This document shows, one piece after another, positions 1-64,000 of a stretch of 64,000 bases of DNA. The stretch lies in IMG/VR virus record IMGVR_UViG_2909262264_000005; one strand, 5' to 3'. Within the stretch, counting starts at the first letter, position 1. Each line of letters begins with the position of its first letter. The position numbers and the translations under genes were made by a program. The notes under the pieces are model-generated. The model was not told where the DNA came from. It worked only from the letters and a program-made list of their open reading frames with translations, and ran no database searches. The stretch comes from a virus. Its lineage: Duplodnaviria; Heunggongvirae; Uroviricota; Caudoviricetes.

Positions 1-483
1 ATGACGAAGAAAAAAGCACATAAACCTGGTTCAGCGACCATCGCGCTTAACAAGCGCGCCCGTCACGAATACTTTATCGAAGAAGAGTTCGAAGCGGGAC
101 TTGCCCTGCAAGGCTGGGAGGTTAAATCCCTGCGCGCAGGAAAAGCCAATATCAGCGACAGCTACGTCCTTCTGCGTGACGGAGAGGCATTTCTGTTTGG
201 CGCTAACATCACGCCAATGGCCGTGGCCTCCACGCATGTGGTGTGCGATCCTACCCGTACCCGCAAGTTACTTCTCAACCAACGCGAACTGGACTCATTG
301 TACGGTCGCGTCAATCGAGAAGGCTATACCGTAGTGGCGCTCTCCCTGTACTGGAAAAATGCCTGGTGCAAAGTGAAAATCGGCGTCGCCAAAGGTAAAA
401 AACAGCACGATAAACGTTCAGATATCAAAGAACGCGAATGGCAGGTGGATAAAGCACGTATCATGAAAAACGCCCACCGTTAA
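1..483 (+). CDS. smpB: SsrA-binding protein SmpB
   Basis: 160-aa [31 protein letters not shown]...; recognised as SmpB and sits directly upstream of ssrA as in Enterobacteriaceae. Confidence 0.95.
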
Positions 484-697
484 ACCTGCACTCCAATTAT
501 TGACCAGTTCCTCACCGCGCCTCCCTCTCCGGCGGCGCGAATGAACATCTTATTGGCTATCACATCCGACACAAATGTTGCCATCCCATTGCTTAATCGA
601 ATAAAAATCAGGCTACATGGGTGCTAAATCTTTAACGATAACGCCATTGAGGCTGGTCATGGCGCTCATAAATCTGGTATACTTACCTTTACACATT

Positions 698-1060
698 GGG
701 GCTGATTCTGGATTCGACGGGATTTGCGAAACCCAAGGTGCATGCCGAGGGGCGGTTGGCCTCGTAAAAAGCCGCAAAAAATAGTCGCAAACGACGAAAA
801 CTACGCTTTAGCAGCTTAATAACCTGCTTAGAGCCCTCTCTCCCTAGCCTCCGCTCTTAGGACGGGGATCAAGAGAGGTCAAACCCAAAAGAGATCGCGT
901 GGAAGCCCTGCCTGGGGTTGAAGCGTTAAAACTTAATCAGGCTAGTTTGTTAGTGGCGTGTCCGTCCGCAGCTGGCAAGCGAATGTAAAGACTGACTAAG
1001 CATGTAGTACCGAGGATGTAGGAATTTCGGACGCGGGTTCAACTCCCGCCAGCTCCACCA
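698..1060 (+). ncRNA. ssrA: tmRNA (SsrA)
   Basis: Starts GGGGCTGATTCTGGATTCGACGG, ends GGGTTCAACTCCCGCCAGCTCCACCA; internal tag reading frame gcaaacgacgaaaactacgctttagcagcttaa encodes ANDENYALAA-stop. Confidence 0.95.
1034..1060 (+). repeat. 27-bp att core at ssrA 3' end (left junction of tandem prophage array)
   Basis: cgggttcaactcccgccagctccacca is repeated exactly at 45414-45440 next to an integrase gene. Confidence 0.75.
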
Positions 1061-1183
1061 CTTTTGACAGGACCACAACCAGACAGAGACTATAAAAACA
1101 GTCACTTATGGACACTGACCAGACAGTGAGCGGACCAGAAAAAGACAAAAATATACACGCAAAATGCACGCGCATTTAAGAAA

Positions 1184-1217
1184 AGCCTCTGCTTATGAAG
1201 TCAGAGGCTTTTCTATT
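1184..1217 (+). terminator. Intrinsic terminator downstream of ssrA
   Basis: Hairpin agcctctg-cttatgaagt-cagaggct followed by tttctatttg. Confidence 0.55.
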
Positions 1218-1383
1218 TGTAACTAAGTGTAATAATTTAACATCCCCCACCATTGACGCAGTATCGAGAAATATCCCTGCAAGTTGTGTTGTTTCTTTCT
1301 GCGTCCCGACAGGGTGTTATGGTTCCCCACTTCTCTCGGGGCGGACACTTAACGGACGGGAAATTTTCAGGAGTCATTCAGAC

Positions 1384-1420
1384 GTGCTTCGCCCCCTGAT
1401 TGGCGAAGCACGCTTTTTTC
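1384..1420 (+). terminator. Intrinsic terminator (10-bp stem) closing a possible ~170-nt untranslated unit
   Basis: gtgcttcgcc-ccctgatt-ggcgaagcac followed by gctttttt. Confidence 0.55.
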
Positions 1421-1577
1421 TCAGCTTATTCCGTTTTGCCTGTGTGTTGAATAATTCCACTGCAGTTATATAAAATCGGTAACGGCTGGAAATCATTCAA
1501 TACTCGCACTATCGAAAGTTCACCAGCCAACCGCAGCACGTCCTGCATACGACGTGTCTGCGGTTTTTCTTTTTCGC

Positions 1578-2162
1578 TTACATTGTGTCTGGTCCTTCCG
1601 GCCACTCAATATCAGGTGCAGTTGATGTATCAACACGGTTCAGCAACACCCGATACTTCTTCCAGGCTTCCAGCAACGAGTTTTCTTCCTCCGTTGCAAT
1701 TTCCAGATCTGCAGCATCCTGAAGCGGCGCAATATGCTCACTGGCTACCTGCATCAGGTTGTTTTTTGTTTCTTCCGCCTCCCGGATCCGGAACAGTTTT
1801 TCTGCTTCCGTATCCTTCACCCAGGCTGTGCCGTTCCACTTCTGAAACTCCCCTTCCGGCGATAACCAGGTAACATTTTCCGGTAACGGACCGAGTTCAG
1901 AAATAAATAACGCGTCCCCTGACGCTACGTCATAAACCGTTTTACCCCGATGGTCTTCAACGAGATGCCACGATGCCTTATCACTGTTGAAAACAGCCAC
2001 AAAGCCAGCAGGAATATCTGGTGGTGCAATATCGGTACTGTTTGCTGGCAGACCTGTATGAGGCGGAATATATGCGTCACCTTCACCAATAAATTCATTA
2101 GTTCCGGCCAGCAGATTATAAATTTTTATGGTCCGTGGTTGTTCACTCATTCTGAATGCCAT
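1578..2162 (-). CDS. Tail fibre assembly protein (Tfa)
   Basis: 194-aa ORF directly downstream of the tail fibre gene; near-identical copy at 49601-50185. Confidence 0.8.
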
Positions 2163-4996
2163 TATGCAAGCCTCACAATATAGTTAAATGCGATGTTTTT
2201 GACGGTGTTTTCCGCGTTACCAGCAGCGTTAACGGTGATGGTGTGTCCATGTGAACCAATCGCAACGGAGTGCGTATGAGCACCAATACCGACAGTATGC
2301 GCGTGTGCACCTGCAGATGCTGCTGTGCCGGACAGTGAATGGCTATGATTACCATCTGTACTGGTATTCGCTAACCACCCCGTAGACATACCTACTGAGC
2401 CTTGTACACCCCAGGTATTTTGACCTGAGCTTGTATAACCATATTGATAAGTATCTTTAAAAACACTGGGGTTAAATCGACGGCCATCTCTATGGCTGTG
2501 ATTACCAGCTGCATTCGTGCTGCCACTTAAACTATGGGTATGCGCACCAGTGTTATTCGTGGATTTAGTGCCGTAATCAAACGACGATGTGGTTTTCGTC
2601 CCCAAATCCGTACTGGATGCGCTGGCGCTGTGGGTATGCGATTTAATGCCGTCCTGTTCCTGAGACAATACGGCCCGACCACTGGCAGGTTTGCCCTTAA
2701 TCGTCCAGCCACGCATATCAGGGATCACGCCTGACGGATAAGCGGCTGCAAGTTTCGGGTATGCAGATTTGTCAAAAGTCTGCCCCTGCATCAGGGCATA
2801 GCCAGACGGAACGGTATCTGATGGCCACGGGATTGGTGCGCCAGGCGGATAAAACTGCTCTGATGGCGTATAGAGTGAATAAACTGTACCGTCCGTTAAC
2901 CCTTCCGGCTTATTAGCAGAATATGCTGGTGACGTATGAATCGTCACGCTGGCATTACTGGTATAATCCCATTGAATATTTACACCAGTCGCATAATTTC
3001 CGATTGCAACGTAAATATCGTAAGTATCACCAGATGTATTGACCCAGGCAAAATTTGTAAACCCTGTCGATGTGCGCTGCCATAAAGCACCAGTAATCCC
3101 CTTCGGATTACCATTACCTGCACGTAAAACAAGTTCAGATATACCTGCCTGTTGAGGTGACCCCACGTTAAATCCAGCGCCACCAATCAACGTAATTGAA
3201 ACAACAGAACTCGCCTGTGGCATGGTTACCGTTGCTAATTTGAACCAACCAGCACCACCGCTGAATGACATTGTTGTTGAGTTAAGCGTACCAATATCTT
3301 TCGGCGTCAGTGTTATATCCGCTGAAAGCGCCTTACCATTCACCTTACGGGCAGAAGGTACCCGACCATTCGCATTGTCATTAGCTGCTTTCACTGCTTT
3401 CGGTGTCGCAGCAAGCGTTTCAGATGTGCTGTTGGTTGCACTACTGAGCTGGACAATTCCTTTCTGTGCTGTCGTTGCATCCTGTGCGGTGTATTTCCCG
3501 TTAGCCAGGTCATACGCGGCCTTAACGGCTTTTGGCGTTGCCGCCTGTGACTCGGAAGTGCTGTTGGTCGCACTGCTGAGCTGTACTATCCCCTTTTTCG
3601 TCGTGCTCGCATCCTCAAGCGCCACGGCGGATGCAATATCCTCTGCCCGTTTTGCTGCTGTCTCGGCGCGCGTTGCCGCGGATTCCGCCGTACTTTTGCT
3701 CTGTGCTGCCGCTGCCGCACTGCCAGCAGCCTCTGTCGCCTTCGTGGATGCCGTCGTGGCGCTGCCCCTCGCTGCTGACGCCTGTCTGGTCGCCTCATCT
3801 TTTGAAGCAGACGCAGATGATGCCGATGACGCCGCCGAACTGGCGGACGATGCGGCAGCCGTTTTTGAGGATTCTGCGCTGGTTTCCGACGCTTTCGCGT
3901 TCGTTTCGGATGTCTTCGCTGCGGAAGCAGACCTCGCTGCTGCGCTGGCCTGTTCAGTGGCTTCGCCAGCCTTCGTTGTGGCTGTTGAAGCAGACGATGC
4001 GGCACTTTCTGCCGACTTTCCGGCAGCGGTGGCACTGGCTGAGGCCTGCCCGGCACTTGTTGACGCGGCGCTGGCAGATGATGCAGCCGCTGTTTTTGAG
4101 CCTGCCGCAGCCGAGGCGCTCTGTCCCGCTGCCGTTTCAGAAGACCTGGCGTTCGTCTCGGACGTTTTTGCCGCCTTCGCGGAATTTCCTGCCGCCGTTG
4201 CCGAGGAAGCGGCACTACTGGCGCTTGATGATGCGTTCGTTTCTGATGATTTTGCCGCCTCTTTTGAAGCCGACGCATCCCGTGCTGAAGTGGCTGCTTC
4301 TGACGCTTTCGTAGTCGCGGTGGATGCAGAAGTGGCTGCTGATTGTTGTGACGCTGCCGCATTCGTTTCTGACGTTTTCGCCGCACCGGCACTGGTAGCC
4401 GCCGCGCTTTTTGAGGACTCTGCAGCGGCAGCACTTTTTAATGCTTCAGTGGCCTTTGTTGATGCCGTTCCTGCGCTGGAAGACGCTGACTGAGCCGACG
4501 AAGCAGCCTGTCCGGCTGACGTGCTGGCTGCGCGTGCTGAGCCTGCAGCATCAGTCGCATGGGTTGCCGCCTCACGGGCTGATGTGCTGGCATCGCTGGC
4601 TGACTTCTTCGCGGCTGCCGTGTTCTGTGCCACCGCGGACGCGTTACGCGCCACCTCTTCCACCATCAGTTCAAAACGGCGCAGTGCCTCAGGACGGGCA
4701 TCATCCTCCGTCATGGCACCGAGAAAATCATTCAGCGTACCGGGTCGGGAATCTTCATACACGGTGATGGTCCCGGCATGTGACGGCGGGAATCCTTCCA
4801 CCAACAGAATAACGCTGTACTGACCGTACTCAACGTCCATGCTGTAACGCCCGGCTTCATCCGGATTTTCTGAGGCCAGCGTGTTCACCACCACCGTGGT
4901 ACTGTTACGTTTTGCTTTCAGCTGGATTGTGCAGTTCTGTACCGGTTTTCCTGTGCCGTCTTTCAGTACACCTGAAATCTTTACTGCCATATTCAC
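2162..4996 (-). CDS. Side tail fibre protein
   Basis: 944 aa; long Ala/Ser/Thr-rich repetitive rod region; C-terminal His-rich HSHSLSG/HAHTVG motifs typical of lambdoid tail fibres. Confidence 0.85.
3400..4650. repeat. GC-rich tandem coding repeats (Ala/Ser/Thr-rich) inside tail fibre gene
   Basis: Repetitive gcngcn-type codon runs; produce long artefactual ORFs in other frames and on the opposite strand (3222-4493, 3586-4434). Confidence 0.6.
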
Positions 4997-5054
4997 CCCA
5001 CAAAAAAGCCCGCCTGAACCGGCGGGCTGTCATAACACTGTGTTACCTGGCTAA

Positions 5055-5654
5055 TCAGAATTTATAACCGACACCCACGATGAAACCGTCAGTGCGCCAG
5101 TCGCCACTGCCGGAACCTTCATAAGCGACATCAACGGCCACGGATTCGGTCGGGTTAAACTGCACGCCAGCCCCCCACGCCAGAGACGTGTTGCTGTGGC
5201 GACCGTCATCACTTCCGATCAGCACATCGTGCGTTTTCCCCGTATTGTCGGTCACCTGCAGATAATCCCCGGAGAAAGTCGACACACGGCTGTAAGCCAC
5301 ACCCGCCATCGCATACGCGCTGAACCATTCATTCACGCGCACAGACGGCCCCGCCATCACGCTGAACCAGCGGTTACGCACGGAATCTTCATGCCAGCGG
5401 GTATCGCTGTAATGCGTTTTTTGCTCATCTTCAGCGTTGGCATAACTGAATGACGTAATCAGCCCCAGCGTGTCCGTAAACTCATAACGGTATTTCACGT
5501 TAATCCCGTTCAGATTATCGCTGCCGGGAGCGTTCGTACGGGCATGAAGATACCCTGCGCTCAGTGTGGCCTGCTGCTCAGACGCCCATGCAGGCGCACC
5601 GGATACGGCCAGACAGATGGCTGCGGACAAAATGGCTGCACAAACTTTACGCAT
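5055..5654 (-). CDS. lom: Lom-like outer-membrane protein (Ail/Lom family)
   Basis: 199 aa with signal peptide, beta-barrel-like composition, C-terminal ...[10 protein letters not shown]; located between J and tail fibre as in lambda. Confidence 0.8.
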
Positions 5655-5721
5655 AATTACCTCTCGCTTTTCTGCAATAAAAAAGGCGCCATTTCTGGCG
5701 CCCGTATATGGGTTATAAAAT

Positions 5722-8700
5722 TCAGCTGATACTGATGCCTGCGGTGGCTTTCTTCATCACCACAACCAGCAAATCGCTGATACTTGCTGTGGGATACCAG
5801 TCATTTACCAGCCACGCTGACACCGAAAACTCCAGCGTCATGTGACCGTGACCAGCCGGCATATCAATAACACCACTGTAAATCAGCGTATTATCCAGCG
5901 CGGTACGGTTATAAATTTCAGCGCCGTTTTTCCGTACGATCAGACGGCATGAGGAGTAAATATCAGTATGCTCTTTCTCATGTTTAGCGCCACTGAATGC
6001 CACCGCCGGAATAACAATCTGCCGGTCAAACGGCTGATCGTCATAAACCCTGACGGTAATGGTTCCTGATGGCCACCGCTCCGGTGCACGGGAGTCCCGG
6101 GGGAAAGCTTTGCCCACTGTTTTAACGAGATCGCCTTCAATCTGGTTCGCGGACAGTTTTCCCAGAACCCGACAGTTCTCGTTAATCGTGACGTTGTTGA
6201 GCGTCCCGGAGTTCGCATTCACGTTACCGCTGATATCGGCATTTTTCGCCGTCAGCCGTCCGTCCGGTGTCAGGGAAAATGCCGGAGGATTACCGCCGCT
6301 GGTAATGGTCGGAGCCGTCAGGCGTTTCAGGAACACGTCGTTCATGAATATCTGATCGCCCTGACCAACAAACATTGGTCTTGTGTTGCCATTAGACGGA
6401 TCAATAAACGCGATACGGTTAGCGGCAACCAGGAACTGGCTCAGTTTGCCTTCCTCCGTATCCTCCATGCTGAGGCCAATACCCGCGACATAATGTTTGC
6501 CGTCTTTGGTCTGCTCAATTTTGACGCCCCACATGGCATTCCACTTATCACTGGCGTCCTTCCACTCTTTCGAAAACTCCTCCAGTTTGCTGGCGTTATC
6601 CTCCGTCAGCTCGACTTTTTCCAGCAGCTCCTTGCCGAGATGGGATTCGGTTATCTGGCCTTTGAAAAAATCCAGGTAACCTTCCGCATCATCGCTCGCC
6701 CGACCAACAGCCTCCACGAATGCCGATTTGCCAACGGTGTTCACACTGCGGATATAAAAGTAATAATCATGGCCCGGTTTGATATTGATACTGGCGGCTA
6801 TCCAGTACAGCGCCGTACCAAGATAGCGGGCTGTGGTTTCAACCTGCCTGATATCGGTAATCCGCTTTTCCGAGAACCAGAACTCAAACTGTACCGTCGG
6901 ATCATAAACCGCAAGATGCGGCGTGGCGGTGATCTGAAAATAGCCCGGCGTCAGCTCAATCCGCGACGGCGCTGCCGGTGCGGCAATCCGGAACGATACC
7001 GACGCCGGATCGCCCTGCTGTCCCCACGCATTTACCGCCCGGACTGTCAGCCTGTAGTTTCCCAGCGCCAGCTGCCTGAAGCGGTATGTGGTTTCCGTCG
7101 TCCGGGCCGTGCTGACCAGCCGCTCACTGCCGTCATCCGCTGCCACGGCCAGGCGAAGCAGGAAGCTCACGCCCTTCACCACCTTCGGCGTGTCCCAGCG
7201 CGCCAGCACCTGATATTCCCCGCTGTCTGCGGTGACTTCTGCGGTCAGGTGCTGCACTGCTGGCGGCGTGACACCATTCACCGTGCCGCTCTGGTCGCCG
7301 TCAAAGTGCGCCCCGTTATCCACGATGGCCTCTTTTTCCGGTACATGCTGCACGGCGGTGATGGCATACGTGCCGTCATCGTTCTCACGGATACTCACGC
7401 AGCGGAACAGGCGCTGGCGCAGCGTCGGCAGCTTCAGCCCCCACACGCTGTATTCAGCAACACCGTCAGGAACACGGCTCACTTTCACCTTCACGCCGTC
7501 GGTGACGGACTGGACCTCCACGCTGACCGGATTGCCATTTCCGTCAACCAGGCTTATCAGCGTGGTACCGGAGGATGGCAGCGTGATTTCACGGTCGAGC
7601 GTCAGCGTCCGGGTCTGGCTGTTCACCGCCAGCACGCGACCACCGGTGCTGATACCGGCATAGTCATCATCGCAGATTTCAATGACATCGCCCGGTACAT
7701 GGCGAAGCCCTTCAGCACCCACGCTGAAATCCACGGTCTGCGTCTCCAGCAGTTCCGTTTTAATCAGCCACAGCCCGGCGCGGTGTGCCTGCCCCCGGCT
7801 GGTACAGCCAAAGGCATCCATCTTCGTGACATTACGACCGTAACGGGCAATGGCCTGCGTATCTTCAACAAGCTCTGTCGCCGTCTCCCAGCCGTTGTTC
7901 GGGTCAATCCAGTTCACCTCAACGGCATTATGGCGGTCCTTCAGGGCGCTGAAGCTGTAGCGGAACGGCGCGCCATCATCCGGCATCACCACATTACTGC
8001 GGTTATAGGTCCACACCTTATCCGACGGTCGGTCCTGCACGAACGTCAGCGTCTGCCCGTTCCATACCGGCATACAGCGCATCGCCGAGCAGAAATCACT
8101 GAGCACATCCCACGCCTTGCGCTGTGTGGTCAGGTACGCATTACAGGTGATGCGCGGCTCCGTGCCGCCAAAGCCGTCCGGCACTGACTGGTCGCAGTAC
8201 TGGCCGATGACATACAGCGCCCATTTGTCCACATCCGCCGCACCAAGACGTTTCCCCATGCCGTAGCGCGGGTGGGTCAGCATATCCCACAGACACCAGG
8301 CCATGTTGTTGCTGTATGCTGGTTTTAACGTTCCGTCCCAGATACCGCTGTATTGTCGCGTCTGCGGGTTATAGTTCGACGGCACCTGCAGAATGCGCCC
8401 GCGAAGATGATAATTACGACTCACCTGCTGGCTGCCGAACTGCTCCGAGTCCACCTGTACGCCGACCAGTGCAGTGTTCGGGTAGCACTGTTTCACATCG
8501 ATGATTTCGGTGTATGACGACCAGAGCGTTTTGTTCTGCAGCTGGTCTGTGGTGCTGTCCGGCGTCATCCTGCGCATCCGTATATTGAACGGGCGCGGCG
8601 GCAGGTTACCCACCACCACCGAGGCCAGATACTGCGAGGTGGTTTTGCCCTTAATGGTGATGTCTTTTTCCGTCACCCAGCCACCATTACGCTGGATCTG

Positions 8701-9117
8701 AACCAGCAGGCGGACTTCCGACGGATTCCGGTCCCCCTTTGAGGTGGTTTCCACCAGTGCCTGCACACCGAAGGTAAAGCGCAGACGGTCGATGTTTGCA
8801 GACGTGATGGTCCGGGTAATCGGCGTGTCGTACTTCACTTCCGTACCCAGCACCGTCTCGGAGCCGGAGGATTCAAATCCCTCCGGCGGTGTCTGCTCCT
8901 GCTCACCGGCCCGGAAAACCACCGTGACACCGGAGATATTGGTATTCCCCTCACTGTCCAGCACCGGCGTACTGTTCAGCAGCACGCTTTTTAATCCGTC
9001 CACCGGACCTTCAACCGGCCCTTCACTGATGGCGTCTATCACGCTCAGCATCTGGGATGATTTCAGGTTGTCCTTCGCTTCGCGCGGGGTATGCCCCTTA
9101 CTGCTGCCTTTACCCAT
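5722..9117 (-). CDS. Host specificity protein J (central tail fibre)
   Basis: 1131 aa; position and length as lambda gpJ; paralogue at 54314-57796. Confidence 0.9.
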
Positions 9118-9177
9118 TCGTCATGCTCCATAAACGATAAAACCGCCCGGAGGCGGTTTCACATAAAACGTTTTTCA

Positions 9178-9819
9178 TCAGCGACCAATCACCACAACCT
9201 GACCACCATCCCCTTCGTCTGCCGTGCTGATCTCCTGAGAGACCACCCGCGACCCCACGCGCATTTCACCGTACAGAACGGGCAGAACATTGCCCTGGGC
9301 AACCATATTATCCAGTGAAGAAAAATAGGTGTTCTGTTTGCCGTTATCCGTTGTCTGTGTGCGGGGGGTTTTGGGTTTAGGAGCCAGCATCTGTGCAACA
9401 CCGCCAAGCGTCATACTGGCACCGAGAGAAAAAAGCAGATTACTCGCCATTATTCCTACCCCCGGCATCCATATAGCAACCGCCATAACAGCAGCTCCCA
9501 GCACTGCCTGAAACACACCGCCACTTTTGGCTCCTGCCAGACGCGGCACGATGTGGATCACTGCTCCATTCGCCAGCGGTTCATTAAGACGGGCTGATAA
9601 TTCGTTTTCGCCTGCATCACGCCCGGCAATGCGCACCTGATACCAGCCGTCGCTCAGTTTCTGACGAAACGCCGGAAACTGCATAGCCAGCGCCCGGATG
9701 GCTTCGGCTCCCGTTTTCACACGCAGATCGATGCGGCGACCAAATCGTTGTAAATCCCCGTAAAGGCAGATGCGTGCCATGCCCGGTGACGCCAGAGGGA
9801 GTGTGTGCGTCGCTGCCAT
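9178..9819 (-). CDS. Tail assembly protein I
   Basis: MAATHTLPLASPGMARICLYGDLQRFGRRIDLRVKTGAEA... recognised as lambda gpI-like. Confidence 0.8.
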   Translation of the reverse strand: MAATHTLPLASPGMARICLYGDLQRFGRRIDLRVKTGAEAIRALAMQFPAFRQKLSDGWYQVRIAGRDAGENELSARLNEPLANGAVIHIVPRLAGAKSGGVFQAVLGAAVMAVAIWMPGVGIMASNLLFSLGASMTLGGVAQMLAPKPKTPRTQTTDNGKQNTYFSSLDNMVAQGNVLPVLYGEMRVGSRVVSQEISTADEGDGGQVVVIGR

Positions 9820-10460
9820 TTGTCGGTATACCTCTCTCGTTTGCTCAGTTGTTCAGGAATATGGTGCAGCAGCTCGCCGTCACCACAGTAAATGGCGGCA
9901 TGATTCGGCACCGATGAACCAAAACAGCACAACAGCACATCGCCCGGTTGTGCTGATGACAACGGCACCTGATACAGCCCCGTGGCCTCCAGATTATCCA
10001 GATAGAGATTCTGACCGTTACGCCACCAGTCATCCCCGCGATGAAAATCCGGCATCTCAATCCCCGCCAGATGATAAGCATCCCGGAACAGCGTGTAACA
10101 GTCCGTCACCCCGTGCTCAAAGCGTCGCCCGGTAAGATGCGGCACACTGCGAAATTTATGAATCTCACCCCGGCAGACCAGCCACCAAGGCAAATCGCTC
10201 TGCACCTGCAGCCGCCGGTCGGCCTCACTCAGCCAGGGCAGACCACCGGGGTGGCTGTGGACCAGCGCCACAATCTCACCCTGCATCTCTGCCCACAGCC
10301 AGTCCTCCGGCGACATCCGGAAATACGCCTCCGGCTCACCGGAGATATTCACGCAGGGAAAATATCTTTCCCCTTCCGGCGTTCTCACCACGAAGCCGCA
10401 CGACTCCGCTGGCGCACATCGCCGGGCGTGCGCCAGAATCGCTGATTCTGTCTGTGTCAT
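9717..10460 (-). CDS. Tail assembly protein K (NlpC/P60 and MPN/JAB-like domains)
   Basis: MTQTESAILAHARRCAPAESCGFVV... with HSHP motif; 3' end overlaps the gpI-like gene. Confidence 0.8.
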   Translation of the reverse strand: MTQTESAILAHARRCAPAESCGFVVRTPEGERYFPCVNISGEPEAYFRMSPEDWLWAEMQGEIVALVHSHPGGLPWLSEADRRLQVQSDLPWWLVCRGEIHKFRSVPHLTGRRFEHGVTDCYTLFRDAYHLAGIEMPDFHRGDDWWRNGQNLYLDNLEATGLYQVPLSSAQPGDVLLCCFGSSVPNHAAIYCGDGELLHHIPEQLSKRERYTDKWQRRTHSLWRHRAWHASAFTGIYNDLVAASICV

Positions 10461-10465
10461 GGGAT

Positions 10466-11164
10466 TTACTGCGAAAGTTTGTTAATGGAAAGGAAGCCGC
10501 CAAAGTTGCCGACGTTATTGCGAAACTTACAGCCACTCAGGCATTTGCTGCATTTATCCTTCGTGATATCGGACGTCGGCTGATCATATTCATCCGCGAC
10601 AGCCGGACCGTGATAACCGCACTCATCACCGCGATAGGTCCAGGTGCAGGTGTTGGCCAGCATGATGCGCCCCGGAAAAACAGCGCCATCCGTTTCCGTC
10701 GGCGTGGACAGTACAAAAGAAGCACTGACCGCGCTCAGTTCGCTGCACTGCTCGATGCGCCAGCGGCTGATCACCTCCTGCTCCGGGTCGGCGTCACTGT
10801 TCCCGTTGACGAAGTTCACCGCATCCAGAAAACGGGCGTAAACCTTACGCCGGACCACCGTTCCGCCGACCAGACTCTGCAGATCTTCCGCCATCCCGGT
10901 GACCATGCCGTGCAGATTAGAGACTTTCAGCGTTGGCCTTGCACTGGCTCCTTTGCCGTTCATCTCAAATCCACTTCCCTGAATGGGATAGGCCTGATAC
11001 TGCCGCCCCTGCCAGGTGACTGGTTCACCTTTTTCGTTCTGCTCATTACAGAAGAAATAACGATCTCCGCCGACCTCTGTCAGATCAATTTCCCAGAGCA
11101 CGACCAGCGCGGATTGCTCCGTTTTAGTGCACTCATTGAGTGTTTCCTGCTGTATATCCTGCAT
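10466..11164 (-). CDS. Minor tail protein L
   Basis: 232 aa, same length as lambda gpL; Cys-rich C-terminus. Confidence 0.8.
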   Translation of the reverse strand: MQDIQQETLNECTKTEQSALVVLWEIDLTEVGGDRYFFCNEQNEKGEPVTWQGRQYQAYPIQGSGFEMNGKGASARPTLKVSNLHGMVTGMAEDLQSLVGGTVVRRKVYARFLDAVNFVNGNSDADPEQEVISRWRIEQCSELSAVSASFVLSTPTETDGAVFPGRIMLANTCTWTYRGDECGYHGPAVADEYDQPTSDITKDKCSKCLSGCKFRNNVGNFGGFLSINKLSQ

Positions 11165-11520
11165 CAGTGAGTGACCTCTTCAAAGGTACAGTTAAAATCG
11201 GTATACATAGCATTATCCGAAATGCTCCACTCCCTGCAGACAACCCGGACAGTCCTGTTGTGTTTTGGCGGACGCCACAAAAAAGCACGAATCCCGGCAT
11301 GACGGGATAAAAAACTGTCCAGCGCGGCACGGGAATATTCATCTGTGACACGAAATACCGGTTTAAACGTTTTCAGATCCGCATTCAGACCACCAGCCCG
11401 TCGCTGTTCATATCCGTCACCAAACTTTACCGTAATAACTGATGGCTTTCGTGTCGTCTCCATCCCCTCACGGGGGATCCAGTTAAAAACTTCAGGCTCA
11501 GGCACTGTATAATCCTCCAT
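11164..11520 (-). CDS. Minor tail protein M
   Basis: Conserved FGDGYEQRRAGGLN motif; start set at the MEDYTV ATG (listed ORF extends to 11550). Confidence 0.65.
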   Translation of the reverse strand: MEDYTVPEPEVFNWIPREGMETTRKPSVITVKFGDGYEQRRAGGLNADLKTFKPVFRVTDEYSRAALDSFLSRHAGIRAFLWRPPKHNRTVRVVCREWSISDNAMYTDFNCTFEEVTH

Positions 11521-14500
11521 CCCGACGCGATGACTGCATAATTGACACAACCCTGCTGTCGATCAGATCCACCAGTCCCCTGGCTGAGCGCGCATCTATC
11601 TCGCCATTGCTCCCTTGATTCTGAATGCTGATGTGATACACGGGAGAATAAACAAATCCACCGCCACCATTCACATTGCCAATGGCTCTGACCCCAAGAG
11701 AGCCGTCCGCTGCCCGTGTCAGTGGCATGATAGCTTCAGGCCCGGCCTCGCCCATCAGCCCGGCACCTTTCGCAAAAGCAAAATACGTCGGTGTATCCAC
11801 AATAGTGTTACTGTAAGCACTCAGATTTGCCGATGTGTAAACACCACCTTTTGCGTTTGCCACCGCCCCCGAAATCCATCCGCCGACCGTACCAAGCCAC
11901 CCTCCGGCACCGGAGAGTGACTTCAGTCCGTTAACAATGGCCGCATTCATCAGAATTTTTGAAACTTCCCGGAGAACTGAACTCCCCCAGTTCCTCCACT
12001 CCACAACATTCCCGGCCAGTGCATCGGAAATATTTGATACCAGCCCGTCCATCGTGGAAACGACAGCATCTGCCGCCTGTGAAGCATAATCGGTGGCACT
12101 GTCTGCCCAGTTGGTCAGTCCCTCCTGGAGCCCGGCATTCCAGTTATTACGTAAAGCATCGGCCTTTGCATAATAATCCTGCTGATCGCTGAGACGCTCT
12201 TCCAGATATTTTTTATTCAGTTCTTTCTCCTGTTTCCACAGGGCTTCTTCAATTTCTCCGGCCTGATACTGTCTCAGCAGCTCGTTATTTTTCTGCTCAA
12301 ACGTCTGCCGGATACTCCACATTTCCTGGAGTCGTTCACGCATCCGTGAGCCTTCACCATATCCCAGCAACTGCGCGTCGTCAGATGCCCGGGCACTGGC
12401 ATTACTGTCCGCCAGACTGCTCTCATACGCAGCAAGCTGCTCACGAATCTTTTTCTGGTCGATGAGTGCTGCATTCTGCAAAAGCGTTTTTTTCTGCGCT
12501 TCTGACAGGGTTGATAATTCGCCCTGACTGACCTGATATTTCATCTTAGCCTGTTCAGTATTCTGCCCTGCCAGTGCTATCTGTTCTTTTTGCTGTTTAA
12601 TCAGTCGTTTATAAATATCCTCTGTTTTTTCCGCTTCGGTTTTTTTATGCGGTTTATTTGCCTGGTTATTTCGCCAGGCATCCAGTGAGTTATTGATATA
12701 ATTCTGTCTGGCTGTCTGATACGCCTCTCCCACAAAGCCGAGATCATCCGCAGCATAGCCCAGTCGGGCACGCTCACGCGCTTCCCCCTTAAGGCGGGAC
12801 AGAGCCAGTTCGCGCTTGCTGTTATTCAGTGCGGTCTGCTGTTTATCATCCAGGGTTGCCTGTGGTAGCCGTAACGGTACATTCACCAGCCCCTGCCGCT
12901 GCTGAAGTAATTCATTACCAAGCCCAAGAAGGCGATTAAACTCGGTATGCTGCCCATTCATGATCAACAGGGACTGATACGCTTTGTTTTGTTCCGCCGC
13001 CTGTTGACGGATCAACGCCACCCGTCGCTCCTCCAGCCCGGCAAGCACATCCTGAATGGATTGCGCTTTGCCCTGCATTTGAGTGAGGCGAGACTGTTCA
13101 ACTGCCAGTTGATTTGTTGCTTCTGCAAGCCCTTCTGTGACAGTTTTTACCGACGTCATGTGGTTAATCATAAAACCGTTATCGGTTGTCCAGCCCGGGT
13201 TTGCCAGCACATACTGATAGCCAGCAATTTTTTCCTGTAAGGATTTAATCTTACTTTTCTGCTCGTCAATTAACCTGTTCTGCTCTTTCAGTGCCTGTCG
13301 CGTCTTTTCCTCATTATCTGACGCTTCAGGAAGCGACATTGCCGACGTTTTCTGGCGAATTTCGTCGATTGTTGCGGCATACTGGCGTGCAGATTCTCTG
13401 GCCTGCTCCTGATTCTGATACATCGTGTACCAGGCCGCAGCCCCCAGCATGACGAGTCCCGGCACACCACCAACCAGCCCCAGCGCGCCACTTAATAAAC
13501 GACTCCCCACTGACGTAACATTATTCAGCGTTGTCTGTGCCGCTGTTCTGGCCGCAATATTACGGGTAAGTGACGCCTGGGCAGCTGTCAGCTTCGCTTC
13601 TGCTGCGGCCTGCCTTTCGGTACCGCGAGCAGCAACAACCGCCTGTTGCGCACGATAAACCGCCGCACGCGCCCTGGCAGTTGCTATCTGTGTCCCCCGA
13701 AGTTGCGCTTCAGCAAGAGACACTTCGTTTCTGGCCGCAGTGATTAGCCCGGCAGTTGCAGATCCAGCAGAAGATGCCATATTGCCAAAATACCGGGCTA
13801 CCCCGACGGCAACCAGTGCACCGGCAGCGGTTGCCACGGTGTCAATATTGCCTGCAAGACCATTCAGCACACCGGAGAGCGTCTTCGTCACTCCGCTTGC
13901 CTCGTTCGCACCACCAACCCAGGCCATAAAGGCATTTTCAACTTTGGTTGCAGAGGATGAAACCGTATCAGGCATTGCCGCATATTCATCACGTAATGCC
14001 CCAAGCTGACTAATCAGTGCAGGAACAACCTTATCGGCGGTCAGTTTTCCGTTATCCGCCATGGCCTTCAGATCCTTACGGGCAACGCCCATTCCCGCAG
14101 CCAGCGCGCGAATAACACGATCGCCGTTCTCATTCACCGAGTTAAATTCTTCACCGCGCAGCACTCCCTGCGCCAGTGCCTGACTGAACTGCGTGATCAC
14201 CGAACTGGCTTCTGCTGTACTGGCACCGGATAATTTCAGGCCCGTGGAGATCGCCTCGGTGACTTTCAGTACCTCCTCAGAACTGTAGCCATACTCCCGC
14301 ATGGAAGCTGCAGAGCGGGCAAAAAGGCTGGCGTTATCAGAAAAAGCCGTCCCCGTTCTCTGGCTGATTGCCATTAATTCACGTTGTGATGCCTGAAAAT
14401 CATCACTGGACTGTGAGGCCTGCTTCAGACGAGCATTGACTGAATTCCACTCATCGGCGAGAGAAATAAGATGACCGGTAGCAAAAGCCCCGGCAAATGC

Positions 14501-14725
14501 CCCCGCCATGTTCAGTGCCGAAGATTTAGCTGTATTTATCTGATCCGTCACTTCTGCCAGTGCACGCCGCATTTCACGGGATGCAGCAGCGGACTGTCGG
14601 CTTCCGTTCTGCATGGTGCGGTAGTAATCCTGCCCCATACGCGAAGCCCGGGAGATCTCTGACTGAAATGACCGGGAGTTTGCCGAAATTTTAATAATCA
14701 GTTCACGTAATGTCGCCACACTCAT
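11498..14725 (-). CDS. Tail tape measure protein H
   Basis: 1075 aa, coiled-coil-rich, in canonical position upstream of M/L/K/I/J. Confidence 0.85.
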   Translation of the reverse strand: MSVATLRELIIKISANSRSFQSEISRASRMGQDYYRTMQNGSRQSAAASREMRRALAEVTDQINTAKSSALNMAGAFAGAFATGHLISLADEWNSVNARLKQASQSSDDFQASQRELMAISQRTGTAFSDNASLFARSAASMREYGYSSEEVLKVTEAISTGLKLSGASTAEASSVITQFSQALAQGVLRGEEFNSVNENGDRVIRALAAGMGVARKDLKAMADNGKLTADKVVPALISQLGALRDEYAAMPDTVSSSATKVENAFMAWVGGANEASGVTKTLSGVLNGLAGNIDTVATAAGALVAVGVARYFGNMASSAGSATAGLITAARNEVSLAEAQLRGTQIATARARAAVYRAQQAVVAARGTERQAAAEAKLTAAQASLTRNIAARTAAQTTLNNVTSVGSRLLSGALGLVGGVPGLVMLGAAAWYTMYQNQEQARESARQYAATIDEIRQKTSAMSLPEASDNEEKTRQALKEQNRLIDEQKSKIKSLQEKIAGYQYVLANPGWTTDNGFMINHMTSVKTVTEGLAEATNQLAVEQSRLTQMQGKAQSIQDVLAGLEERRVALIRQQAAEQNKAYQSLLIMNGQHTEFNRLLGLGNELLQQRQGLVNVPLRLPQATLDDKQQTALNNSKRELALSRLKGEARERARLGYAADDLGFVGEAYQTARQNYINNSLDAWRNNQANKPHKKTEAEKTEDIYKRLIKQQKEQIALAGQNTEQAKMKYQVSQGELSTLSEAQKKTLLQNAALIDQKKIREQLAAYESSLADSNASARASDDAQLLGYGEGSRMRERLQEMWSIRQTFEQKNNELLRQYQAGEIEEALWKQEKELNKKYLEERLSDQQDYYAKADALRNNWNAGLQEGLTNWADSATDYASQAADAVVSTMDGLVSNISDALAGNVVEWRNWGSSVLREVSKILMNAAIVNGLKSLSGAGGWLGTVGGWISGAVANAKGGVYTSANLSAYSNTIVDTPTYFAFAKGAGLMGEAGPEAIMPLTRAADGSLGVRAIGNVNGGGGFVYSPVYHISIQNQGSNGEIDARSARGLVDLIDSRVVSIMQSSRRDGGLYSA

Positions 14726-14765
14726 TCTCCGGACGAAAAAAAACCGCCGAAGCGGTTATGTTGAC

Positions 14766-15056
14766 TCACTGAGACACGGTTAAAAGCGCGTTTTCCAGCC
14801 CGGCAAATGGATCTGAGGCGCCTTCTGTCTGCTCCTGCTCCCACTGAAGAAGCACATCATTCAGTGGTACTTTAACCCCCTGCGCACCGTAAACAGCTGA
14901 AACAATCTGGGCAGCCCGGATATCAGCCCGTTCGTCCCCCAGCGGGCTGAACCTGTCAAATTCTGCCCACATCATGATTTCTGATGCGGACATTTCCCGG
15001 CGTAACTCTGACAATGTGCGCCCCATCCTGAGCGCCAGCATCATCAGAAAACGCAT
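14766..15056 (-). CDS. Tail assembly chaperone, T portion of G-T frameshift product
   Basis: ORF in the -1 frame relative to G, directly downstream of the slippery site. Confidence 0.6.
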   Translation of the reverse strand: MRFLMMLALRMGRTLSELRREMSASEIMMWAEFDRFSPLGDERADIRAAQIVSAVYGAQGVKVPLNDVLLQWEQEQTEGASDPFAGLENALLTVSQ

Positions 15057-15067
15057 CCCCGGAAGTG

Positions 15068-15454
15068 CTACTTTTTTTTAACCTCTCCGGCATCACTGAT
15101 CAGTTCCAGAGACTGCCGAAGAAGCCGGGCATGCACCGGGCCATACACAGCAATCACCTGTTCACGATCATCCTCTGAAAATACGGGTTGCAGCCCGGTA
15201 TCACACAGAACATCAATGAACAGTTCAACGTCTGCCTCCAGATTTCGGCGGGCACGCTCTGCAACAGATGGCGATGTATCATCTTCCCTGGCTTTAACGA
15301 TCTCCTGCCAGCGCAACCAGGCTTCTGCAGAAGGTTCCCGTAACACAACCGTTGCTCCCTCCCATTCAGGCACATCAACGGTTTTATGGCGAAACCCCGA
15401 CATCGTTGCCAGTGCAAGATTACGGATATTTTTAGTCATCACATCCATCCTCAT
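15068..15454 (-). CDS. Tail assembly chaperone G
   Basis: 128-aa acidic protein between major tail gene and tape measure; ends ...GEVKKK at a slippery heptamer. Confidence 0.7.
   Translation of the reverse strand: MRMDVMTKNIRNLALATMSGFRHKTVDVPEWEGATVVLREPSAEAWLRWQEIVKAREDDTSPSVAERARRNLEADVELFIDVLCDTGLQPVFSEDDREQVIAVYGPVHARLLRQSLELISDAGEVKKK
15071..15077 (-). other. Programmed -1 ribosomal frameshift site (A AAA AAG) for G-T fusion
   Basis: Minus-strand gtt aaa aaa aag tag; shifting -1 gives ...KKK-VALPG-MRFLMM..., continuous with the T ORF. Confidence 0.6.
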
Positions 15455-16163
15455 TAACTGACGGTAACAGTGCAGGAAGCGGAGGTCACTTTGTTAACCG
15501 GGCTTGCTGAATCAGAAATCTCGCAGGTATACACACCGGCATCACCGGATGCTGCTGATGCCTTACTGAACGTTGCCGCCGTCTGTCCGGAAACAGGAGA
15601 ACCACCTTTCATCCAGACATAAGAATAAGGCGGCACACCACCGGCAGCCTCAACCACCATTTCGAGTTTCGCTCTGGCAGAAACCTGCATCGCGCGGCTT
15701 AAATCGACCTTCACTTTCAGCGGTTCTGTCATCAGCACAGGTTTACCTTTCAGGCGCAGGGAAAACGTTGCAGCCACAACACCACTGGTTCCTGCAGACC
15801 AGGTATGCTGACGCACCTCTGCCATAAAGGTAAATCCGTTTCCTGACGGAAAAATAACTTTAAAGCCATACGTGGTGTCATTGTCATAGGCACTGCGCAA
15901 CGCGTTCTGGGCAGCATTGAGATAAAAATTGCCTGACATGGAAATCTCTGAAGCAGCCCCAAGACCGTTAATATTTTCCTGCTCGGTAGAACACAGCGTA
16001 GTGACATCAATATCCTGTTTCTGCCCGGCGGTAAACTGAACCTCTTTAATCGTACAGCTCAGTTCAAGAAAACTGGCAGAACTCAGCGTTTCTGCCGTTA
16101 CCGGTGCAGACGAGATCATGACTTTGGTCTGCTGAGAACGTTCAAAATTAGAGGACATACTCA
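15454..16163 (-). CDS. Major tail protein V with C-terminal Ig-like domain
   Basis: Start set at ATG 16163 preceded by AGGAG; C-terminal Big_2-like segment ...GVYTCEISDSASPVNKVTSASCTVTVS. Confidence 0.8.
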
Positions 16164-16217
16164 TCTCCTGAAAATAAAAAACCCGCCAGCGGCGGGTGGG
16201 TAAAATCATTAACGAAC

Positions 16218-16562
16218 TCAGGCTATTACCTGAAATTCAAGCGTGGCTCTGCTCAGACGGGAGTCAGGATCATACCCCTGCGTTTTAGAAATAACGGAGG
16301 GTGCCAGTTTCCTTACTGCATCAAGCGCCTGCTCACGAATATCATCTGCGTCATCAGGTACTGTCGCCCAGACATCGATCTGCACGACAATTCTGGATTC
16401 AGCCTGACCATCAAGCACATCAGACGCCGTGTCAGACACCACAGAAAACACCAGCCACGGCGGAGATACCGCAGGCTTTCCCTCCGTCAGCGGGACCACA
16501 TAAGGATATACCTGTCCTCCGGCCAGCTGAGACAGCAGGGAATACAGTGTGGCCTCCCTCAT
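16218..16562 (-). CDS. Tail terminator protein (gpU-like)
   Basis: 114 aa, positioned between tail completion and major tail genes. Confidence 0.55.
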   Translation of the reverse strand: MREATLYSLLSQLAGGQVYPYVVPLTEGKPAVSPPWLVFSVVSDTASDVLDGQAESRIVVQIDVWATVPDDADDIREQALDAVRKLAPSVISKTQGYDPDSRLSRATLEFQVIA

Positions 16563-17008
16563 TTACTTAAGACCTCATCAATAGCCTGATTCATTCGCTG
16601 TATGGCAACCTGCGCCGCCAGCTCCTCTGTCGTATCGAAAGCCGGGCGAATGAATGGATGCGCGGGCATGTTTATCGTTCCCAGCTCCACAAAGCGCCAG
16701 TAAAACGCATTTCGGGGATCACTGGCTTTCATGCTGTTATCACTGTTTCCGGTTCGCAGGTTCCGTCCGCGAATGTGGACACCCGAGATAATTTCCCCCC
16801 GACGCTTTGAACGCTGCGTGAGAACAACCACATTTTTCTTCAGTTTCCCGGTTCGCTCCGGCGCACGTTCAACAACTGCATTCCGCATAACTTCAGCACC
16901 GGCACGGGTGGCATCGCGCAGAACCTTATTGTTTTCTGCCCTGCTGAGCGTCTCCAGATCCCGTGCAATATCCGCCAGGCCGGAACAATCAAGACTGAAA
17001 TCCATCAC
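16559..17008 (-). CDS. Tail completion protein (HK97 gp10-like)
   Basis: 149 aa; position in head-tail joining cluster. Confidence 0.55.
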   Translation of the reverse strand: MMDFSLDCSGLADIARDLETLSRAENNKVLRDATRAGAEVMRNAVVERAPERTGKLKKNVVVLTQRSKRRGEIISGVHIRGRNLRTGNSDNSMKASDPRNAFYWRFVELGTINMPAHPFIRPAFDTTEELAAQVAIQRMNQAIDEVLSK

Positions 17009-17343
17009 ACATTCCCCTTCAGGCTGCAGAGTATTTCAAGCCGGGTGGCGCGTGCATCCGGTATTGGTGGCCCTTCTATACCAAGAGTGACCCCTTTAAA
17101 TGCACCGGTCAGCACTTTCAGACGTGAAGTCGCTGTCACATCGCGCCGAAATCGCATCCAGACTCTGACCGTAGCCTGAGCGGTTTCTGCACCTCCTGAT
17201 ATTCTCTCCCTCCCGCTGATCCCCTTAACTTCTGCCCATACGGTTGCCCCCTCCGTCATTGTCTCCACCGGATGCCCTGACGGAGAACGGACGGTGGTGA
17301 CATTCAGAATAGTTACGCGATCACGTAATCTGCCCGCCTGCAT
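17005..17343 (-). CDS. Head closure / head-tail adaptor protein
   Basis: 112 aa; position downstream of capsid gene. Confidence 0.55.
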   Translation of the reverse strand: MQAGRLRDRVTILNVTTVRSPSGHPVETMTEGATVWAEVKGISGRERISGGAETAQATVRVWMRFRRDVTATSRLKVLTGAFKGVTLGIEGPPIPDARATRLEILCSLKGNV

Positions 17344-17351
17344 GGTTCCTC

Positions 17352-17669
17352 CTACAAAGGAATAAAACGATAAGGCTCCAGCAGAGAAGAAAAACCAAAC
17401 GGGACTGGTGCCTTGCTGACATCTGAGGAATTTTCCCGGTTTTCGTACCAGTGTCCGACCAGCAACATGAGCGCCAGCAAAACATCATCAGCTATAAGCA
17501 CCCCGTCAGGATCACCTTCCGGCACCGTCTCCTCATAAAGCTTACGGTTGATAAAATTTTCTGCCTTGCGGCAGGCAGCCCGGAAATACAGCATCAGTAA
17601 CTCATCATCAGTTGCATCATCTGTATCAATACGGCACTGCGCCCTGAGTTTTTCCACTATTGCTGCCAT
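17352..17669 (-). CDS. Head-tail connector protein (gp6-like)
   Basis: Small protein directly downstream of the major capsid gene; start set at the MAAIVEKL ATG. Confidence 0.5.
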   Translation of the reverse strand: MAAIVEKLRAQCRIDTDDATDDELLMLYFRAACRKAENFINRKLYEETVPEGDPDGVLIADDVLLALMLLVGHWYENRENSSDVSKAPVPFGFSSLLEPYRFIPL

Positions 17670-17713
17670 CAGAAACTCCTGCCCGCAACACTGTGCGGGC
17701 ATAAAAAACCGCA

Positions 17714-18937
17714 TTACGCAGCGGCTTTCTGGCGGGTTGCGGCCCCAATTTTCATCAGCTTAATCGCCTGAGAATCCACCAGCATACCGCCGGTTCGTTT
17801 GGTTGTATAAAAGCCCACAAACGGTTTGTTGGTGTAAGGATCGCGCAGGATGCGGGTGCCGATACGATCAACGATGGTATAGCCGCGTTTGAAGTTACCA
17901 AACGCAATAGCTTTTGCATCGGCAGCAATATCCGGCATCTGCTCATTCTCAACGATGCCATACCCCGCCAGTGAAGAAGGCTGACCCAGCTCAATGCCCG
18001 GACGCCACAGATAATTTCCGTCGTTATCCTTCAGCAGGCGAATGGCAAACAGGCTGCTGTTGTTCATCATAAACTTCGCGCCGCTACGGTGCGCCTTACG
18101 CAGGGTGTAAATCAGTTTAATGATCGCATCAGCGGTCACGCCAGAAGCCGCGCCGGAAGCAATGTGCTGAAGTTTGCCAAACGCACGGGTCTTGTCATCT
18201 TCATCGGTGGACTCATAAGCCAGAAAACCTTTTGGTTTTTTGCTGCCGTCGCCACTGGTAAAGGCAATTTCTTCCTGTTCGGCAAATTCCAGCGCCAGCT
18301 CACTGTTGATCCAGTCTTCCACATTGAAGAAAGCGTCATCGAGCATTTTCTGGGTGGCCTGCGGGTTGCCGTAGATTTCCCCCATAAAGGGTTCAATCAG
18401 CCCCAGTTTTGAGGTGGCGGTTTCCGGACGTGCATCCGTTTCCCCCACCCATCCGGACGTTGTGCCGCCCAGATTCACCAGTTTTTTATAATCCGAGCCA
18501 CCGAGGGTGATCACAGTGGCTTCCTGGCGCATCACCACCTCATCTTTCAGTAGCGTCAGAATGGTGCGATCCAGTTCTTCCGGAATGGCATAACCGCCAT
18601 CTTCATCATTGCCCACCTGCAGCGCCTTACGCTCCAGCTCACGCAGGCCGTCTTCACGCCCCTTGCGCATAAATCCGATAAACGCTTCTTTGTGTTCACT
18701 GGCAACTTTATTTTGCGTGCCGCCTGCCGGACGCTTGACTTCAGCCAGTTCAGCTTCAAGATCGCTTTTCAGATTTTCCAGTTCAGTCAGTTTTTCGTTG
18801 AGGGTTTCCACTTCTCCGGCAAGTTTTCCCTTTTCCTGCTCAATCGCATCAATGCGTTTGTCGTTTTTTTCCTTAAAATCGTCAAACTTCCGCTGCAACT
18901 CCTGCGCGACCTGTTCCACATCTTTAACATCAGCCAT
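17714..18937 (-). CDS. Major capsid protein (HK97 fold) with N-terminal delta/scaffold domain
   Basis: 407 aa; coiled-coil N-terminal ~100 aa then capsid domain; follows the prohead protease gene. Confidence 0.85.
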   Translation of the reverse strand: MADVKDVEQVAQELQRKFDDFKEKNDKRIDAIEQEKGKLAGEVETLNEKLTELENLKSDLEAELAEVKRPAGGTQNKVASEHKEAFIGFMRKGREDGLRELERKALQVGNDEDGGYAIPEELDRTILTLLKDEVVMRQEATVITLGGSDYKKLVNLGGTTSGWVGETDARPETATSKLGLIEPFMGEIYGNPQATQKMLDDAFFNVEDWINSELALEFAEQEEIAFTSGDGSKKPKGFLAYESTDEDDKTRAFGKLQHIASGAASGVTADAIIKLIYTLRKAHRSGAKFMMNNSSLFAIRLLKDNDGNYLWRPGIELGQPSSLAGYGIVENEQMPDIAADAKAIAFGNFKRGYTIVDRIGTRILRDPYTNKPFVGFYTTKRTGGMLVDSQAIKLMKIGAATRQKAAA

Positions 18938-18951
18938 TATTTTTCTCCTGG

Positions 18952-19632
18952 TTAAAATTTAAGATTTTTCAGTGCATTCAGTGCGGCATCCACATCCTCA
19001 GCATCACGCAGGGATAAAGCGCCATATCCCCCGGCCATGAATGCTTTGGCCTGGGTTCGCGAGAGTCCAACATCGCGCAGGACTCGCTCAATAATTTTCT
19101 GATCAGGGATCTCCCCACGCGCCAGCGCATTTTTCACATCGCTGATGCGTGCCTCATCATTGGAAGGAAACGTCACCAGACTGACCTCCCACAGGTCGAT
19201 CTCTTTCAGCAGGAATACCCCTTTTTCACGGTCGTACTCCCAGTCTTTCAGGATGTAGCCAATAGAAAGACCGGTTAAAGAACCGGCCTTCATATGGGCA
19301 TGTGCACGTTTTGCCAGGGGATCATCATCAACGAGTAATCGCCCCCTGACATAAAGCCCGACATCATCTTCTTTCATTTCGGTGTACACACCGATGGGCT
19401 CATCCATGCGGTGCTGCCAGAGCAACGCAGGCAGCGCCTTTTTTTCGCTCCATTTCTGGAGTGTTGTGGTAAAGGCTCCGGGGACCACCACATCATCGTG
19501 GCTGTCCTTAACACCAAAAACAGAACCGTAACCTTCAAACTCCCCGGAATCACTGACGGATTTCAGGTTCAGCGGTATATCAAGACGCTGTTTTGTCTGC
19601 ATCTCCACTCTCCTTTTTCTTACCGTTGTCAT
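18952..19632 (-). CDS. Prohead protease (HK97 family)
   Basis: 226 aa between portal and capsid genes. Confidence 0.8.
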   Translation of the reverse strand: MTTVRKRRVEMQTKQRLDIPLNLKSVSDSGEFEGYGSVFGVKDSHDDVVVPGAFTTTLQKWSEKKALPALLWQHRMDEPIGVYTEMKEDDVGLYVRGRLLVDDDPLAKRAHAHMKAGSLTGLSIGYILKDWEYDREKGVFLLKEIDLWEVSLVTFPSNDEARISDVKNALARGEIPDQKIIERVLRDVGLSRTQAKAFMAGGYGALSLRDAEDVDAALNALKNLKF

Positions 19633-20821
19633 CGCCAGCAGAGGGACTGGTGGTCATGTTCATCGGTGTCAGATACACATCACCGCCCGGCCGGGGATTC
19701 ATATCCTCCAGATCACGGCAGTCATTAGGGGAATAAATCCCCCAGTTGATCCCCGTGGCATACGCTTCAAAGCGGGATTTCATGTCACCACGCAACAACG
19801 CCCCGGCATTAAATTTGGCGTAAAACTTCCCCTGCTTGCTCTCCCTGACCAGCCCTGTATTGATCCGTTGCTCAATACGGGTCAGATACGGCACAAGGGA
19901 ATAGTTAATGAAACCAAGCCCCAGCTCTTCAATATTGTTGAAGGTGGCGCGATCGGTGTTCTGCACCATATGCAGCGGCACGCGGAACAGGCGACAGATT
20001 TCTTCCAGCTGAAACTTGCGGGTTTCCAGGAACTGGCTGTCCTCGGCATTCAGTGCCACCGTTTTCCAGTCCAGCCCCATTTCCAGAATCATCGGACGAT
20101 GAGAATTTCCCAGCCCGACATGCCGTTCCTCAAAATCCTTTTTGATACGCGCATAAGCCTGGTCAGAAAGTTGTTGATCCGTACGCAACACACCGGATGT
20201 TACCGCGCCATTGCCAAACAATCTGGCACCATGCTCCTCGGTTGCCGCTGCCAGTGAAATGGCCTCGCGCGCATATGCAATGGGATTCAGACCGACAAGT
20301 CCGTCCAGCGTCAGAGTACGCACATGCCAGATTTCATCCTGAGTCAGCACATCCACAGAACCATCCGGAAATGTCACCTGATAAACCGGCTGCCACTGGC
20401 TGTTCAGCTTCGGTTCCACACAGCCCGGATCTATCGGAAGAAGCTCCACCACTTCTCCCAGCGCCTTCACCTTGTAGGCGTAAAAATTCCCCCGCAGACA
20501 CAGGCAGACAATGACCAGTTCCCAGAATTCCTGCGGCGTCATGTAGCCATTGGGTTTTGCCGAAATCAGCTTATGCAGTCGTTCATCCACTGCCCGTGTT
20601 TTAAGAGTGCCGGTGATTTTGTAGAGGCTGCAGGGCAGCATACCAACAGACTCCGCCAGCACCCTGACGCAGGAATACACCGCCGTCAGCCGCATGGCCC
20701 GCTGGCTGCTGATCCGCTTTCCGGTATAGGTGTCGTATGACAACCCCAGCTCTTCCGCAAGCATCCCGGGCGTTGTGACGGGGGTGTTATTTTTGCGTTG
20801 AAAAAGCCCCTGGAAAAACAT
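19580..20821 (-). CDS. Portal protein (HK97 family)
   Basis: 413 aa downstream of terminase large subunit. Confidence 0.85.
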   Translation of the reverse strand: MFFQGLFQRKNNTPVTTPGMLAEELGLSYDTYTGKRISSQRAMRLTAVYSCVRVLAESVGMLPCSLYKITGTLKTRAVDERLHKLISAKPNGYMTPQEFWELVIVCLCLRGNFYAYKVKALGEVVELLPIDPGCVEPKLNSQWQPVYQVTFPDGSVDVLTQDEIWHVRTLTLDGLVGLNPIAYAREAISLAAATEEHGARLFGNGAVTSGVLRTDQQLSDQAYARIKKDFEERHVGLGNSHRPMILEMGLDWKTVALNAEDSQFLETRKFQLEEICRLFRVPLHMVQNTDRATFNNIEELGLGFINYSLVPYLTRIEQRINTGLVRESKQGKFYAKFNAGALLRGDMKSRFEAYATGINWGIYSPNDCRDLEDMNPRPGGDVYLTPMNMTTSPSAGDDNGKKKESGDADKTAS

Positions 20822-21003
20822 TACTCACCTCCGGAGGCGACCCGGTGACCGCGATCGAGATAACGCGCAACCAGCCACGACCAGCACAGGCACAGCCCCC
20901 CGGCAACAACAAAACCTGCCGGGGGATAAATCAGCCATGTGCCATACGACAGCAAAAGCGCCCCCAGCACGCCCACCAGTGGCGTGAGAATTATCAGAAA
21001 CAT
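20821..21003 (-). CDS. Small hydrophobic protein (uncertain)
   Basis: 60-aa two-helix hydrophobic ORF between terminase and portal genes. Confidence 0.3.
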
Positions 21004-21014
21004 AATGACCTCGG

Positions 21015-22772
21015 TTAAAGCGAGCGGATACCAACGCTGACCAGATGTTCAGACAGATCCGGCTCCGGTTCACCGCCATTGACCAGCATCCGGCTCATTG
21101 CTGTAAACATCGCAACAGGGCCGTCGATTTTGGCTTCCGGCGTGGATTTATTCGGGAAGATATTGTCGTTTTTGTCCGGTTTTACCGTAACGTTAGACAT
21201 CATCCAGTTCATGACCGGATGATTGCTGTGATGGAAACGCCCGGCATAGACCAGTGATTCCGTTTCCTTCATGGCCTCTGACAGATTGCGGACCGTCTGC
21301 GGAACCTCCACCAGCGGTATCCCTTCTTCAGCCAGTGCCAGGCTGAACTGCATCGCGCTCCACGGGTCAAATCCCAGTTCCCTGAGGTTTTCACCACCAA
21401 TCCATTCCAGTAAGTCACTTTTTATCTGAGCATGATCGATAACATCACCATCCGTCAGAATCAGCTTACCCATCTCCGCCCACTTCCGGTAAAGTTCTGC
21501 CTGCTGCCGCGAGCACCGCTCCAGCCGTCCTTCCGGGAGCCAGAATTTAAAATCAGCATGAACATGTCCGTTATCGGTTCGCCAGAGTTTTGCCGCCGCA
21601 CAGATATCAATCTTATGAGCAAGGTCGACGCCGACCCACATGGGATACGTTTTAAGCTCATGTCGTGGGGCAATATATTCGCATTTCTCCCACTTAATCA
21701 TGTCCATCCAGGCAGACTCTGCTGTTACCCACACATTCATGTGTTTCGTGAAAAAATTCACCCGCGCCGAGACCTGCTCCTTCGCTTTTTTCGCCAGACG
21801 ACGCAGATCATCCCAGCGTTTACAGATGCCCAGGCCCGGATTCGCTTTCTGCCAGACCGTTTCATCAAACGGATCATCTCCCTCATCGAGCGTGTAAATA
21901 ATCGCAAAGTAGGAGTCGTCTTTTACCGCGCCCTCCACGTCGCTGTTATAGCCTCGCAATACCTTGATGGCGTAATCGCGTTGCTCGTAACAAATCCCTT
22001 CCTTGTTAAAGCCCGCCGTGGTGATACCAAATAACAGGGACTGCAGACGGGCACCGGTTGCCGTTTCCAGAACGTCCCACACGTCGCGGGTTTTATGTGC
22101 ATGCAGCTCATCAATAATGGCGCAGTGGATGTTCAGACCGTCCAGGTTGTTTGCATCCGAGGAAAGCGGTTCAAATTTTGATGCGCTCTGCTCCTGGTAA
22201 ATCGCCAGCTTGTTGAAATCAAACAATCGCCCGAGTGTCGACCGGGCTTTTCTGACCATATTTTTGGCGTCTTCAAACACAATTCTGGCCTGGTCACGCG
22301 TGGTTGCGGCTGAATACACCTCAGCACCGCCTTCACCATCTGCCCCCGTCATATACAGGCCGATACCCGATGACAGGGTTGATTTTGCGTTTTTACGGGC
22401 GACTTCGTTGTACGCCGTACGGAACCGGCGCACCATCACCGGGCGTCCGCTGCCATCGCTGCGCATGACAACTTCCCCGGTCTCTTCATTGACCAGCGGA
22501 ATGACAAAACCAAAAATATTAATGAGGATAAATACATGCCAGTCCATCAGCTCAATGGGCTGGCCTGCCAGCGCCCCTTTTACATGGGGCACAAATTTGT
22601 AGAAATTCAGGATGTGCTGCGCACGGGGTTCACTGAAATAAATCCCCCGCTCTTCGCCGTACTTCAGATCATCAAGAAAACGCTGGCAGGCCAGACGGAC
22701 AAATTCGCCAGCGACAATTTCTCCTGCAACAACACGTTCGGCGTAGCGGATCCCGTCAGCCACTTTTGCCAT
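21015..22772 (-). CDS. Terminase large subunit
   Basis: 585 aa; position upstream of portal. Confidence 0.9.
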
Positions 22773-23254
22773 CAGTCTCTCGCTTTTAAAAGTTCCGCCA
22801 GCGGATCAACATCATCCGGTCCGGCGGTATTTACTTTCGCCCGGCTTGCCGGTGACATACCAAACTCTGCAAGCATCGCCCGGATCCGCTTCCAGGCATC
22901 CGCTTTCATCGCCGCAGCCGGGTGTGCCTTAATCAGCACATCACCGTTCTGCGTTTCCGTGCGGTAGGTATAACCCTCAGCATCAAGTGTTTCGCAGTGA
23001 TGCCGGTATTCGGTGTAGGCTTCCACCAGTAACTCGAGTGCACGCGCATCAAGCTGAGAAATGATCCCTTCCGCATTCAGTTCTTCCGCCATTCGCCTGA
23101 ACCAGTACTTCCCCTGCGACCCTAAATGTTGCGGAATTTTAGGGAGACCTTTTTCATCCTTTTTAGCGGTTTTTTTTGGGTCTTTAACGGGGCGCTTTGA
23201 GGGGTTGCCTCGTATCAAATGCAGGCGTGGCGGGGTTTTCGGGGGTCCTGACAT
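22772..23254 (-). CDS. Terminase small subunit
   Basis: 160-aa basic N-terminus, immediately upstream of the large subunit. Confidence 0.7.
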   Translation of the reverse strand: MSGPPKTPPRLHLIRGNPSKRPVKDPKKTAKKDEKGLPKIPQHLGSQGKYWFRRMAEELNAEGIISQLDARALELLVEAYTEYRHHCETLDAEGYTYRTETQNGDVLIKAHPAAAMKADAWKRIRAMLAEFGMSPASRAKVNTAGPDDVDPLAELLKARD

Positions 23255-23401
23255 AATCGGTTTTACCTATCAATCATTTAATCACATTCCCAAAAAAAAG
23301 TTTTCGAACCTGCGGCGATGCGAGGAAAGGTCAGGCGGCGGTACTGAGCAGCCAGGGCTGCAGGGATTTGACCCGCCCCTCCCTACAAGTGAGAATAATT
23401 A

Positions 23402-23752
23402 TCACCTGATTCGTTCGCGCGCTGTTTTCGCTTTGTGGCAGGGCCAGCACAGACTCTGCAGGTTGCTGTCTGCGTCTGTCCCGCCATGCGCTTTCGGGAT
23501 GATGTGGTCGACGGTTTTCGCCTCGCTCACCACACCGGCACGCAGACACAACTGACACAGACCTTTATCGCGCTTCAGAATACGGGCACGAATCACCGTC
23601 CATTTTGAGCCATAGCCGCGCTGGTGGCGGCTCAGTCCGCGTTGATGCTGTGCCCATCCTTCACCACGATGTTTATCGCAGTAACCAGAACTGTCTGCGG
23701 TTGTACCTGCACATCCACGTTTACGGCATGCGCGGGGGATTCGTGATGGCAT
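23402..23752 (-). CDS. HNH endonuclease (terminase-associated)
   Basis: Motifs DHIIPKAHGG ... N ... CWPCH; HNH genes adjacent to terminase are typical of HK97-like cos phages. Confidence 0.85.
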   Translation of the reverse strand: MPSRIPRACRKRGCAGTTADSSGYCDKHRGEGWAQHQRGLSRHQRGYGSKWTVIRARILKRDKGLCQLCLRAGVVSEAKTVDHIIPKAHGGTDADSNLQSLCWPCHKAKTARERIR

Positions 23753-23762
23753 AGAACTTCAC

Positions 23763-23987
23763 TCATGAAACAGGCAACAACGTGGCTGTTACAATCTCCG
23801 CCATATTCGCGTTAAGATCACATTCAACAGAAATTTCTTCATCCGTGGCATCCACTTCATATGTCCGGGAATAACATTCCGTGCATTTACCACTGAAGAT
23901 ATCCTTAACCAGAACACGTCCACGCTGCAAAACCCTGAATGGAATCGTTCCGTTAAAGGGCTTTACGGTTACCAGTAATCTCTTCAT
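23763..23987 (-). CDS. Hypothetical protein (74 aa)
   Basis: ATG at 23987 has AGGAGG 7 nt upstream; the longer listed ORF (to 24128) lacks an RBS. Confidence 0.5.
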   Translation of the reverse strand: MKRLLVTVKPFNGTIPFRVLQRGRVLVKDIFSGKCTECYSRTYEVDATDEEISVECDLNANMAEIVTATLLPVS

Positions 23988-24160
23988 ATCCCCTCCGGAT
24001 AAAAATGCCCCTTGCCGCCCGGGCTGTTGTTCAAAGTTCATCCTGATTCGGCAAGATTCAGAATGTATAAGACAAATTGGCACACACAGCAGAATTTCAT
24101 GCTTTCCGGACGCTGGCGCATCCTTCATTTTTCAGCGAAATATTCTGCTCTTACGGGCGA

Positions 24161-24316
24161 TCAGCTCTGCAGACACTGTCGAACACCGTCGACAATTTCA
24201 CAGACCTGAGAAGCTGTATCGAAAAGCTGGCGCGCCTTATCCAGGCTGACGCATCCCACCAATAAAAAAGGCACCAGTATCGCTACCAGTGCCCATTTCG
24301 CTGCCGTTCGCGGCAT
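24161..24316 (-). CDS. Small lipoprotein downstream of endolysin (possible spanin component)
   Basis: Internal start MPRTAAKWALVAILVPFLLVGC has a lipobox (LVGC); overlaps endolysin 3' end. Confidence 0.45.
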   Translation of the reverse strand: MPRTAAKWALVAILVPFLLVGCVSLDKARQLFDTASQVCEIVDGVRQCLQS

Positions 24317-24357
24317 TCTATGTGTCCAGTGTTTTCGACTCATAACTCGCCCGGCTA

Positions 24358-24741
24358 TCAGCGTTTCAATTGGAAGTGCGGCCCGTCCTTCAGCGTTTTC
24401 CAGTCCCCGCCCCATTCGATAGCGATCCCCAGCTCTGCGGCAGCCTGCTTAAATGCCTGCGCTATTTTCTCGTACAGAGGCCAGTCCCATGACACCTGGC
24501 TGCCAATGTAGGCCACAACATCCACCGCATCACCTGTCAGGTGGCGGCTGTTCATGGTCTGGCTTTTCCCTTCCGCGACCAGCTGTTTCTGGCGATACTT
24601 ACTGCGCAGGCCTTCCGTAATACCGAAATCAACTTCCGTCAGCTCAAGGGCACGGCGAACAACAGCAACCAGTTGTGGTTTGACGCCCTCCAGATTTTTT
24701 TCACTGCGACGGCTGAATCTGAATTTACCCGGCATATTCAC
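24358..24741 (-). CDS. Endolysin, peptidase M15 family
   Basis: SRHLTGDAVDV and DGPHFQ zinc-binding motifs of VanY/M15 peptidases. Confidence 0.75.
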   Translation of the reverse strand: MNMPGKFRFSRRSEKNLEGVKPQLVAVVRRALELTEVDFGITEGLRSKYRQKQLVAEGKSQTMNSRHLTGDAVDVVAYIGSQVSWDWPLYEKIAQAFKQAAAELGIAIEWGGDWKTLKDGPHFQLKR

Positions 24742-25013
24742 CTCAACAATGGAAAGATTTTTGTGACGTTCCCGCGTGCGCGTATCACCAGCACGCAGAA
24801 CAGCAGATTAAAAAACACTTCCAGCCAGCCCGTTGCTAACGGGCGACCACACAGATAGCTGAGGGGCGCAAAGGCATACAGCAACATCAGCAGCCAGGCC
24901 AGCCATGACATCAGCGGTTTATGCCTGGAATCACGGCGACGATAAAAAAAGAGCGTCAGCACGATAACCGTGCATAACGCCACATTCAGCAATCCGGGAA
25001 GGTTACTTAACAT
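24738..25013 (-). CDS. Membrane protein of lysis cassette (holin/antiholin candidate)
   Basis: 91 aa with predicted transmembrane helices; overlaps flanking lysis genes. Confidence 0.45.
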   Translation of the reverse strand: MLSNLPGLLNVALCTVIVLTLFFYRRRDSRHKPLMSWLAWLLMLLYAFAPLSYLCGRPLATGWLEVFFNLLFCVLVIRARGNVTKIFPLLR

Positions 25014-25395
25014 TGCCGCCTCCTCCGCCCCGCAGGCGCGAGAACAGGCCGGACACCAGTGATGCGATATCCTGCTGGTGGATGAACGACAGAATCTTCA
25101 CCGACACCACCGCCACCAGCACCGCACACAGTGCATCCGCAGATGTACCGTCATAACCTGTTTTTGATGCAATCCAGGCTGACAGTACACGCGCCCCCAG
25201 TACACCAACAATGAACGACACCAGAAAATGTGCCGCCACACGCCAGGCTGAAATCTTCTGCGGCATCGTTGCCACAAACAACGCCCCGGCGAACGCACCA
25301 AACACAATCCCGAAATCCGTTCCGGTAAACAGCCCGAATACCGTCGCCCCGCCGAGCGCCGCAGCCGTGCCGGAACCGGATAAGGGTTCAGACAT
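25003..25395 (-). CDS. Putative holin
   Basis: Gly/Ala-rich transmembrane segments; start set at the MSEPLSGSG ATG; first gene of lysis cluster. Confidence 0.5.
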   Translation of the reverse strand: MSEPLSGSGTAAALGGATVFGLFTGTDFGIVFGAFAGALFVATMPQKISAWRVAAHFLVSFIVGVLGARVLSAWIASKTGYDGTSADALCAVLVAVVSVKILSFIHQQDIASLVSGLFSRLRGGGGGNVK

Positions 25396-25631
25396 ACTTT
25401 TTCTCCTGTAAATAAAAAAGGGCCACCAGCGGCCCATAAAAACACCCCATCAAAGGCACCCGCAGATGCCTTTTGTGTGGTGTTATTCAGATTTACGCAG
25501 TAAAGGCCGGAGCACGACCAGCGCCATCGCCACCAGCACACCATCTGCCAGCACCGACATCAGCCGTCCGGTGAAATCCACCGCCACTACCAGAAACAGC
25601 AGGATAGCAGCCAGCACAAGGCGCGCACTTT

Positions 25632-26057
25632 TCACAGGTACTGCTCCAGCGGCAACTGCAGCGCCTGAGCAATTTTCTTGAGCTGTGCTTCTTCATCCGG
25701 ACCAATGCCATCCTGGTCAGCGATATCCAGACACAGGCACAGCACATTAACTGCATCATCAGTACCGGCAACATCAGCCAGCTGACGAAGAGCTTCGGCA
25801 TTGGCAGAACGCGGCGACGCTTCATAACGGGCGCGGATATTTGCACTCATTTGTGCAATCTCACCGGAGAACGGCGCAAAAGCAGGAAGTGCTGCAATGG
25901 TTTTCTCCAGCACCGCGATTTCTTTCGCATCACAGGTGCCGTCGGCGAATGCGATGGAATACGCACCCCAGACGGTCGCCTCCACTGCGTCGCGGTTCTC
26001 CATTTTCTTTACTTCAGTAATGGCCTTGCGGGTTTTCTTTTTGAAAATACCAAACAT
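25632..26057 (-). CDS. TerB-like (tellurite-resistance TerB domain) protein
   Basis: 141 aa with paired acidic motifs ADGTCDAKEIAVLE and IADQDGIGPDEEAQL characteristic of the TerB fold. Confidence 0.6.
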   Translation of the reverse strand: MFGIFKKKTRKAITEVKKMENRDAVEATVWGAYSIAFADGTCDAKEIAVLEKTIAALPAFAPFSGEIAQMSANIRARYEASPRSANAEALRQLADVAGTDDAVNVLCLCLDIADQDGIGPDEEAQLKKIAQALQLPLEQYL

Positions 26058-26740
26058 CGTGACTTTTCCTTTTAGTGGGTGAGCCTGCGCCCGGGGGTGA
26101 CCAGCCCACAGAGAAAGTCACACTGACCATCCCGTAAGCTCACCCCTGAAAGGCTCTGTGGTTTTTGATGTGCGCCGGGCGTGGCGCAAAGAAATGAAAT
26201 AAGACTTACCTGAAATTAAGGTTAATCTGAGGATTTAAACCATTTTTAAAGCTTAGTAATATCAACTCGTCTCCTGAAGGAGACAGATACTTATGATTCT
26301 TCATGGACTTTGTCCCGCGGCGTTAATCCGACGGCCGCGCTTTTTTTGCGCCATATTCATCGCTAACTTACATGACATGGCATTGCCACACGGGCATTAT
26401 CAGTGTCCGTGTTTCTTTTTTTAGGATTCAGAATAAAAAAACCGCCCGGTGGAGGCGGTAAAGGATGTATATCCAGGTTTTGCTTAGTATATGATTAATC
26501 TCAATGTCATTTTTAGCGATGTTTACAACATCGGGATGGCACATCACCGACCCTGTCAGGAAATACAAAATCTCCACCGACAATGCGCCATTCCGATGTT
26601 ATAAAAAAATCAGCACTGATACCGTAATAAATAACATTCATTACAGGACGGGATGTAGTAAGGAGTCAGGGTAAAACAAAAACATCCCACACATATAATG
26701 TGTCAGTGCCTAACACAACCTAGCATCTATTGTCCTCTGC

Positions 26741-26815
<75 letters not shown>

Positions 26816-27837
26816 ATACTGTACTGGCTTCCGGAATCACACGAATTACCAGGAAAGCCAGCACTGGTCCTTCAGACGATAGTAACGCCCCTGTGAACAC
26901 AAAAATAACCGTCTTCCGGACCAGTCAGAATACTAACGACAGTTTTTCAGACATCAAAAATATATTTGGTGTTCAGTTTTAAATATGTGTATACATATGT
27001 ATCAGAAATATACAACTTATATCATCACTGAATTAAAAATCTTTCGTTATTTCTCTGACCGTCTGATTAAAACGTTCCTCTTCCAGTTCCACGCCAATCG
27101 CCCTGCGTCCCAGCGACAGTGCCGCTTTTATTGTCGACCCCGACCCCATAAAAAAATCAGCAACCAAATCTCCCGGATGGCTGCTGGCGGTAATTATCTG
27201 ACGCAACATATCCGCCGGTTTCTCACAGGGATGTTTGCCGGGGTAATACTGCACAGGCCTGTGCGTCCAGACATCCGTATACGGAACAGCTGCCGATACG
27301 GAAAAATAACGCCGCAGGGATTTGTACTCTTCCAGCAGGCTGGCGTATTGACGGTTCAGTTCACTGTATGTGCTGACCAGCTGGTGGTGTGGCTTTTCCA
27401 GTTCCCCGCGCTGATGCTTTTCTGCTGCAACACGCGCAAACAATGCCTGCAGTTTTCTGTAATCAGCTTCGTTCGGTAACTGCCACTGACTGGCACCAAA
27501 CCAGTGCGAAGCCATATTTTTCTTTCCGGTGGCTTCCGCTATCTGTTTTGACGTTATTCCCAGTGATTCACGCGCATCACGAAAGTAAGAAATCAGCGGG
27601 GCCATGACGTGCTGTTTTAGCTCGCGCCCCTTTGCTGCAAAATGGCATCTAAATCGATCACGGTTTGGCATTCGAATCGATCATGATTTGGCATCCATCT
27701 CCGATCACAGTTTGGCATCACAATCGATCACGATTTGGCATGCTTCCGATCATTGATTGGCATCCTGCCAGTCACTCCGGGAATTAACTCTTTTCACCAC
27801 AGTCTTCATTGCCGTGTTTAAACCAGTGGAGACGGCA

Positions 27838-29403
27838 ATGTCCAGAAAGAGAAAATCCAGGAGCACTATGGAAACCTGTTTTAAGATCCTTCAGCTCAAG
27901 TTCGACCAGAAGCTGACTAACCGTTGTATCGGACTGACGTTACACATCAGCGCCTCAACCGTTTTTGAGGTTCTTGCACGCTTCAAAGCCTCTTCTCTGT
28001 CATGGCCATTACCTGCTGATATATCCCATGACACGCTGGAGAAACTCATTTACCCGCCCAAAGACACCTCTGCGTCAGAGCTTGTTATGCCTGACATGCT
28101 GTACTTCGATACGGAAATGAGAAAACCGGGCGTGACGCGCCAGCTGTTGTGGATGGAATACAAGGCACAGGCGAGTGACAAAGCGATGGGATACTCGCAC
28201 TTCTGCCGTTGCTACCGGGAGTGGAAAAAAACGCGACGCCTCTCCATGCGCCAGGAGCATCGTGCCGGCGAAAAGCTCTTTATCGACTTCTGCGGTCCTA
28301 CGGTTCCTGTTATTAATCCGGACACCGGAGAGATACGCCGCGTGGCAATCTTCGTGGCCGTGATGGGGGCATCCAACTATACCTACGTTGAAGCGTGCGA
28401 AGGTCAGGACATGATGTCATGGTTAAATGCCCACAGCCGTTGCCTGACCTTCCTGGGCGGCGTGCCGAAGCTGCTCATCCCCGATAATCTCAAAAGTGCA
28501 GTCAAAAAAGCCGATCGCTATGAGCCTGTCATCAACGACAGTTATCAGGCGCTGGCTGAGCACTATGGCACGGTTATTATCCCGGCCCGCCCGCGCAAAC
28601 CTAAAGATAAACCAAAAGCAGAAAACGGCGTCCTCATCGTCGAACGATGGCTTCTTGCCCGCATCCGTAATGAAACCTTCCACACGCTCAGGGCGCTGAA
28701 TGCGCGCCTTCGGGAGTTACTGACGGACATGAATAACCGGCCAATGAAGGGGTACGGCAATCAAACCCGTGCAGAACGCTTCCGCATGCTGGATGCGCCA
28801 GCACTCTCTCCGCTGCCTCTGGCACCTTATGAATACACGGAATACAAAGCCGTGAAGGTTGGCCCTGACTATCACGTTGAATATGCCCGTCACTGGTACT
28901 CCGTTCCACACGAACTGGTCGGTCAGCGTCTGTCACTGAAGGCGGGGCAGTCTGTGGTACAACTCTGGCACAAGGGGCAGTGTGTGGCGCAACATCCGCG
29001 CAGCACACATGAATATAAACACACAACCAATCCGCTTCACATGCCAGAGCGCCACCGGCAGCACGGGACATGGACACCGGAACGCCTGATCGAGCAGGGG
29101 AAACGTACGGGCCCGTCCACAGGCCGGGTGGTTGAATCCATGCTGAAGGCAAAACCCCATCCGGAACTGGCTTATCGTGCAGTTCTGGGGCTGCTGGCAC
29201 TTCAGAAAAAATACGGCCCGGAACGACTGGAAAAGGCCTGTTACGTTGCCCTGCACTATAACGCCCCTGACAGACGCTTTATCGACAATCTGCTGCGTCA
29301 CCATCGGGAGAACCTGGAGCTTCCATTATCCCGCCAGGGCGAACAACATCCGACATATGCTTCAGAGCATGAAAACCTGCGTGGTCCGGGCTACTACCAC
29401 TGA
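27838..29403 (+). CDS. istA: IS21-family transposase IstA
   Basis: N-terminal HTH then DDE-type core; GGAG RBS before ATG 27838 (listed ORF starts at 27757). Confidence 0.85.
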   Translation: MSRKRKSRSTMETCFKILQLKFDQKLTNRCIGLTLHISASTVFEVLARFKASSLSWPLPADISHDTLEKLIYPPKDTSASELVMPDMLYFDTEMRKPGVTRQLLWMEYKAQASDKAMGYSHFCRCYREWKKTRRLSMRQEHRAGEKLFIDFCGPTVPVINPDTGEIRRVAIFVAVMGASNYTYVEACEGQDMMSWLNAHSRCLTFLGGVPKLLIPDNLKSAVKKADRYEPVINDSYQALAEHYGTVIIPARPRKPKDKPKAENGVLIVERWLLARIRNETFHTLRALNARLRELLTDMNNRPMKGYGNQTRAERFRMLDAPALSPLPLAPYEYTEYKAVKVGPDYHVEYARHWYSVPHELVGQRLSLKAGQSVVQLWHKGQCVAQHPRSTHEYKHTTNPLHMPERHRQHGTWTPERLIEQGKRTGPSTGRVVESMLKAKPHPELAYRAVLGLLALQKKYGPERLEKACYVALHYNAPDRRFIDNLLRHHRENLELPLSRQGEQHPTYASEHENLRGPGYYH

Positions 29404-29419
29404 CAGAAGGAACAACAGT

Positions 29420-30175
29420 ATGAGTGATAACCTGTTAAACAAACTGACCCAACTGAAACTCCCGGCGATGGCCGGGAGCCTGATACGGCAGCGGGAAACG
29501 CCTCAGACCTACGACGAACTGTCGTTCGAGGAAAGGCTGACGCTGCTGGTTGATGACGAGCTTCTGAGCAGGGAAAACAGCCGTGTGGCACGGTTGAGAA
29601 AAAATGCCGGCCTGAAATACCAGGCAACACCGGAAGGGCTGCGCTATCCGGCCTCAAGAGGTCTGCGGGCTGAACAGATGAGAGAACTGCTGAACGGTCA
29701 CTACATAACCCACAGGAAAAACCTGCTGATAACCGGTCCGACAGGATGTGGCAAGAGCTGGATAGCCAATGCGCTGGGCGAACAGGCATGTCGACAGAAA
29801 CACAGCGTCCGGTACTGTAGAACCGGGCGATTACTGGAACAGCTGGCTCAGGGACGTGTTGATGGCAGCTGGCTGAAATATCTGAAACAGTTGCAAAAAA
29901 TACAGGTTCTAATCCTGGACGATCTGGGGCTGGAACAGTTAAGTAACGCCCAGTGTAATGACCTTCTGGAGCTCATAGAGGATCGTTACGGACAAAGCAG
30001 CACGATAGTGGTAAGCCAGTTCCCGGTAGATAAATGGCATGGTCTGATGGAAAACCCAACAACAGCAGATGCCATCCTGGACAGACTGGTACATAACTCA
30101 CACAGAGTGGTCCTTCAGGGAGAGTCCCTGAGGAAAAATCCCCCGACAGTGGAAAGCAGCGAAAAAACGAGTTAA
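29420..30175 (+). CDS. istB: IS21-family helper ATPase IstB
   Basis: Walker A GPTGCGKS and Walker B LILDDLG; start at the MSDNLLNKL ATG. Confidence 0.9.
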   Translation: MSDNLLNKLTQLKLPAMAGSLIRQRETPQTYDELSFEERLTLLVDDELLSRENSRVARLRKNAGLKYQATPEGLRYPASRGLRAEQMRELLNGHYITHRKNLLITGPTGCGKSWIANALGEQACRQKHSVRYCRTGRLLEQLAQGRVDGSWLKYLKQLQKIQVLILDDLGLEQLSNAQCNDLLELIEDRYGQSSTIVVSQFPVDKWHGLMENPTTADAILDRLVHNSHRVVLQGESLRKNPPTVESSEKTS

Positions 30176-30873
30176 AAAGCGATAGAAAAAGTTAAGTTCC
30201 CGGTTGATCGAATGTATGCGAATCGCTGATCGGACTTCGATGCCAATCCGTGATCGAATAGAGCGGAATACGCATTTGCCGCATAGCCGTCATTTTTGGG
30301 CTGGTATGGCCCCTGATAATGTTCGGCAAACAGAATGCGCTCTGTTGCCGGGAAATACGCCCGCAGGCTTTCCTTGTTGCATCCGTTCCAGCGTCCGGAC
30401 GGCTTCGCCCAGATAATGTGATTCAGCACATTAAAGCGTTCACGCATCATGATTTCGATATCAGATGCCAGGCGATGACCACAGAACAGGTAAAGACTTC
30501 CGGCAGGCTTCAGTACCCGCCAGAATTGCGCCAGACACTGGTCCAGCCATTTCAGGTAATCATCATCGCCCTTCCACTGGTTATCCCAGCCCTCGGGCTT
30601 CACTTTAAAGTATGGCGGGTCTGTGACTATCAGATCGACAGAATTTTCCGGTAAGGTCTGGATAAATTCCAGGCAATCAGCGTTGATTAACTCACAACTG
30701 GATATTTTTACAGTATTGGCCATAGATCAATAAGCACTTCTCTGATAGGCTCATACCGCTTTTGCGCAAAGCAGATGGGCCTGAGGTTTGCTTGTGACCC
30801 CAACGCATGAGCAGATGGCTGGCAGGTGCCGCTAACACCCACCAGCCGCCCATTACCACAAATTAAAAAGCCT

Positions 30874-31071
30874 TCACTGCGGAAGGCGTCTGTAACAACC
30901 GAACTGATAATCTGCCAGACCCGCCATAACAAGCTGAGTCAGTATTAACTGGCAGCGTTCGCGTGAAAGGTACGTATTCTGCGCAATTTCCCCGACGGTC
31001 GCCGGTTCGGTGACGCTTAATTCATTAAATACCACTCTGGCGGTTTCGGTCATATCCTGCTGTTTTAGCAT
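30874..31071 (-). CDS. Small putative winged-helix DNA-binding protein
   Basis: 65-aa ORF with HTH-like segment TVGEIAQNTYLSRERCQLILTQL; AAGGGA RBS; own terminator hairpin just downstream on the minus strand. Confidence 0.45.
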   Translation of the reverse strand: MLKQQDMTETARVVFNELSVTEPATVGEIAQNTYLSRERCQLILTQLVMAGLADYQFGCYRRLPQ

Positions 31072-31522
31072 GTCTTTTCCCTTTTCCGGTTAACGTGACA
31101 TACCAATAACTCTTGTCGAAAAAGCCAGCAAGCTGAAAGACCAGTATTCGCAACCACCAGCGCGTTTAACGTACTGCGCCGCTTTTCGGGCATAAAAAAC
31201 CCCGTTTGGCGGCTGGTTTAAGCTGTGCGGCAAAGTGACCACTCTTAACATCATATTTAAATTTTTACGTACGTAAACCAGCACGCAAAAAATTTACATT
31301 ATAAAATACAAAAACAATAACTTTTCATTACATTTCAGAAGCGCATCTCTCATTACAAAAACATCGTCAATAATTACCAGTACGCATAAACGAGATCTTG
31401 ATCACACTTTGAACCATTAAATAAACTCCATATCTTGAAATAGCCATACCGATTAGATGTATATTTAGGCCGCAGTGACAATATTTTTTAATAATAGTTC
31501 CGAAAAGGACTAAGGATTCACG

Positions 31523-32620
31523 ATGAAAAAATTAACAGTGGCAATCTCTGCTGTAGCTGCGTCAGTATTAATGGCGATGTCTGCTCAAGCAGCAGAGATT
31601 TATAACAAAGACAGCAACAAACTGGATCTGTACGGAAAAGTTAATGCCGAGCACTACTTCTCCTCTAACGATAAACACGATGGTGACAAAACTTATGCTC
31701 GTCTGGGCTTCAAAGGCGAAACCCAAATCAATGATCAACTGACTGGTTTCGGTCAGTGGGAATATGAATTCAAAGGCAACCGTGCTGAATCTCAAGGTTC
31801 TTCCGGGGATAAAACTCGCCTTGCATTCGCTGGCCTGAAATTCGGTGACTACGGCTCCATCGATTATGGCCGTAACTACGGTGTAGCATACGACATCGGT
31901 GCGTGGACTAACGTTTTGCCAGAATTCGGTGGTGATACTTGGACTCAAACCGACGTATTCATGACTCAGCGTGCAACTGGTGTTGCAACTTACCGTAATA
32001 ACGACTTCTTCGGTCTGGTTGATGGTCTGAACTTTGCTGCTCAGTACCAAGGCAAAAACGATCGTAGCGATCTCGATAACTATACCGAAGGTAACGGTGA
32101 TGGCTTCGGTTTCTCTGCTACCTATGAATACGAAGGATTCGGTATTGGTGCAACTTATGCGAAATCTGACCGTACCGACACTCAAGTTAATCTAGGGAAA
32201 GTTCTTCCTGGAGTATTTGCTTCCGGTAAAAATGCAGAAGTTTGGGCCGCAGGTCTGAAATATGACGCTAACAACATTTACCTGGCCACTACCTATTCTG
32301 AAACCCAGAATATGACTGTATTTGCTGATCACTTCGTTGCTAATAAAGCCCAAAACTTCGAAGCTGTTGCACAATATCAGTTCGATTTCGGTCTGCGTCC
32401 GTCCGTGGCTTACCTGCAATCTAAAGGTAAAGATCTCGGAGTATGGGGCGATCAAGACTTAGTTAAATATGTTGATGTAGGCGCAACCTATTACTTCAAC
32501 AAAAATATGTCTACTTTCGTTGATTACAAAATCAACCTGCTTGACAAAAATGATTTCACCAGAGGTCTTGATATAAACACCGACGATATTGTTGCTGTCG
32601 GTATGGTTTACCAGTTCTAA
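31523..32620 (+). CDS. nmpC: Prophage-encoded general porin, OmpC family (NmpC/Lc type)
   Basis: 365 aa with signal peptide; recognised as near-identical to DLP12 NmpC / phage PA-2 Lc; C-terminal ...[11 protein letters not shown]...VYQF; opposite in orientation to the late operon. Confidence 0.85.
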
Positions 32621-32642
32621 ATCTTTTTATTAAAAAAGATAT

Positions 32643-32786
32643 GTTGCGGGAGATATTTATCTCCCACAACATGTGGGTGACGCCCTCACGTCACTGCATT
32701 AAGAAAGACATTTTGTCTTTTCTTTTTAACCTTCTGTTATTTATTACTCTAAACTCTTGGGGGCGTTTTTGCGTCCCCTTTTTTAT
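32643..32786 (+). ncRNA. Structured 3' region downstream of porin (IpeX-like sRNA candidate)
   Basis: Hairpins at 32643-32670 and 32677-32694 plus a terminator-like hairpin with U-run at 32759-32786. Confidence 0.35.
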
Positions 32787-32809
32787 TCAATTTTACCAGC
32801 AAACGTTAA

Positions 32810-33193
32810 TCAATAACATCTAACAACTTCAAGATCCATCTCGAGACGAACATCCAGTGCCATCAACATTCCGTCGACTATTCCTTCAGCCTTCTGAAGT
32901 TTTTTTCCTATATATCCATCAGAACAATGATGCTTACGGGCCAGTGCCATAAACGTCATACCAGCCACATAATAATCTACCAGCAAATCATGCAAATCAC
33001 TGTTGTTCTTTTTCAAACGAGCCATGCATCCGCAAATGATCATTGCGTCATCATCACTACATTGCGGTCGCGATTTAACCTTTGAAGGAATAAGTCCCTT
33101 GAATCCGGCTGCAATCGATGACCAGGTGACATCCTCATGATTATTTGCCACCCATGCCCCCCAACGCTCAAGAACCATCTGAATATCACGCAT
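32810..33193 (-). CDS. Late-gene antiterminator Q (QuuD/YbcQ-like)
   Basis: 127 aa [31 protein letters not shown]... recognised as DLP12 Q homologue; sits between replication genes and late region. Confidence 0.8.
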
Positions 33194-33450
33194 CAGCGCA
33201 GTACCTCCTGCACCAGTTTTTCAAACTTTCCAACTCTGGTTTCCAGCTCTGTCACACAATCCACCAGCTCATCCACCGCTTTTTGTGCGCGGTGTTTCGC
33301 CTGCATCAGTTCCCTGAGCGCTGGCACCATATCCCGACGAATGGCATCTTTTGTTACACCTGTTTTTTCCAGTTGTTCCGCCTGTCGCAACATTTCCTGT
33401 GCCTGTTTACGTAATTGTTCAGGGGTAAAAGGTGTTGTCTGGTTGTTCAA
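33193..33450 (-). CDS. Hypothetical coiled-coil protein (85 aa)
   Basis: ORF between dnaB-like gene and Q, translationally overlapping its neighbours. Confidence 0.45.
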
Positions 33451-34877
33451 AAGAAACGCTCCATCTTACTGCTGTCAGTTCGTTTGTTGCTGTATCTGCG
33501 CGGCTGGGGCTGCTGCATTGGGGTAGAAAGAATCTGTGCGCTTTCCTGATCCACAGGCAGAAAATGTCCGTTATAAAAACGCCGGTAAATCGTTCCCAGA
33601 GAACCGTTACGTTGTTTCGTGATATTGATTTCTGCGATGCCCCTGGCCTGCGTATCCGGGTTGTACACTTCATCCCTGTAAAGCATCAGAATGATGTCTG
33701 CATCCGCCTCTATTTCTCCGGAATTTTTCAGGTCTGAGTTCATGGGGCGTTTGTTGGGTCTGGACTCCACACCGCGGGAGAGCTGGCTCAGCGCAATCAA
33801 CGGAAAACCACCGGATTTTGCCAGGCCTTTAAGCCCCTTTGAGATTTCACCAACGGCAAGGTCATGACGCCCCGTGGTTCGGGTTTTTATCAGTCCGAGA
33901 TAATCAACCACCACCAGCGCCGTTTCCGGATGTTTAATCAGGTGGTGTTTCGTTGTTGCGCATATCTCGTCAATGGTCAGGTTCGCCTGGTCCACCATCC
34001 AGATATTGCGCCCGGTCATCCGCCCCACTCCTTGTGAGAAACGTGCCCAGTCTTCGTCTTCAAAGTGAGTGACAGATTTCAGGCGTGATACCGGCATTCC
34101 TCCAGCCGCAGATACCATGCGCTCACCAATCTGGATGTTCGCCATTTCCATTGTGAACAGAAGAACACCGCGCCCCTGTTCAGTCACCTTGTCGATGATA
34201 TCCAGCGCCAGTTCGGTTTTGCCCATCGAAGGACGAGCAGCAATAAATACCAGGTCGCCAGGCTCCATGCCGCCCGTTTTTGCGTCCAGTTCATCAATAC
34301 CGGTCATCAACGTCCTGGATTTCTCCAGCCCCTGATTCCGGCATTCAACACGCTCAACCACTTCCGGAAGCACATCATCAATATGTACCGGCTGAATAAC
34401 GCCCTTTTCCGTCGACAATGAGGCCATCATGTTCTGCGCATCCTTCAGAGCATCTTCAGCTGCTTCACAGGTATGCGCATCACGTAATTTCTGCAGCGCC
34501 TCATTCAGTGTTTTTTCTGCATCACGCAATGCGGCATTACGCCGCAACGCCGTAACATAGTGCTCCAGTGACGACTTCACCCAGGTTTTGCGCCCGGTAT
34601 CAGTAATCACCGGGGCAAGTTCCGGCATCTCATTACACAACAGCACAGGGTCAATCACGCCTGAAACACGGGCCTGTCGGCAGATGCCTGTGTAGATATC
34701 CCGATACGCTCGTACAGAAAAAACGTCTGCCGGCAATGTGGCCAGAATATCCATCACTTCATGATCTGCCCCTCGCAGAAAAAACGCGCCAATGACAGCG
34801 CCTTCCAGGTCATCGTTACGCCAGACAGGAGAAGTCATGCTGCCACACCTCCGATATGTGCACGGTAACTTTCCCAA
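33447..34877 (-). CDS. Replicative DNA helicase (DnaB family)
   Basis: 476 aa; Walker A ARPSMGKTE, RecA-like C-terminal domain. Confidence 0.9.
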   Translation of the reverse strand: MGKLPCTYRRCGSMTSPVWRNDDLEGAVIGAFFLRGADHEVMDILATLPADVFSVRAYRDIYTGICRQARVSGVIDPVLLCNEMPELAPVITDTGRKTWVKSSLEHYVTALRRNAALRDAEKTLNEALQKLRDAHTCEAAEDALKDAQNMMASLSTEKGVIQPVHIDDVLPEVVERVECRNQGLEKSRTLMTGIDELDAKTGGMEPGDLVFIAARPSMGKTELALDIIDKVTEQGRGVLLFTMEMANIQIGERMVSAAGGMPVSRLKSVTHFEDEDWARFSQGVGRMTGRNIWMVDQANLTIDEICATTKHHLIKHPETALVVVDYLGLIKTRTTGRHDLAVGEISKGLKGLAKSGGFPLIALSQLSRGVESRPNKRPMNSDLKNSGEIEADADIILMLYRDEVYNPDTQARGIAEINITKQRNGSLGTIYRRFYNGHFLPVDQESAQILSTPMQQPQPRRYSNKRTDSSKMERFF

Positions 34878-35725
34878 CCAAACACCAGGCAGTTACGCCC
34901 ACCATCAGTAACGCGATCCACAATCCGTTCACCAATGGACTCCTTAAGTTGGTCAAATGTCAGATTACTAATCAAAATTGTCGGTAAAACGCTTTCGTAA
35001 CGTGCATTGATGATTTCCTGCAGGATGGTTATCTCTGTTGGCGTACCGAACTGCACACCAACCTCATCGATGATGAGCAGGTCCAGCGATACAAAATGGT
35101 CAATAACTTCATCTTCAGTGCGTTCAGAATTGTGACGCCAGGTATTTTTCACAGCGCGGGTCAGTCGCATGACATCCGTAATTTCGACAGTCGCCAGGTG
35201 GTAGCGAATAATATTTTTTGCCATTGATACAGCCAGGTGATTTTTCCCGGTACCGCAATTGCCAATCATGATCATGCTGGTACCCGCAGCAAGACACTTC
35301 TCCCATGAACTGGCATAGCGCCGACAAGCCTCAAGATTTCTCTGTGCGTCAGCATTCACAGCCTGGTAGTTCTCAAACTCGCAGTCCTGGAAGCGGCGGG
35401 CAATACCAGCTCTGTCAAGTAATTCATGAACTTTCAGGATGCGTAACGCCTCCTGTACCTGATCCAGTTCATTCGCAATGCAGGTCGGGCAACCAGACAC
35501 CCGTTTGATGGTTTCCCCACGAACATCTGGCCCTTTCAACACCAGACGTGTGTATTTCCCGTGTTTCTCACACTCAGCAGTTTCCTCGCTAGTCAGCCAG
35601 TGTTCACAGCGCCACGGACGCTTCCCGGCACGGGCAAACTGCATCTCCTCCTCCAGTTCCGCCCTGCGGTTGAGCAATTGCGCTTTATCGTGTTGTGCGT
35701 AGTGTTTTTTTAACTGTTCAAACAT
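34835..35725 (-). CDS. DnaC-like helicase loader (AAA+) with N-terminal Cys-rich region
   Basis: Walker A GNCGTGKNH, Walker B LLIIDEVG; N-terminal CxxC...CxxC. Confidence 0.85.
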   Translation of the reverse strand: MFEQLKKHYAQHDKAQLLNRRAELEEEMQFARAGKRPWRCEHWLTSEETAECEKHGKYTRLVLKGPDVRGETIKRVSGCPTCIANELDQVQEALRILKVHELLDRAGIARRFQDCEFENYQAVNADAQRNLEACRRYASSWEKCLAAGTSMIMIGNCGTGKNHLAVSMAKNIIRYHLATVEITDVMRLTRAVKNTWRHNSERTEDEVIDHFVSLDLLIIDEVGVQFGTPTEITILQEIINARYESVLPTILISNLTFDQLKESIGERIVDRVTDGGRNCLVFGWESYRAHIGGVAA

Positions 35726-35744
35726 TGTTCATCACCTCGAAAAA

Positions 35745-36554
35745 TCACCAGTTGAAGTTCGTTGAACCGTAGTCCTGCTCACTGAATCCCGAGATCGGGA
35801 GGCCGGTAGTTCGCCCACCTCCGGGAGCGGCTGGCTGTTGCCAGGATTCCTCGAAATGGCGATCGGGTCCAAAGAACGTCGCGGCCTGCTTCACGAACTG
35901 TGTGCCGGTATTTCCTGTTGCACGTACCCAGGCGGCATACCGCTTCACGCCATCAAGCATGACTTCAGGTTTTATTCCCTCCCTGAGACGGGCTTTCCAG
36001 GCTTTGAAGGCTGCTGACTTGGAATTACCACCAGCACGTTTGGGATATTCCTGCCAGGCCTGTTCAAATTCCGGTGAATATTCCTGTCGGGCAGAGCGCG
36101 CTGGTGCAGACGCGTCAGCGGATGCGCCAATAGTTGATTCATTGACTGGTTCTTTGACTGGTTCAAAAGAGTGACTGGTTCTGGGTGAATCTCCTGCACT
36201 ACCCCCTGGTGCAACTCCTGCACCACCTGGTGAATTTGCTGCACTAGGTAGTGAATTATTTGCACTACCACCTGGTGAATCTTTTGCACCATCAAGACGA
36301 AGAAGATAAATATTGCTCGAGTTCCCTTTTTCACCTTTCCGGGAAACTTTTTTTACCAGTCCCGATTCACAAAGAGCCGTAATATGATTCATCACAGAAC
36401 GTTTGCTAATCTCGCACTGATCAGCAATATGCTGATAGCTGGGCCAGCACTCGCCCTGATCGCTGGCATTATCAGCCAGCTTAATCAGAACCAGTTTTCG
36501 CAACGGATTTCCCACACGAATTTTCATCGCTTTCACCATCAGCTCCATGCTCAT
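35745..36554 (-). CDS. Replication initiator (O-like) with N-terminal HTH
   Basis: 269 aa; HTH at N-terminus; central repetitive PGG/SAG linker encoded by iteron-like DNA repeats. Confidence 0.65.
   Translation of the reverse strand: MSMELMVKAMKIRVGNPLRKLVLIKLADNASDQGECWPSYQHIADQCEISKRSVMNHITALCESGLVKKVSRKGEKGNSSNIYLLRLDGAKDSPGGSANNSLPSAANSPGGAGVAPGGSAGDSPRTSHSFEPVKEPVNESTIGASADASAPARSARQEYSPEFEQAWQEYPKRAGGNSKSAAFKAWKARLREGIKPEVMLDGVKRYAAWVRATGNTGTQFVKQAATFFGPDRHFEESWQQPAAPGGGRTTGLPISGFSEQDYGSTNFNW
36181..36316. repeat. Candidate replication origin: five ~21-bp direct repeats plus AT-rich tract inside O-like gene
   Basis: Units ctgggtgaatctcctgcact / accccctggtgcaactcctgcacc / acctggtgaatttgctgcact / aggtagtgaattatttgcact / accacctggtgaatcttttgcacc followed by atcaagacgaagaagataaatattgc. 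Confidence 0.5.
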
Positions 36555-36775
36555 AACACACCTCCCAGGCGTTTAAACATTTTTCCGGACTGAAACGCCA
36601 CCAGTGGGTAACTGATGGTGTAGTTACGCCCCAGTAATTCACACACGACTTTCTGGCTTTCGGTACTGACCAGGCAAACCCGCAGAACGTGACCGTTGCT
36701 GGTGGCGAACCACTGCCCCACACGGGGGCAACGGTTGTATCGGTGATACAGGGAATTAACGATGCGACGAATCAT
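36551..36775 (-). CDS. Hypothetical protein (74 aa)
   Basis: ORF coupled to flanking early genes. Confidence 0.4.
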   Translation of the reverse strand: MIRRIVNSLYHRYNRCPRVGQWFATSNGHVLRVCLVSTESQKVVCELLGRNYTISYPLVAFQSGKMFKRLGGVL

Positions 36776-37005
36776 GGGCGCTCCTCCTGCACATCAGCCA
36801 TGAGCATTTTGCTGGCTGTTTCCAGCGCCTGGTCGGCGCTAATTTGCATGACAGCCAGTGAATGAGGAACAAAAGCACCGGCATATTCTGTTTCACTGGT
36901 GGCGTGTTTATGCGCCATATCTGCGATAACAGAGATGTCAATCAGTGCATCCATCAGGGTTTTAATTACCGTAACAGAGGTGTCTGAATAATGGTTATTA
37001 CACAT
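36772..37005 (-). CDS. Hypothetical protein (77 aa)
   Basis: ATG at 37005 preceded by GGGAGG. Confidence 0.45.
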   Translation of the reverse strand: MCNNHYSDTSVTVIKTLMDALIDISVIADMAHKHATSETEYAGAFVPHSLAVMQISADQALETASKMLMADVQEERP

Positions 37006-37363
37006 GGCGCGCCTCCCATTGATTACGGCGAAAAGCGGTGTGACTGAGGCTGGTTTCTGCCTTATGGAATGCTTCAATACAGCTCTCGTAGTACCGCATT
37101 GTGCGCAGACTTAACCCAAGCTGAAGCATCATCAGGCCGTCAAGGGTGATGTAATAACCACGCAGGGAATCGCCATACACGTGGTAAGTACCCGGTATGA
37201 AATTACGGGAGAAGAATTCACGCGAGCAGTTCAAATACTCGATTTTGTCGACGATGTTCTGGTGCATGCGCTTAAAGTGGCAGGCAACATGCAGGGAGAA
37301 AATAACAGCTTTGCCGTTGACGACTTCAATTTTGAGGAATGAGTGGGTTGGGACTGTAGCCAT
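36998..37363 (-). CDS. Hypothetical early protein (121 aa)
   Basis: ATG at 37363 preceded by AAGGAGG; the listed 221-aa ORF upstream extension lacks an RBS and is low-complexity. Confidence 0.5.
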   Translation of the reverse strand: MATVPTHSFLKIEVVNGKAVIFSLHVACHFKRMHQNIVDKIEYLNCSREFFSRNFIPGTYHVYGDSLRGYYITLDGLMMLQLGLSLRTMRYYESCIEAFHKAETSLSHTAFRRNQWEARHV

Positions 37364-37526
37364 GATGGCAACCTCCTTGAGCAGTGAAAGACTTCCACCA
37401 CCGGAGGTTCCAAGCTCGCTGGTGGCGGACTGAACAGGGTTGGAACTACCGGCGCTCAAGGAAACCGGCGAGCCTTTCGGCTCCCCTGCCCAGCCCACCA
37501 TAATTCTGGCGTGCGCGAGCATGGAC

Positions 37527-37552
37527 GATAAAAAAGACGCTGGCGCGTCGTA
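37527..37552 (-). terminator. Intrinsic terminator within early-right operon (tR1-like)
   Basis: Minus-strand gacgcgccagcgtc hairpin followed by ttttttat. Confidence 0.5.
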
Positions 37553-37752
37553 TATCGCCTCGAGCAATTCCGGGGTTCCAATCCCGGCACCCGCTTTATA
37601 AGGTGCCGGAACAGTGTAACGTCCCGAAATTGCAGAATCAATATTTAGGCTTGAAACATTCATATGCTTACTGGTATTTTTACTAACGCAAATGTTCTTG
37701 GATGTTACTGGCTTACTTCTTTTGTGAAGTTGCCTTTACTAACGTTGAGCGA

Positions 37753-37777
37753 GCCGGGCCACTGCCCGGCTTTTTTT
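37753..37777 (+). terminator. Plus-strand intrinsic terminator antisense to early operon
   Basis: gccgggc-cact-gcccggc followed by ttttttt. Confidence 0.5.
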
Positions 37778-38484
37778 CACCGCTGCCAACCAATAACCTG
37801 AAATAACCCCATTTTCGGGTGATACCAGCGAGTCCCTCGCGGTTCTGCTTCCTCCATAACCCGATAAAAAGCAGCCATAAACGGTTCCACAGCAACAATT
37901 GCGCGACGTGATAACAATCCATCCGGTGTCATAAACTCGTGGGTATCGGTAGGAATTTGATAAGCGTTCACCAGATTGCGGCATTTATCATCTGACAAAC
38001 CGGTTTTCGCTTTCAGTTGGCGATATCCGGCATAGCCCTCACGAATGGTACCCCTTTTGATTTGCTCAACTGTTTCGGCAACATGGCTGACTTTTTCTTC
38101 CACCTGAGTGATCCGTTTCTGCTGACGAACGGCTTCAAGAGCCATCGCAGCAACCATTTCGATTTCGCTCATTGGCTTACGGATCTGTTCTTCCAGTTCG
38201 CGCCAGCGATCTACCAGGCGAGCAGTGAATTCAGGACAGAGCTGTGCGACGACAATAATGCTGTCGCGCTTACCTTGTTCTCCTTCAAACAGGTAATGCT
38301 CATATTGAACTTTAAAACCTAAGTTATTGATTCTTTCGGAAACCTCAATTTGAGGAGACCGGACAACGCCACCTTTGGCTAATGTTTCAATAGTGCGTTT
38401 CACATTGTCATGACGTTTACCCACCAGCTCTGCGATTTCAACGCTGGTCATGGATACTTTGTCGTTAAAAATTGCAGCGTTCAT
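37777..38484 (-). CDS. Rha-family phage regulatory protein (antirepressor-like)
   Basis: N-terminal VSMTSVEIAELVGKRHDNVKRTIETL motif; start set at the MNAAIF ATG. Confidence 0.65.
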   Translation of the reverse strand: MNAAIFNDKVSMTSVEIAELVGKRHDNVKRTIETLAKGGVVRSPQIEVSERINNLGFKVQYEHYLFEGEQGKRDSIIVVAQLCPEFTARLVDRWRELEEQIRKPMSEIEMVAAMALEAVRQQKRITQVEEKVSHVAETVEQIKRGTIREGYAGYRQLKAKTGLSDDKCRNLVNAYQIPTDTHEFMTPDGLLSRRAIVAVEPFMAAFYRVMEEAEPRGTRWYHPKMGLFQVIGWQR

Positions 38485-38655
38485 TGTTGCCTCTTTACGA
38501 AAAACCATGATTAACCTCTAGCTTTCCCTGTCTTTTCCGCACTTCTTGTACGGTGATATTATTCAGTGCCGGATGCTTACCCGTGTCCGGCGCACGACCA
38601 CACGTAGCCGCGTGTTGGTCTCCATTTTCAATTCAGCTCTCAATGGAGGATAAAA

Positions 38656-38901
38656 ATGTCAAATACCCAACATCTAAAAGCGGCGGATCCCGTTTTACGC
38701 CTCAATGCACTTGAAACGGTTGTTCGGGCGATGCTGTCGAGCATGACACCCGAGCAAATAAACAAAGCGCGATTGATTGCTACTCGTGGTGCCCAATTAG
38801 CAGCCCTAGATCCATTGCTCACTCCTGCGAATCGCGAAGATGTAGAGCACATTCAGGGGATGGTTGATTATTTATTCGCCCATATTCCTGATCAGATTTG
38901 A
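38656..38901 (+). CDS. Hypothetical protein (81 aa), opposite orientation to flanking early genes
   Basis: GGAGG RBS 6 nt upstream of ATG. Confidence 0.5.
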   Translation: MSNTQHLKAADPVLRLNALETVVRAMLSSMTPEQINKARLIATRGAQLAALDPLLTPANREDVEHIQGMVDYLFAHIPDQI

Positions 38902-38982
38902 TTCTTTGAACCATAATTTCAGCGATACGAATGGCCGCCGCTTCGAGTCTGGCGGCTTCTTTATCTGCATAAGAGCTACCCA

Positions 38983-39228
38983 TCACTTCTCGTCCTCTGT
39001 GTGCGCTAAGCTTGGGTGTGGAAAAAGCTCTGGTAGATCTGGACGAAATTCATACGCTTGGATCTTTCCGTCGACAGCTGCAACCAATAACGGCACAAAT
39101 TCTGGTGAAATCTTGTTCTTGCAGTTCAACCAATCGCAGACTGTTGACTGGGCCTTTCCGCATCGCTTGGCTAAGGCTTGCTGACTTCCAAGAATCTCAA
39201 TAGCTTTCTCTATGGCTTTATGTTTCAT
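38983..39228 (-). CDS. Cro-like repressor (Cro/YdaS-type HTH)
   Basis: HTH SQQALAKRCGKAQSTVCDWLN; divergent from cI; start at the MKHKAIEKAI ATG. Confidence 0.7.
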   Translation of the reverse strand: MKHKAIEKAIEILGSQQALAKRCGKAQSTVCDWLNCKNKISPEFVPLLVAAVDGKIQAYEFRPDLPELFPHPSLAHTEDEK

Positions 39229-39250
39229 AATCGCATCTCCTATTGAATGC

Positions 39251-39279
39251 ATAATAACAACAGGAAAAGCGATATTCAA
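39251..39279 (-). promoter_or_regulatory. PR-like promoter for cro
   Basis: Minus strand TTGAAT - 17 bp - TATTAT upstream of cro; nearby palindrome tatcggaaagccgata (39298-39313) is a candidate operator. Confidence 0.5.
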
Positions 39280-39347
39280 CGTTAAACCTAGAATATTTAT
39301 CGGAAAGCCGATAGACTAGCCAGGATAGAGAGGGGAGGAAAATCGCA

Positions 39348-40040
39348 ATGACATTTTCAGAACGACTTGATTTAGCTATGCGCAACGCAAAATTTACGCA
39401 AGGTAGGCTGGCCAAAGAAGTGGGTATGGCTCAGTCCAGTGTCAATCAACTACTTAACAAAGCCAACGGTTCCAGAAAAACAGTCGAAATAGCAAAAGTT
39501 TTGGGCGTTAACCCGGAATGGCTTGCATCGGGTGTTGGCCCAATGGAAATCGTGACCTCTGCAGACTCACACCAAATACGTAACATTTCTGAAGATTGGG
39601 TTACTGATTCGTATGTCGTGGATGTTTTAGACATCAGATATAGTTGCGGACCTGGTAGTTATAACTCTGATTTTCCTGACATTGTCAGATCTATAGCGAT
39701 AGAACCAGGATACGCATCAAGAGTTTTTGGCGGCAGACCAGCATCAGCAATCAAAGCAATAAACGCCCACGGCGACAGCATGAAAGGCACAATAAACCCT
39801 GAGGACTTGGTGTTTGTTGACGTATCAGTTCGCTCATTTAATGGCGATGGTATATACGCTTTTACATACTCAGGAACATCGCACATCAAAAGGCTTCAAA
39901 AAATCAAAGACACCCTAACAGTGATCTCAGACAATCCAGCTTACAAAGATTGGGCTATCGAACAAGATGACTTCGAGCAACTTCACATTGACGGAAAAGT
40001 AATCGTAAGTTGGCCTATGACGCTACACCGTTTCGCATAA
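39348..40040 (+). CDS. CI-like repressor (HTH plus S24 LexA-like peptidase domain)
   Basis: N-terminal HTH (GRLAKEVGMAQSSVNQLLN), C-terminal GDSM serine motif and downstream lysine. Confidence 0.85.
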   Translation: MTFSERLDLAMRNAKFTQGRLAKEVGMAQSSVNQLLNKANGSRKTVEIAKVLGVNPEWLASGVGPMEIVTSADSHQIRNISEDWVTDSYVVDVLDIRYSCGPGSYNSDFPDIVRSIAIEPGYASRVFGGRPASAIKAINAHGDSMKGTINPEDLVFVDVSVRSFNGDGIYAFTYSGTSHIKRLQKIKDTLTVISDNPAYKDWAIEQDDFEQLHIDGKVIVSWPMTLHRFA

Positions 40041-40060
40041 GCGATAATTATTTAACATCC

Positions 40061-40089
40061 CCGCCCACTCCACGAGTGGGTTTTTTTTT
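40061..40089 (+). terminator. Intrinsic terminator after cI
   Basis: cccactc-cac-gagtggg followed by ttttttttt. Confidence 0.6.
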
Positions 40090-40108
40090 GAAAAAATCGA
40101 CAAACCGA

Positions 40109-40137
40109 TTGACAACATGAATAGGTAAACCTATTAT
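40109..40137 (+). promoter_or_regulatory. Consensus-like sigma70 promoter with embedded operator palindrome
   Basis: TTGACA - 17 bp - TATTAT; 14-bp perfect inverted repeat ataggt-aa-acctat (40121-40134) overlaps spacer and -10. Confidence 0.55.
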
Positions 40138-40186
40138 CATGACATAAGTATCGAACTCACCAAAACAATTATAGAGGATGAGGAAA

Positions 40187-40597
40187 ATGTCATCGTATAT
40201 GGGGTTACCAACAAATCAACACGATGCTCTTGAGAATATTCAACTCTTAGTAGGGGCTGGAGCACTACTGTATAGCAGCAATAACCCTGAGTTAATTGAA
40301 CTTGCCAGCTCCATCCTGGCTGTAACTCAAAAATATAGCCTCACCGCGTCGCGTTTATGCAAACAAAATTTAGTTATTAATTCCCAGAATCGGATTCGCA
40401 CCCAACGCGAAGCCTGCGGCTTAACAACCGCCGAACTCGCCAGGCTGCTCGATCTCGATGAAGAAATCATCATCCAGTGGGAAAGCGGAGAGTATGAACC
40501 AACTATCAGTATGCTTATCCCACTGGCAAATGTTCTTGGTTGCGACCCGATGTGGCTGTTAACCGGTAAACCAACAGGTGGGGATACTTGCGCATGA
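40187..40597 (+). CDS. HTH-XRE protein with unknown N-terminal domain
   Basis: C-terminal HTH_XRE (LTTAELARLLDLDEEIIIQWESGEYEPTISMLIPLANVLG); start at ATG 40187 after GAGGA; stop overlaps next start (ATGA). Confidence 0.6.
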   Translation: MSSYMGLPTNQHDALENIQLLVGAGALLYSSNNPELIELASSILAVTQKYSLTASRLCKQNLVINSQNRIRTQREACGLTTAELARLLDLDEEIIIQWESGEYEPTISMLIPLANVLGCDPMWLLTGKPTGGDTCA

Positions 40598-40959
40598 AAA
40601 AGTTCGAAAACATAACCGTTCTCCATGTTGATGACTTTGATTATACAAACCCGGAACTTCTCCCGGAGGTTGTAAAGGCAATAGATGTAGCCGATATAGT
40701 GATTAGAGGAAAGAGAATTGTCAAAAACAGACTCGCATGCACTTCAGGAGCAATGACAGAAACAACCCCACAGCAAGATGATTATGAAGGCATTTGTCTG
40801 GAACCGGACTCATTTGCGGTAAATGTTTATCATTTATTGCATGCAACACGGGTATTACATATGTCCAGTAATCACGAAACAGAAACACTTGGCAGCGAAA
40901 TTCTGAATTTTGCATGTGAATATGCAAAATCTGCTGCCGAAAAAGAATTAGCGCAATAA
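40594..40959 (+). CDS. Hypothetical protein (121 aa), translationally coupled to HTH-XRE gene
   Basis: ATG 40594 overlaps upstream stop; no recognisable motif. Confidence 0.5.
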   Translation: MKKFENITVLHVDDFDYTNPELLPEVVKAIDVADIVIRGKRIVKNRLACTSGAMTETTPQQDDYEGICLEPDSFAVNVYHLLHATRVLHMSSNHETETLGSEILNFACEYAKSAAEKELAQ

Positions 40960-41341
40960 CAATAAATATTCCCTGAATGTTTATTACGGTTTTATCGCCG
41001 GGGATTGTTGCAACCTTTATTCGCAGGAGATTATGTTATGACTTTCCTGAAACATAAGGCATCGTATAAAACTGCCTGCCTCATTGCACAACATGGAGAT
41101 TCTTATCTTCATATAGCCAGCCTGTATTTGCGCAAAGCATATGGGAGATAAGTCAATGGAAGAAAAACAACAAAACATAACACATAAAAAAAGTAAGAGT
41201 GTTGCTAACCATTGAAAATGGTGAAGTAATTTACTCAAAACATCTGTTGGATAATGAATTCGTTGGCTGCATGGATACATTTCTGTGGATGGCAAAAAGA
41301 GCTGGCTACACGATTATTCCACCAGCAAAGGAGCAAACATT

Positions 41342-41923
41342 ATGAATCATTCAGAGTTCCGACCAGAAGTTACGCCACATGGCATAAAAATTGGCAATAC
41401 AACCATTGATTATGTTGAGGCCGTACAGCGGCTTAATGATGGTGAATACGATAATCCATACTGGCACGGGTTAAGAATCATGCAATGTATTGCAGAAGCT
41501 GATGATGCCGGACTGCTGGGCAAATTTTCAGTCGATATGAAGGTTGCCCAGTGGCGCTGGCTATATGTAGCGAAATTTATCAGTGAAGTGGAAGACAAGA
41601 ACGGCACCATTGATATCCCTAACGATAACGGAACTACAGATCGCGCAGTTATTTATAAGGGGAAGCATGGTTGCATGAGTATATACCCAGGACCACTTCG
41701 CATTGCCCTGCAAAACCATGTCGAATGGGGATTTATTGAAAAATATGGTGAAGCTGAAGGCATGGGGCGAGTTCTGTTTCTCTATCAAAAAATGCTCATC
41801 GCAGATCCTAATAATGGTTTCATTGTCTCTGCTATGGGGCGCGAAGGGCTTGAACTCCTTCTGGATGAAATGATTCACGATCTGAATACTCATGGTATGC
41901 CAGAAGCGCCAGTGACACATTAA
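41342..41923 (+). CDS. Hypothetical protein (193 aa)
   Basis: AGGAG RBS before ATG 41342 (listed ORF starts at a GTG at 41285). Confidence 0.55.
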   Translation: MNHSEFRPEVTPHGIKIGNTTIDYVEAVQRLNDGEYDNPYWHGLRIMQCIAEADDAGLLGKFSVDMKVAQWRWLYVAKFISEVEDKNGTIDIPNDNGTTDRAVIYKGKHGCMSIYPGPLRIALQNHVEWGFIEKYGEAEGMGRVLFLYQKMLIADPNNGFIVSAMGREGLELLLDEMIHDLNTHGMPEAPVTH

Positions 41924-42099
41924 ATATTAAGAAGAATATAATTCTTCCGTTTTTTACTAACCGTTTATATGAAAAGCAACCGTGAATTAAGCAGAGTAAA
42001 ACTGCTTTTAATCCTTGCCACAGTACTGACACTAACAGAAATCATTATTCTCTTTATTGCGCTGTCAGTCAGTTAAAAATATCGGGATGCAACAAACCA

Positions 42100-42288
42100 A
42101 TGAGATTGTATTTCAGAATAGTAATTTTACTGGCAATTATCGCATGCATTTACGGACTACTCGTCCCGTTCCTTATATCCATGAAGGATACGGTAGCAGT
42201 CATTTCCGGCTTTGCACTGGCGTTTCTGACCCCGCCCTGCATTTATGCCATTTACAAGGGTCTTTCTTTCACTAAGGGTAAAAGATGA
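42100..42288 (+). CDS. Small membrane protein (62 aa, two predicted TM helices)
   Basis: Hydrophobic segments ILLAIIACIYGLLVPFLI and ISGFALAFLTPPCIYAI; stop overlaps start of SPFH gene. Confidence 0.5.
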   Translation: MRLYFRIVILLAIIACIYGLLVPFLISMKDTVAVISGFALAFLTPPCIYAIYKGLSFTKGKR

Positions 42289-43112
42289 AAAAGGTTATTT
42301 TTGCTTTAGCCATTGTTCTTCCGACCATTGGCCTTGTCGGTTGCGATCGCGTTGAACCAGGTAATGTTGGCATCAAGGTAAATAAACTGGGCGACGACAA
42401 AGGCGTCGGTGAAGTGGTTGGCGTTGGCCGCTACTGGACCGGCTGGAATACTGAAGTTTACATCTTCCCGACCTTCAAACAAATGAAGACCTACGATGAA
42501 CCGTTCAGTTTCCAGATGAGTGACGGTACAACCATCGGCTATCACATCGGCGTGGCCTACAAAGTTGACCCATCCAAAGTTACCACGGTGTTTCAGACCT
42601 ACCGCAAAGGCGTGGATGACATTACCGACACCGACCTGCGTCAAAAGATCGCCGACGCACTCAATCGACTGGCCAGCAAAATGACCACCGACAAATTTAT
42701 CGACGGCGGGAAGTCTGAACTACTGGATGCAGCTCTTAAAGACATTCAGGAGGAAATGACACCCATCGGTATTCAGGTAATGAGCCTCTCATATGTGGGT
42801 AAGCCGGAGTACCCGTCAACCGTTATCGACAGCATTAATGCCAAAGTCACGGCGAACCAGAAAACACTGCAGCGCGAGCAGGAAGTTAAACAGCGCGAAG
42901 CGGAAGCCAACATGTTGCGCGCGGAAGCTGCCGGACAGGCTGATGCGATTCGCACAAAAGCCCAGGCCGAAGCCGATGCTATTCGTTTACGCGGTGAAGC
43001 TCTGCGCCAGAACCCCGGTGTTATGGAGCTGGAAGCCATCAATAAATGGAACGGCACACTGCCGCAATACATGACCAGCGGTGCAAATACACCATTTATC
43101 CAGGTTAAATAA
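42285..43112 (+). CDS. SPFH/band-7 domain lipoprotein
   Basis: Lipoprotein signal with lipobox LVGC; SPFH-like core; C-terminal coiled coil (QREQEVKQREAEANMLRAEAAGQADAIRTKAQAEADAIRLRGEA). Confidence 0.7.
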   Translation: MKKVIFALAIVLPTIGLVGCDRVEPGNVGIKVNKLGDDKGVGEVVGVGRYWTGWNTEVYIFPTFKQMKTYDEPFSFQMSDGTTIGYHIGVAYKVDPSKVTTVFQTYRKGVDDITDTDLRQKIADALNRLASKMTTDKFIDGGKSELLDAALKDIQEEMTPIGIQVMSLSYVGKPEYPSTVIDSINAKVTANQKTLQREQEVKQREAEANMLRAEAAGQADAIRTKAQAEADAIRLRGEALRQNPGVMELEAINKWNGTLPQYMTSGANTPFIQVK

Positions 43113-43149
43113 CTTATATGCCCGGCAGGCCGCCGGGCTAAGGGAAATG

Positions 43150-43512
43150 CAGATGAACACCCAGAATACTCAACCGCAAATAATGAACTATGACCCGAAT
43201 CTGACGTCATGCGGACGCATGGCAAAACAAACCGTTCGATTAACTTTCGGACTATGGGAATACCGCGAAACATTCGAAGTTACTGTCGGCGGCAATCTGA
43301 CCGGACTGGATGTTATCAGTTGCGCTATTGAAAGCCTGTACGAAACGCTGCCTTATGAAGAAGTCGAGGATGAGCGCGATATCATAGCCACCATTAATAT
43401 CGGCGGACTGGAATGCAAGGATGAAAACCTGTCCGGAGAGCTCTGGCTTGCCGGGATGCTTATCTCAGCAGAAATTATCAGTATTGAACCCGCTACAAAC
43501 ATACAGCTCTGA
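43150..43512 (+). CDS. Hypothetical protein (120 aa)
   Basis: AAGGGA RBS; preceded by stem-loop gcccggc-aggcc-gccgggc. Confidence 0.5.
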   Translation, partial: QMNTQNTQPQIMNYDPNLTSCGRMAKQTVRLTFGLWEYRETFEVTVGGNLTGLDVISCAIESLYETLPYEEVEDERDIIATINIGGLECKDENLSGELWLAGMLISAEIISIEPATNIQL

Positions 43513-43543
43513 AGTTCTCACTATTCAGAGAGCAGGAGAAAAA

Positions 43544-43786
43544 ATGTTCGCTTTGATTAATCAAGGGCAACTGTATACCGACAGTGCCGGTTACCCGATA
43601 AAAATTATTCGCTGCATAAACAACACTGTGTTGTACAGAAGAATGGATGGGCGAACACAGTCGGTAAAAATAAACGATTTTAATGAACTGTTTGAACGGC
43701 TCGATCACCAGGAATACCGACAAATTCTGGCAGAAACAGAACAGGAAACTCATCTGAAAAAATTACGGGCCATGAAAAGGAAATAA
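43544..43786 (+). CDS. Small prophage protein (DUF4222-like, tentative)
   Basis: 80 aa; AGGAG 6 nt upstream of ATG. Confidence 0.5.
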   Translation: MFALINQGQLYTDSAGYPIKIIRCINNTVLYRRMDGRTQSVKINDFNELFERLDHQEYRQILAETEQETHLKKLRAMKRK

Positions 43787-43789
43787 AGA

Positions 43790-43936
43790 ATGAATAAAGC
43801 GTTTGAGCTATGGGTACGCCAGCGTTACGGCAATCGCTATGACCTGACGCGAGATGTTGACGGTTTCTACTGCCGTGAAATTGTGAAACGAATGTTTGAA
43901 GTGTGGTGCCACTGCCGTGGGCTGAATGTTGTATGA
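43790..43936 (+). CDS. Small Cys-containing ORF (48 aa, uncertain)
   Basis: MNKAFELWVRQRYGNRYDLTRDVDGFYCREIVKRMFEVWCHCRGLNVV with plausible RBS. Confidence 0.3.
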   Translation: MNKAFELWVRQRYGNRYDLTRDVDGFYCREIVKRMFEVWCHCRGLNVV

Positions 43937-43944
43937 GGTGAACT

Positions 43945-44154
43945 GTGGGGCTGGATTGCGTACCTATATCAACCTACTGCCGCAACGCAGGAGAAACGGT
44001 TGATGCCGTTAACAAACGGATACAAAGAGGAATATGGAAAGAAGGGGTACATGTATTAAAAGTCGACGGAGTTAAAGAACGTTGGGTCGACTTAATGGAG
44101 ATTACAAAATGGGCAAGAAAGAACAAGGATCATTATCTCTCCCTAGAGGAGTAA
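43945..44154 (+). CDS. xis: Excisionase (Xis-like)
   Basis: 69-aa basic protein with GTG start after GAGGTG; overlaps integrase start. Confidence 0.6.
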   Translation: MGLDCVPISTYCRNAGETVDAVNKRIQRGIWKEGVHVLKVDGVKERWVDLMEITKWARKNKDHYLSLEE

Positions 44155-45281
44155 CTATTCGGCAGCATAAAACTGGTAGCACTCTGGTTATCACTTTTAC
44201 ATATAAAGGGGTTCTGTGTCGGGAGCCCCTCTCCAGAATGGAAGTAAACGCGCGCGGTGTGAAGTACGCAGAACGTCTGCTGGGAGAAATAAAAAATCAG
44301 ATTATCGATGGTACCTTCGAATATGCAAAATACTTCCCCAACTCCCAAAAGCTGGAGTTGTTCGGGGGAGTGAAAAAAAACAAAAATATAAAATCTTATC
44401 TGGATGAATACCTGATTATCTGCCAGAACCGTAACCTGTCACCATCGACAATTAGAGGTTATGAAAAATGCTTGTCGGCGCTGTCAGCATTGCATAAATT
44501 TCATGTATCAGAACTGACACCTGCTGTACTAAAAAACTGGATCGCCAGCAGAAAAACAAAACTGAAAACGATCCGCAATAATCTTTCGTTTCTGCGCAGC
44601 GCCATAGATGAAGCGGTGACCGATGGTTTGTTAACAATAAATCCTGTCACGCTAGTCAGCGCCAGCCGGTATCACGTATTGGACAACACACCAGGCAGTG
44701 GTGATTACGAGGTCGATCCCTTTACACCAGCGGAGACGGCAGCAATCTATGACGCCTGTCATTACCCGGAATGGCGAAATCTGTTTCGCTTTGCCTTTAA
44801 TACCGGACTGCGTAGCTCAGAATTGTGCGCGTTGCGCTGGACGGATATAGACTTCATCGGCAACACCGCGCATGTTCAAACTGCAAGCGTAGTCGGGGTA
44901 ATCAAAAGCACCAAAACAAAAGCCGGCACCCGCAAAGTGCAACTGAACAGCGAAGCGCTGGCGGCTCTTCAGGCACAAAAGCCCTACACGGCGCTAAAGA
45001 GCGACTTCATATTCAGCGATCCGAAAACTCGCGCTCCTTGGGCAAACGCAGATGCGATCCGAAAAAAAGCCTGGGTACCAACCCTTAAAAAAGCTGGTGT
45101 ACGCTATCGCAATCCGTACCAGACACGCCACACGTTCGCCACACGGCACATTAGCCAGGGCGTTAACCTGTTCTGGCTTGCTGGTCAGATGGGACATAAA
45201 GGACCGGAAATGCTGTTCAGACATTACGGCTCTTACCTTGCAGAATACGATGGAAAAACGGCGATTTCTGCAGCCCCGTAA
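44109..45281 (+). CDS. int: Tyrosine integrase
   Basis: C-terminal catalytic residues in ...RHTFATRHISQGVNLFWLAGQMGHKGPEMLFRHYGSY; sits beside the att core at 45414-45440. Confidence 0.9.
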   Translation: MGKKEQGSLSLPRGVTIRQHKTGSTLVITFTYKGVLCREPLSRMEVNARGVKYAERLLGEIKNQIIDGTFEYAKYFPNSQKLELFGGVKKNKNIKSYLDEYLIICQNRNLSPSTIRGYEKCLSALSALHKFHVSELTPAVLKNWIASRKTKLKTIRNNLSFLRSAIDEAVTDGLLTINPVTLVSASRYHVLDNTPGSGDYEVDPFTPAETAAIYDACHYPEWRNLFRFAFNTGLRSSELCALRWTDIDFIGNTAHVQTASVVGVIKSTKTKAGTRKVQLNSEALAALQAQKPYTALKSDFIFSDPKTRAPWANADAIRKKAWVPTLKKAGVRYRNPYQTRHTFATRHISQGVNLFWLAGQMGHKGPEMLFRHYGSYLAEYDGKTAISAAP

Positions 45282-45413
45282 CGGCAAAATATTTCAAAAT
45301 GTTGTACAGAATCAGGACGTTACCGGGACAACAATATGTACGTAAAATGCACATAATTCATTGTTTGAAAAAATAAATCGTTCATATTCAGTAAATTAGA
45401 TTAATCACGATCA

Positions 45414-45440
45414 CGGGTTCAACTCCCGCCAGCTCCACCA
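45414..45440 (+). repeat. 27-bp att core (junction between prophage A and prophage B)
   Basis: Exact copy of ssrA 3' end; flanking sequence resembles the phage arm next to ssrA. Confidence 0.75.
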
Positions 45441-45570
45441 ATCATGATTGGACGGTGTAAGGACAACACCAACAAAAACAGGAAGTTAGCAGTCTCAGCA
45501 GGACACCGACCAGACGGTGAGGAGACAAAAAAGGATACGCAAAGGAGCCGCGGCTCTCGAGTGACACAAA

Positions 45571-45598
45571 AGCCCGCTTATGCGGGCTTTTTGTTTTT
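45571..45598 (+). terminator. Intrinsic terminator
   Basis: agcccgc-ttat-gcgggct followed by ttttgttttt. Confidence 0.55.
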
Positions 45599-45674
45599 CC
45601 CTTAAGTTCCTAGCCGCTTATCTATAACTATGGAAAAATGTTAACCCTGACTGTATGTTAACAAAGGGATGTAT

Positions 45675-46883
45675 ATGTCGGTTTTTCATAACTGGCTGCT
45701 TGATATCGCAAGCGGGAATTACTTTATCTACATCAAACGCCTTTCTGCAAACGACACAGGCGCAACAGGTGGCCATCAGGTCGGACTTTATATCCCCTCA
45801 AATATCGTTGAAAAGCTTTTTCCATCTATCAATCATACTCGCGAACTGAACCCTTCAGTCTTCCTTACTGCGCATGTATCATCCCATGATTGCCCTGATA
45901 CCCAAGCACGCGCAATTTATTACAACAACCGTTATTTTGGTAAGACCCGAAACGAAAAAAGAATTACGCGCTGGGGGAGAGGAAGTCCATTACAGAACCC
46001 TGAAAATACAGGAGCCCTCACAATTCTTGCTTTCAGGTTAAACGAACAGAACACTGACTGTTCCGAGGTAGATATATGGGTCTGCGTCAATCCCGATGAA
46101 GAGGATATCATCGAGTCTGCTATTGGCGAAATCATACCTGGAACCCTAATTTCCGGCCCTGCCGGACAAATTTTGGGCGGATTGTCTCTTCAGCAAACTC
46201 CAGTAAATCATAAATATGTTATTCCTGAAGACTGGAAGAAGCGTTTTCCTTCTGGAAACGAAATTATTCAATATGCTGCTGGCCATTATGCTAAAAACTC
46301 CAAGGATCCAGATGAGCAACTGATTGACCGTCGGCGTGTCGAGTATGATATTTTTCTACTCGTCGAGGAATTACATGTTATTGATATTATTAAGAAAGGA
46401 TTCGATTCTGTAGATGAGTTTATTGCATTAGCCAACTCTGTCAGTAATCGACGTAAATCAAGGGCAGGCAAATCACTTGAACTTCACCTAGAGAAGCTTT
46501 TTATCGAGCACGGACTACGGCATTTCTCCACTCAGGCAGTTACTGAAGGTAATAAAAAACCAGATTTCCTGTTTCCTTCAGCAGAGGCATATCATAACGT
46601 TGAATTTCCTGTAGAAAACTTACGTATGCTGGCAGTAAAGACCACCTGCAAAGATCGCTGGCGTCAGATACTGAATGAAGCAGATAAAATCCATCAGGTA
46701 CATTTATTTACACTGCAAGAAGGTGTTTCTTCAGCACAATACCGAGAAATGAAAGATGCGGGTGTCAGACTCGTTGTACCATCAACTTTACATAAAAAAT
46801 ACCCAGAAGCAGTTAGAGAAGAATTAATAACGCTCGGAGCATTCATTACTGAGCTGATAGAGCTTTACGCTGAACTATCATAG
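45675..46883 (+). CDS. Type IIE restriction endonuclease, EcoRII-like (predicted CCWGG specificity)
   Basis: 402 aa; N-terminus MSVFHNWLL...YIKRLSANDTGATGGHQVGLYIP recalled as EcoRII effector domain; C-terminal PD-(D/E)xK motif (KPDFLF ... VENLRMLAVKTTCK). Confidence 0.8.
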   Translation: MSVFHNWLLDIASGNYFIYIKRLSANDTGATGGHQVGLYIPSNIVEKLFPSINHTRELNPSVFLTAHVSSHDCPDTQARAIYYNNRYFGKTRNEKRITRWGRGSPLQNPENTGALTILAFRLNEQNTDCSEVDIWVCVNPDEEDIIESAIGEIIPGTLISGPAGQILGGLSLQQTPVNHKYVIPEDWKKRFPSGNEIIQYAAGHYAKNSKDPDEQLIDRRRVEYDIFLLVEELHVIDIIKKGFDSVDEFIALANSVSNRRKSRAGKSLELHLEKLFIEHGLRHFSTQAVTEGNKKPDFLFPSAEAYHNVEFPVENLRMLAVKTTCKDRWRQILNEADKIHQVHLFTLQEGVSSAQYREMKDAGVRLVVPSTLHKKYPEAVREELITLGAFITELIELYAELS

Positions 46884-46888
46884 GCTGA

Positions 46889-46911
46889 CTCCCGGCTTAA
46901 AAGGCCGGGAG
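46889..46911. terminator. Bidirectional hairpin between convergent R and M genes
   Basis: ctcccggc-ttaaaag-gccgggag. Confidence 0.45.
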
Positions 46912-46917
46912 ATGTTC

Positions 46918-48351
46918 TCAAGGCTGCCCAGTCTTACCAGCATCAGCAGAAACAGCTTTGAGGATATAGGGTTCCAGAAGTCTGGCAACAGCTTCAAATA
47001 CTGGCACCACAACTGAGTTACCGAACTGCCGATATGACTGAGTATCTGAAACCGGAATACGGAATGGTTTCCCTCCAGGTTTTTCAAATCCCATAAGGCG
47101 TGCGCACTCTCGGGGAGTCAGCCTGCGTGGTCGACGAGCCTGATTACTCTCATTCATAAAGTCAGCCTCTCCCGTTGCCATATCCCAACCACGATCAATA
47201 AGAATTTCTGATCCGTCTTTGTGATATCTGGCAGAAAGTGTGCGTGCAATGCTTTCCTTATTCTCAGGATTGACCAACCCAAAGCCAAAACCATTCCCCT
47301 TGGCTGCATGCTTTTTGGCGTAGTTATAAAGGTACTCCCATAGTTTTGGCGTAAGTATATATTTACTGTCGACTACAGGCTCCAGCAATTCACCAAATGA
47401 TGGGCGGTGTTCCGGATAAAAACGACTGATATCACGCAAGGTAAACCCCTTGTGAATATTCAGATCTCGTCTAAATCCGACCAGAACAATACGTTCACGA
47501 TGCTGAGGCAAAAAATGCTTCCCATCGATAATCTTTGGATCGTTTTTTCCCATTTCTGCAGCATCGGCAACTTCGTAGCCCAGCTCGTCAAGGGTCTCCA
47601 TAATGACTTTGAAAGTTTTACCCTTATCATGGCTCTTCAGATTTTTGACATTTTCCAGCACAAAAATTGCCGGTTTTTTTGCTCGTATAATACGTGCCAC
47701 GTCAAAAAAAAGTGTTCCTTGTGCTTCACATTCAAAACCATGCGCACGACCAAGTGAGTTTTTCTTACTAACACCAGCAAGGCTAAATGGCTGGCACGGG
47801 AACCCCGCAAGAAGCACATCATGATCCGGCACATGCTCATCAATATATGCATAAGCATCCGTTTCCAATACATCGGTTTTATCACTCAGCGTGACTTCCC
47901 GAATATCGAGATTGAATTTATGCACCTGTTCATCGTTAAACCAGTTGGCCTTGTATGTACGCACAGCATCTTTATTCCATTCACTGGTAAAAACACACTG
48001 GCCTCCAATGGCCTCAAAACCTTTCCGTATCCCTCCAATTCCAGCAAATAAGTCAATGAAGCGGAAAGCATATTCCGGATGGTTTGCAGGTGGTTCTGGT
48101 AGCATCTTACGCAGAAGAGACTCTTCTACTGAAGTCAACGATTTTGGTAAACACTTGCCATTAATCCAGCGGTTAATGGTTTCACGGCTCCACTCATTTT
48201 TTCCGACTTTTCTCAGTAATTCAGCCACATACTTCTGATCATAGATTTCCAGCACTTTCTCGATAAGCTTTTTATCATTTTCCTGTCGCAGCTTTTCTTC
48301 CGCCTCGGCTTCCTTCAGCAGATGCTGTGCCAACACTTCAAATTCAGACAT
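46918..48351 (-). CDS. DNA cytosine-5 methyltransferase, Dcm / M.EcoRII-like
   Basis: 477 aa from ATG 48351 (GGAGG RBS); motif [14 protein letters not shown] catalytic motif ([11 protein letters not shown]), ENV (FVLENVKNL); recalled as highly similar to E. coli Dcm. Confidence 0.9.
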
Positions 48352-48712
48352 AATTCCTCCAAGGGGTCTAATGGGTGAAACTTTATCACTCATTCAACCC
48401 AGAAGGAAATGTTTTATCTGGATATTTAAACAGTGACTACAACGTAATCTAGCACTGGTGATGCTTTGTTAGGCATAGAGAATCATTCTATATACGACTA
48501 ATGACAGAAAAACAGCAGACAAGTAGTTTGTTCATAAATTAACGCATACTATGTGTCTACGGTTTTCGAGACCGGTCCAATCATCAAACGAAACATAAAA
48601 TTAGCTCACATTATGAGGAAAAGTATCTTTTTTGTACTATGTAAATTCAAAGGCTTAGCCTCATTTCTCCGATGGTTTTCTCAACACTACTGGTTGTGAG
48701 CCCTTGCAATGA

Positions 48713-49531
<819 letters not shown>

Positions 49532-49553
49532 GTCTTTAAGTGATAAGCATAAA

Positions 49554-49598
49554 CCGCAGCACGTCATGCATACGTCGTGTCTGCGGTTTTTCTTTTTT
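49554..49598 (+). terminator. Hairpin terminator between cargo island and tail genes
   Basis: ccgcagcacgtc...gacgtgtctgcgg followed by tttttcttttttg; homologous hairpin in prophage A at 1531-1575. Confidence 0.5.
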
Positions 49599-49600
49599 GC

Positions 49601-50185
49601 TTACACGGTGTCTGGTTCTTCTGGCCACTCAATATCCGGTGCAGTTGATGTATCAACACGGTTCAGCAACACCCGATACTTTTTCCAGGCTTCCAGCAAT
49701 GAGGTTTCTTCCTCCGTTGCGATTTCCAGATCTACAGCATCCTGAAGTGGCGCAATATGCTCACTGGCTACCTGCATCAGGCTGTTTTTTGTTTCTTCCG
49801 CCTCTCGGATCCGGAACAGTTTTTCTGCTTCTGCATCTTTCACCCAGGCTGTGCCGTTCCACTTCTGAAACTCCCCTTCCGGCGATAACCAGGTAACATT
49901 TTCCGGTAACGGACCGAGTTCAGAAATAAATAACGCGTCCCCTGACGCTACGTCATAAACCGTTTTACCCCGATGGTCTTCATCGAGATGCCACGATGCC
50001 TTATCACTGTTGAAAACAGCCACAAAGCCAGCAGGAATATCTGGTGGTGCAATATCGGTACTGTTTGCTGGCAGACCTGTATGAGGCGGAATATATGCGT
50101 CACCTTCACCAATAAATTCATTAGTTCCGGCCAGCAGATTATAAATTTTTATGGTCCGTGGTTGTTCACTCATTCTGAATGCCAT
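49601..50185 (-). CDS. Tail fibre assembly protein (Tfa)
   Basis: ~96% identical to the prophage A copy. Confidence 0.8.
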
Positions 50186-53100
50186 TATGCAAGCCTCACA
50201 ATATAGTTAAATGCGATGTTTTTGACGGTGTTTTCCGCGTTACCAGCAGCGTTAACGGTGATGGTGTGTCCATGTGAACCAATCGCAACGGAGTGCGTAT
50301 GAGCACCAATACCGACAGTATGCGCGTGTGCACCTGCAGATGCTGCTGTGCCGGACAGTGAATGGCTATGATTACCATCTGTACTGGTATTCGCTAACCA
50401 CCCCGTAGACATACCTACTGAGCCTTGTACACCCCAGGTATTTTGACCTGAGCTTGTATAACCATATTGATAAGTATCTTTAAAAACACTGGGGTTAAAT
50501 CGACGGCCATCTCTATGGCTGTGATTACCAGCTGCATTCGTGCTGCCACTTAAACTATGGGTATGCGCACCAGTGTTATTCGTGGATTTAGTGCCGTAAT
50601 CAAACGACGATGTGGTTTTCGTCCCCAAATCCGTACTGGATGCGCTGGCGCTGTGGGTATGCGATTTAATGCCATCCTGTTCCTGAGACAATACGGCACG
50701 ACCACTGGCGGGCTTGCCCTTAATCGTCCAGCCACGCAAATCAGGGATCACGCCTGACGGATAAGCGGCAGCAAGTTTCGGGTAGGCAGATTTGTCAAAA
50801 GTCTGCCCCTGCATCAGGGCATAACCAGACGGAACGGTATCTGATGGCCACGGGATTGGTGCGCCGACTGGGTAGCTTTCTGGTGGAAGATTTTTCGAGG
50901 TATAAACTTCTGCCCAGTCTTCCTCAAAACCATAGCCATCTCTTGAAGAACGGTAGAACAGACCACCATTTCTGTAATGCGCCTTCATCTGCAGGGTCCG
51001 GCAACTTCCGACTCCGGTATAGAAGTTAACCAGAATATAGCTGTCGCCAGAGCGGGTGACATTGTAAGCGCCTGATTCGGCATTCCAGGGAACGCCACCA
51101 TCCGCATCGGCATATGTATCCGTTGCCCTTCTGGCAAAAGCAGCCACATGCGCGGCGGTTAAAGTAATATCTTTGGAACCATCAAACTCAACACCAGAAA
51201 CCAGTCTTGGCGTTTGCAGCTTTGTTGCTGTTAATGCATTACCGTTCAGACTTGCGGACAGTTTGGTTCCAATAACCAGTTCGCCGGTTGCGTTATCAAT
51301 AGCAAACGGTCTTAATGTATTCCAGCCACCATAAACATCACCTTGATTGGTAAGCAGCAGGTAAGTTTTAGCGCCATCATTACGCCATAATGCCCCATAC
51401 TCCCCACCTATCATTCGAATCTGATTACCACCACGCGCTACAATTTCGTCTGTGGCAAAAAGTTTTTTGCACGACAAGTTATCGTTAACGATTAACGAAT
51501 GAGACTCATAAAAACCACGCCCACTCTTAAAATCAAGGATAACGTCCGCCGCGATACATTCAGTCGCCGGATTTGTTGCCCCAAACTTATAGGTCGTATC
51601 ATTAACAACGAGATCAGCACCAGGTGCGGATATTGACAGGCCATCTTCGATAAACGCAAAAACAGGGAAAGCAGCGCCATCAACATAGAACACAGAGCGC
51701 AAATCATCGCCCTTATTACTCATCATTATTGAGTGGATGGCTCGTTCATTGTTTTGATATTGCCAGAACATTCCATAAGCATAACGCCCCCTGTCAGTCC
51801 AGCCACCAGGCATAACAAATCCGTTAAACTCGCAGTTATTCATCGGATCGCCTGCGGTTCGCGGTGCCGTGGTGATAATGACCCTTGATGCCAGTTCGCT
51901 TACTGAGCCAGCAGAACGCATAACAACAACAGGGTAATATTTTCCAGATGTTGCACCTGCAGGAGCGTTAACCCGCACATAACGCATACCACGCTTATCA
52001 GCAAAGTCTGTTTTACTGACCGCGTTAATGTTGTTCAGGAAGCGTCCCTTATCGGGTATATCAGCGCCGTTCTGGTCTTTCTGCAGACGTTTCTCTGCAT
52101 TGTCATAGGCTGATTTTACTGCCTTTGGCGTTGCCGCCAGCGTTTCAGACGTACTGTTGGTCGCACTGCTGAGCTGTACTATCCCCTTTTTCGTCGTACT
52201 TGCATCCTCAAGCGCCACGGCGGATGCAATATCCTCTGCCCGTTTAGCTGCTGTCTCGGCGCGCGTTGCCGCGGATTCCGCCGTACTTTTGCTCTGTGCT
52301 GCCGCCGTCGCACTGCCAGCTGCCTCTGTCGCCTTCGTGGATGCTGTCGTGGCGCTGCCCTTCGCTGCTGACGCCTGTCTGGTCGCCTCATCTTTTGAAG
52401 CAGACGCCGATGATGCCGATGACGCCGCCGAACTGGCGGACGATGCGGCAGCCGTTTTTGAGGATTCTGCGCTGGTTTCCGACGCTTTCGCGTTCGTCTC
52501 GGATGTCTTCGCTGCGGAAGCAGACCTCGCTGCTGCACTGGCCTGTTCAGTGGCTTCGCCAGCCTTCGTTGTGGCTGTTGAAGCGGACGATGCGGCGCTT
52601 TCTGCCGATTTTCCGGCGGCGCTAGCACTGGCTGAGGCCTGCCCGGCACTTGTTGACGCGGCACTGGCAGATGATGCAGCCGCTGTTTTTGAGCCTGCCG
52701 CAGCTGAGGCACTCTGTCCCGCTGCCGTTTCAGAAGACTTAGCGTTCGTCTCGGACGTTTTTGCCGCCTTCGCAGAATTTGCTGCCGCCGTTGCCGAGGA
52801 AGCGGCACTACTGGCGCTTGATGATGCGTTCGTTTCTGATGATTTCGCTGCCTCTTTTGAGGCCGCCGCATCCCGGGCTGAGGTGGCAGCTTCTGACGCC
52901 TTCGTGGTCGCGGCGGATGCAGAAGTGGCTGCAGATTTTTGTGACGCTGCCGCATTCGTTTCTGACGTTTTCGCGGCACTGGCACTGGTAGCTGCCGCGC
53001 TTTTTGAGGACTCTGCAGCAGCAGCACTTTTCGATGCTTCAGTGGCCTTTGTTGATGCCGTTCCTGCGCTGGAAGACGCCTCCTGAGCCGAAGTCGCGGC

Positions 53101-53589
53101 CTGTCCGGCTGACGTGCTGGCTGCACGCGCTGAGCCTGCAGCATCAGTCGCATGGGTTGCCGCCTCACGGGCAGATGTGCCGGCATCGCCGGCTGACTTC
53201 TTCGCGGCTGCCGTGTTCTGTGCCACCGCGGACGCGTTACGCGCCACCTCTTCCACCATCAGTTCAAAACGGCGCAGAGCCTCCGGACGGGCATCATCCT
53301 CCGTCATGGCACCGAGAAAATCATTCAGCGTACCGGGTCGGGAATCTTCATACACGGTGATGGTCCCGGCATGTGACGGCGGGAATCCTTCCACCAACAG
53401 AATAACGCTGTACTGACCGTACTCAACGTCCATGCTGTAACGCCCGGCTTCATCCGGATTTTCTGAGGCCAGCGTGTTCACCACCACCGTGGTGCTGTTA
53501 CGTTTTGCTTTCAGCTGGATTGTGCAGTTCTGTACCGGTTTTCCTGTGCCGTCTTTCAGTACACCTGAAATCTTTACTGCCATATTCAC
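50185..53589 (-). CDS. Side tail fibre protein
   Basis: 1134 aa; shares N-terminal Ala-rich rod and C-terminal His-rich region with the prophage A fibre but has a different central segment. Confidence 0.85.
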
Positions 53590-53647
53590 CCCACAAAAAA
53601 GCCCGCCTGAACCGGCGGGCTGTCATAACACTGTGTTACCTGGCTAA

Positions 53648-54247
53648 TCAGAATTTATAACCGACACCCACGATGAAACCGTCAGTGCGCCAGTCGCCAC
53701 TGCCGGAGCCTTCATAAGCAATATCAATGGCCACGGATTCGGTCGGGTTAAACTGCACGCCAGCTCCCCACGCCAGAGACGTGTTGCTGTGGCGACCGTC
53801 ATCACTTCCGGTCAGCACGTCGTGCGTTTTCCCCTTGTTGTCAGTTACGCGGAGATAATCCCCGGAGAAAGTCGACACACGGCTGTAAGCCACGCCTGCC
53901 ATCGCATACGCGCTGAACCATTCATTCACGCGTACAGACGGCCCCGCCATCACGCTGAACCAGCGGTTACGCACGGAATCTTCATGCCAGCGGGTATCGC
54001 TGTAATGGGTCAGCTGGCGATTCTTGTCTCCTGCATAGCTGAACGACGTCACCATCCCCAGTGTGTCCGTAAACTCATAACGGTATTTCACGTTAATCCC
54101 GTTCAGATCATCACTGCCGGGAACGTTCGTCCGGGCATGAAGATACCCCGCGCTCAGCGTGGACTGATGTTCAGACGCCCATGCAGGCGCACCGGATACG
54201 GCCAGACAAATGGCTGCGGACAAAATGGCGGCATAAAGTTTACGCAT
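53648..54247 (-). CDS. lom: Lom-like outer-membrane protein
   Basis: 199-aa paralogue of the prophage A Lom. Confidence 0.8.
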   Translation of the reverse strand: MRKLYAAILSAAICLAVSGAPAWASEHQSTLSAGYLHARTNVPGSDDLNGINVKYRYEFTDTLGMVTSFSYAGDKNRQLTHYSDTRWHEDSVRNRWFSVMAGPSVRVNEWFSAYAMAGVAYSRVSTFSGDYLRVTDNKGKTHDVLTGSDDGRHSNTSLAWGAGVQFNPTESVAIDIAYEGSGSGDWRTDGFIVGVGYKF

Positions 54248-54313
54248 AATTACCTCTCGCTTTTCTGCAATAAAAAAGGCGTCATTTCTGACGCCCGTTC
54301 TGGGTTATAAAAT

Positions 54314-57300
54314 TCAGCTGATACTGATACCTGCTGTGGATTTTTTCATCACCACAACCAGCAGATCGCTGATACTGGTTGTTGGTGTCCAGTTATTCGC
54401 TCCTGATGAAGATACGGTGAATGTCAGTGTCAGCGTCCCCTGTCCGGCAGGCATATCTATAACTGAGGAAAATACGCCCTGAGCATCCGTCGTGGACTGA
54501 TTAAAAATCTCCTGACCATTGCGGGTCACTCTTAACCGGCAGGTTGAATACCAGTATGACTGTTGGTTATTACTGTTGAAATTCTCATGCTTACCACCGC
54601 GGAATAACACTGGCGGTATCATGACCTGCCGGTCAAATTTCTGATCATCACTGATTCTTACCGTGATGGTGCCACTGGCATAACTGTTCGTGCGGGGGAA
54701 AGACTTGCTGACCGTTTTGACAATATCGCCTTCAATCTGATTGGCTGACAGTTTCCCCTTAATCTGACAGTTCTCATTAATCGTGACATTGTTGAGCGTC
54801 CCGGAGTTCGCATTCACACTGCCACTGATATCCGCATTTTTAGCAGTCAGCTTTCCGTCCGGTGTCAGGGAAAATGCCGGAGGATTACCGCCGCTGGTAA
54901 TGGTGGGAGCCGTCAGATATTTCAGGAACACTTCATTCATGAATATCTGATCGCCCTGACCAACAAACATCGGCTTTGTGTTGCCATTCGCAGGATTAAT
55001 CATCGCAATCCTGTCTGCCGCCAGCAGCACCTGACTCTGCATGCCGTCGGGGGTGTTCTCAATACCGGCACCGATACCCGCAATATAAAGGCGTCCGTCC
55101 TGCATCTGCTGCAGCTTCACTGCCCACATGCTGTTCAGGTTATTATTTGTATCAACCTGAACCTTCTGTATCTGCTGGATCGCTGCACTCTGGTCTTCCA
55201 GTTTCTTATTGACGGTCTGTGTTATTTCATTGCTGACATCCGTTATGGACGTCCTGATTTCAGTCAGGTCAGGCGCAAGCTGACCGTTATCAATCTGCGT
55301 CCACAGCTCCTGAGCCAGATGGGTTTTCCCTATCTCGCCTTTGAAAAAATCCAGATAGCCTGATGCATCATCACTCGGCTGACCGACAGCCTCCACGAAT
55401 GCCGATTTGCCAACGGTGTTCACACTGCGAACGTAAAAATAATAATCATGGCCCGGTTTGATATTGATACTGGCGGCTATCCAGTACAGCGCCGTACCAA
55501 GATAACGCGCGCTGGTTTCAACCTGCCTGATATCGGCAATCCGCGTTTCCGAGAACCAGAACTCAAACTGTACCGTCGGATCATAAACGGCAAGATGCGG
55601 TATGGCGGTTATCTGAAAATAGCCCGGCGTCAGCTCAATCCGCGACGGTGCTGCCGGTGCGGCAATCCGGAACGATACCGACGCCGGATCGCCCTGCTGT
55701 CCCCACGCATTTACCGCCCGGACCGTCAGCGTGTAACGCCCCAGCGCCAGTTGCCTGAAGCGGTATGTGGTTTCCGTCGTCCGGGCCGTGCTGACCAGCC
55801 GCTCACTGCCGTCATCCGCTGTTACGGTCAGACGGAGCAGGAAGCTCACGCCCTTCACCACCTTCGGCGTGTCCCAGCGCGCCAGCACCTGGTATTCCCC
55901 GCTGTCTGCGGTGACTTCTGCGGTCAGGTGCTGCACTGCTGGCGGCGTGACACCATTCACCGTGCCGCTCTGGTCGCCGTCAAAGTGCGCCCCGTTATCC
56001 ACGATGGCCTCTTTCTCCGGCACATGCTGCACAGCGGTGATGGCATACGTGCCGTCGTCATTCTCACGGATACTCACGCAGCGGAACAGGCGCTGGCGCA
56101 GCGTCGGCAGCTTCAGCCCCCACACGCTGTACTCGGCAACGCCGTCAGGAACACGGCTCACTTTCACCTTCACGCCGTCGGTGACGGACTGGACCTCCAC
56201 GCTGACCGGATTGCCACTTCCGTCAACCAGGCTTATCAGCGTGGTACCGGAGGATGGCAGCGTGATTTCACGGTCGAGCGTCAGCGTCCGGGTCTGGCTG
56301 TTCACCGCCAGCACGCGCCCGCCGGTGCTGATACCGGCATAGTCATCATCACAGATTTCAATGACATCGCCCGGTACATGGCGAAGCCCTTCGGCACCCA
56401 CGCTGAAGTCCACGGTCTGCGTCTCCAGCAGCTCCGTTTTAATCAGCCACAGCCCGGCTCGGTGTGCCTGCCCCCGGCTGGTACAACCAAAGGCATCCAT
56501 CTTCGTGACATTACGACCGTAACGGGCAATGGCCTGCGTGTCCTCCACAAGCTCTGTCGCCGTCTCCCAGCCGTTGTTCGGGTCAATCCAGTTCACCTCA
56601 ACGGCATTATGGCGGTCTTTCAGGGCGCTGAAGCTGTAGCGGAACGGCGCGCCATCATCCGGCATCACCACATTACTGCGGTTATAGGTCCACACCTTAT
56701 CCGACGGTCGGTCCTGCACGAACGTCAGCGTCTGCCCGTTCCATACCGGCATACAGCGCATCGCCGAGCAGAAATCACTGAGCACATCCCACGCCTTGCG
56801 CTGTGTGGTCAGCCAGGCATTACAGGTGATGCGCGGCTCCGTGCCGCCAAAGCCGTCCGGCACCGACTGGTCGCAGTACTGGCCGATGACATACAGCGCC
56901 CATTTATCCACATCCGCCGCACCAAGACGTTTCCCCATGCCGTAGCGCGGATGGGTCAGCATATCCCACAGACACCAGGCCATGTTGTTGCTGTATGCCG
57001 GTTTAAACGTTCCGTCCCAGATACCGCTGTATTGCCGCGTCTGCGGGTTATAATTCGACGGCACCTGCAGAATACGCCCGCGCAGATGATAATTACGGCT
57101 CACCTGCTGGCTGCCGAACTGCTCCGAGTCCACCTGCACGCCGACCAGTGCCGTGTTCGGGTAGCACTGTTTCACATCGATAATTTCGGTGTATGACGAC
57201 CAGAGCGTTTTGTTCTGCAGCTGGTCTGTGGTGCTGTCCGGCGTCATCCTGCGCATCCGGATACTGAACGGGCGCGGCGGCAGGTTATCCACCACCACCG

Positions 57301-57796
57301 AGGCCAGATACTGTGAAGTGGTTTTACCCTTAATGGTGATGTCTTTTTCCGTCACCCAGCCACCGTTACGCTGAATCTGAACCAGCAGGCGGACTTCCGA
57401 CGGATTCCGGTCACCCTTTGAGGTGGTTTCCACCAGTGCCTGCACACCGAAGGTAAAGCGCAGACGGTCGATGTTTGCAGACGTGATGGTCCGGGTGATC
57501 GGCGTGTCGTATTTCACTTCCGTACCCAGCACCGTCTCGGAACCGGAGGATTCAAATCCCTCCGGCGGTGTCTGCTCCTGCTCACCTGCCCGGAACACCA
57601 CCGTGACACCGGAGATGTTGGTATTCCCCTCACTGTCCAGCACCGGTGTACTGTTCAGCAGCACGCTTTTTAATCCATCCACCGGACCTTCAATCGGCCC
57701 TTCGCTGATGGCATCGATCACACTCAGCAACTGCGTGGATTTCAGGTTATCCTTCGCTTCGCGCGGGGTATGCCCCTTACTGCTGCCTTTACCCAT
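54314..57796 (-). CDS. Host specificity protein J
   Basis: 1160 aa; first ~830 residues near-identical to prophage A J, C-terminal region divergent. Confidence 0.9.
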
Positions 57797-57856
57797 TCGT
57801 CATGCTCCATAAACGACAAAACCGCCCGGAGGCGGTTTCACATAAAACATTTTGCA

Positions 57857-58504
57857 TCAGCGACCAATCACCACAACCTGACCACCGTCCCCTTCGTCTG
57901 CCGTGCTGATCTCCTGAGAAACCACCCGCGACCCCACACGCATTTCACCGTACAGAACAGGCAAAACATTGCCCTGAGCAACCATGTTATCCAGTGAGGA
58001 GAAATAGGTGTTCTGTTTGCCGTTATCTGTACTGGCTGCCGTGGGCGTCCTGGCTTTCGGTGCCAGCATCTGGGCCACACCACCCAGGATCATACTGGCC
58101 CCTGCCGCATACATGCCCGATACAGCCGCAGCACCCAGCCAGCCCACAGGGTTCCACCATGCCACCGCAATCAGCGCCGCCCCCAGCACCACCTGAAACA
58201 CACCGCCACTTTTAGCTCCCGCCATACGCGGCACGATGTGAATCACGGCACCATTTTCCAGCGGCTCATTAAGACGGGCAGATAATTCATTTTCTCCCGC
58301 ATCACGCCCGGCAATGCGCACCTGATACCAGCCCTCATTCAGTTTCTGGCGAAACGACGGAAGCTGTGTGGCCAGCGCCCGGATGGCTTCAGCCCCCGTT
58401 TTCACACGAAGGTCGATGCGGCGGCCAAATCGTTGTAAATCCCCGTAAAGGCAGATGCGTGCCATGCCCGGTGACGCCAGAGGGAGTGTGTGCGTCGCTG
58501 CCAT
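57857..58504 (-). CDS. Tail assembly protein I
   Basis: Paralogue of prophage A gpI-like protein. Confidence 0.8.
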   Translation of the reverse strand: MAATHTLPLASPGMARICLYGDLQRFGRRIDLRVKTGAEAIRALATQLPSFRQKLNEGWYQVRIAGRDAGENELSARLNEPLENGAVIHIVPRMAGAKSGGVFQVVLGAALIAVAWWNPVGWLGAAAVSGMYAAGASMILGGVAQMLAPKARTPTAASTDNGKQNTYFSSLDNMVAQGNVLPVLYGEMRVGSRVVSQEISTADEGDGGQVVVIGR

Positions 58505-59145
58505 TTGTCGGTATACCTCTCTCGTTTGCTCAGTTGTTCAGGAATATGGTGCAGCAGCTCGCCATCACCACAGTAAATGGCGGCATGATTCGGCACCGAT
58601 GAACCAAAACAGCACAGCAGCACATCGCCCGGCTGCGCCTCTGTCAGTGCGACACGGTAAAAACCAGTCGCCTCCATATTGTCAAGATAGAGATTCTGGC
58701 CGTTACGCCACCAGTCATCTCCGCGATGAAAATCCGGCATCTCAATTCCCGCCAGATGGTATGCATCCCGGAACAGCGTGTAACAGTCCGTCACCCCGTG
58801 CTCAAAGCGCCGCCCGGTAAGATGTGGCACACAGCGGAACTTGTGAATCGCCCCGCGGCAGACCAGCCACCACGGCAAATCACTCTGCACCTGCAGCCGC
58901 CGATCGGCCTCACTCAGCCAGGGCAGACCACCGGGATGACTGTGGACCAGCGCCACAATCTCACCCTGCATTTCTGCCCGCAGCCAGTCCTCCGGAGCCA
59001 TCCGGAAATACGCCTCCGGCTCACCGGAGATATTCACGCAGGGAAAATATCTTTCTCCCTCCGGCATTCTCACCACGAAGCCGCACGACTCCGCTGGCGC
59101 ACATCGCCGGGCGTGCGCCAGAATCGCTGATTCTGTCTCTGTCAT
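58402..59145 (-). CDS. Tail assembly protein K
   Basis: Paralogue of prophage A K. Confidence 0.8.
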   Translation of the reverse strand: MTETESAILAHARRCAPAESCGFVVRMPEGERYFPCVNISGEPEAYFRMAPEDWLRAEMQGEIVALVHSHPGGLPWLSEADRRLQVQSDLPWWLVCRGAIHKFRCVPHLTGRRFEHGVTDCYTLFRDAYHLAGIEMPDFHRGDDWWRNGQNLYLDNMEATGFYRVALTEAQPGDVLLCCFGSSVPNHAAIYCGDGELLHHIPEQLSKRERYTDKWQRRTHSLWRHRAWHASAFTGIYNDLAAASTFV

Positions 59146-59150
59146 GGGAT

Positions 59151-59852
59151 TTACTGCGAAAGTTTGTTAATGGAAAGGTAACCGCCAAAGTTGCCGACGT
59201 TATTGCGAAACTTACAGCCGCTAAGGCATTTGCTGCATTTATCCTTCGTGATATCGGACGTCGGCTGGTCATATTCATCCGCGACTGCCGGACCGTGATA
59301 ACCGCACTCATCACCGCGATAGGTCCAGGTGCAGGTGTTGGCCAGCATGATACGCCCCGGAAAAACAGCACCGTCCGTTTCCGTCGGCGTGGACAGTACA
59401 AAAGAAGCACTGACCGCACTCAGTTCACTGCACTGCTCGATGCGCCAGCTGCTGATCACCTCCTGCTCCTGGTCGGCATCACTGTTTCCGTTGACGAAGT
59501 TCACCGCATCCAGAAAACGGGCGTAAACCTTACGCCGGACCACCGTTCCGCCGACCAGACTCTGCAGATCTTCCGCCATACCGGTGACCATACCGTGCAG
59601 GTTAGAAACCGTCAGTGTCGGACGGGCAGCACTGCCCTTGCCGTTCAGTTCAAATCCTGTCCCCTGAATGGGGTATGCCTGATACTGCCGCCCCTGCCAG
59701 GTGACCGGCTCACCTTTTTCGTTCTGCTCATTACATAAAAAATAACGTTCACCACCGACCTCTGTCAGATCGATTTCCCAGAGCACCACCTGGGCTGACT
59801 GAGTGAGGCGTGTCGTCTCATGATGTGTTTCCTGTGGAATATCCTGCATCAT
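59151..59852 (-). CDS. Minor tail protein L
   Basis: Paralogue of prophage A L. Confidence 0.8.
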   Translation of the reverse strand: MMQDIPQETHHETTRLTQSAQVVLWEIDLTEVGGERYFLCNEQNEKGEPVTWQGRQYQAYPIQGTGFELNGKGSAARPTLTVSNLHGMVTGMAEDLQSLVGGTVVRRKVYARFLDAVNFVNGNSDADQEQEVISSWRIEQCSELSAVSASFVLSTPTETDGAVFPGRIMLANTCTWTYRGDECGYHGPAVADEYDQPTSDITKDKCSKCLSGCKFRNNVGNFGGYLSINKLSQ

Positions 59853-59858
59853 GGCCTC

Positions 59859-60188
59859 CTATGCCACGACCTGTTCAAAATCTGCCGTTATGGTTACCCA
59901 CAGCGCCCCCACGCTTGCCGACCATTTACGACAAACCACCCTAATCGGCTTCCAGTCATAAGGTGGCGTCCACTGAAATGCGCGGACGCCACCGTGCCGT
60001 TCCAGAAAGGCTTTTAAAGATGGGTGTTCACATTTACGAACACGTATCGTCACGCTGTAAGTCGACAACTGGTTATTCAGTCCCGCCGCACGACGCTGTT
60101 CATAACCATCGCCCAGCTTCACTGTCACCACTTTCGGTTCTGATACCACATTCATATCCGGGCGCACTTTCCAGTGAAACGTCTCCAT
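59859..60188 (-). CDS. Minor tail protein M
   Basis: METFHWKVRPDMNVVSEPKVVTVKLGDGYEQRRAAGLN...; resembles lambda gpM. Confidence 0.75.
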   Translation of the reverse strand: METFHWKVRPDMNVVSEPKVVTVKLGDGYEQRRAAGLNNQLSTYSVTIRVRKCEHPSLKAFLERHGGVRAFQWTPPYDWKPIRVVCRKWSASVGALWVTITADFEQVVA

Positions 60189-63100
60189 TACCGATATGCT
60201 CCACTTAACCGACCACCATCACGGGCCTGCTGTTGCATAAAGTCCGCTGCCGCTTTTTTCCCGAGGTCATAAACCACCTTCAGGGCAGCCGGACCTATCT
60301 GCCCGTTCGTGCCATCGTTATTGATCTCGATGTTGTACTGCGGGGCAAACATCGCCATACCTGAACCACCAATATCCGCCACAACCCCCAGCTTACCGTC
60401 AGCACCACGACGCAGTGGCAGAATGGCTTCAGGTCCAGCTTCCCCCATCACACCTGCACCTTTTGCAAAAGCAAAAAACGTCGGACGGTTAACCACCGTG
60501 CCACTGTAGCGACTCAAATCAGCAGACTGATAAACACCACCATCAGCATTGGGCGTCACACTGGCAGTTGCTGCACTCCCCCAGCCAAACGCCGAACCAA
60601 TCCCCTTAACTGCCTGCATCATGGACATCTGGGCCATGATTTTTGCCAGATCAGAAAGGAGCGAGGCGGTAAAAGATTTGAAGTTCAGTTTTCCGGTAGT
60701 ACAGAACGTTGCCAGTGCATTACCTGCACTGTTAAATGCCGCTGTAAGCATCTGCTCAGCAGTGCCTGCCGCATTATCCGCATCTGCCGTGAAATTCTGA
60801 AACGCCCGCATAGCACCGTTTTTCCAGTTACCCTGAGCAATTTCAAGCTGTTGCCAGTAACGGCGATTCTCATTCAGTTGTCGGTTCAGGCTCTCCGTCA
60901 GCGCCTGCTCGGCCTTTCTGTAGTCATCCGTGTTATATGTCCCTTTCTGCTCACTATCCCGCCTCAACTGCTCCAGCTGTTGCTGGTATTTCTGGCGAAG
61001 ACTCAGTTGTACCTGATATCGCTGCCGCTGCTGATCACCCATACCCACCGTGGCGATATCCAGGTCATGTTGCTGACGCTGAGCGCGCTCTTCTTCAGCC
61101 AGTTGACTGGTCAGCTGAATTGTTTTTTTCTTCAGCTCGTTGAGTGCCGTCTGTTTCTGAAGCTCCTGCTGTTTTACATCCAGCAGCGTCAGTGCCTGAA
61201 TCAGTTCATCTTTACGGGCCAGCACACTCTTTTCATCTGCCGTCAGTTTTTTCCCGTCCAGGTCGCTGATGCGCTGCTGCAGAGCCAGAAGCTGTTTATG
61301 CGCTTCTGTCATCTTTTCAGTGGCAATGCCTGCTGACTGTCTTGCAGCAGCAATCTGCCCTTCCACCTGTGCCTGTTGCTGACTGTACTGCATCAATAAC
61401 CGGGTGGCCTCATCATTACGGGTTTCGCGTGTTTTTTTCTTACCGGATGCCAGGGCTTTCTCGTAACGTTCATTTTCACGTTGTATCGCCGCATCCCTGA
61501 CAGCCTGGTCGGCGTACTGCATGGCATTAATACGCGCAATTTCACGCTGATGTCGTGCTGCTTCCGTTTCATTCATCCGGTTCAGTGCAGCATTTTCAGC
61601 ATTACGTCGTTTCTGTTGCTCCTGATAATTCCGCTCTGCCTGCTCTTTTGCATCCTGCAAATCCTTCTGGCGTTTTTTCTCCTGAAGATCGTTAAGACGC
61701 TGCTGATCGTATTCAACCTGAGAAGATGATGCCGTCCAGGGGAGTCTTTTCGCCCGCGACACTTTCTCCTGTAAAGCGGCAATCTGTTCATCCAGCGAGT
61801 CTTCACGACCAATATTCATGGCCGCATCCCAGAAACGACTCCACAAATCAGACAGATACTTCAGCGTACTGCCAAGCGCATTGAGGTTATTATCAATATC
61901 CGCAGTACGCCGACCGGTTTCCTCTGCCAGTGCAGACATGGCTATCCGTGCAGCATCACTGGACCGTCCCTGATCCCCAAGGACACGTATCTGCTCAAGC
62001 TGAGTGGCAGTAAGAAAATGCAGCTCATTGTCCAGAGCCTTCGCGGCATTTACAGGATCATCCTTCAGCCGCTTAAACTGATTTATGGTATCGCTGACCG
62101 ACTGGCCAACCGATCGCTCCATCTGTGCGGCAGCTCTCGCCACCATACCGATATCGTTTCCACGAAATGCACCACTCCCCACCACCTGAGCCAGCGCACC
62201 GGCTGCAGCATGTTGCGTGATACCATTCCCGGAAATAGCACGACTAAGCGTCCACAGCTGCCCGGCAGTGACTCCGGCATAATGCCCCGTCAGCGACAAC
62301 TGGCGGTTAAATTCTTCCCCCTCCTTCTGACCGTCATACCAGGCTTTACCCAGACCATAGACGGCCGCGGCAATACCGCCAATAACCCCGCCCAGCATCA
62401 TGCCTTTCGGTGACATCAGTGTGTCTATCCATCCGGCACGGTTAGCCAGCGTTATCCCGGATCCCCTCAGCGCACCTAAATTGCCGCGAGCCAGTTCACC
62501 TATCAGAACGCCTATCTCCTGGCGGGCCGCTGCACTTTTCAGACCCAGCGAATGCGTGGCTTTTCCTGCCTGCTCCATTTTGCGGATATACACTTCTGCA
62601 GCACTGCTTACCCCCAGTTGGGCAGCCTTAGCACGAAGCAACTCAGAAGAAGAAAGATTCTGGCGGGTTGCCTGCTCTTTAAGCTGACGGATAAACGCCA
62701 CTTTCTGTCGGGTAGCCTCTTCCTCAGCCTGTGTAAGAACACGGGTTTTCGCCGTAACCTCAGAAATCAGCGCCAGATAATCCTGCTGACCAATCCCGCC
62801 ACTGTGTCTGGCCTGTCGGATCTGCTGCTGAATACGCTGTAATTCCTGCAGCCCCGCACTGGCCTGTTTCACACTGTCAATCTGACGATAAAACGCAGCA
62901 GCCGCTTTATCCTGAGCCTCCGCCAGAGCCATGGCCTGCGCCTGTTCATCGCGCATTTTCTGGCTCAGCGCCTCCATGCGCTGGCGGGTTTTCTCCACCT
63001 CGCGAGCCATGCGTTCATGAGCCTGTGCGTTCTTCTCCACCGTCTGCGCATGGACGGAGGCGGCTGTTGCAGCCGAAGAAGCCGCCTGCGTTGTCTGCCG

Positions 63101-63292
63101 GGCGGCCTGAGTCTGACGCTCCATAAAACGCTGCATACGGGCAGAAGACCGTTCTGCATCGCTGGCTGCACCATTCAGAAGGTTTTTGATACGGGGAATT
63201 TCATTTTTAAACTCTGCCGCATCAATCCCCAAATCAATGACCAGGTTGGCTATCTGGTCCATAACGCACACCTCCGGAAATACCTTCTCCAA
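60188..63292 (-). CDS. Tail tape measure protein H
   Basis: 1034 aa, coiled-coil-rich. Confidence 0.85.
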   Translation of the reverse strand: MEKVFPEVCVMDQIANLVIDLGIDAAEFKNEIPRIKNLLNGAASDAERSSARMQRFMERQTQAARQTTQAASSAATAASVHAQTVEKNAQAHERMAREVEKTRQRMEALSQKMRDEQAQAMALAEAQDKAAAAFYRQIDSVKQASAGLQELQRIQQQIRQARHSGGIGQQDYLALISEVTAKTRVLTQAEEEATRQKVAFIRQLKEQATRQNLSSSELLRAKAAQLGVSSAAEVYIRKMEQAGKATHSLGLKSAAARQEIGVLIGELARGNLGALRGSGITLANRAGWIDTLMSPKGMMLGGVIGGIAAAVYGLGKAWYDGQKEGEEFNRQLSLTGHYAGVTAGQLWTLSRAISGNGITQHAAAGALAQVVGSGAFRGNDIGMVARAAAQMERSVGQSVSDTINQFKRLKDDPVNAAKALDNELHFLTATQLEQIRVLGDQGRSSDAARIAMSALAEETGRRTADIDNNLNALGSTLKYLSDLWSRFWDAAMNIGREDSLDEQIAALQEKVSRAKRLPWTASSSQVEYDQQRLNDLQEKKRQKDLQDAKEQAERNYQEQQKRRNAENAALNRMNETEAARHQREIARINAMQYADQAVRDAAIQRENERYEKALASGKKKTRETRNDEATRLLMQYSQQQAQVEGQIAAARQSAGIATEKMTEAHKQLLALQQRISDLDGKKLTADEKSVLARKDELIQALTLLDVKQQELQKQTALNELKKKTIQLTSQLAEEERAQRQQHDLDIATVGMGDQQRQRYQVQLSLRQKYQQQLEQLRRDSEQKGTYNTDDYRKAEQALTESLNRQLNENRRYWQQLEIAQGNWKNGAMRAFQNFTADADNAAGTAEQMLTAAFNSAGNALATFCTTGKLNFKSFTASLLSDLAKIMAQMSMMQAVKGIGSAFGWGSAATASVTPNADGGVYQSADLSRYSGTVVNRPTFFAFAKGAGVMGEAGPEAILPLRRGADGKLGVVADIGGSGMAMFAPQYNIEINNDGTNGQIGPAALKVVYDLGKKAAADFMQQQARDGGRLSGAYR

Positions 63293-63563
63293 GATGCATC
63301 AGTTCTTCGTCCGTTCGCTCCGGTATCCCGTTCTCTTCCGGTAAAAGGCTGAAATCAGCCACCGCAGCATCACTGCTGCCGGACACCATTCTCACGATCA
63401 ATGCCTTCAGCGAGGCAAACTGCGCATCCATCCACACATCACTGAAGCTCTGCATCCGGAAATAATCGCCCCACTCACCAAGCTCAGTGGCCGACATTTC
63501 CGACAGCATCCGCCGCCAGTCTGCCCGCCGGAACTCCCGGGCAAGCCGCATGACAAACTGCAT
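63234..63563 (-). CDS. Tail assembly chaperone T portion (G-T frameshift product)
   Basis: In -1 frame relative to G; continuous with G via slip at ccg gaa aag. Confidence 0.55.
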   Translation of the reverse strand: MQFVMRLAREFRRADWRRMLSEMSATELGEWGDYFRMQSFSDVWMDAQFASLKALIVRMVSGSSDAAVADFSLLPEENGIPERTDEELMHLGEGISGGVRYGPDSQPGH

Positions 63564-63571
63564 TTCCCGCG

Positions 63572-64000
63572 TCAGGACTTTTCCGGCGTCAGCGCCTCAT
63601 GCTCATCATCCCCGGCATTATCAATGGCCCCCATACCGCTCAGCGACAGAACCATCTCCGCCCCCGCACCCAGGGCATCATACGACCATGTTGTAATAAC
63701 GGATGCGCAAAGCGTCTCTACATCCTTAGACTGATCCGCATTCCACAGTGAGCGGGAAACCAGCCAGGCATTGATATCCATCCCCATCCGCAGAAAAGCA
63801 ATCTGTCGTTCAGCCTCCGGCAGTTCTCCCTCCCCGGCATCAAACTTTGCCGTTCGCTGCTGAACAAACGCCAGATATTCAATTCTCTGCAGCCCGGACA
63901 GCTCACTGAGCACCACGGACTGTTTTTCATAATTAAACGTGCCCTGTTTCAGAAACATCATGTTCTCCACCTGCAAAAAAGCCCCGAATAACCGGGGCAA
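63572..64000 (-). CDS. Tail assembly chaperone G (5' end truncated by window edge)
   Basis: Acidic protein directly upstream of the T-frame ORF. Confidence 0.65.
   Translation of the reverse strand: MPRLFGAFLQVENMMFLKQGTFNYEKQSVVLSELSGLQRIEYLAFVQQRTAKFDAGEGELPEAERQIAFLRMGMDINAWLVSRSLWNADQSKDVETLCASVITTWSYDALGAGAEMVLSLSGMGAIDNAGDDEHEALTPEKS

Follow-up and report, generated by a model that had tools for sequence, protein, structure and literature searches.

An intergenic segment in the early operon of an E. coli lambdoid prophage very probably encodes an RNA control module of the P1/P7, P4 and Gifsy-1 type

Small RNA modules with a role in phage immunity are known from phages P1 and P7 (immI), the satellite phage P4 and the Salmonella prophage Gifsy-1. 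The studied members differ in their action: P1 c4 is a translational repressor, P4 CI acts by promoting termination, and Gifsy-1 IsrK is a translational activator. In P4, translation of eta from an upstream promoter suppresses the Rho-dependent terminator timm. For the P4 model comprising CI, seqA, eta and kil we draw on a published summary (PMC10111431). For Gifsy-1, IsrK supplied in trans is reported to have a net activating effect, and both Hfq binding and trans-activation of downstream translation by IsrK are known only from Salmonella experiments (PMC4825925).

The DNA analyzed here, referred to as the window, is a stretch of 64,000 nucleotides (IMG/VR record IMGVR_UViG_2909262264_000005) from an E. 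coli lambdoid prophage. Inside the early operon, which is read on the minus strand, an initial annotation had singled out a segment of about 410 bp (37364-37776) that appeared non-coding, carried terminators on both strands and might serve antitermination control or encode a small RNA on either strand. All features it described are present in the sequence, and the segment is indeed regulatory, essentially non-protein and small-RNA-encoding. Judged by its sequence, it is very probably an RNA control module of the P1/P7-immI, P4-immunity or Gifsy-1-isrK type. The module is a well-known and ordinary element, the same device as in the immunity of P1, P7, P4 and Salmonella Gifsy-1, and the apparent non-coding gap needs no new biology because two curated RNA families explain it. 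The two Rfam matches are adjacent on the minus strand, i.e., the sense strand of the early operon, and the elements are arranged in the order promoter, a1/b1, terminator, C4 RNA, a2/b2 over the Shine-Dalgarno sequence and ATG 37363. The isrK and C4 models also match as a pair in P4, Gifsy-1, SfV and APSE-7, and P1 shows matches to the c4-a1b1 family and to C4. Sequence homology to relatives begins just upstream of the -35 element, at about 37646, and further upstream the sequence is mosaic. All counts of alleles, pairing and invariance given below refer to a sample of 64 distinct relatives, which are about 12% diverged and were mostly retrieved by a translated search.

The module opens with an internal promoter on the minus strand (37613..37641), which consists of a -35 element TTGATT (37641-37636), a 17-nt spacer and a -10 element TACACT (37618-37613). 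With 8/12 matches it falls below the threshold of a generic promoter scan; the stretch is nearly invariant in the 64 relatives. Transcription is predicted to start near G37607/G37606 on the minus strand and would produce an IsrK-like leader RNA (37530..37609, minus strand), the counterpart of P4 seqA and of the a1/b1 region in P1. The isrK model (Rfam RF01394) matches 37606-37530 from position 1 to 77 of 77 with 63 bits (threshold 50; E = 1e-11), and the c4-a1b1 family (RF03163) overlaps the leader with a sub-threshold score of 24 bits. In the predicted fold, hairpin 1 (37609-37584) is followed by a second hairpin with a1 (UUGGAAC, 37575..37581) in its loop, by the single-stranded b1 (GCUCGAGG, 37558..37565) and by a terminator. 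Hairpin 1 corresponds to the hairpin of 8-9 bp, CCGGCACCU...GGGUGCCGG on the minus strand, that had been noticed in the initial annotation.

The intrinsic terminator or attenuator that closes the leader (37530..37549, minus strand; GACGCGCCAGCGUC followed by U6) was recovered by the terminator scan, with the stem GACGCGCCAGCGTC at 37549-37536 and the T6 run at 37535-37530, and it coincides with the 3' end of the isrK match. It is invariant in the 64 relatives, and equivalents composed of a hairpin and a U run are found at the same place in P4 and Gifsy-1. By count alone, the 5.5-kb surroundings do not stand out for terminator-like sites (8 versus 5.9 +/- 3.0 expected from shuffles). Nevertheless, neither of the two terminators that had been named is a chance occurrence: the minus-strand one is part of the isrK match and invariant, and the plus-strand one has a conserved stem. 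The surroundings of the leader likewise agree with isrK, as its own promoter is located directly upstream and read-through leads into a C4-like RNA and then an antirepressor-type gene.

A genuine terminator in the sense direction of the operon had thus been recognized correctly, and it had been likened to lambda tR1. According to this reading, the minus-strand terminator is a tR1/nutR-like checkpoint that is overcome by an N-type antiterminator, which is consistent with a sense-direction terminator inside the early operon and ahead of the replication genes. We regard this as extremely improbable because the terminator belongs to a full-length isrK match with its own promoter and recurs in the P4, P1-type and APSE modules, which are not N-dependent. 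Moreover, lambda tR1 is a Rho-dependent terminator, whereas the terminator of the IsrK-like leader is intrinsic. An N-like gene was not reported in the initial annotation and none is needed; its absence is irrelevant because the module does not use an antiterminator of this kind.

The central element of the module is a C4/CI-type antisense RNA (37418..37505, minus strand). The C4 model (Rfam RF01695) matches 37505-37418 over its full length with 84 bits (threshold 45; E = 1e-15), and the mature RNA is predicted to span about 37499-37421 based on homology with the 77-nt c4 RNA of P1. Because C4 lies downstream of the IsrK terminator, it is contained only in read-through transcripts. The RNA has a minimum free energy of -49.3 kcal/mol (z = -4.6) and forms a long closing stem around two hairpins, a structure that is supported by covariation: among 27 diverse members, 8 of the 22 predicted pairs show compensatory changes and only 2 cells in total are broken.

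C4 exposes two recognition elements, the hairpin loop b' (CCUUGAGC, 37454..37461, minus strand) and the single-stranded stretch a' (GUUCCAA, 37440..37446, minus strand). These are complementary to the downstream sites a2 (UUGGAAC, 37407..37413, minus strand) and b2 (GCUCAAGG, 37382-37375). The latter overlaps the ribosome-binding site of the next gene, a Shine-Dalgarno sequence AAGGAGG (37378-37372; both elements together 37372..37382, minus strand) that is placed 8 nt before ATG 37363. A second complementary pair, a1/b1 in the leader (seqA), is located upstream on the same transcript and co-varies with a'/b'. In 64/64 relatives, b' matches b2 exactly (8/8) and pairs with b1 over 8/8 positions, one of them a G-U pair. 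The match between a' and a2 is exact (7/7) in 63/64 relatives, and a' is complementary to a1 at 7/7 or 6/7 bases in 64/64. When elements from different loci are combined as a control, full matches drop to 23% for b', 29% for a' and 8.8% for both sites together. The 64 relatives carry four 'a' alleles and five 'b' alleles in 14 combinations. Furthermore, the composite pattern a-N(8-38)-b has exactly two occurrences across the 64 kb of the window, one at a1/b1 and one at a2/b2, against 0 expected by chance.

This fixed-column allele test was used in place of a control based on the longest complementary run, in which C4 was compared with its own and with random other flanks in a broad pattern-based sample. 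The longest-run control is uninformative because many loci share alleles and constant flanks and because G-U pairs are allowed. In an exact 7-mer search, 7-mers of C4 that are complementary to both flanks occur almost only at positions ~39-42 and ~51-55, corresponding to b' and a'. This signal is present in only 64 of the 104 pattern hits, and the other ~40 either are not C4 RNAs (they are devoid of the AACCC motif) or pair over shorter stretches or with G-U pairs.

Expression, processing and repression by the module are all transferred from studied relatives. By this analogy, C4 would be cut from the read-through transcript, as it is by RNase P in P1, and would pair with a2/b2 and block ribosome binding. 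The untranslated RNA would then be terminated prematurely, which is a Rho-dependent step in P1 and P4. As a result, expression of the antirepressor-like gene and of the genes further downstream would be shut off in the lysogen and also upon superinfection by a phage with the same a/b alleles, and the a/b alleles might represent an interchangeable specificity code. The short IsrK-like RNA with its a1/b1 sites might compete for C4 or remodel the long transcript and in this way relieve repression, as Gifsy-1 IsrK does.

On the strand opposite to the RNA genes, an intrinsic terminator (GAGCCGGGCCACUGCCCGGCUU followed by a U run; 37751..37779, plus strand) directly adjoins the stop codon that ends the Rha/Ant-like gene of the minus strand. 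As had been described, it is a proper terminator on this strand, with a stem of 9 pairs (37751-37772; 7 of them G-C) and a T7 run according to the terminator scan; read on the minus strand, the hairpin is not followed by a U run. Among relatives sharing the Rha gene, the stem is conserved and the loop is variable. A scan furthermore returned a promoter-like site (37651..37680, plus strand) with TTGAAA, an 18-nt spacer, TATTTT and an upstream TG, which is not supported by the analyses that follow. Taken together, these elements could specify an OOP-like convergent RNA of about 90 nt, running from near 37687 to the terminator at 37751-37779. The canonical terminator, the suitable spacing of the promoter-like site (9/12 matches plus the upstream TG) and the folding of the 98-nt stretch (z = -4.5) agree with such an RNA. 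Yet, promoter-like sites are no more common than in shuffled sequence, a large group of relatives has AATTCT in place of the -10 element TATTTT, and the body of the RNA is the least conserved part of the region (~72%, with indels), only the terminator stem being kept. In addition, the plus strand has no Rfam match, and the RNA would overlap no start codon but just the last few bases of the Rha gene. We consider an OOP-like RNA improbable, and it was set aside as unsupported after the folding and conservation check. The suggestion of a small RNA on either strand applies to the minus strand with its IsrK-like and C4 RNAs and finds no support on the plus strand. The OOP analogy also fails for C4 itself, which is encoded on the operon's own strand and would pair with sites on its own transcript instead of being a convergent antisense RNA.

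The first protein gene that the module would control (36998..37363, minus strand) encodes a 121-aa antirepressor-like regulator with an N-terminal domain of the Rha/Bro type (Pfam Phage_pRha, 30 bits; phrog_995, 821, 518 and 373). That the true gene begins at the RBS-supported ATG 37363, as proposed earlier, agrees with the clear codon signature from this position onward (codon-position diversity 0.022/0.023/0.123). The gene occupies the place of icd-ant in P1, kil in P4 and anrP in Gifsy-1, and P4 kil has almost the same start context as this gene (GGAGGTTGCCATCATGGCTACA). The domain comparison revealed neither an icd homolog nor the C-terminal domain of typical Ant proteins, and the protein is antirepressor-like by domain family only. 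Two small ORFs and then the replication genes follow downstream. The gene upstream of the module (37777..38508, minus strand) encodes a further Rha/antirepressor-like protein of 243 aa (Pfam Phage_pRha; phrog_63, anti-repressor Ant).

The ATG at 37363 is in frame with a more distal ATG at 37663, which is placed 22 nt upstream of the internal -35 element and opens a 221-aa ORF (36998..37663, minus strand). PGAP labels this ORF 'ash family protein', and Pfam PF10554 (Phage_ASH) matches its residues 16-106, i.e., the IsrK and C4 RNAs, with 57.3 bits (threshold 26). It could therefore be argued that the segment simply codes for an 'Ash' domain at the N-terminus of an Ash/Rha regulator of 221 aa and that the RNA matches are incidental. 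Apart from the Pfam score and the PGAP label, the open frame in close relatives and several PHROG families that include the 'Ash' stretch speak for a protein. However, codon-position diversity is flat across 37609-37364 within the 100-codon extension (0.144/0.119/0.110, i.e., no third-position bias), and in the RNA part the nucleotide identity of 88% exceeds the amino acid identity of 79%. The lack of a codon-position signature indicates that the segment evolves as RNA; purifying selection on amino acids, as expected of a PF10554 protein domain, is not seen. Most variable positions cluster at three sites, which change together as partners in base pairing, two covariance models match, and in P1 and APSE-7 the equivalent frame is interrupted by stop codons. 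In P4, moreover, this Pfam domain maps to neither epsilon nor kil but to the CI RNA, whose C4 match (8420-8507) lies inside the old 'cI' ORF. A protein-only reading is highly improbable, and both the codon statistics and the interrupted frame of P1 and APSE-7 led us to reject it. What is labeled 'Ash' is an RNA immunity switch in translated form. With respect to selection on protein, the initial annotation was right in seeing no convincing ORF here. It was also right that the in-frame extension is without a recognizable Shine-Dalgarno sequence at ATG 37663; the frame itself exists and is open in every relative examined.

A purely non-coding model of the RNA module leaves the conserved open frame across the RNA unexplained. 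The frame is open in 64/64 relatives and in 18/18 loci from a frame-unbiased pattern scan. The arrangement of an ORF that starts upstream of the internal promoter and is in frame with ATG 37363 corresponds to the nested genes of P4, and the 221-aa ORF is a possible counterpart of P4 eta. As an addition to the RNA module, the ORF might be translated only on transcripts that start at the early promoter further upstream and cross the Rha gene, as for eta/kil in P4. Ribosomes crossing IsrK and C4 would then prevent folding of the RNAs, termination and the action of C4. Transcripts from the early promoter would be insensitive to immunity, those from the internal promoter would stay repressed, and the act of translation rather than the peptide would matter. 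We give this addition somewhat less than an even chance.

Several observations are in line with such nested genes. None of the 8 possible stop-creating variants is realized in frame 0 (P = 0.013), while such variants are common in frame 1 (5/12) and frame 2 (9/15), and stops occur in frame 0 in other C4 subfamilies. Shortly before the -35 element, at least 8 unrelated upstream contexts contribute an ATG in frame or an ORF that runs on, one of them with a strong GGGAGGTG Shine-Dalgarno sequence, and in SfV, orf37 shares 4 nt with orf36, which precedes it. P4 offers a precedent according to the published summary (PMC10111431), the kil start context is nearly identical, and Gifsy-1 orf45, which uses the same frame from AUGGUGGG of C4, has been shown to be translated (PMC4825925). 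On the other hand, ATG 37663 is not preceded by a recognizable Shine-Dalgarno sequence and is separated from the Rha stop codon by 114 nt, a gap that makes translational coupling unlikely. The RNA part of the ORF is under no constraint at the amino acid level. The openness of the frame may furthermore in part reflect inheritance or bias, as the relatives are only ~12% diverged and come mostly from a translated search.

More tentatively still, the RNA module and the open frame might combine into a two-input gate ahead of the replication genes and a combinatorial a/b RNA immunity code in a large group of E. coli lambdoid prophages; we consider this rather doubtful. If there were such a gate, C4 would keep the constitutive transcripts of the internal promoter silent. 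On CI-controlled transcripts from the early promoter, ribosomes on the Eta-like ORF, which would be kept open only for that purpose, would pass through the RNA genes and let these transcripts escape silencing. If there were such a code, freely reassorting alleles (4 x 5, sometimes with two modules in tandem) would decide which co-resident or superinfecting phages cross-repress each other's replication.

The element is common. Among 5,426 complete E. coli genomes, 847 match a 551-bp query centered on the element (window positions 37300-37850), many Shiga-toxin phages included, with at least 80% of the query being covered in only 197 of these 847 genomes. Yet, it is routinely annotated as a protein ('Ash') in databases, namely by PGAP, in Pfam PF10554 and in several PHROG families, and in studies on the regulatory region of Stx phages, 'Rha/Ash domain proteins' count as proteins whose function is unknown (PMC8951638). 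Its identity as an RNA switch changes how gene starts, domain architectures and the control of lysis and lysogeny in Stx phages are to be read.

Lambda and the present locus alike carry one terminator within the early-right operon and, close to it, another that points the other way. However, no sequence or structure families are shared with tR1/OOP, and the sense terminator belongs to a small RNA with its own promoter. In contrast to OOP, the regulator is encoded on the same strand as its target and would act on repeated complementary sites, and in contrast to N/nut, the module is accounted for without such a system. The overall interpretation given initially is thus supported in part: its lambda analogies fail and the main small RNA, C4 with its 84 bits, had been missed.

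Gifsy-1 resembles the locus in that isrK is followed by a C4-family RNA (69 bits) and by a2/b2 over the RBS of an antirepressor-like gene (anrP). The short leader RNA likewise ends at an intrinsic terminator, with a long form arising by read-through, and orf45 (STnc1160) begins at AUGGUGGG of C4 in the same frame as the open frame described here. While the Gifsy-1 locus is situated after the Q gene in the late region, the present module lies ahead of the replication genes. Moreover, the stop codon of orf45 overlaps the start of anrP, whereas the frame in the window runs into the downstream gene.

In P4, the isrK and C4 models match in the same order, and replication genes are located downstream as well. 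SeqC overlaps the RBS of the first translated gene (kil), whose start context GGAGG-TGCCATCATGGCTACA is nearly identical, and a longer in-frame ORF (the old 'cI' ORF, or eta) with a Pfam 'Ash' match extends through the RNA. P4 differs in having ~100 extra nt between seqA and CI and in its downstream Kil (65 aa), which is unrelated to the Rha-domain protein. Furthermore, P4 is a satellite phage with a PLE promoter and the element analyzed here is a lambdoid prophage.

The immI region of P1 is located at the start of a C1-operator-controlled operon, whereas the present module is located inside a lambdoid early operon downstream of another gene. Behind b2, it carries a gene with a Rha/Bro domain instead of icd, with no Ant1/2 following. 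The leader matches the isrK model, whereas its match to the c4-a1b1 model is weak (24 bits), and the frame across c4 is closed in P1 and open here. The RNA elements themselves, on the other hand, agree in order and spacing with those of P1/P7 immI: promoter, a1, b1, a terminator-like hairpin, c4, a2 and b2 over the RBS. The internal promoter aligns by hexamer with P1c4 (formerly P51b), which has its -35 element at 48195-48200 and its -10 element at 48218-48223 (NC_005856). The b2 site is placed 11 nt before the icd start in P1, the alignment of the two loci puts the start codon 11-12 nt after b2, and the C4 model scores 68.8 bits on P1's own c4 and 84 bits in the window. As in P1 and P7, a' and b' are complementary to both pairs of target sites, and differences between alleles would provide specificity in the way that they distinguish P1 from P7.

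The segment ahead of the ATG at 37363 is a known RNA regulatory module. The genes of this part of the window are carried on the minus strand, where a Rha/antirepressor-like gene (37777-38508) precedes an ORF at 36998-37663 with a strong Shine-Dalgarno sequence, AAGGAGG, before its internal ATG 37363. In an Rfam scan of the segment, two neighbouring stretches of the minus strand scored above the curated thresholds, one as C4 antisense RNA (RF01695; 37505-37418, 84 bits, threshold 45, E = 1e-15) and one as isrK (RF01394; 37606-37530, 63 bits, threshold 50), and both passed again in a scan of the whole window. A sub-threshold match to RF03163 ("a1, b1 targets of C4") overlaps the isrK match. A minus-strand promoter (-35 TTGATT, 37641-37636; -10 TACACT, 37618-37613; 17-nt spacer) precedes the IsrK-like leader RNA, which extends from about 37607 and contains the target sites a1 (UUGGAAC, 37581-37575, in the loop of the second hairpin) and b1 (GCUCGAGG, 37565-37558) and an intrinsic terminator (37549-37530; stem 37549-37536, T6 37535-37530). 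The C4 RNA (37505-37418) fills the gap from this terminator to the next gene and on its own folds into the family structure (-49.3 kcal/mol, z = -4.6), with the recognition stretches b' (CCUUGAGC, 37461-37454) in a hairpin loop and a' (GUUCCAA, 37446-37440) single-stranded. Downstream lie the target sites a2 (UUGGAAC, 37413-37407) and b2 (GCUCAAGG, 37382-37375), the latter overlapping the Shine-Dalgarno sequence (37378-37372) of the controlled gene. Across the 64 kb of the window the pattern TTGGAAC-N(8-38)-GCTCRAGG has just two occurrences, a1/b1 and a2/b2, against a chance expectation of none.

The initial annotation had correctly sensed a non-coding regulatory segment, and the structures it described are all present. 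Its hairpin CCGGCACCU...GGGUGCCGG (37609-37584, minus strand) forms the IsrK-like RNA's first stem, its minus-strand terminator is the 3' end of that RNA, and its plus-strand terminator has a stem at 37751-37772 followed by T7. The lambda paradigms it invoked (tR1-like and OOP-like) were a misassignment. Terminator-like sites in the neighbourhood (8 vs 5.9 +/- 3.0 in shuffles) do not exceed expectation, and hence the significance of the terminators must rest on other evidence.

Comparative evidence comes from 64 distinct aligned sequences drawn from 80 related viral contigs, an E. coli chromosome and SfV. Homology among them starts at about 37646, just upstream of the -35 element, and is mosaic farther upstream, so that the conserved unit starts at the promoter. 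Variation within this unit clusters in six short patches corresponding to a1, b1, b', a', a2 and b2. Aligned to window positions 37583-37372, the sequences have four 'a' and five 'b' alleles in 14 combinations; the two sets reassort freely. At the same locus, b' pairs with b2 in 8/8 positions in 64/64 relatives, always by Watson-Crick pairs, and with b1 in 8/8 positions in 64/64, including some G-U pairs, while a' pairs with a2 in 7/7 positions in 63/64. Pairings across different loci are complete in only 23% (b), 29% (a) and 8.8% (both). At the sequence level, covariation among the three sites gives direct evidence for C4 action through base pairing with the two sets of targets, and it indicates that the alleles are specificity determinants, as is known for the allele differences between P1 and P7. 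A wider C4 set comprised 27 more diverse sequences, obtained by a pattern scan and taken with P1 and APSE-7; in its closing stem and first hairpin, eight pairs have compensatory changes and hardly any pair is broken. Similar reshuffling is seen among the P1-type C4 RNAs of the pattern sample, for example CACUAA or CACAAU with CUGUCAA or CUGCUAA.

The long ORF raises the question of a protein encoded by the segment. Between 37609 and 37364 the three codon positions have nucleotide diversities of 0.144/0.119/0.110, and identity is higher for nucleotides (88%) than for amino acids (79%), whereas from ATG 37363 on diversity is concentrated in third positions (0.022/0.023/0.123). The real gene start is therefore 37363, and evolution of the segment is that of an RNA. 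In the 221-aa ORF, PF10554 (Phage_ASH) covers residues 16-106, which are the translated IsrK and C4 region; PGAP's 'ash family protein' and six PHROG families (3960, 995, 821, 6928, 29966 and 4908) match the same stretch, which lies at 37346-37618 (minus strand) in the window and at 8330-8521 (minus strand) in P4. In P4, PF10554 coincides exactly with the CI RNA (C4 match 8420-8507) within the old 'cI' ORF, and the Pfam comparison gave no PF10554 match on epsilon (PF25738) or kil. In P1 and APSE-7 the corresponding frame has stop codons, and no protein-level selection was seen on the IsrK and C4 (in P4, CI) region. The 'Ash' protein annotation is thus a conceptual translation of this RNA region. 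The 'Ash' domain serves as a protein marker in papers on Stx phages and P4-like satellites.

The plus-strand hairpin comes immediately after the Rha-like gene's stop codon and has a U run on the plus strand only. Relatives sharing the Rha gene keep its stem but differ in its loop, and the terminator is therefore probably functional. A role in blocking antisense transcription into the Rha gene, or in stabilising the Rha mRNA 3' end, is more likely than one as the end of a conserved OOP-like RNA. There is a single candidate plus-strand promoter (37651-37680), and a large group of relatives has lost its -10 element; no part of the region varies more than the sequence between promoter and terminator, and the Rfam scan of the segment gave no plus-strand match. 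A small plus-strand gene (38656-38901), with a homologue annotated as a bssS family protein in a close relative, lies between the cro-like and Rha-like genes, opposed to the early-operon direction and followed by its own terminator-like site (38937-38956, plus strand).

Based on relatives, from which all steps are taken, the short IsrK-like RNA would be the main product of the internal promoter, and C4 would be carried on read-through transcripts and processed out. Pairing of b' and a' with b2 and a2 would hide the Shine-Dalgarno sequence, and the lack of translation would lead to premature termination, keeping the antirepressor-like gene and those that follow it off in lysogens and during homo-immune superinfection. 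Competition for C4 may come from the IsrK-like RNA or, in cis, from the a1/b1 sites, and early-promoter transcripts may escape through translation across the region.

The module frame is open in 64/64 relatives and, in a frame-unbiased pattern sample, in 18/18 loci belonging to this C4 subtype; the other C4 subtypes of the sample have a closed frame. None of eight possible stop-creating variants occurs in the module frame (P = 0.013); in the two remaining frames such variants are frequent. At least eight upstream sequences that are unrelated to one another all bring an ATG in frame, or an ORF that continues, close before the -35 element; one of them has a strong Shine-Dalgarno sequence. The conserved frame parallels the nested eta/kil genes of P4, whose kil start context is nearly identical to that found here; the P4 long ORF is translated from the upstream promoter only and its translation overrides termination (PMC10111431). 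In Gifsy-1, translation of orf45 was shown experimentally (PMC4825925); this ORF starts at AUGGUGGG, at the 5' end of the C4 homologue, and its frame is that of the open frame here. Translation through the module is a plausible if tentative second layer, with no Shine-Dalgarno sequence visible at ATG 37663 in this window. The conserved frame, the combinatorial allele structure and the evidence for 'Ash' as translated RNA are useful by-products.

The DNA derives from an E. coli prophage. Phage phiP27 shares the 241-bp core at 99.6% identity, and SfV and many Stx1 and Stx2 phages have related sequences. A 551-bp query (37300-37850, module and flanks) matched 847/5,426 complete E. coli genomes, with at least 80% of the query covered in 197 of the 847; in the best matches PGAP names the long ORF 'ash family protein'. 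Some phage contigs carry tandem C4 modules 656 or 1312 nt apart (L018/L019 at 2644 and 3300, L027 at 2656 and 3312, L023 at 1344 and 2656, and L099), and copies within one contig differ in a', b' or both. Elsewhere in the window, two small conserved genes of unknown function (36551-37005, minus strand; 77 aa, phrog_5146, and 74 aa, phrog_1153) separate the C4-controlled gene from an O-like replication gene, and a tRNA gene lies within the prophage region (26744-26815, minus strand; Rfam tRNA, 65.6 bits). The tmRNA gene ssrA (698-1060, plus strand, 296 bits) on the left and two same-strand copies of the Rfam IS009 RNA 48 kb apart (1621-1819 and 49644-49842, minus strand) may mark one or two prophages integrated beside ssrA.

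An isrK leader accompanies a C4-family RNA in P4, Gifsy-1, SfV and APSE-7, and APSE genomes already carry annotation of this kind; P1 combines C4 with a c4-a1b1 leader. The window is collinear with P1 immI, with a1, b1, c4, a2, b2 and the start codon at similar spacings and promoter hexamers coinciding with the annotated P1c4 (P51b). The Gifsy-1 paper (PMC4825925) likens IsrK to P4 seqA and states that a processed downstream RNA (STnc1160) may resemble CI, going no further than this likeness for STnc1160. The orf45 (STnc1160) region of Gifsy-1 (34131-34214, minus strand) is a C4-family RNA (69 bits), and the orf45 stop codon overlaps the anrP start. The module described here differs in its position inside a lambdoid early operon, with a Rha/Ant-like gene on one side and replication genes on the other, and in controlling a 121-aa Rha/Bro-domain protein instead of icd-ant, kil or anrP. 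A third difference is that the frame here runs directly into the controlled gene.

Follow-up and report, generated by a model that had tools for sequence, protein, structure and literature searches.

The two overlapping genes at positions 42100 to 43112 of the window (the whole stretch of 64,000 nucleotides analysed, from IMG/VR virus record IMGVR_UViG_2909262264_000005, a member of the Caudoviricetes) are recognizable from their sequences as a copy of a large conserved module. This module consists of phrog_1130, a small membrane hairpin protein, and phrog_200, a lipoprotein with an SPFH (Band-7) domain. Its distribution marks it as a widespread and evolutionarily old bacterial module that has been taken up by many phages. 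We hold with about even confidence that the two proteins would form a periplasm-facing SPFH cage at the inner membrane, with the hairpin as an embedded subunit, and that this cage would serve a general membrane function. SPFH lipoproteins have been recorded in phage genome papers for more than twenty years without an assigned function. A 2026 paper states that the reason why phages have SPFH lipoproteins "remains unclear" (PMC13239085). What is new here is that the phage SPFH protein is part of a compact two-gene module with an obligatory hairpin partner, that the hairpin and SPFH proteins are sometimes fused, and that the module is also a resident chromosomal locus in some bacteria.

The hairpin gene (42100..42288, + strand) begins with ATG and encodes 62 aa, and the SPFH gene (42285..43112, + strand) also begins with ATG and encodes 275 aa. 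Direct reading of the sequence shows that the stop codon of the first and the start codon of the second overlap in the tetranucleotide ATGA (42285..42288, + strand). The Shine-Dalgarno sequence of the SPFH gene, AAGGG, lies at 42274-42278, within the hairpin ORF and 6 nt 5' of the SPFH ATG. The ATGA overlap indicates that the two genes are translationally coupled. The same 4-nt overlap is found in P88, KpCHEMY26, phiE125, Pseudomonas phage 5400, and 60 of 80 IMG/VR loci. The original prediction described a 62-aa two-helix membrane protein whose stop overlaps the start of a 275-aa SPFH lipoprotein with the lipobox LVGC and a C-terminal coiled coil, and it was borne out in each of these respects. 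Both ORFs and the overlap are present, the lipobox occupies residues 17-20, and the coiled coil corresponds to a 65-residue helix in the predicted structure.

The 62-aa ORF is matched end to end by phrog_1130, annotated "membrane protein" (E 1.5e-23), and encodes two hydrophobic segments and basic N- and C-termini. When the ORF was compared with 22 variant alleles, 186 synonymous and 128 non-synonymous codon changes were counted. Because of the phrog_1130 match, the two hydrophobic segments, and this excess of synonymous changes, the ORF can be regarded as a real gene and not a chance ORF. The hairpin is predicted to have both termini in the cytoplasm and a short periplasmic loop (..VPFLISMKDTVAV..), a topology that follows from the order found in natural fusions (hairpin, linker, lipoprotein signal peptide, SPFH). 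The motif P-x-[LM]-[IV]-S-x-x-[DS]-[TS] is kept in 29 aligned hairpin homologues, including the N-termini of fused proteins. PHROGs classes the family as "moron." T4 Imm was considered as a relative of the hairpin and rejected. The likeness (LPxxI...SKST) is superficial, comparison of the hairpin alignment with T4 Imm by hhalign gave a probability of 0.8%, and there was no Pfam match at E<=1.

The 275-aa protein matches phrog_200, annotated "lipoprotein" (E 9e-114), and its residues 22-208 score 106.8 bits (E 1.8e-30) with Pfam Band_7 (PF01145), for which the gathering threshold is 23.6. Its N-terminus reads MKKVIFALAIVLPTIGLVGC and then DR, so that the lipobox ends at Cys20 and is followed by Asp (L-V-G-C and Asp +2 at 42333..42347, + strand; Cys20 codon 42342-42344, Asp codon 42345-42347). 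Asp at position +2 is the canonical enterobacterial inner-membrane retention signal (Lol avoidance), and Arg at +3 may weaken it. All 80 of the enteric IMG/VR loci have the sequence GCDRVEPG with the lipobox and Asp+2, and a lipobox of the form [LVI][ASTVI][GAS]C is present in at least 99 of 150 diverse representatives. About 10 of those 150 carry a plain N-terminal transmembrane anchor in place of the lipobox, and these proteins would therefore still be held at the inner membrane.

The AF2 model of the 275-aa protein (mean pLDDT 76.8) consists of an alpha/beta SPFH domain followed by a single helix of 65 residues (178-242). A conserved C-terminal motif, KWNGxLP..PF, includes the invariant residues W255, G257, and P260. 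The top Foldseek matches of the model are erlin1/2, HflK, prohibitin-2, and HflC (E about 1e-12), and stomatin, flotillin, and QmcA are also matched, all with E values from 1e-12 to 1e-7 over 240-300 columns. When solved structures were searched with a profile, prohibitin-1 came first, near full length (E 1.2e-10), followed by HflK, QmcA, and HflC. The predicted fold thus agrees with that of the cage-forming SPFH proteins erlin, HflK/C, and prohibitin. NCBIfam yielded no informative match, and a Pfam search detected no protease domain in the 275-aa protein.

The hairpin and SPFH genes are tightly linked in phages of very different kinds. The two genes adjoin in P88, P1-like phages, SSU5-like phage-plasmids, N4-like KpCHEMY26, PVP-SE1, phiE125, and Pseudomonas phage 5400, and in PaCe and phiEa21-4 the hairpin gene lies two or three genes upstream of the SPFH gene. 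A script found the hairpin gene in 70 of 80 IMG/VR loci; one of the ten loci that it missed was inspected and contains the hairpin gene with a 20-nt overlap. Among 80 loci from species genomes, a strict pattern detected the hairpin in at least 53. The species genomes were scanned with a 5-sequence alignment, a 102-sequence profile and a 9-sequence alignment having been too variable. Most proteins from a third, profile-based homologue search shared 69% identity or more with the query, and the diverse homologues were drawn from a search of cluster representatives. Fusions of the two proteins occur in metagenomic phages. About 20 of the top 150 representatives are single polypeptides composed of the hairpin, a linker, a lipoprotein signal peptide, and the SPFH domain, a fraction that is overestimated because frameshift artefacts account for some of the long representatives (P0184, P0241). 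The DNA sequence confirmed three fusions, two of which came from independent samples. In the AF2 model of one fusion (pLDDT 82.9), three N-terminal helices are followed by the SPFH domain, the long helix, and C-terminal strands. These natural fusions support the idea that the hairpin and the SPFH protein work together.

The module is found in phages of Alpha-, Beta-, and Gammaproteobacteria, Bacteroidota, and spirochaetes, with little diversification, and identity across genera of the Enterobacterales is 84-87%. Carriers include lambdoid, P2-like, and P1-like phages and SSU5-like phage-plasmids. Strictly virulent N4-like, PVP-SE1-like, and LUZ24-like phages also carry the module, amid early genes or genes for DNA metabolism and replication. 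In P2-like and P1-like phages it is part of repressor-controlled early operons, and in the P1-like phages it occupies the variable dmt-ban region. In E. coli the module is present in 715 of 5426 complete genomes (about 13%), always on prophages or phage-plasmids, and the window pair has its closest relatives in Stx-converting phages. The same two families in the same gene arrangement can be found under other names in phiP27 (L05), P88 (gp11/gp12), PVP-SE1 (gp115/gp117), and phiE125 (gp44/gp43), and the phiP27 DNA is 95% identical across the whole pair. Chromosomal copies are present in about 20 species of Dyella, where the module is flanked by a BlaR1-type peptidase gene on one side and hemerythrin/ribonucleotide reductase genes on the other, and in Leptospira, where it adjoins sdhCAB; in both genera the position is fixed and the neighbours stay the same from species to species. 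Two apparent landmarks were set aside. P1 plp/upl is not a reference homologue, since P1 Plp is an unrelated 125-aa lipoprotein and the SPFH pair occurs only in P1 variants, in the same dmt-ban region. The Vi01-like SPFH lipoprotein located beside a "superinfection exclusion" gene (PhiSH19) belongs to another SPFH subfamily and lacks the hairpin partner, and the product of the adjoining gene is without membrane helices.

In the window, the pair lies between a cI-like S24 repressor gene (39348-40040) and a tyrosine integrase gene (44082-45281), all on the same strand, as originally described. The further suggestion, that this is the lysogenic-conversion location where lambda carries rexAB and sieB, is upheld for position only, as the pair is not co-transcribed with cI. 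An intrinsic terminator (40063..40090, + strand) lies directly 3' of the repressor gene and consists of GCCCACTCCACGAGTGGGT (stem-loop 40063-40081) followed by T9. Next comes a near-consensus sigma-70 promoter (40109..40137, + strand; TTGACA-17-TATTAT, 11/12), whose spacer contains a 7-bp palindrome, AATAGGT-aa-ACCTATT, that is unique in the window. Since this terminator, a separate promoter, and four ORFs intervene between cI and the pair, the pair would belong to an early-left-type operon running towards int and not to the cI transcription unit. The operon that holds the pair probably starts from the promoter at 40109..40137. Between that promoter and the pair no other + strand promoter or terminator was predicted except for a 9/12 match at 40753, and no repeat common to the cI/cro intergenic region and the 40109 promoter was found that would indicate a shared operator.

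No promoter was predicted in the 176-nt gap 5' of the pair in the window, nor was one predicted for the pair itself in the P1-like and P88 loci. SSU5-like phage-plasmids carry the pair as a self-contained unit of promoter, genes, and terminator. Prophage-expressed genes are usually laid out in this way, and a lysogenic-conversion or defence role would be consistent with it as well. A GC-rich stem-loop without a U-tract (43113..43142, + strand; RNA fold -17.1 kcal/mol, z = -2.2) is located just 3' of the SPFH stop in the window and is possibly an RNA-stabilising or weak termination element. The ORF list also contains a possible 35-aa single-helix membrane ORF in the upstream gap (41969..42076, + strand). 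Among 80 related loci, 21 have this ORF intact, and these 21 are all close relatives. It had no PHROG or Pfam match and is at most a tentative member of the module.

The best sequence and fold matches of the phage SPFH protein are to the HflK/HflC-FtsH, PHB1/2, and erlin1/2 systems, with which it shares the SPFH fold and a long wall helix. It also shares with them an N-terminal membrane anchor and a predicted non-cytoplasmic orientation (periplasm, intermembrane space, and ER lumen in the known systems). HflK and HflC, however, are a heteromeric SPFH pair, each with an N-terminal transmembrane helix, whereas the phage module has one SPFH gene and a lipid anchor, its second gene encodes a hairpin that lacks an SPFH domain, and the KWNGxLP..PF motif is particular to the phage protein among all of these systems. 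The phage protein scores far under the cut-offs of the HflK/HflC equivalog models (TIGR01932 hflC, 24.4 bits against 134.4; TIGR01933 hflK, 23.4 bits against 159.4), so that binding of FtsH can be proposed by analogy only.

In gene order the module recalls the NfeD-SPFH operons (YbbJ-QmcA and YqiJ-YqiK of E. coli, PH1510-PH1511 of Pyrococcus, and NfeD2-FloT of Bacillus), in which a small membrane-protein gene is likewise immediately upstream and translationally coupled and the partnership is kept over long evolutionary distances. The phage partner, however, is a two-helix hairpin only, without the NfeD/OB-fold and ClpP-like protease domains. The NfeD domain (PF01957) gave no Pfam match to the hairpin at E<=0.01, nor to three hairpins and four fusion proteins even at E<=1, and 62 aa leaves no space for the domain. 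QmcA and YqiK face the cytoplasm, whereas the phage SPFH protein is predicted to be exported. The proposed resemblance to NfeD/SPFH pairs therefore holds for gene order and coupling but not for the nature of the partner.

Taken with these relatives, the features of the pair suggest how an inner-membrane cage might be built. The 275-aa protein would be exported, lipidated at Cys20, and held at the inner membrane by Asp+2, with its SPFH domain on the periplasmic face. The 65-residue helix and the conserved C-terminus may then drive assembly of a closed ring or dome, the form taken, to our knowledge, by every solved SPFH complex. The hairpin, with both termini in the cytoplasm and its conserved loop of 5-6 residues in the periplasm, would be synthesised in coordination with the scaffold by virtue of the ATGA overlap and form its membrane-embedded partner, a contact to which the tight linkage and the fusions point. 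It may thus stand in place of the HflK/C transmembrane helices, or of NfeD in other SPFH operons. The assembled module would enclose or organise a patch of inner membrane, and it could act by protecting membrane integrity or by sequestering a conserved inner-membrane client. Since the module is placed mostly with early phage genes, it would most likely condition the host inner membrane during phage development, and it is not taken here for a system dedicated to fighting other phages.

The Dyella and Leptospira neighbours, the early placement in virulent phages, and the high conservation suggest a general rather than a phage-specific function. A general membrane or proteostasis role is given about even odds. 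The example of HflK/C and prohibitin puts the FtsH protease first among candidate clients, but FtsH specifically is an unlikely answer, and roles of other kinds taken together are equally unlikely. The module is a minimal system, readily cloned from E. coli prophages, in which the action of a periplasm-facing SPFH cage could be studied, and it makes the competing ideas of membrane protection, FtsH control, and exclusion of other phages directly testable.

Exclusion of other phages was suggested by the original prediction, according to which the pair could be a superinfection-exclusion or abortive-infection module. A cage on the periplasmic face might mask or sequester an entry factor and block DNA entry, or it might trigger membrane failure on infection. 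Lambda RexAB, P22 SieA, HK97 gp15, and T4 Imm/Sp are phage exclusion functions of this general kind, and the pair has in common with lambda rexAB/sieB, P22 sieA, HK97 gp15, and T4 imm/sp that all encode small phage envelope proteins, placed here between repressor and int or expressed early in virulent phages. Both proteins of the pair are predicted to be in the envelope, the module is accessory in E. coli and confined there to prophages and phage-plasmids, and it occupies variable regions (dmt-ban in P1-like phages and cI-int in the window). The "moron" class of the hairpin family and the autonomous unit in SSU5-like phage-plasmids also fit. Virulent carriers are compatible with exclusion, since T4 imm and sp are exclusion genes that a virulent phage expresses early. 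Nevertheless, no specific sign of defence was detected. Neither protein matched a family in PADLOC-DB 2.0 at E<=0.1, a search in which a neighbouring type II restriction enzyme was detected as a positive control. No sequence or profile similarity to the exclusion proteins above was found, T4 Imm included, and the pair is far more conserved and more widely spread than they are, is chromosomal in some genera, and is not transcribed with cI. We know of no exclusion protein that is as strongly conserved or as little diversified across so wide a range of phages. Repressor-controlled early operons in P2-like and P1-like phages argue against exclusion as well, and a fixed chromosomal locus in about 20 Dyella species and beside sdhCAB in Leptospira is unusual for defence genes. 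Exclusion or abortive infection is thus improbable as the role of the pair, though by no means negligible. The statement that no defence role had been characterised for the pair agrees with the literature searched, as studies of SPFH proteins in connection with prophages, anti-phage activity, superinfection exclusion, Stx, or stomatin offered genome descriptions and speculation, and no functional study was found. A more ambitious version, somewhat less probable again, is that the pair forms a new phage-deployed inner-membrane compartment in which a periplasmic SPFH dome either bars the entry of DNA from competing phages, as a generic form of superinfection exclusion, or confines a pinholin-like pore and frees it under attack, as a Rex-like abortive infection. 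If true, this would provide the first function for hundreds of phage SPFH genes and the first SPFH-based immune mechanism.

A caged pore might instead serve the phage's own lysis. The hairpin fits a class II holin or pinholin in size, in its two helices, in its N-in/C-in topology, and in its basic C-terminus, and an SPFH dome could keep such a pore inactive or organise it, thereby tuning the timing of lysis or the membrane potential. SPFH cages do enclose membrane proteins, as HflK/C encloses FtsH. In Staphylococcus Kayvirus a distant SPFH protein, MbpS, is encoded within the lysis gene cluster, and the authors speculate that it has a membrane-organising role (PMC7150955). In every Gram-negative phage examined, however, the module is with early or replication genes and outside the lysis cassette; no Pfam holin family matches the hairpin, and no lysis genes lie close to the copies on the Dyella and Leptospira chromosomes. 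A role in lysis timing is accordingly very unlikely. A lysogenic-conversion factor aimed at an animal host, in which the lipoprotein would be released in vesicles and act as a TLR2 agonist or virulence factor, is the most improbable of the roles considered. It draws on the relatives of the window pair in Stx-converting phages and on a report on PM0222, an HflK/C-like protein of a Pasteurella multocida prophage that is possibly related. PM0222 is present in lysogen cells and outer-membrane vesicles, it induces cytokines via TLR1/2, and its deletion attenuates virulence in mice (PMC9872710). Any bacterial lipoprotein activates TLR2, though, and a role specific to animal hosts cannot explain the distribution of the module because its carriers include free-living Dyella and virulent phages that infect plant, soil, and aquatic bacteria.

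Two observations on individual proteins may be added. The occurrence of the possibly related P. multocida SPFH protein in outer-membrane vesicles would run counter to an inner-membrane placement (PMC9872710). The phiP27 protein L05 is annotated as a "putative serine protease." This label goes back to a former COG title, "membrane protease subunit, stomatin/prohibitin homologue."

The pair consists of a hairpin gene of 62 codons (42100..42288, + strand; phrog_1130) and an SPFH/Band-7 lipoprotein gene of 275 codons (42285..43112, + strand; phrog_200), with the hairpin stop codon overlapping the SPFH start codon in an ATGA at 42285-42288. A Shine-Dalgarno sequence for the SPFH gene, AAGGG, lies at 42274-42278 on the + strand, 6 bases ahead of the second ATG. 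The 62-aa protein has two hydrophobic segments and basic N and C termini, and aligns with phrog_1130 ("membrane protein") along its full length (E 1.5e-23). The 275-aa protein is assigned to Pfam Band_7/SPFH (E 1.8e-30) and to phrog_200 ("lipoprotein", E 9e-114), and its N terminus, MKKVIFALAIVLPTIGLVGC followed by DR, is a lipoprotein signal peptide with the lipobox LVGC and Asp at +2. An AF2 model (pLDDT 76.8) shows a beta-rich SPFH domain and one helix extending from residue 178 to 242. The original prediction, a two-helix membrane protein coupled by stop/start overlap to an SPFH lipoprotein with a long C-terminal helix, was thus accurate in every detail of the pair. Compared with 22 distinct alleles, the hairpin gene has 186 synonymous versus 128 nonsynonymous codon differences and the SPFH gene has 1060 versus 437; therefore, both genes are under purifying selection.

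The SPFH protein is most similar to the cage-forming members of its superfamily. A profile built from 102 diverse members matches prohibitin-1 almost full-length (E 1.2e-10), followed by HflK, QmcA, and HflC. In Foldseek searches of the PDB, the model is closest to erlin1/2, HflK, prohibitin-2, and HflC (E ~1e-12), all cage-forming SPFH proteins, and next to stomatin, flotillin, major vault protein, and QmcA. The four closest proteins face noncytoplasmic compartments (ER lumen, intermembrane space, or periplasm), in agreement with the orientation predicted for the window protein. A nearly invariant C-terminal motif, KW(N/D)GxLP...PF, is peculiar to the family. Since at least 99 of 150 representatives have a lipobox (Asp at +2 being universal within the enteric clade) and about 10 have a plain transmembrane helix, the anchors support the inner membrane as the predicted common location of the family.

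The hairpin is conserved in its own right and is in some cases part of the same polypeptide. The 29 aligned hairpins consist of helix 1, a conserved turn (consensus G-x-x-x-P-x-[LM]-[IV]-S-[AS]-x-[SD]-[TD]-x-x-V-x-x-G), and helix 2. HMMER, run in full against 1.84 billion cluster representatives, returned 227 relatives with E<=1e-30 and 965 with E<=1e-10, and about 20 of the best 150 are fusions of 320-390 aa with the order hairpin, linker, lipoprotein-type signal peptide with Cys, and SPFH protein. Because the representatives are biased to the longest cluster members and include clear frameshift artifacts (P0184 and P0241), three fusions were checked on DNA. One (P0255) was recovered on four contigs, one of them phage-like and 145 kb long, from independent Logan and ENA samples; another (P0185) shares a 30-kb contig with genes for RtcB, a D5-type primase, and an SNF2 helicase; and the third (P0237) is present in one JGI and one Logan sample. 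Natural fusions are classical evidence of two proteins acting together, which argues that the hairpin and the SPFH protein do so. The fusion order also indicates topology; the signal peptide of the downstream lipoprotein has to cross the membrane outward, which places both hairpin termini in the cytoplasm, with the conserved loop predicted to be periplasmic. The AF2 model of another fusion, P0177 (pLDDT 82.9), begins with three helices, continues into the SPFH domain and a helix of 65 residues, and ends in short strands. In the metagenomic protein P0184 (344 aa), a hairpin with the usual motif follows the SPFH domain, whose C terminus is replaced by residues that look out of frame. This protein is probably a frameshift artifact, and it suggests that the gene order is reversed in some genomes.

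The window contains a complete lambdoid prophage, with tail fibre, J protein, tape measure, major head protein, large terminase, and DnaB-like helicase genes on the - strand. A cI-like S24 repressor gene (39348-40040, + strand), with a cro-like gene opposite, is directly followed by a strong intrinsic terminator (40063-40081 plus nine T). Beyond the terminator is a near-consensus sigma-70 promoter (TTGACA-17-TATTAT, 11/12 positions; 40109-40137), and the + strand then encodes an HTH protein (40178-40597), members of phrog_5451 and phrog_1515, the pair, a DUF5406 protein, a DUF4222 protein, a small excisionase-like ORF, and the integrase (44082-45281, + strand). Between the 40109 promoter and the pair, the + strand has one weak predicted promoter match (9/12, at 40753) and no predicted terminator. 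The original prediction had placed the pair in a rex-like lysogenic-conversion position. That framing is supported in part: the location between cI and int on the + strand stands, but the terminator and the separate promoter lie between cI and the pair. The layout is that of the lambda early-left operon, with cI, a terminator, PL, and then genes running to int, and not that of rexAB, which is cotranscribed with cI. No operator common to the cI/cro region and the pair's operon was found. A perfect 7-bp palindrome, AATAGGT aa ACCTATT, lies between the promoter hexamers and occurs once in the window; the HTH protein encoded just downstream may be the regulator that acts there. In the gap 5' of the pair, a 35-aa ORF (41969-42076; MKSNRELSRVKLLLILATVLTLTEIIILFIALSVS) encodes one hydrophobic helix. 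This ORF lacks an obvious Shine-Dalgarno sequence and a family match; the 21 of 80 related loci that have it intact are all close relatives. The SPFH stop codon is directly followed by a GC-rich hairpin that lacks a U-tract. The DUF5406 ORF (43081-43512) is listed from a GTG at 43081, within the SPFH gene; because its PHROG match begins at residue 25 and an AAGGGA Shine-Dalgarno sequence precedes ATG 43147/43153, the true start is probably at that ATG, just after the GC-rich hairpin.

At the DNA level, the pair shares 95% identity with that of phage phiP27 and 93% with that of Stx2a/2d-converting phages, and tblastn detected SPFH relatives in 727 phage records. The two genes overlap by 4 nt in temperate P2-like P88 (gp11 and gp12, within the early operon), virulent N4-like KpCHEMY26 (gp28 and gp29, between the RNA polymerase II and dUTPase genes), temperate Burkholderia phage phiE125 (gp44 and gp43), and temperate Pseudomonas phage 5400 (3' of CI). 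P1 variants carry the pair in the dmt-ban variable region, with a 20-nt overlap between the hairpin gene and the SPFH start; in reference P1, this region is occupied by the unrelated plp, upl, and tciABC genes. The pair adjoins polymerase, gp32, and RecA genes in SSU5-like phage-plasmids, and virulent PVP-SE1 carries gp115 and gp117 amid ligase and exonuclease genes. In PaCe (LUZ24-like) and phiEa21-4 (FelixO1-like), the hairpin gene is two or three genes 5' of the SPFH gene. A hairpin ORF was detected by script in 70 of 80 IMG/VR loci; one of the 10 missed loci was inspected and has the hairpin with a longer overlap. The module is present in 715 of 5426 complete E. coli genomes, at 420 chromosomal sites and at 390 sites on plasmids whose sizes are P1-like or SSU5-like. 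In one SSU5-like phage-plasmid of E. coli (L012, 7709-8867), the pair has a textbook moron layout (terminator 7709-7729, 10/12 promoter 7739-7767, two genes, and terminator 8850-8867), inserted between a RecA-like gene and a DUF1281_C (PF18406) gene. Vi01-like phages, such as Salmonella phage PhiSH19 (L102, 2641-3958), carry a different SPFH lipoprotein subfamily without the KWxGxLP motif or a hairpin partner, and the gene adjoins one for a soluble acidic 106-aa protein annotated "superinfection exclusion."

The module also occurs outside mobile elements. When one genome per species was scanned, relatives turned up in 127 species, including Enterobacterales, about 25 Dyella and other Rhodanobacteraceae, Sutterella, Cupriavidus, Sphingomonas, Leptospira, and Bacteroidota, and under a strict pattern a hairpin ORF precedes the SPFH gene in at least 53 of the 80 loci retained. 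In Dyella, the SPFH start overlaps the hairpin stop as in the window, and the flanks are conserved over about 20 species (tblastx coverage 0.75-0.98) and contain cellular genes (BlaR1-type M56 peptidase, hemerythrins, and ribonucleotide reductase). In Leptospira, the module lies beside sdhCAB with an upstream flank common to four species. The module is thus conserved from spirochaetes to enterobacteria and has been repeatedly acquired by many kinds of phage. In D. jiangningensis (L137, 848-3423) and other Dyella loci, it is divergent from the M56 membrane metallopeptidase gene and a 141-aa ORF, an arrangement likewise conserved over about 20 species. Membrane proteases are frequent partners of SPFH proteins, so this neighborhood could be a functional lead.

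Several identities were rejected. The SPFH protein scores about 24 bits against HflK or HflC equivalog cut-offs of 134-159, and HflK/HflC are two SPFH genes whereas the module has one. The likeness to NfeD/SPFH pairs extends to a small membrane gene coupled 5' of the SPFH gene, but an NfeD domain is missing from the partner even at E<=1. The "putative serine protease" label of phiP27 L05 appears to derive from an old COG name, as the SPFH protein has no protease domain, and the hairpin is unrelated to T4 Imm. The module is best classed as an SPFH operon in which the scaffold has a lipid anchor and the partner is a minimal non-NfeD protein. Entries for the protein family already exist (phrog_200; RefSeq "SPFH domain-containing protein"), and the genome papers searched offer only guesses on the role of phage SPFH proteins: a part in adsorption or in DNA entry (PMC13239085), favoring lysogeny by way of HflC (PMC10269572), or aid to secretion of a lytic enzyme (PMC7150955). 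For a possibly related Pasteurella multocida prophage SPFH protein, an experimental study reports effects on virulence and TLR2 (PMC9872710). The literature searched was not found to mention the obligatory hairpin partner, the natural fusions, or chromosomal copies with conserved neighbors.

Overall, the module is a tightly linked, sometimes fused pair of a membrane-anchored SPFH scaffold and a two-helix inner-membrane hairpin. The scaffold is predicted to be exported and anchored at the inner membrane, and by analogy with known SPFH structures the lipoprotein would form a ring or dome on the periplasmic face with the hairpin as a membrane-embedded subunit. A general inner-membrane function is favored because the module occupies fixed chromosomal positions in two unrelated genera (Dyella and Leptospira), is strongly conserved, and lies among early or replication genes in virulent phages. 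The exclusion or abortive-infection role raised by the original prediction is weakened, although several points still count for phage defense: both proteins are in the envelope, the module is accessory in E. coli, it has a self-contained promoter-genes-terminator layout in SSU5-like phage-plasmids, and virulent phages also express exclusion genes early. If the module has a general inner-membrane function, phages would use it during development, either for membrane integrity or to sequester a conserved client. FtsH-type proteases are regulated by HflK/C and prohibitins, and FtsH degrades lambda CII, CIII, and Xis, making FtsH the obvious candidate client.

In PADLOC searches, the pair matched no defense-system model; the same search detected an adjacent restriction enzyme (45669-46883, + strand; REase_II, E 4e-234). 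The latter is part of a type II restriction-modification pair (45669-48393) immediately 3' of the integrase gene, with a convergent 491-aa ORF (46918-48393, - strand) that, judged by eye from its FPCQPFS and ENV motifs, looks like a putative cytosine-5 DNA methyltransferase. A second lambdoid tail gene set follows (49601-63292), with tail fibre (50185-53589) and J-like (54314-57796) genes. It parallels the tail genes of the first prophage (1578-14725; tail fibre 2162-4996, J 5722-9117, and tape measure 11498-14725), so the window spans two adjacent lambdoid prophages with the restriction-modification pair between them.

Follow-up and report, generated by a model that had tools for sequence, protein, structure and literature searches.

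A probable EcoRII-type restriction-modification and CMoRE defence cassette in the att-proximal slot of an ssrA-integrating temperate phage of Escherichia coli

The textbook EcoRII restriction-modification (R-M) system is plasmid-borne. EcoRII has been cited as a post-segregational-killing system, with Dcm as the host protection against it (PMC3424554). R-M of the CCWGG family has also been described in a temperate phage, Burkholderia phage KL3, where a module of an EcoRII-C enzyme, a Vsr and a methylase was read as phage cargo (PMC3091744). A third relevant system is CMoRE, a nuclease of E. coli O157:H7 which cleaves DNA containing 5hmC or glucosyl-5hmC and spares C and 5mC (PMC12923530). The locus compared with these systems below lies in the record IMGVR_UViG_2909262264_000005, and all coordinates are positions in the window, i.e., the whole stretch of 64,000 nt that was analysed. 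No published account of the cassette locus came to light in literature searches that combined EcoRII with ssrA, with prophages or with O157. The features of the window referred to in the text are as follows.

698-1060, plus strand: intact ssrA (tmRNA) gene (ARAGORN; Rfam tmRNA, 295.8 bits)
1034-1060: att core common to both prophages, the last 27 bp of ssrA (exact 27-bp repeat)
about 1061-45413: prophage 1 (left-hand)
44082-45281, plus strand: tyrosine integrase of prophage 1 (Pfam Phage_integrase and Arm-DNA-bind_2), outside the cassette and given as context only
45414-45440, plus strand: second copy of the ssrA 3' end (CGGGTTCAACTCCCGCCAGCTCCACCA), 100% identical to 1034-1060
45441-45595, plus strand: arm downstream of ssrA, contributed by the phage; it includes an intrinsic terminator hairpin at 45568-45591 and a T-run (terminator scan)
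45675-46883, plus strand: R gene, EcoRII-family Type IIE restriction endonuclease, 402 aa (PDB 1NA6, Pfam, PADLOC)
46889-46911, no strand assigned: hairpin CTCCCGGC-TTAAAAG-GCCGGGAG (8 bp, G+C-rich) in the gap between R and M, read from the sequence and presumed to be a bidirectional transcription stop
46918-48351, minus strand: M gene, C5-cytosine methyltransferase of the M.EcoRII type (477 aa); its N-terminus forms a DNA_meth_N regulatory domain
48352-48574, minus strand: region upstream of M, presumed promoter/operator; similarity to plasmid EcoRII extends to about 48433
about 48575-49589: CMoRE module
48758-49531, plus strand: CMoRE/PD-T4-3, GIY-YIG type IV modification-dependent endonuclease, 257 aa
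49601-50185, minus strand: tail fibre assembly gene of prophage 2 (Pfam Caudo_TAP), the first structural gene past the cargo slot

A preliminary description of this DNA had proposed a convergent pair of a 402-aa EcoRII-like Type IIE endonuclease and a 477-aa methyltransferase, and both open reading frames were found at the positions it gave, with stop codons 34 bp apart. The R frame gives 404 aa from its first ATG (45669) and 402 aa from the second (45675), the latter being the RefSeq choice in identical loci. The R protein aligned over its full length with crystallised EcoRII (PDB 1NA6; E 6e-243, 85.9% identity over 403 aa) and was assigned to REase_II by PADLOC (E 3.5e-233). Both EcoRII domains were detected by Pfam, namely EcoRII-N (PF09217, residues 18-165, E 4e-61) and EcoRII-C (PF09019, residues 229-393, E 4e-71), so that R has the Type IIE architecture of an N-terminal B3-like effector domain and a C-terminal PD...K catalytic domain. 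Neither the endonuclease nor CMoRE is represented by a model in NCBIfam. When the functional residues of EcoRII were taken from the literature (PMC2770665), 27 of 27 were found to be kept in R. They comprise the active site (E271, D299, K324 and E337, 4/4, with conserved local context), the CC:GG readout (N260, K328, D329 and R330, 4/4), the flipped-base pocket (R222, E225, Y226, F229, R265 and A266, 6/6) and the base and phosphate contacts of the effector domain (N28, H36, Q37, Y41, R81, Y85, K92, T93, R94, E96, R98, T100 and R101, 13/13).

These findings bear on the idea that R is silent or decayed and that M serves as an orphan methylase, by which the phage protects itself against EcoRII-bearing hosts (e.g., those with IncN-type plasmids). 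Orphan methylases are common in phages, the cassette-bearing SA186 prophage has two further methyltransferase genes, and EcoRII R-M systems are frequent on enterobacterial plasmids (658 plasmid records matching). Two further points count against a functional cassette: no convincing sigma-70 promoter was found 5' of R, with 9 matches in a scan of 45300-49700 versus 8.9 expected from shuffled sequence, and similarity to plasmid EcoRII ends 14-18 bp before the R start codon. However, R is not truncated and retains all of its functional residues, it has been under strong purifying selection (dN/dS 0.05 versus plasmid EcoRII, at a saturated dS of about 1.6), and at least 1000 contigs carry exactly the same protein. 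A silent or decayed endonuclease beside a self-protecting methylase is accordingly regarded as very improbable.

For M, an alternative in-frame ATG upstream at 48393 would give 491 aa, and homology to M.EcoRII favours the 477-aa form. The FxGxG, PCQ and ENV motifs, which had been noted in this Dcm-like protein, are present (motif I FAGIG at 102, IV PCQ at 185 with Cys186, VI ENV at 233), together with VIII QHRER at 283 and X GNSV at 444. The family assignment was supported by Pfam (DNA_meth_N PF18284, E 7e-27; DNA_methylase, E 5e-78) and by NCBIfam PRK10458 (NF007772; 927.4 bits versus a curated cutoff of 710), and M turned out to be closer to plasmid M.EcoRII (90.6% identity) than to K-12 Dcm (66.3%). 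Because of these identities, M as an orthologue of chromosomal Dcm was rejected; such an orthologue is an orphan methylase with an overlapping downstream vsr in the yedA-yedJ locus, whereas the gene downstream of M is the convergent endonuclease. Like R, M is under strong purifying selection (dN/dS 0.034, dS about 1.6) and was found unchanged on at least 1000 contigs. The two outcomes which the preliminary description had named as fatal to its reading, lost catalytic residues in the endonuclease and no similarity to the EcoRII or Dcm families, were both looked for, and what was found was an intact active site and strong matches for both proteins. The specificity might have drifted away from CCWGG, as 14% of R residues and 9% of M residues differ from the characterised enzymes. 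However, 0 of the 58 differences in R fall on published DNA-contact or pocket residues, and M has only 2 substitutions at residues 180-299 and about 9 more up to motif X (residue 444). Such drift is considered extremely unlikely.

The island holds a third defence gene that was absent from the preliminary description. Its product matched the PADLOC PD-T4-3 profile almost from end to end (E 7e-139, residues 1-256 versus profile positions 1-255 of 256) and was identical to CMoRE (PDB 9U75) at 249 of 257 residues (97%, E 7e-170). Pfam assigned it to LEM-3_GIY-YIG, and the GIYxY-YIG tyrosines Y17, Y19 and Y31 are present in the translation, as expected of a member of the family. The possibility that this GIY-YIG gene substitutes for Vsr was rejected on the strength of its 97% identity to an hmC-dependent nuclease that has been characterised. 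The absence of a vsr-like gene had been noted before and was borne out by a tblastn search of the whole window with K-12 Vsr, which returned only noise (E=3.2).

The pair had been placed at the junction of two tandem prophages as prophage cargo. The junction is real, with ssrA at 698-1060 and its exact 27-bp repeat at 45414-45440, the latter being a hybrid att site that separates the two prophages and also the left end of the block common to all other cassette loci. The arm that follows (45441-45595) matches the attP or 'tmRNA pseudogene' region of Escherichia phage LLS at 92% identity, and about 4300 E. coli genomes have a 90-95% identical sequence 3' of ssrA. Structural phage genes are present to either side of the junction. 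Homology between the two prophages starts at 49552, where 49552-50865 is 97.9% identical to 1529-2842, and the integrase of prophage 1 is 69% identical to that of the SA186 prophage. The same tandem junction (query 42000-47000) was found in no complete E. coli genome, with no match covering at least 80%. In other genomes the cassette lies directly beside ssrA, so its 'junction' position here only reflects a second phage with the same att site. The cassette belongs to prophage 2, where its roughly 4 kb fill the att-proximal cargo slot between the ssrA-type att site and the tail fibre assembly gene. The slot of prophage 1 is only 468 bp long, as against 4.1 kb for that of prophage 2, and other loci have other fillings. 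The island was correctly said to be AT-rich (about 43% GC versus 51-54% in the flanks); the GC fraction is 0.436 for the R-M pair and 0.426 for 45600-49560, compared with 0.508 in prophage 1 and 0.544 in the remainder of prophage 2. Separate acquisition is better supported by modular breakpoints in other loci than by GC content. For example, three loci match the window at 99.9% over 45414-48574 and differ from it beyond that point, which sets the right end of an R-M-only module at 48574.

Cargo status was examined in other genomes. In the SA186 prophage the order is ssrA-R-M-CMoRE-tfa-stf-J...int, and after int the 3' end of ssrA recurs as a 35-nt repeat (97% identical, including the 27-bp core); the HS13-1 prophage has the same layout and integrase, so that att repeats bracket the element in both. 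R of the window differs slightly from its SA186 counterpart; the RefSeq accessions concerned are WP_000110239.1, with the close alleles WP_000110237.1 and WP_000110238.1, and WP_001288444.1. The circular 43,680-bp record NZ_CP081704.1 is a whole phage genome, in which int and DinI are followed by the att arm and then by R, M, CMoRE, an acyltransferase and tfa. The location inside att repeats, the variable filling of the slot and the deviant composition thus agree with the earlier assignment as prophage cargo. On the other side, no close homologue was found among isolated phages in DNA and protein searches of the INPHARED collection. It could be argued that the cassette is instead an independent chromosomal island fixed at ssrA, outside any phage, which prophages merely adjoin, because it lies right after smpB-ssrA in 10 of 10 sampled contexts and precedes differing backbones, some with lambdoid tails and others combining Mu-like baseplates and a pin invertase. 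Against this, in the SA186 and HS13-1 prophages the cassette is enclosed by the att repeats, no second att copy stands between it and tfa, it sits beside int on the 43.7-kb circular phage genome, it occurs with the att arm at a non-ssrA locus (NZ_CP104634.1), and in the window both it and prophage 2 were moved 44 kb away from ssrA by a phage that used that site. There is very little chance that such an island explains the locus.

Of 5426 complete E. coli genomes, 243-260 contain the same block, on differing phage backbones. The dcm-vsr genes are present in 5358 of these 5426 genomes (98.7%), and most E. coli-grown DNA is therefore already methylated at CCWGG. Restriction should consequently act mainly on DNA from Dcm-negative sources. 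The influence on which phage DNA is restricted, as previously suggested, is probably narrow because incoming E. coli DNA is mostly pre-methylated, and given the prevalence of Dcm the defensive benefit of the cassette may be small. A vsr is not needed in the cassette because the host Vsr is present. A further point against a functional cassette is that CCWGG is not avoided in the prophages, where 141 sites versus 119 +/- 9.7 expected make it slightly over-represented; the island itself has only 2 sites, too low a number to be interpreted.

The prevalence of Dcm also bears on a selfish role, in which the R-M pair would mainly act by addiction: on loss of the prophage the methylase would be diluted and residual endonuclease would kill the cured cell, so that the gain would be stability of the prophage and not defence of the host. 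EcoRII is cited as a post-segregational killer (PMC3424554), and the cassette moves with mobile elements, both plasmids and phages. However, the dcm-vsr count implies that Dcm is present as well in no fewer than 192 of the 260 genomes with the cassette; as it methylates the same sites, killing should be abolished there, and pairing with a bona fide anti-phage nuclease suits a defence island. Addiction as the main role is thus judged unlikely.

Taken together, these facts point with considerable confidence to a functional EcoRII-type (Type IIE, CCWGG) R-M pair which forms, with CMoRE, a roughly 4-kb defence cassette in the att-proximal slot of an ssrA-integrating temperate phage. Its mode of action can be proposed from the near-identity of the proteins to characterised ones. 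M, to judge from its 90.6% identity to M.EcoRII, would place 5mC on the inner cytosine of CCWGG, and its N-terminal domain would repress its own promoter. The R dimer would be autoinhibited by its N-terminal effector domains and, as its 86% identity and residue conservation suggest, would need to bind additional unmethylated sites before it cleaves unmethylated CCWGG; methylation (5mC) of the inner cytosine would block it. During recognition R would flip the central A:T pair and read the CC:GG halves through K328-D329-R330. CMoRE would cut DNA with 5hmC or glucosyl-5hmC, not that with C or 5mC. If the cassette is expressed in the lysogen and protects it, as we infer, both plain-C CCWGG DNA and hypermodified-cytosine DNA would be attacked, and 5mC-marked self DNA would pass.

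A further suggestion, put forward tentatively and with odds well against it, is that the EcoRII-type pair and CMoRE are a selected two-arm 'cytosine-state gate', one block (45414-49589) that moves between unrelated temperate phages through the cargo slot next to int and attP, with its own methylase selected despite host Dcm. If this were true, one arm would kill plain-C CCWGG DNA and the other hmC or ghmC DNA, and only 5mC-marked DNA would pass. The phage methylase would then be kept under selection to mark rapidly replicating phage DNA fully or to allow establishment in Dcm-negative hosts.

The cassette is intact, closely related to one of the best-studied restriction systems and of a well-understood kind. 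For discovery it matters little, as the classic enzyme is so close and RefSeq already lists exactly these proteins under generic names; they occur in about 4.8% of complete E. coli genomes. Its interest is that EcoRII-type restriction is documented as temperate-phage cargo in E. coli and that the EcoRII-type pair is recurrently linked to a recently characterised nuclease, CMoRE. The locus is also a natural setting for asking why CCWGG restriction persists where Dcm pre-methylates nearly all resident DNA.

Among the known systems, plasmid EcoRII (R.EcoRII, PDB 1NA6/3HQF/3HQG; M.EcoRII, e.g., WP_001288435.1 on pACN001-A) shares the convergent order, the 33-34 bp gap and the lengths of 404 and 477 aa. 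It also shares the two-domain endonuclease, the N-terminal regulatory domain of the methylase and identical functional residues, at 86% (R) and 91% (M) protein identity. The two differ in that DNA identity is about 79-81% with saturated synonymous divergence, the sequence upstream of R is unrelated, and carriage is on plasmids in one case and on a phage or chromosome at the ssrA att site in the other; the EcoRII neighbour on pACN001-A is a different 'restriction endonuclease', whereas the window cassette is linked to CMoRE. K-12 Dcm belongs to the same methyltransferase subfamily (PRK10458, 66% identity) and presumably has the same CCWGG target, but it is an orphan that overlaps vsr and has no endonuclease, whereas M of the window has a cognate endonuclease and no vsr. 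PspGI and Ecl18kI, Type IIP enzymes of the CCGG family, resemble the C-terminal domain of R in catalytic fold and base flipping, with weak matches (E 4e-4 and 2e-4); they have no effector domain and hence are not Type IIE, and Ecl18kI reads CCNGG. The KL3 enzyme matches only the catalytic half of R (residues 169-395, 39% identity), and its module has three co-oriented genes including vsr, in a P2-like phage of a different host, in each of which the window cassette differs. CMoRE of E. coli O157:H7 (PDB 9U75; PMC12923530) is like the window protein in its full-length 97% identity and GIYxY-YIG tyrosines, but in O157:H7 genomes it adjoins pinE and has no R-M pair, whereas in the window and 243 genomes it forms one block with the EcoRII-type pair.

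The cassette consists of a convergent restriction-modification (R-M) pair and a third gene, and it lies next to a copy of the ssrA 3' end. The features concerned are as follows.

698-1060: ssrA, with its last 27 bp at 1034-1060
44082-45281: integrase gene of the left-hand prophage (prophage 1), from Pfam
45669-46883 (+): endonuclease ORF (R), 404 aa (402 aa if translation starts at the second ATG, 45675)
46889-46911: G+C-rich hairpin of 8 bp in the gap between R and M, read from the sequence
46918-48351 (-): methyltransferase ORF (M), convergent with R, 477 aa when started at the ATG at 48351 and 491 aa when started at an in-frame upstream ATG at 48393
48758-49531 (+): PD-T4-3 gene (CMoRE)

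The two R-M ORFs were found in the ORF list where the preliminary description had placed them, with 34 bp between their stop codons. The same starts are used in RefSeq for near-identical loci (99.5%), with CDSs of 1209 nt and 1434 nt in E. coli SA186.

R had been taken for an EcoRII-type endonuclease, and this was confirmed by database searches. Both Pfam domains, EcoRII-N (E 4e-61) and EcoRII-C (E 4e-71), were present, and the best solved-structure match was EcoRII itself (1NA6, E 6e-243), with an ungapped identity of 85.9% across 403 residues (effector domain 85%, catalytic domain 86%). It has been reported that the active site of EcoRII comprises E271, D299, K324 and E337 (Golovenko et al., PMC2770665), that CC:GG is read out by N260, K328, D329 and R330, that the flipped central base is accommodated in a pocket of R222, E225, Y226, F229, R265 and A266, and that the effector domain makes contacts through N28, H36, Q37, Y41, R81, Y85, K92, T93, R94, E96, R98, T100 and R101 (PMC2770665). 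All 27 functional residues, including the four catalytic ones, are identical in R, and none of the 58 substitutions between R and EcoRII falls on them. Compared with the EcoRII gene on plasmid pACN001-A, R had a dN/dS of 0.05 at dS of about 1.6, which argues that its function was maintained through a long divergence. At least 1000 contigs (3748 index blocks) carry the identical 402-aa protein.

M had been described as a C5-methyltransferase with FxGxG, PCQ and ENV motifs, which agrees with its Pfam domains (DNA_meth_N and DNA_methylase), its score against the NCBIfam subfamily PRK10458 (927 bits, cutoff 710) and its retention of motifs I, IV (PCQ, Cys186), VI, VIII and X. M shares 90.6% identity with plasmid M.EcoRII (WP_001288435.1) and only 66.3% with K-12 Dcm, and a Dcm orthologue was therefore rejected. 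Judged by its sequence, M is an M.EcoRII-type enzyme and is expected to place 5mC on the inner C of CCWGG. Only two substitutions relative to M.EcoRII occur in residues 180-299, with about nine more between 299 and motif X, and dN/dS was 0.034. Comparison with the K-12 locus gives an overlapping vsr as the defining feature of Dcm; as noted earlier, no vsr was found, the best tblastn match of Vsr anywhere in the window having an E value of 3.2. M.EcoRII autorepresses its gene via a fused N-terminal domain (EcoSal review, PMC12707154); this domain is present in M, and plasmid EcoRII loci share about 82 bp of the region preceding the M gene. For R, no convincing promoter was found by promoter scan. 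Similarity to plasmid EcoRII loci begins just 14-18 bp upstream of its start codon (45657-45674), so the R promoter is not common to plasmid EcoRII. R lies just downstream of the ssrA-type terminator, in the same orientation.

The third gene, which the preliminary description did not mention, directly adjoins the pair. It gave a full-length PADLOC PD-T4-3 match (E 7e-139), its product is identical to a crystallised E. coli O157:H7 protein (9U75) at 249 of 257 residues (97%), and the GIYxY-YIG tyrosines Y17, Y19 and Y31 are seen in its translation. Now called CMoRE, the 9U75 protein belongs to the type IV modification-dependent endonucleases; it degrades 5hmC- and glucosyl-5hmC-DNA, spares C- and 5mC-DNA and guards against T-even phages (PMC12923530). 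Its activity has also been demonstrated in a native host (bioRxiv 10.1101/2024.12.20.629700), and a homologue was likewise active (PMC12366544). Since CMoRE is indifferent to 5mC, it is compatible with the neighbouring methylase.

The location of the cassette as cargo at a two-prophage junction was borne out by att repeats and by phage genes on both sides. The final 27 bp of ssrA are repeated exactly at 45414-45440, and this direct repeat flanks the complete lambdoid prophage 1 (~1061-45413), which carries tail fibre, J, tape measure, capsid, portal, terminase, DnaB and Ash/Rha genes. The ssrA att site is used in tandem by both prophages. The second att copy is followed by a 155-bp ssrA-terminator arm, which matches the attP / 'tmRNA pseudogene' region of phage LLS at 92% identity, and then by R, M, CMoRE and the tail-fibre assembly (tfa), tail-fibre, Lom-like and J genes of prophage 2, a second lambdoid prophage extending past the window end. 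Homology between the prophages starts at 49552, corresponding to 1529 in prophage 1 (97.9%), so prophage 2 has 4.1 kb in the att-tfa slot and prophage 1 has 468 bp. E. coli SA186 has the prophage 2-type element alone, without prophage 1, in the order ssrA, R, M, CMoRE, tfa ... integrase, two small genes and then 35 nt that repeat the ssrA 3' end (97% identical, including the 27-bp core). The HS13-1 prophage has the same layout and integrase, and these two layouts place the cassette inside the prophage. In the 43,680-bp circular record NZ_CP081704.1, which represents an entire temperate-phage genome with genes for terminase, portal, capsid, sheath, baseplate, lysis, Q, repressor and integrase, the order is integrase, DinI-like gene, att arm, R, M, CMoRE, acyltransferase, tfa; the cassette is thus a cargo region adjacent to int and attP in the excised form, which we take to be the counterpart of the b region of lambda. 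The cassette was accordingly assigned to the att-proximal cargo slot of the right-hand prophage, a point added to the preliminary description. The tandem junction itself was found in 0 of 5426 complete E. coli genomes.

Other features of the window were also recorded. Rfam IS009 matches lie within both tail-fibre assembly genes (1621-1819 (-), 223 bits; 49644-49842 (-), 229 bits). In prophage 1, a C4 antisense RNA (84 bits) adjoins an isrK Hfq-binding RNA (63 bits) at 37418-37606 (-), within the Ash/Rha-family ORF 36998-37663, an arrangement resembling a P1/P7-type antirepressor control region. Prophage 1 also contains a tRNA-Gly(TCC) gene at 26741-26815 (-), and four tRNA genes occupy the corresponding place in the late region of the related HS13-1 prophage (30684-30993). 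At the integrase end of prophage 1 (42285-43786 (+)), a SPFH-domain lipoprotein-like ORF (42285-43112) is followed by DUF5406 and DUF4222 ORFs, which may be cargo across attP from the cassette slot. In the prophage 2 tail-fibre gene (50185-53589), a region of GC 0.60-0.63 (52000-53500 (-)) codes long Ala/Ser/Thr-rich repeats, in sharp contrast with the remaining window.

The block 45414-49589 is common to eight sampled loci at 99.5%, with a pin invertase and a Mu-like baseplate coming after it, and the R-M-only sub-block 45414-48574 is common at 99.9% to loci in which an alpha/beta hydrolase replaces CMoRE. The att-tfa slot is a variable cargo site, holding CMoRE, an alpha/beta-fold hydrolase, or an acyltransferase after CMoRE (the circular phage). 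In HS13-1 (4968-5747) and two other R-M loci (L007, L008), the hydrolase gene follows the R-M module and CMoRE is absent. Among the 5426 complete E. coli genomes, the R-M pair occurs in 260, the whole three-gene block in 243 and CMoRE in any context in 821; O157:H7 exemplifies CMoRE beside pinE without R-M. Hundreds of enterobacterial plasmids bear EcoRII loci that match at ~80% identity. The cassette had been regarded as an AT-rich island of separate origin; its GC of 0.43 versus 0.51-0.54 elsewhere in the prophages and the module breakpoints in other loci both point to separate acquisition. The complete block, together with its ssrA-type att core, was also seen at 15001-19176 of NZ_CP104634.1, a 30-kb record labelled plasmid. 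Because this record bears pinE and chromosomal ecp/pao genes, the block there is not at ssrA, which may reflect mis-assembly or the relocation of a prophage fragment.

EcoRII is an autoinhibited dimer activated when its effector domains bind extra unmethylated CCWGG sites; its catalytic domain flips the central base pair, and inner-cytosine 5mC blocks both domains (PMC2770665). If R works by this mechanism, the pair in a lysogen would cut incoming DNA with unmethylated CCWGG, and CMoRE would cut hmC/ghmC DNA. However, dcm-vsr was found in 5358 of 5426 complete E. coli genomes, and its presence in E. coli is likewise stated in PMC4659465, so DNA from almost any E. coli would reach the lysogen pre-methylated. 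Restriction should therefore be directed chiefly against DNA from Dcm-negative sources or under-methylated DNA, a caveat added to the earlier reading, and EcoRII-type post-segregational killing should be cancelled by host Dcm (PMC3424554). The lack of vsr in the cassette would be explained by the host supplying Vsr. No CCWGG avoidance was found in the prophages: the sites are slightly over-represented in the whole window (141 versus 119 +/- 9.7 expected from dinucleotide-preserving shuffles, a count reached in just 1 of 100), which is consistent with the limit set by host Dcm.

Searches of the phage genome collection with DNA and protein found no close homologue among isolated phages, and no description of this ssrA-prophage EcoRII-type locus was found in the literature searched. 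The window pair shows every defining feature of the EcoRII family, and every one of the M.EcoRII-type methylases, that can be tested by sequence, and it did not qualify as a chromosomal dcm-vsr locus. The overall reading of an EcoRII-type R-M pair carried as prophage cargo is supported. A phage-borne precedent is the EcoRII-C/Vsr/methylase module of Burkholderia phage KL3 (PMC3091744), whose enzyme is 39% identical to the window endonuclease, and the cassette pair, annotated generically in RefSeq, is an uncharacterised member of a thoroughly known kind.
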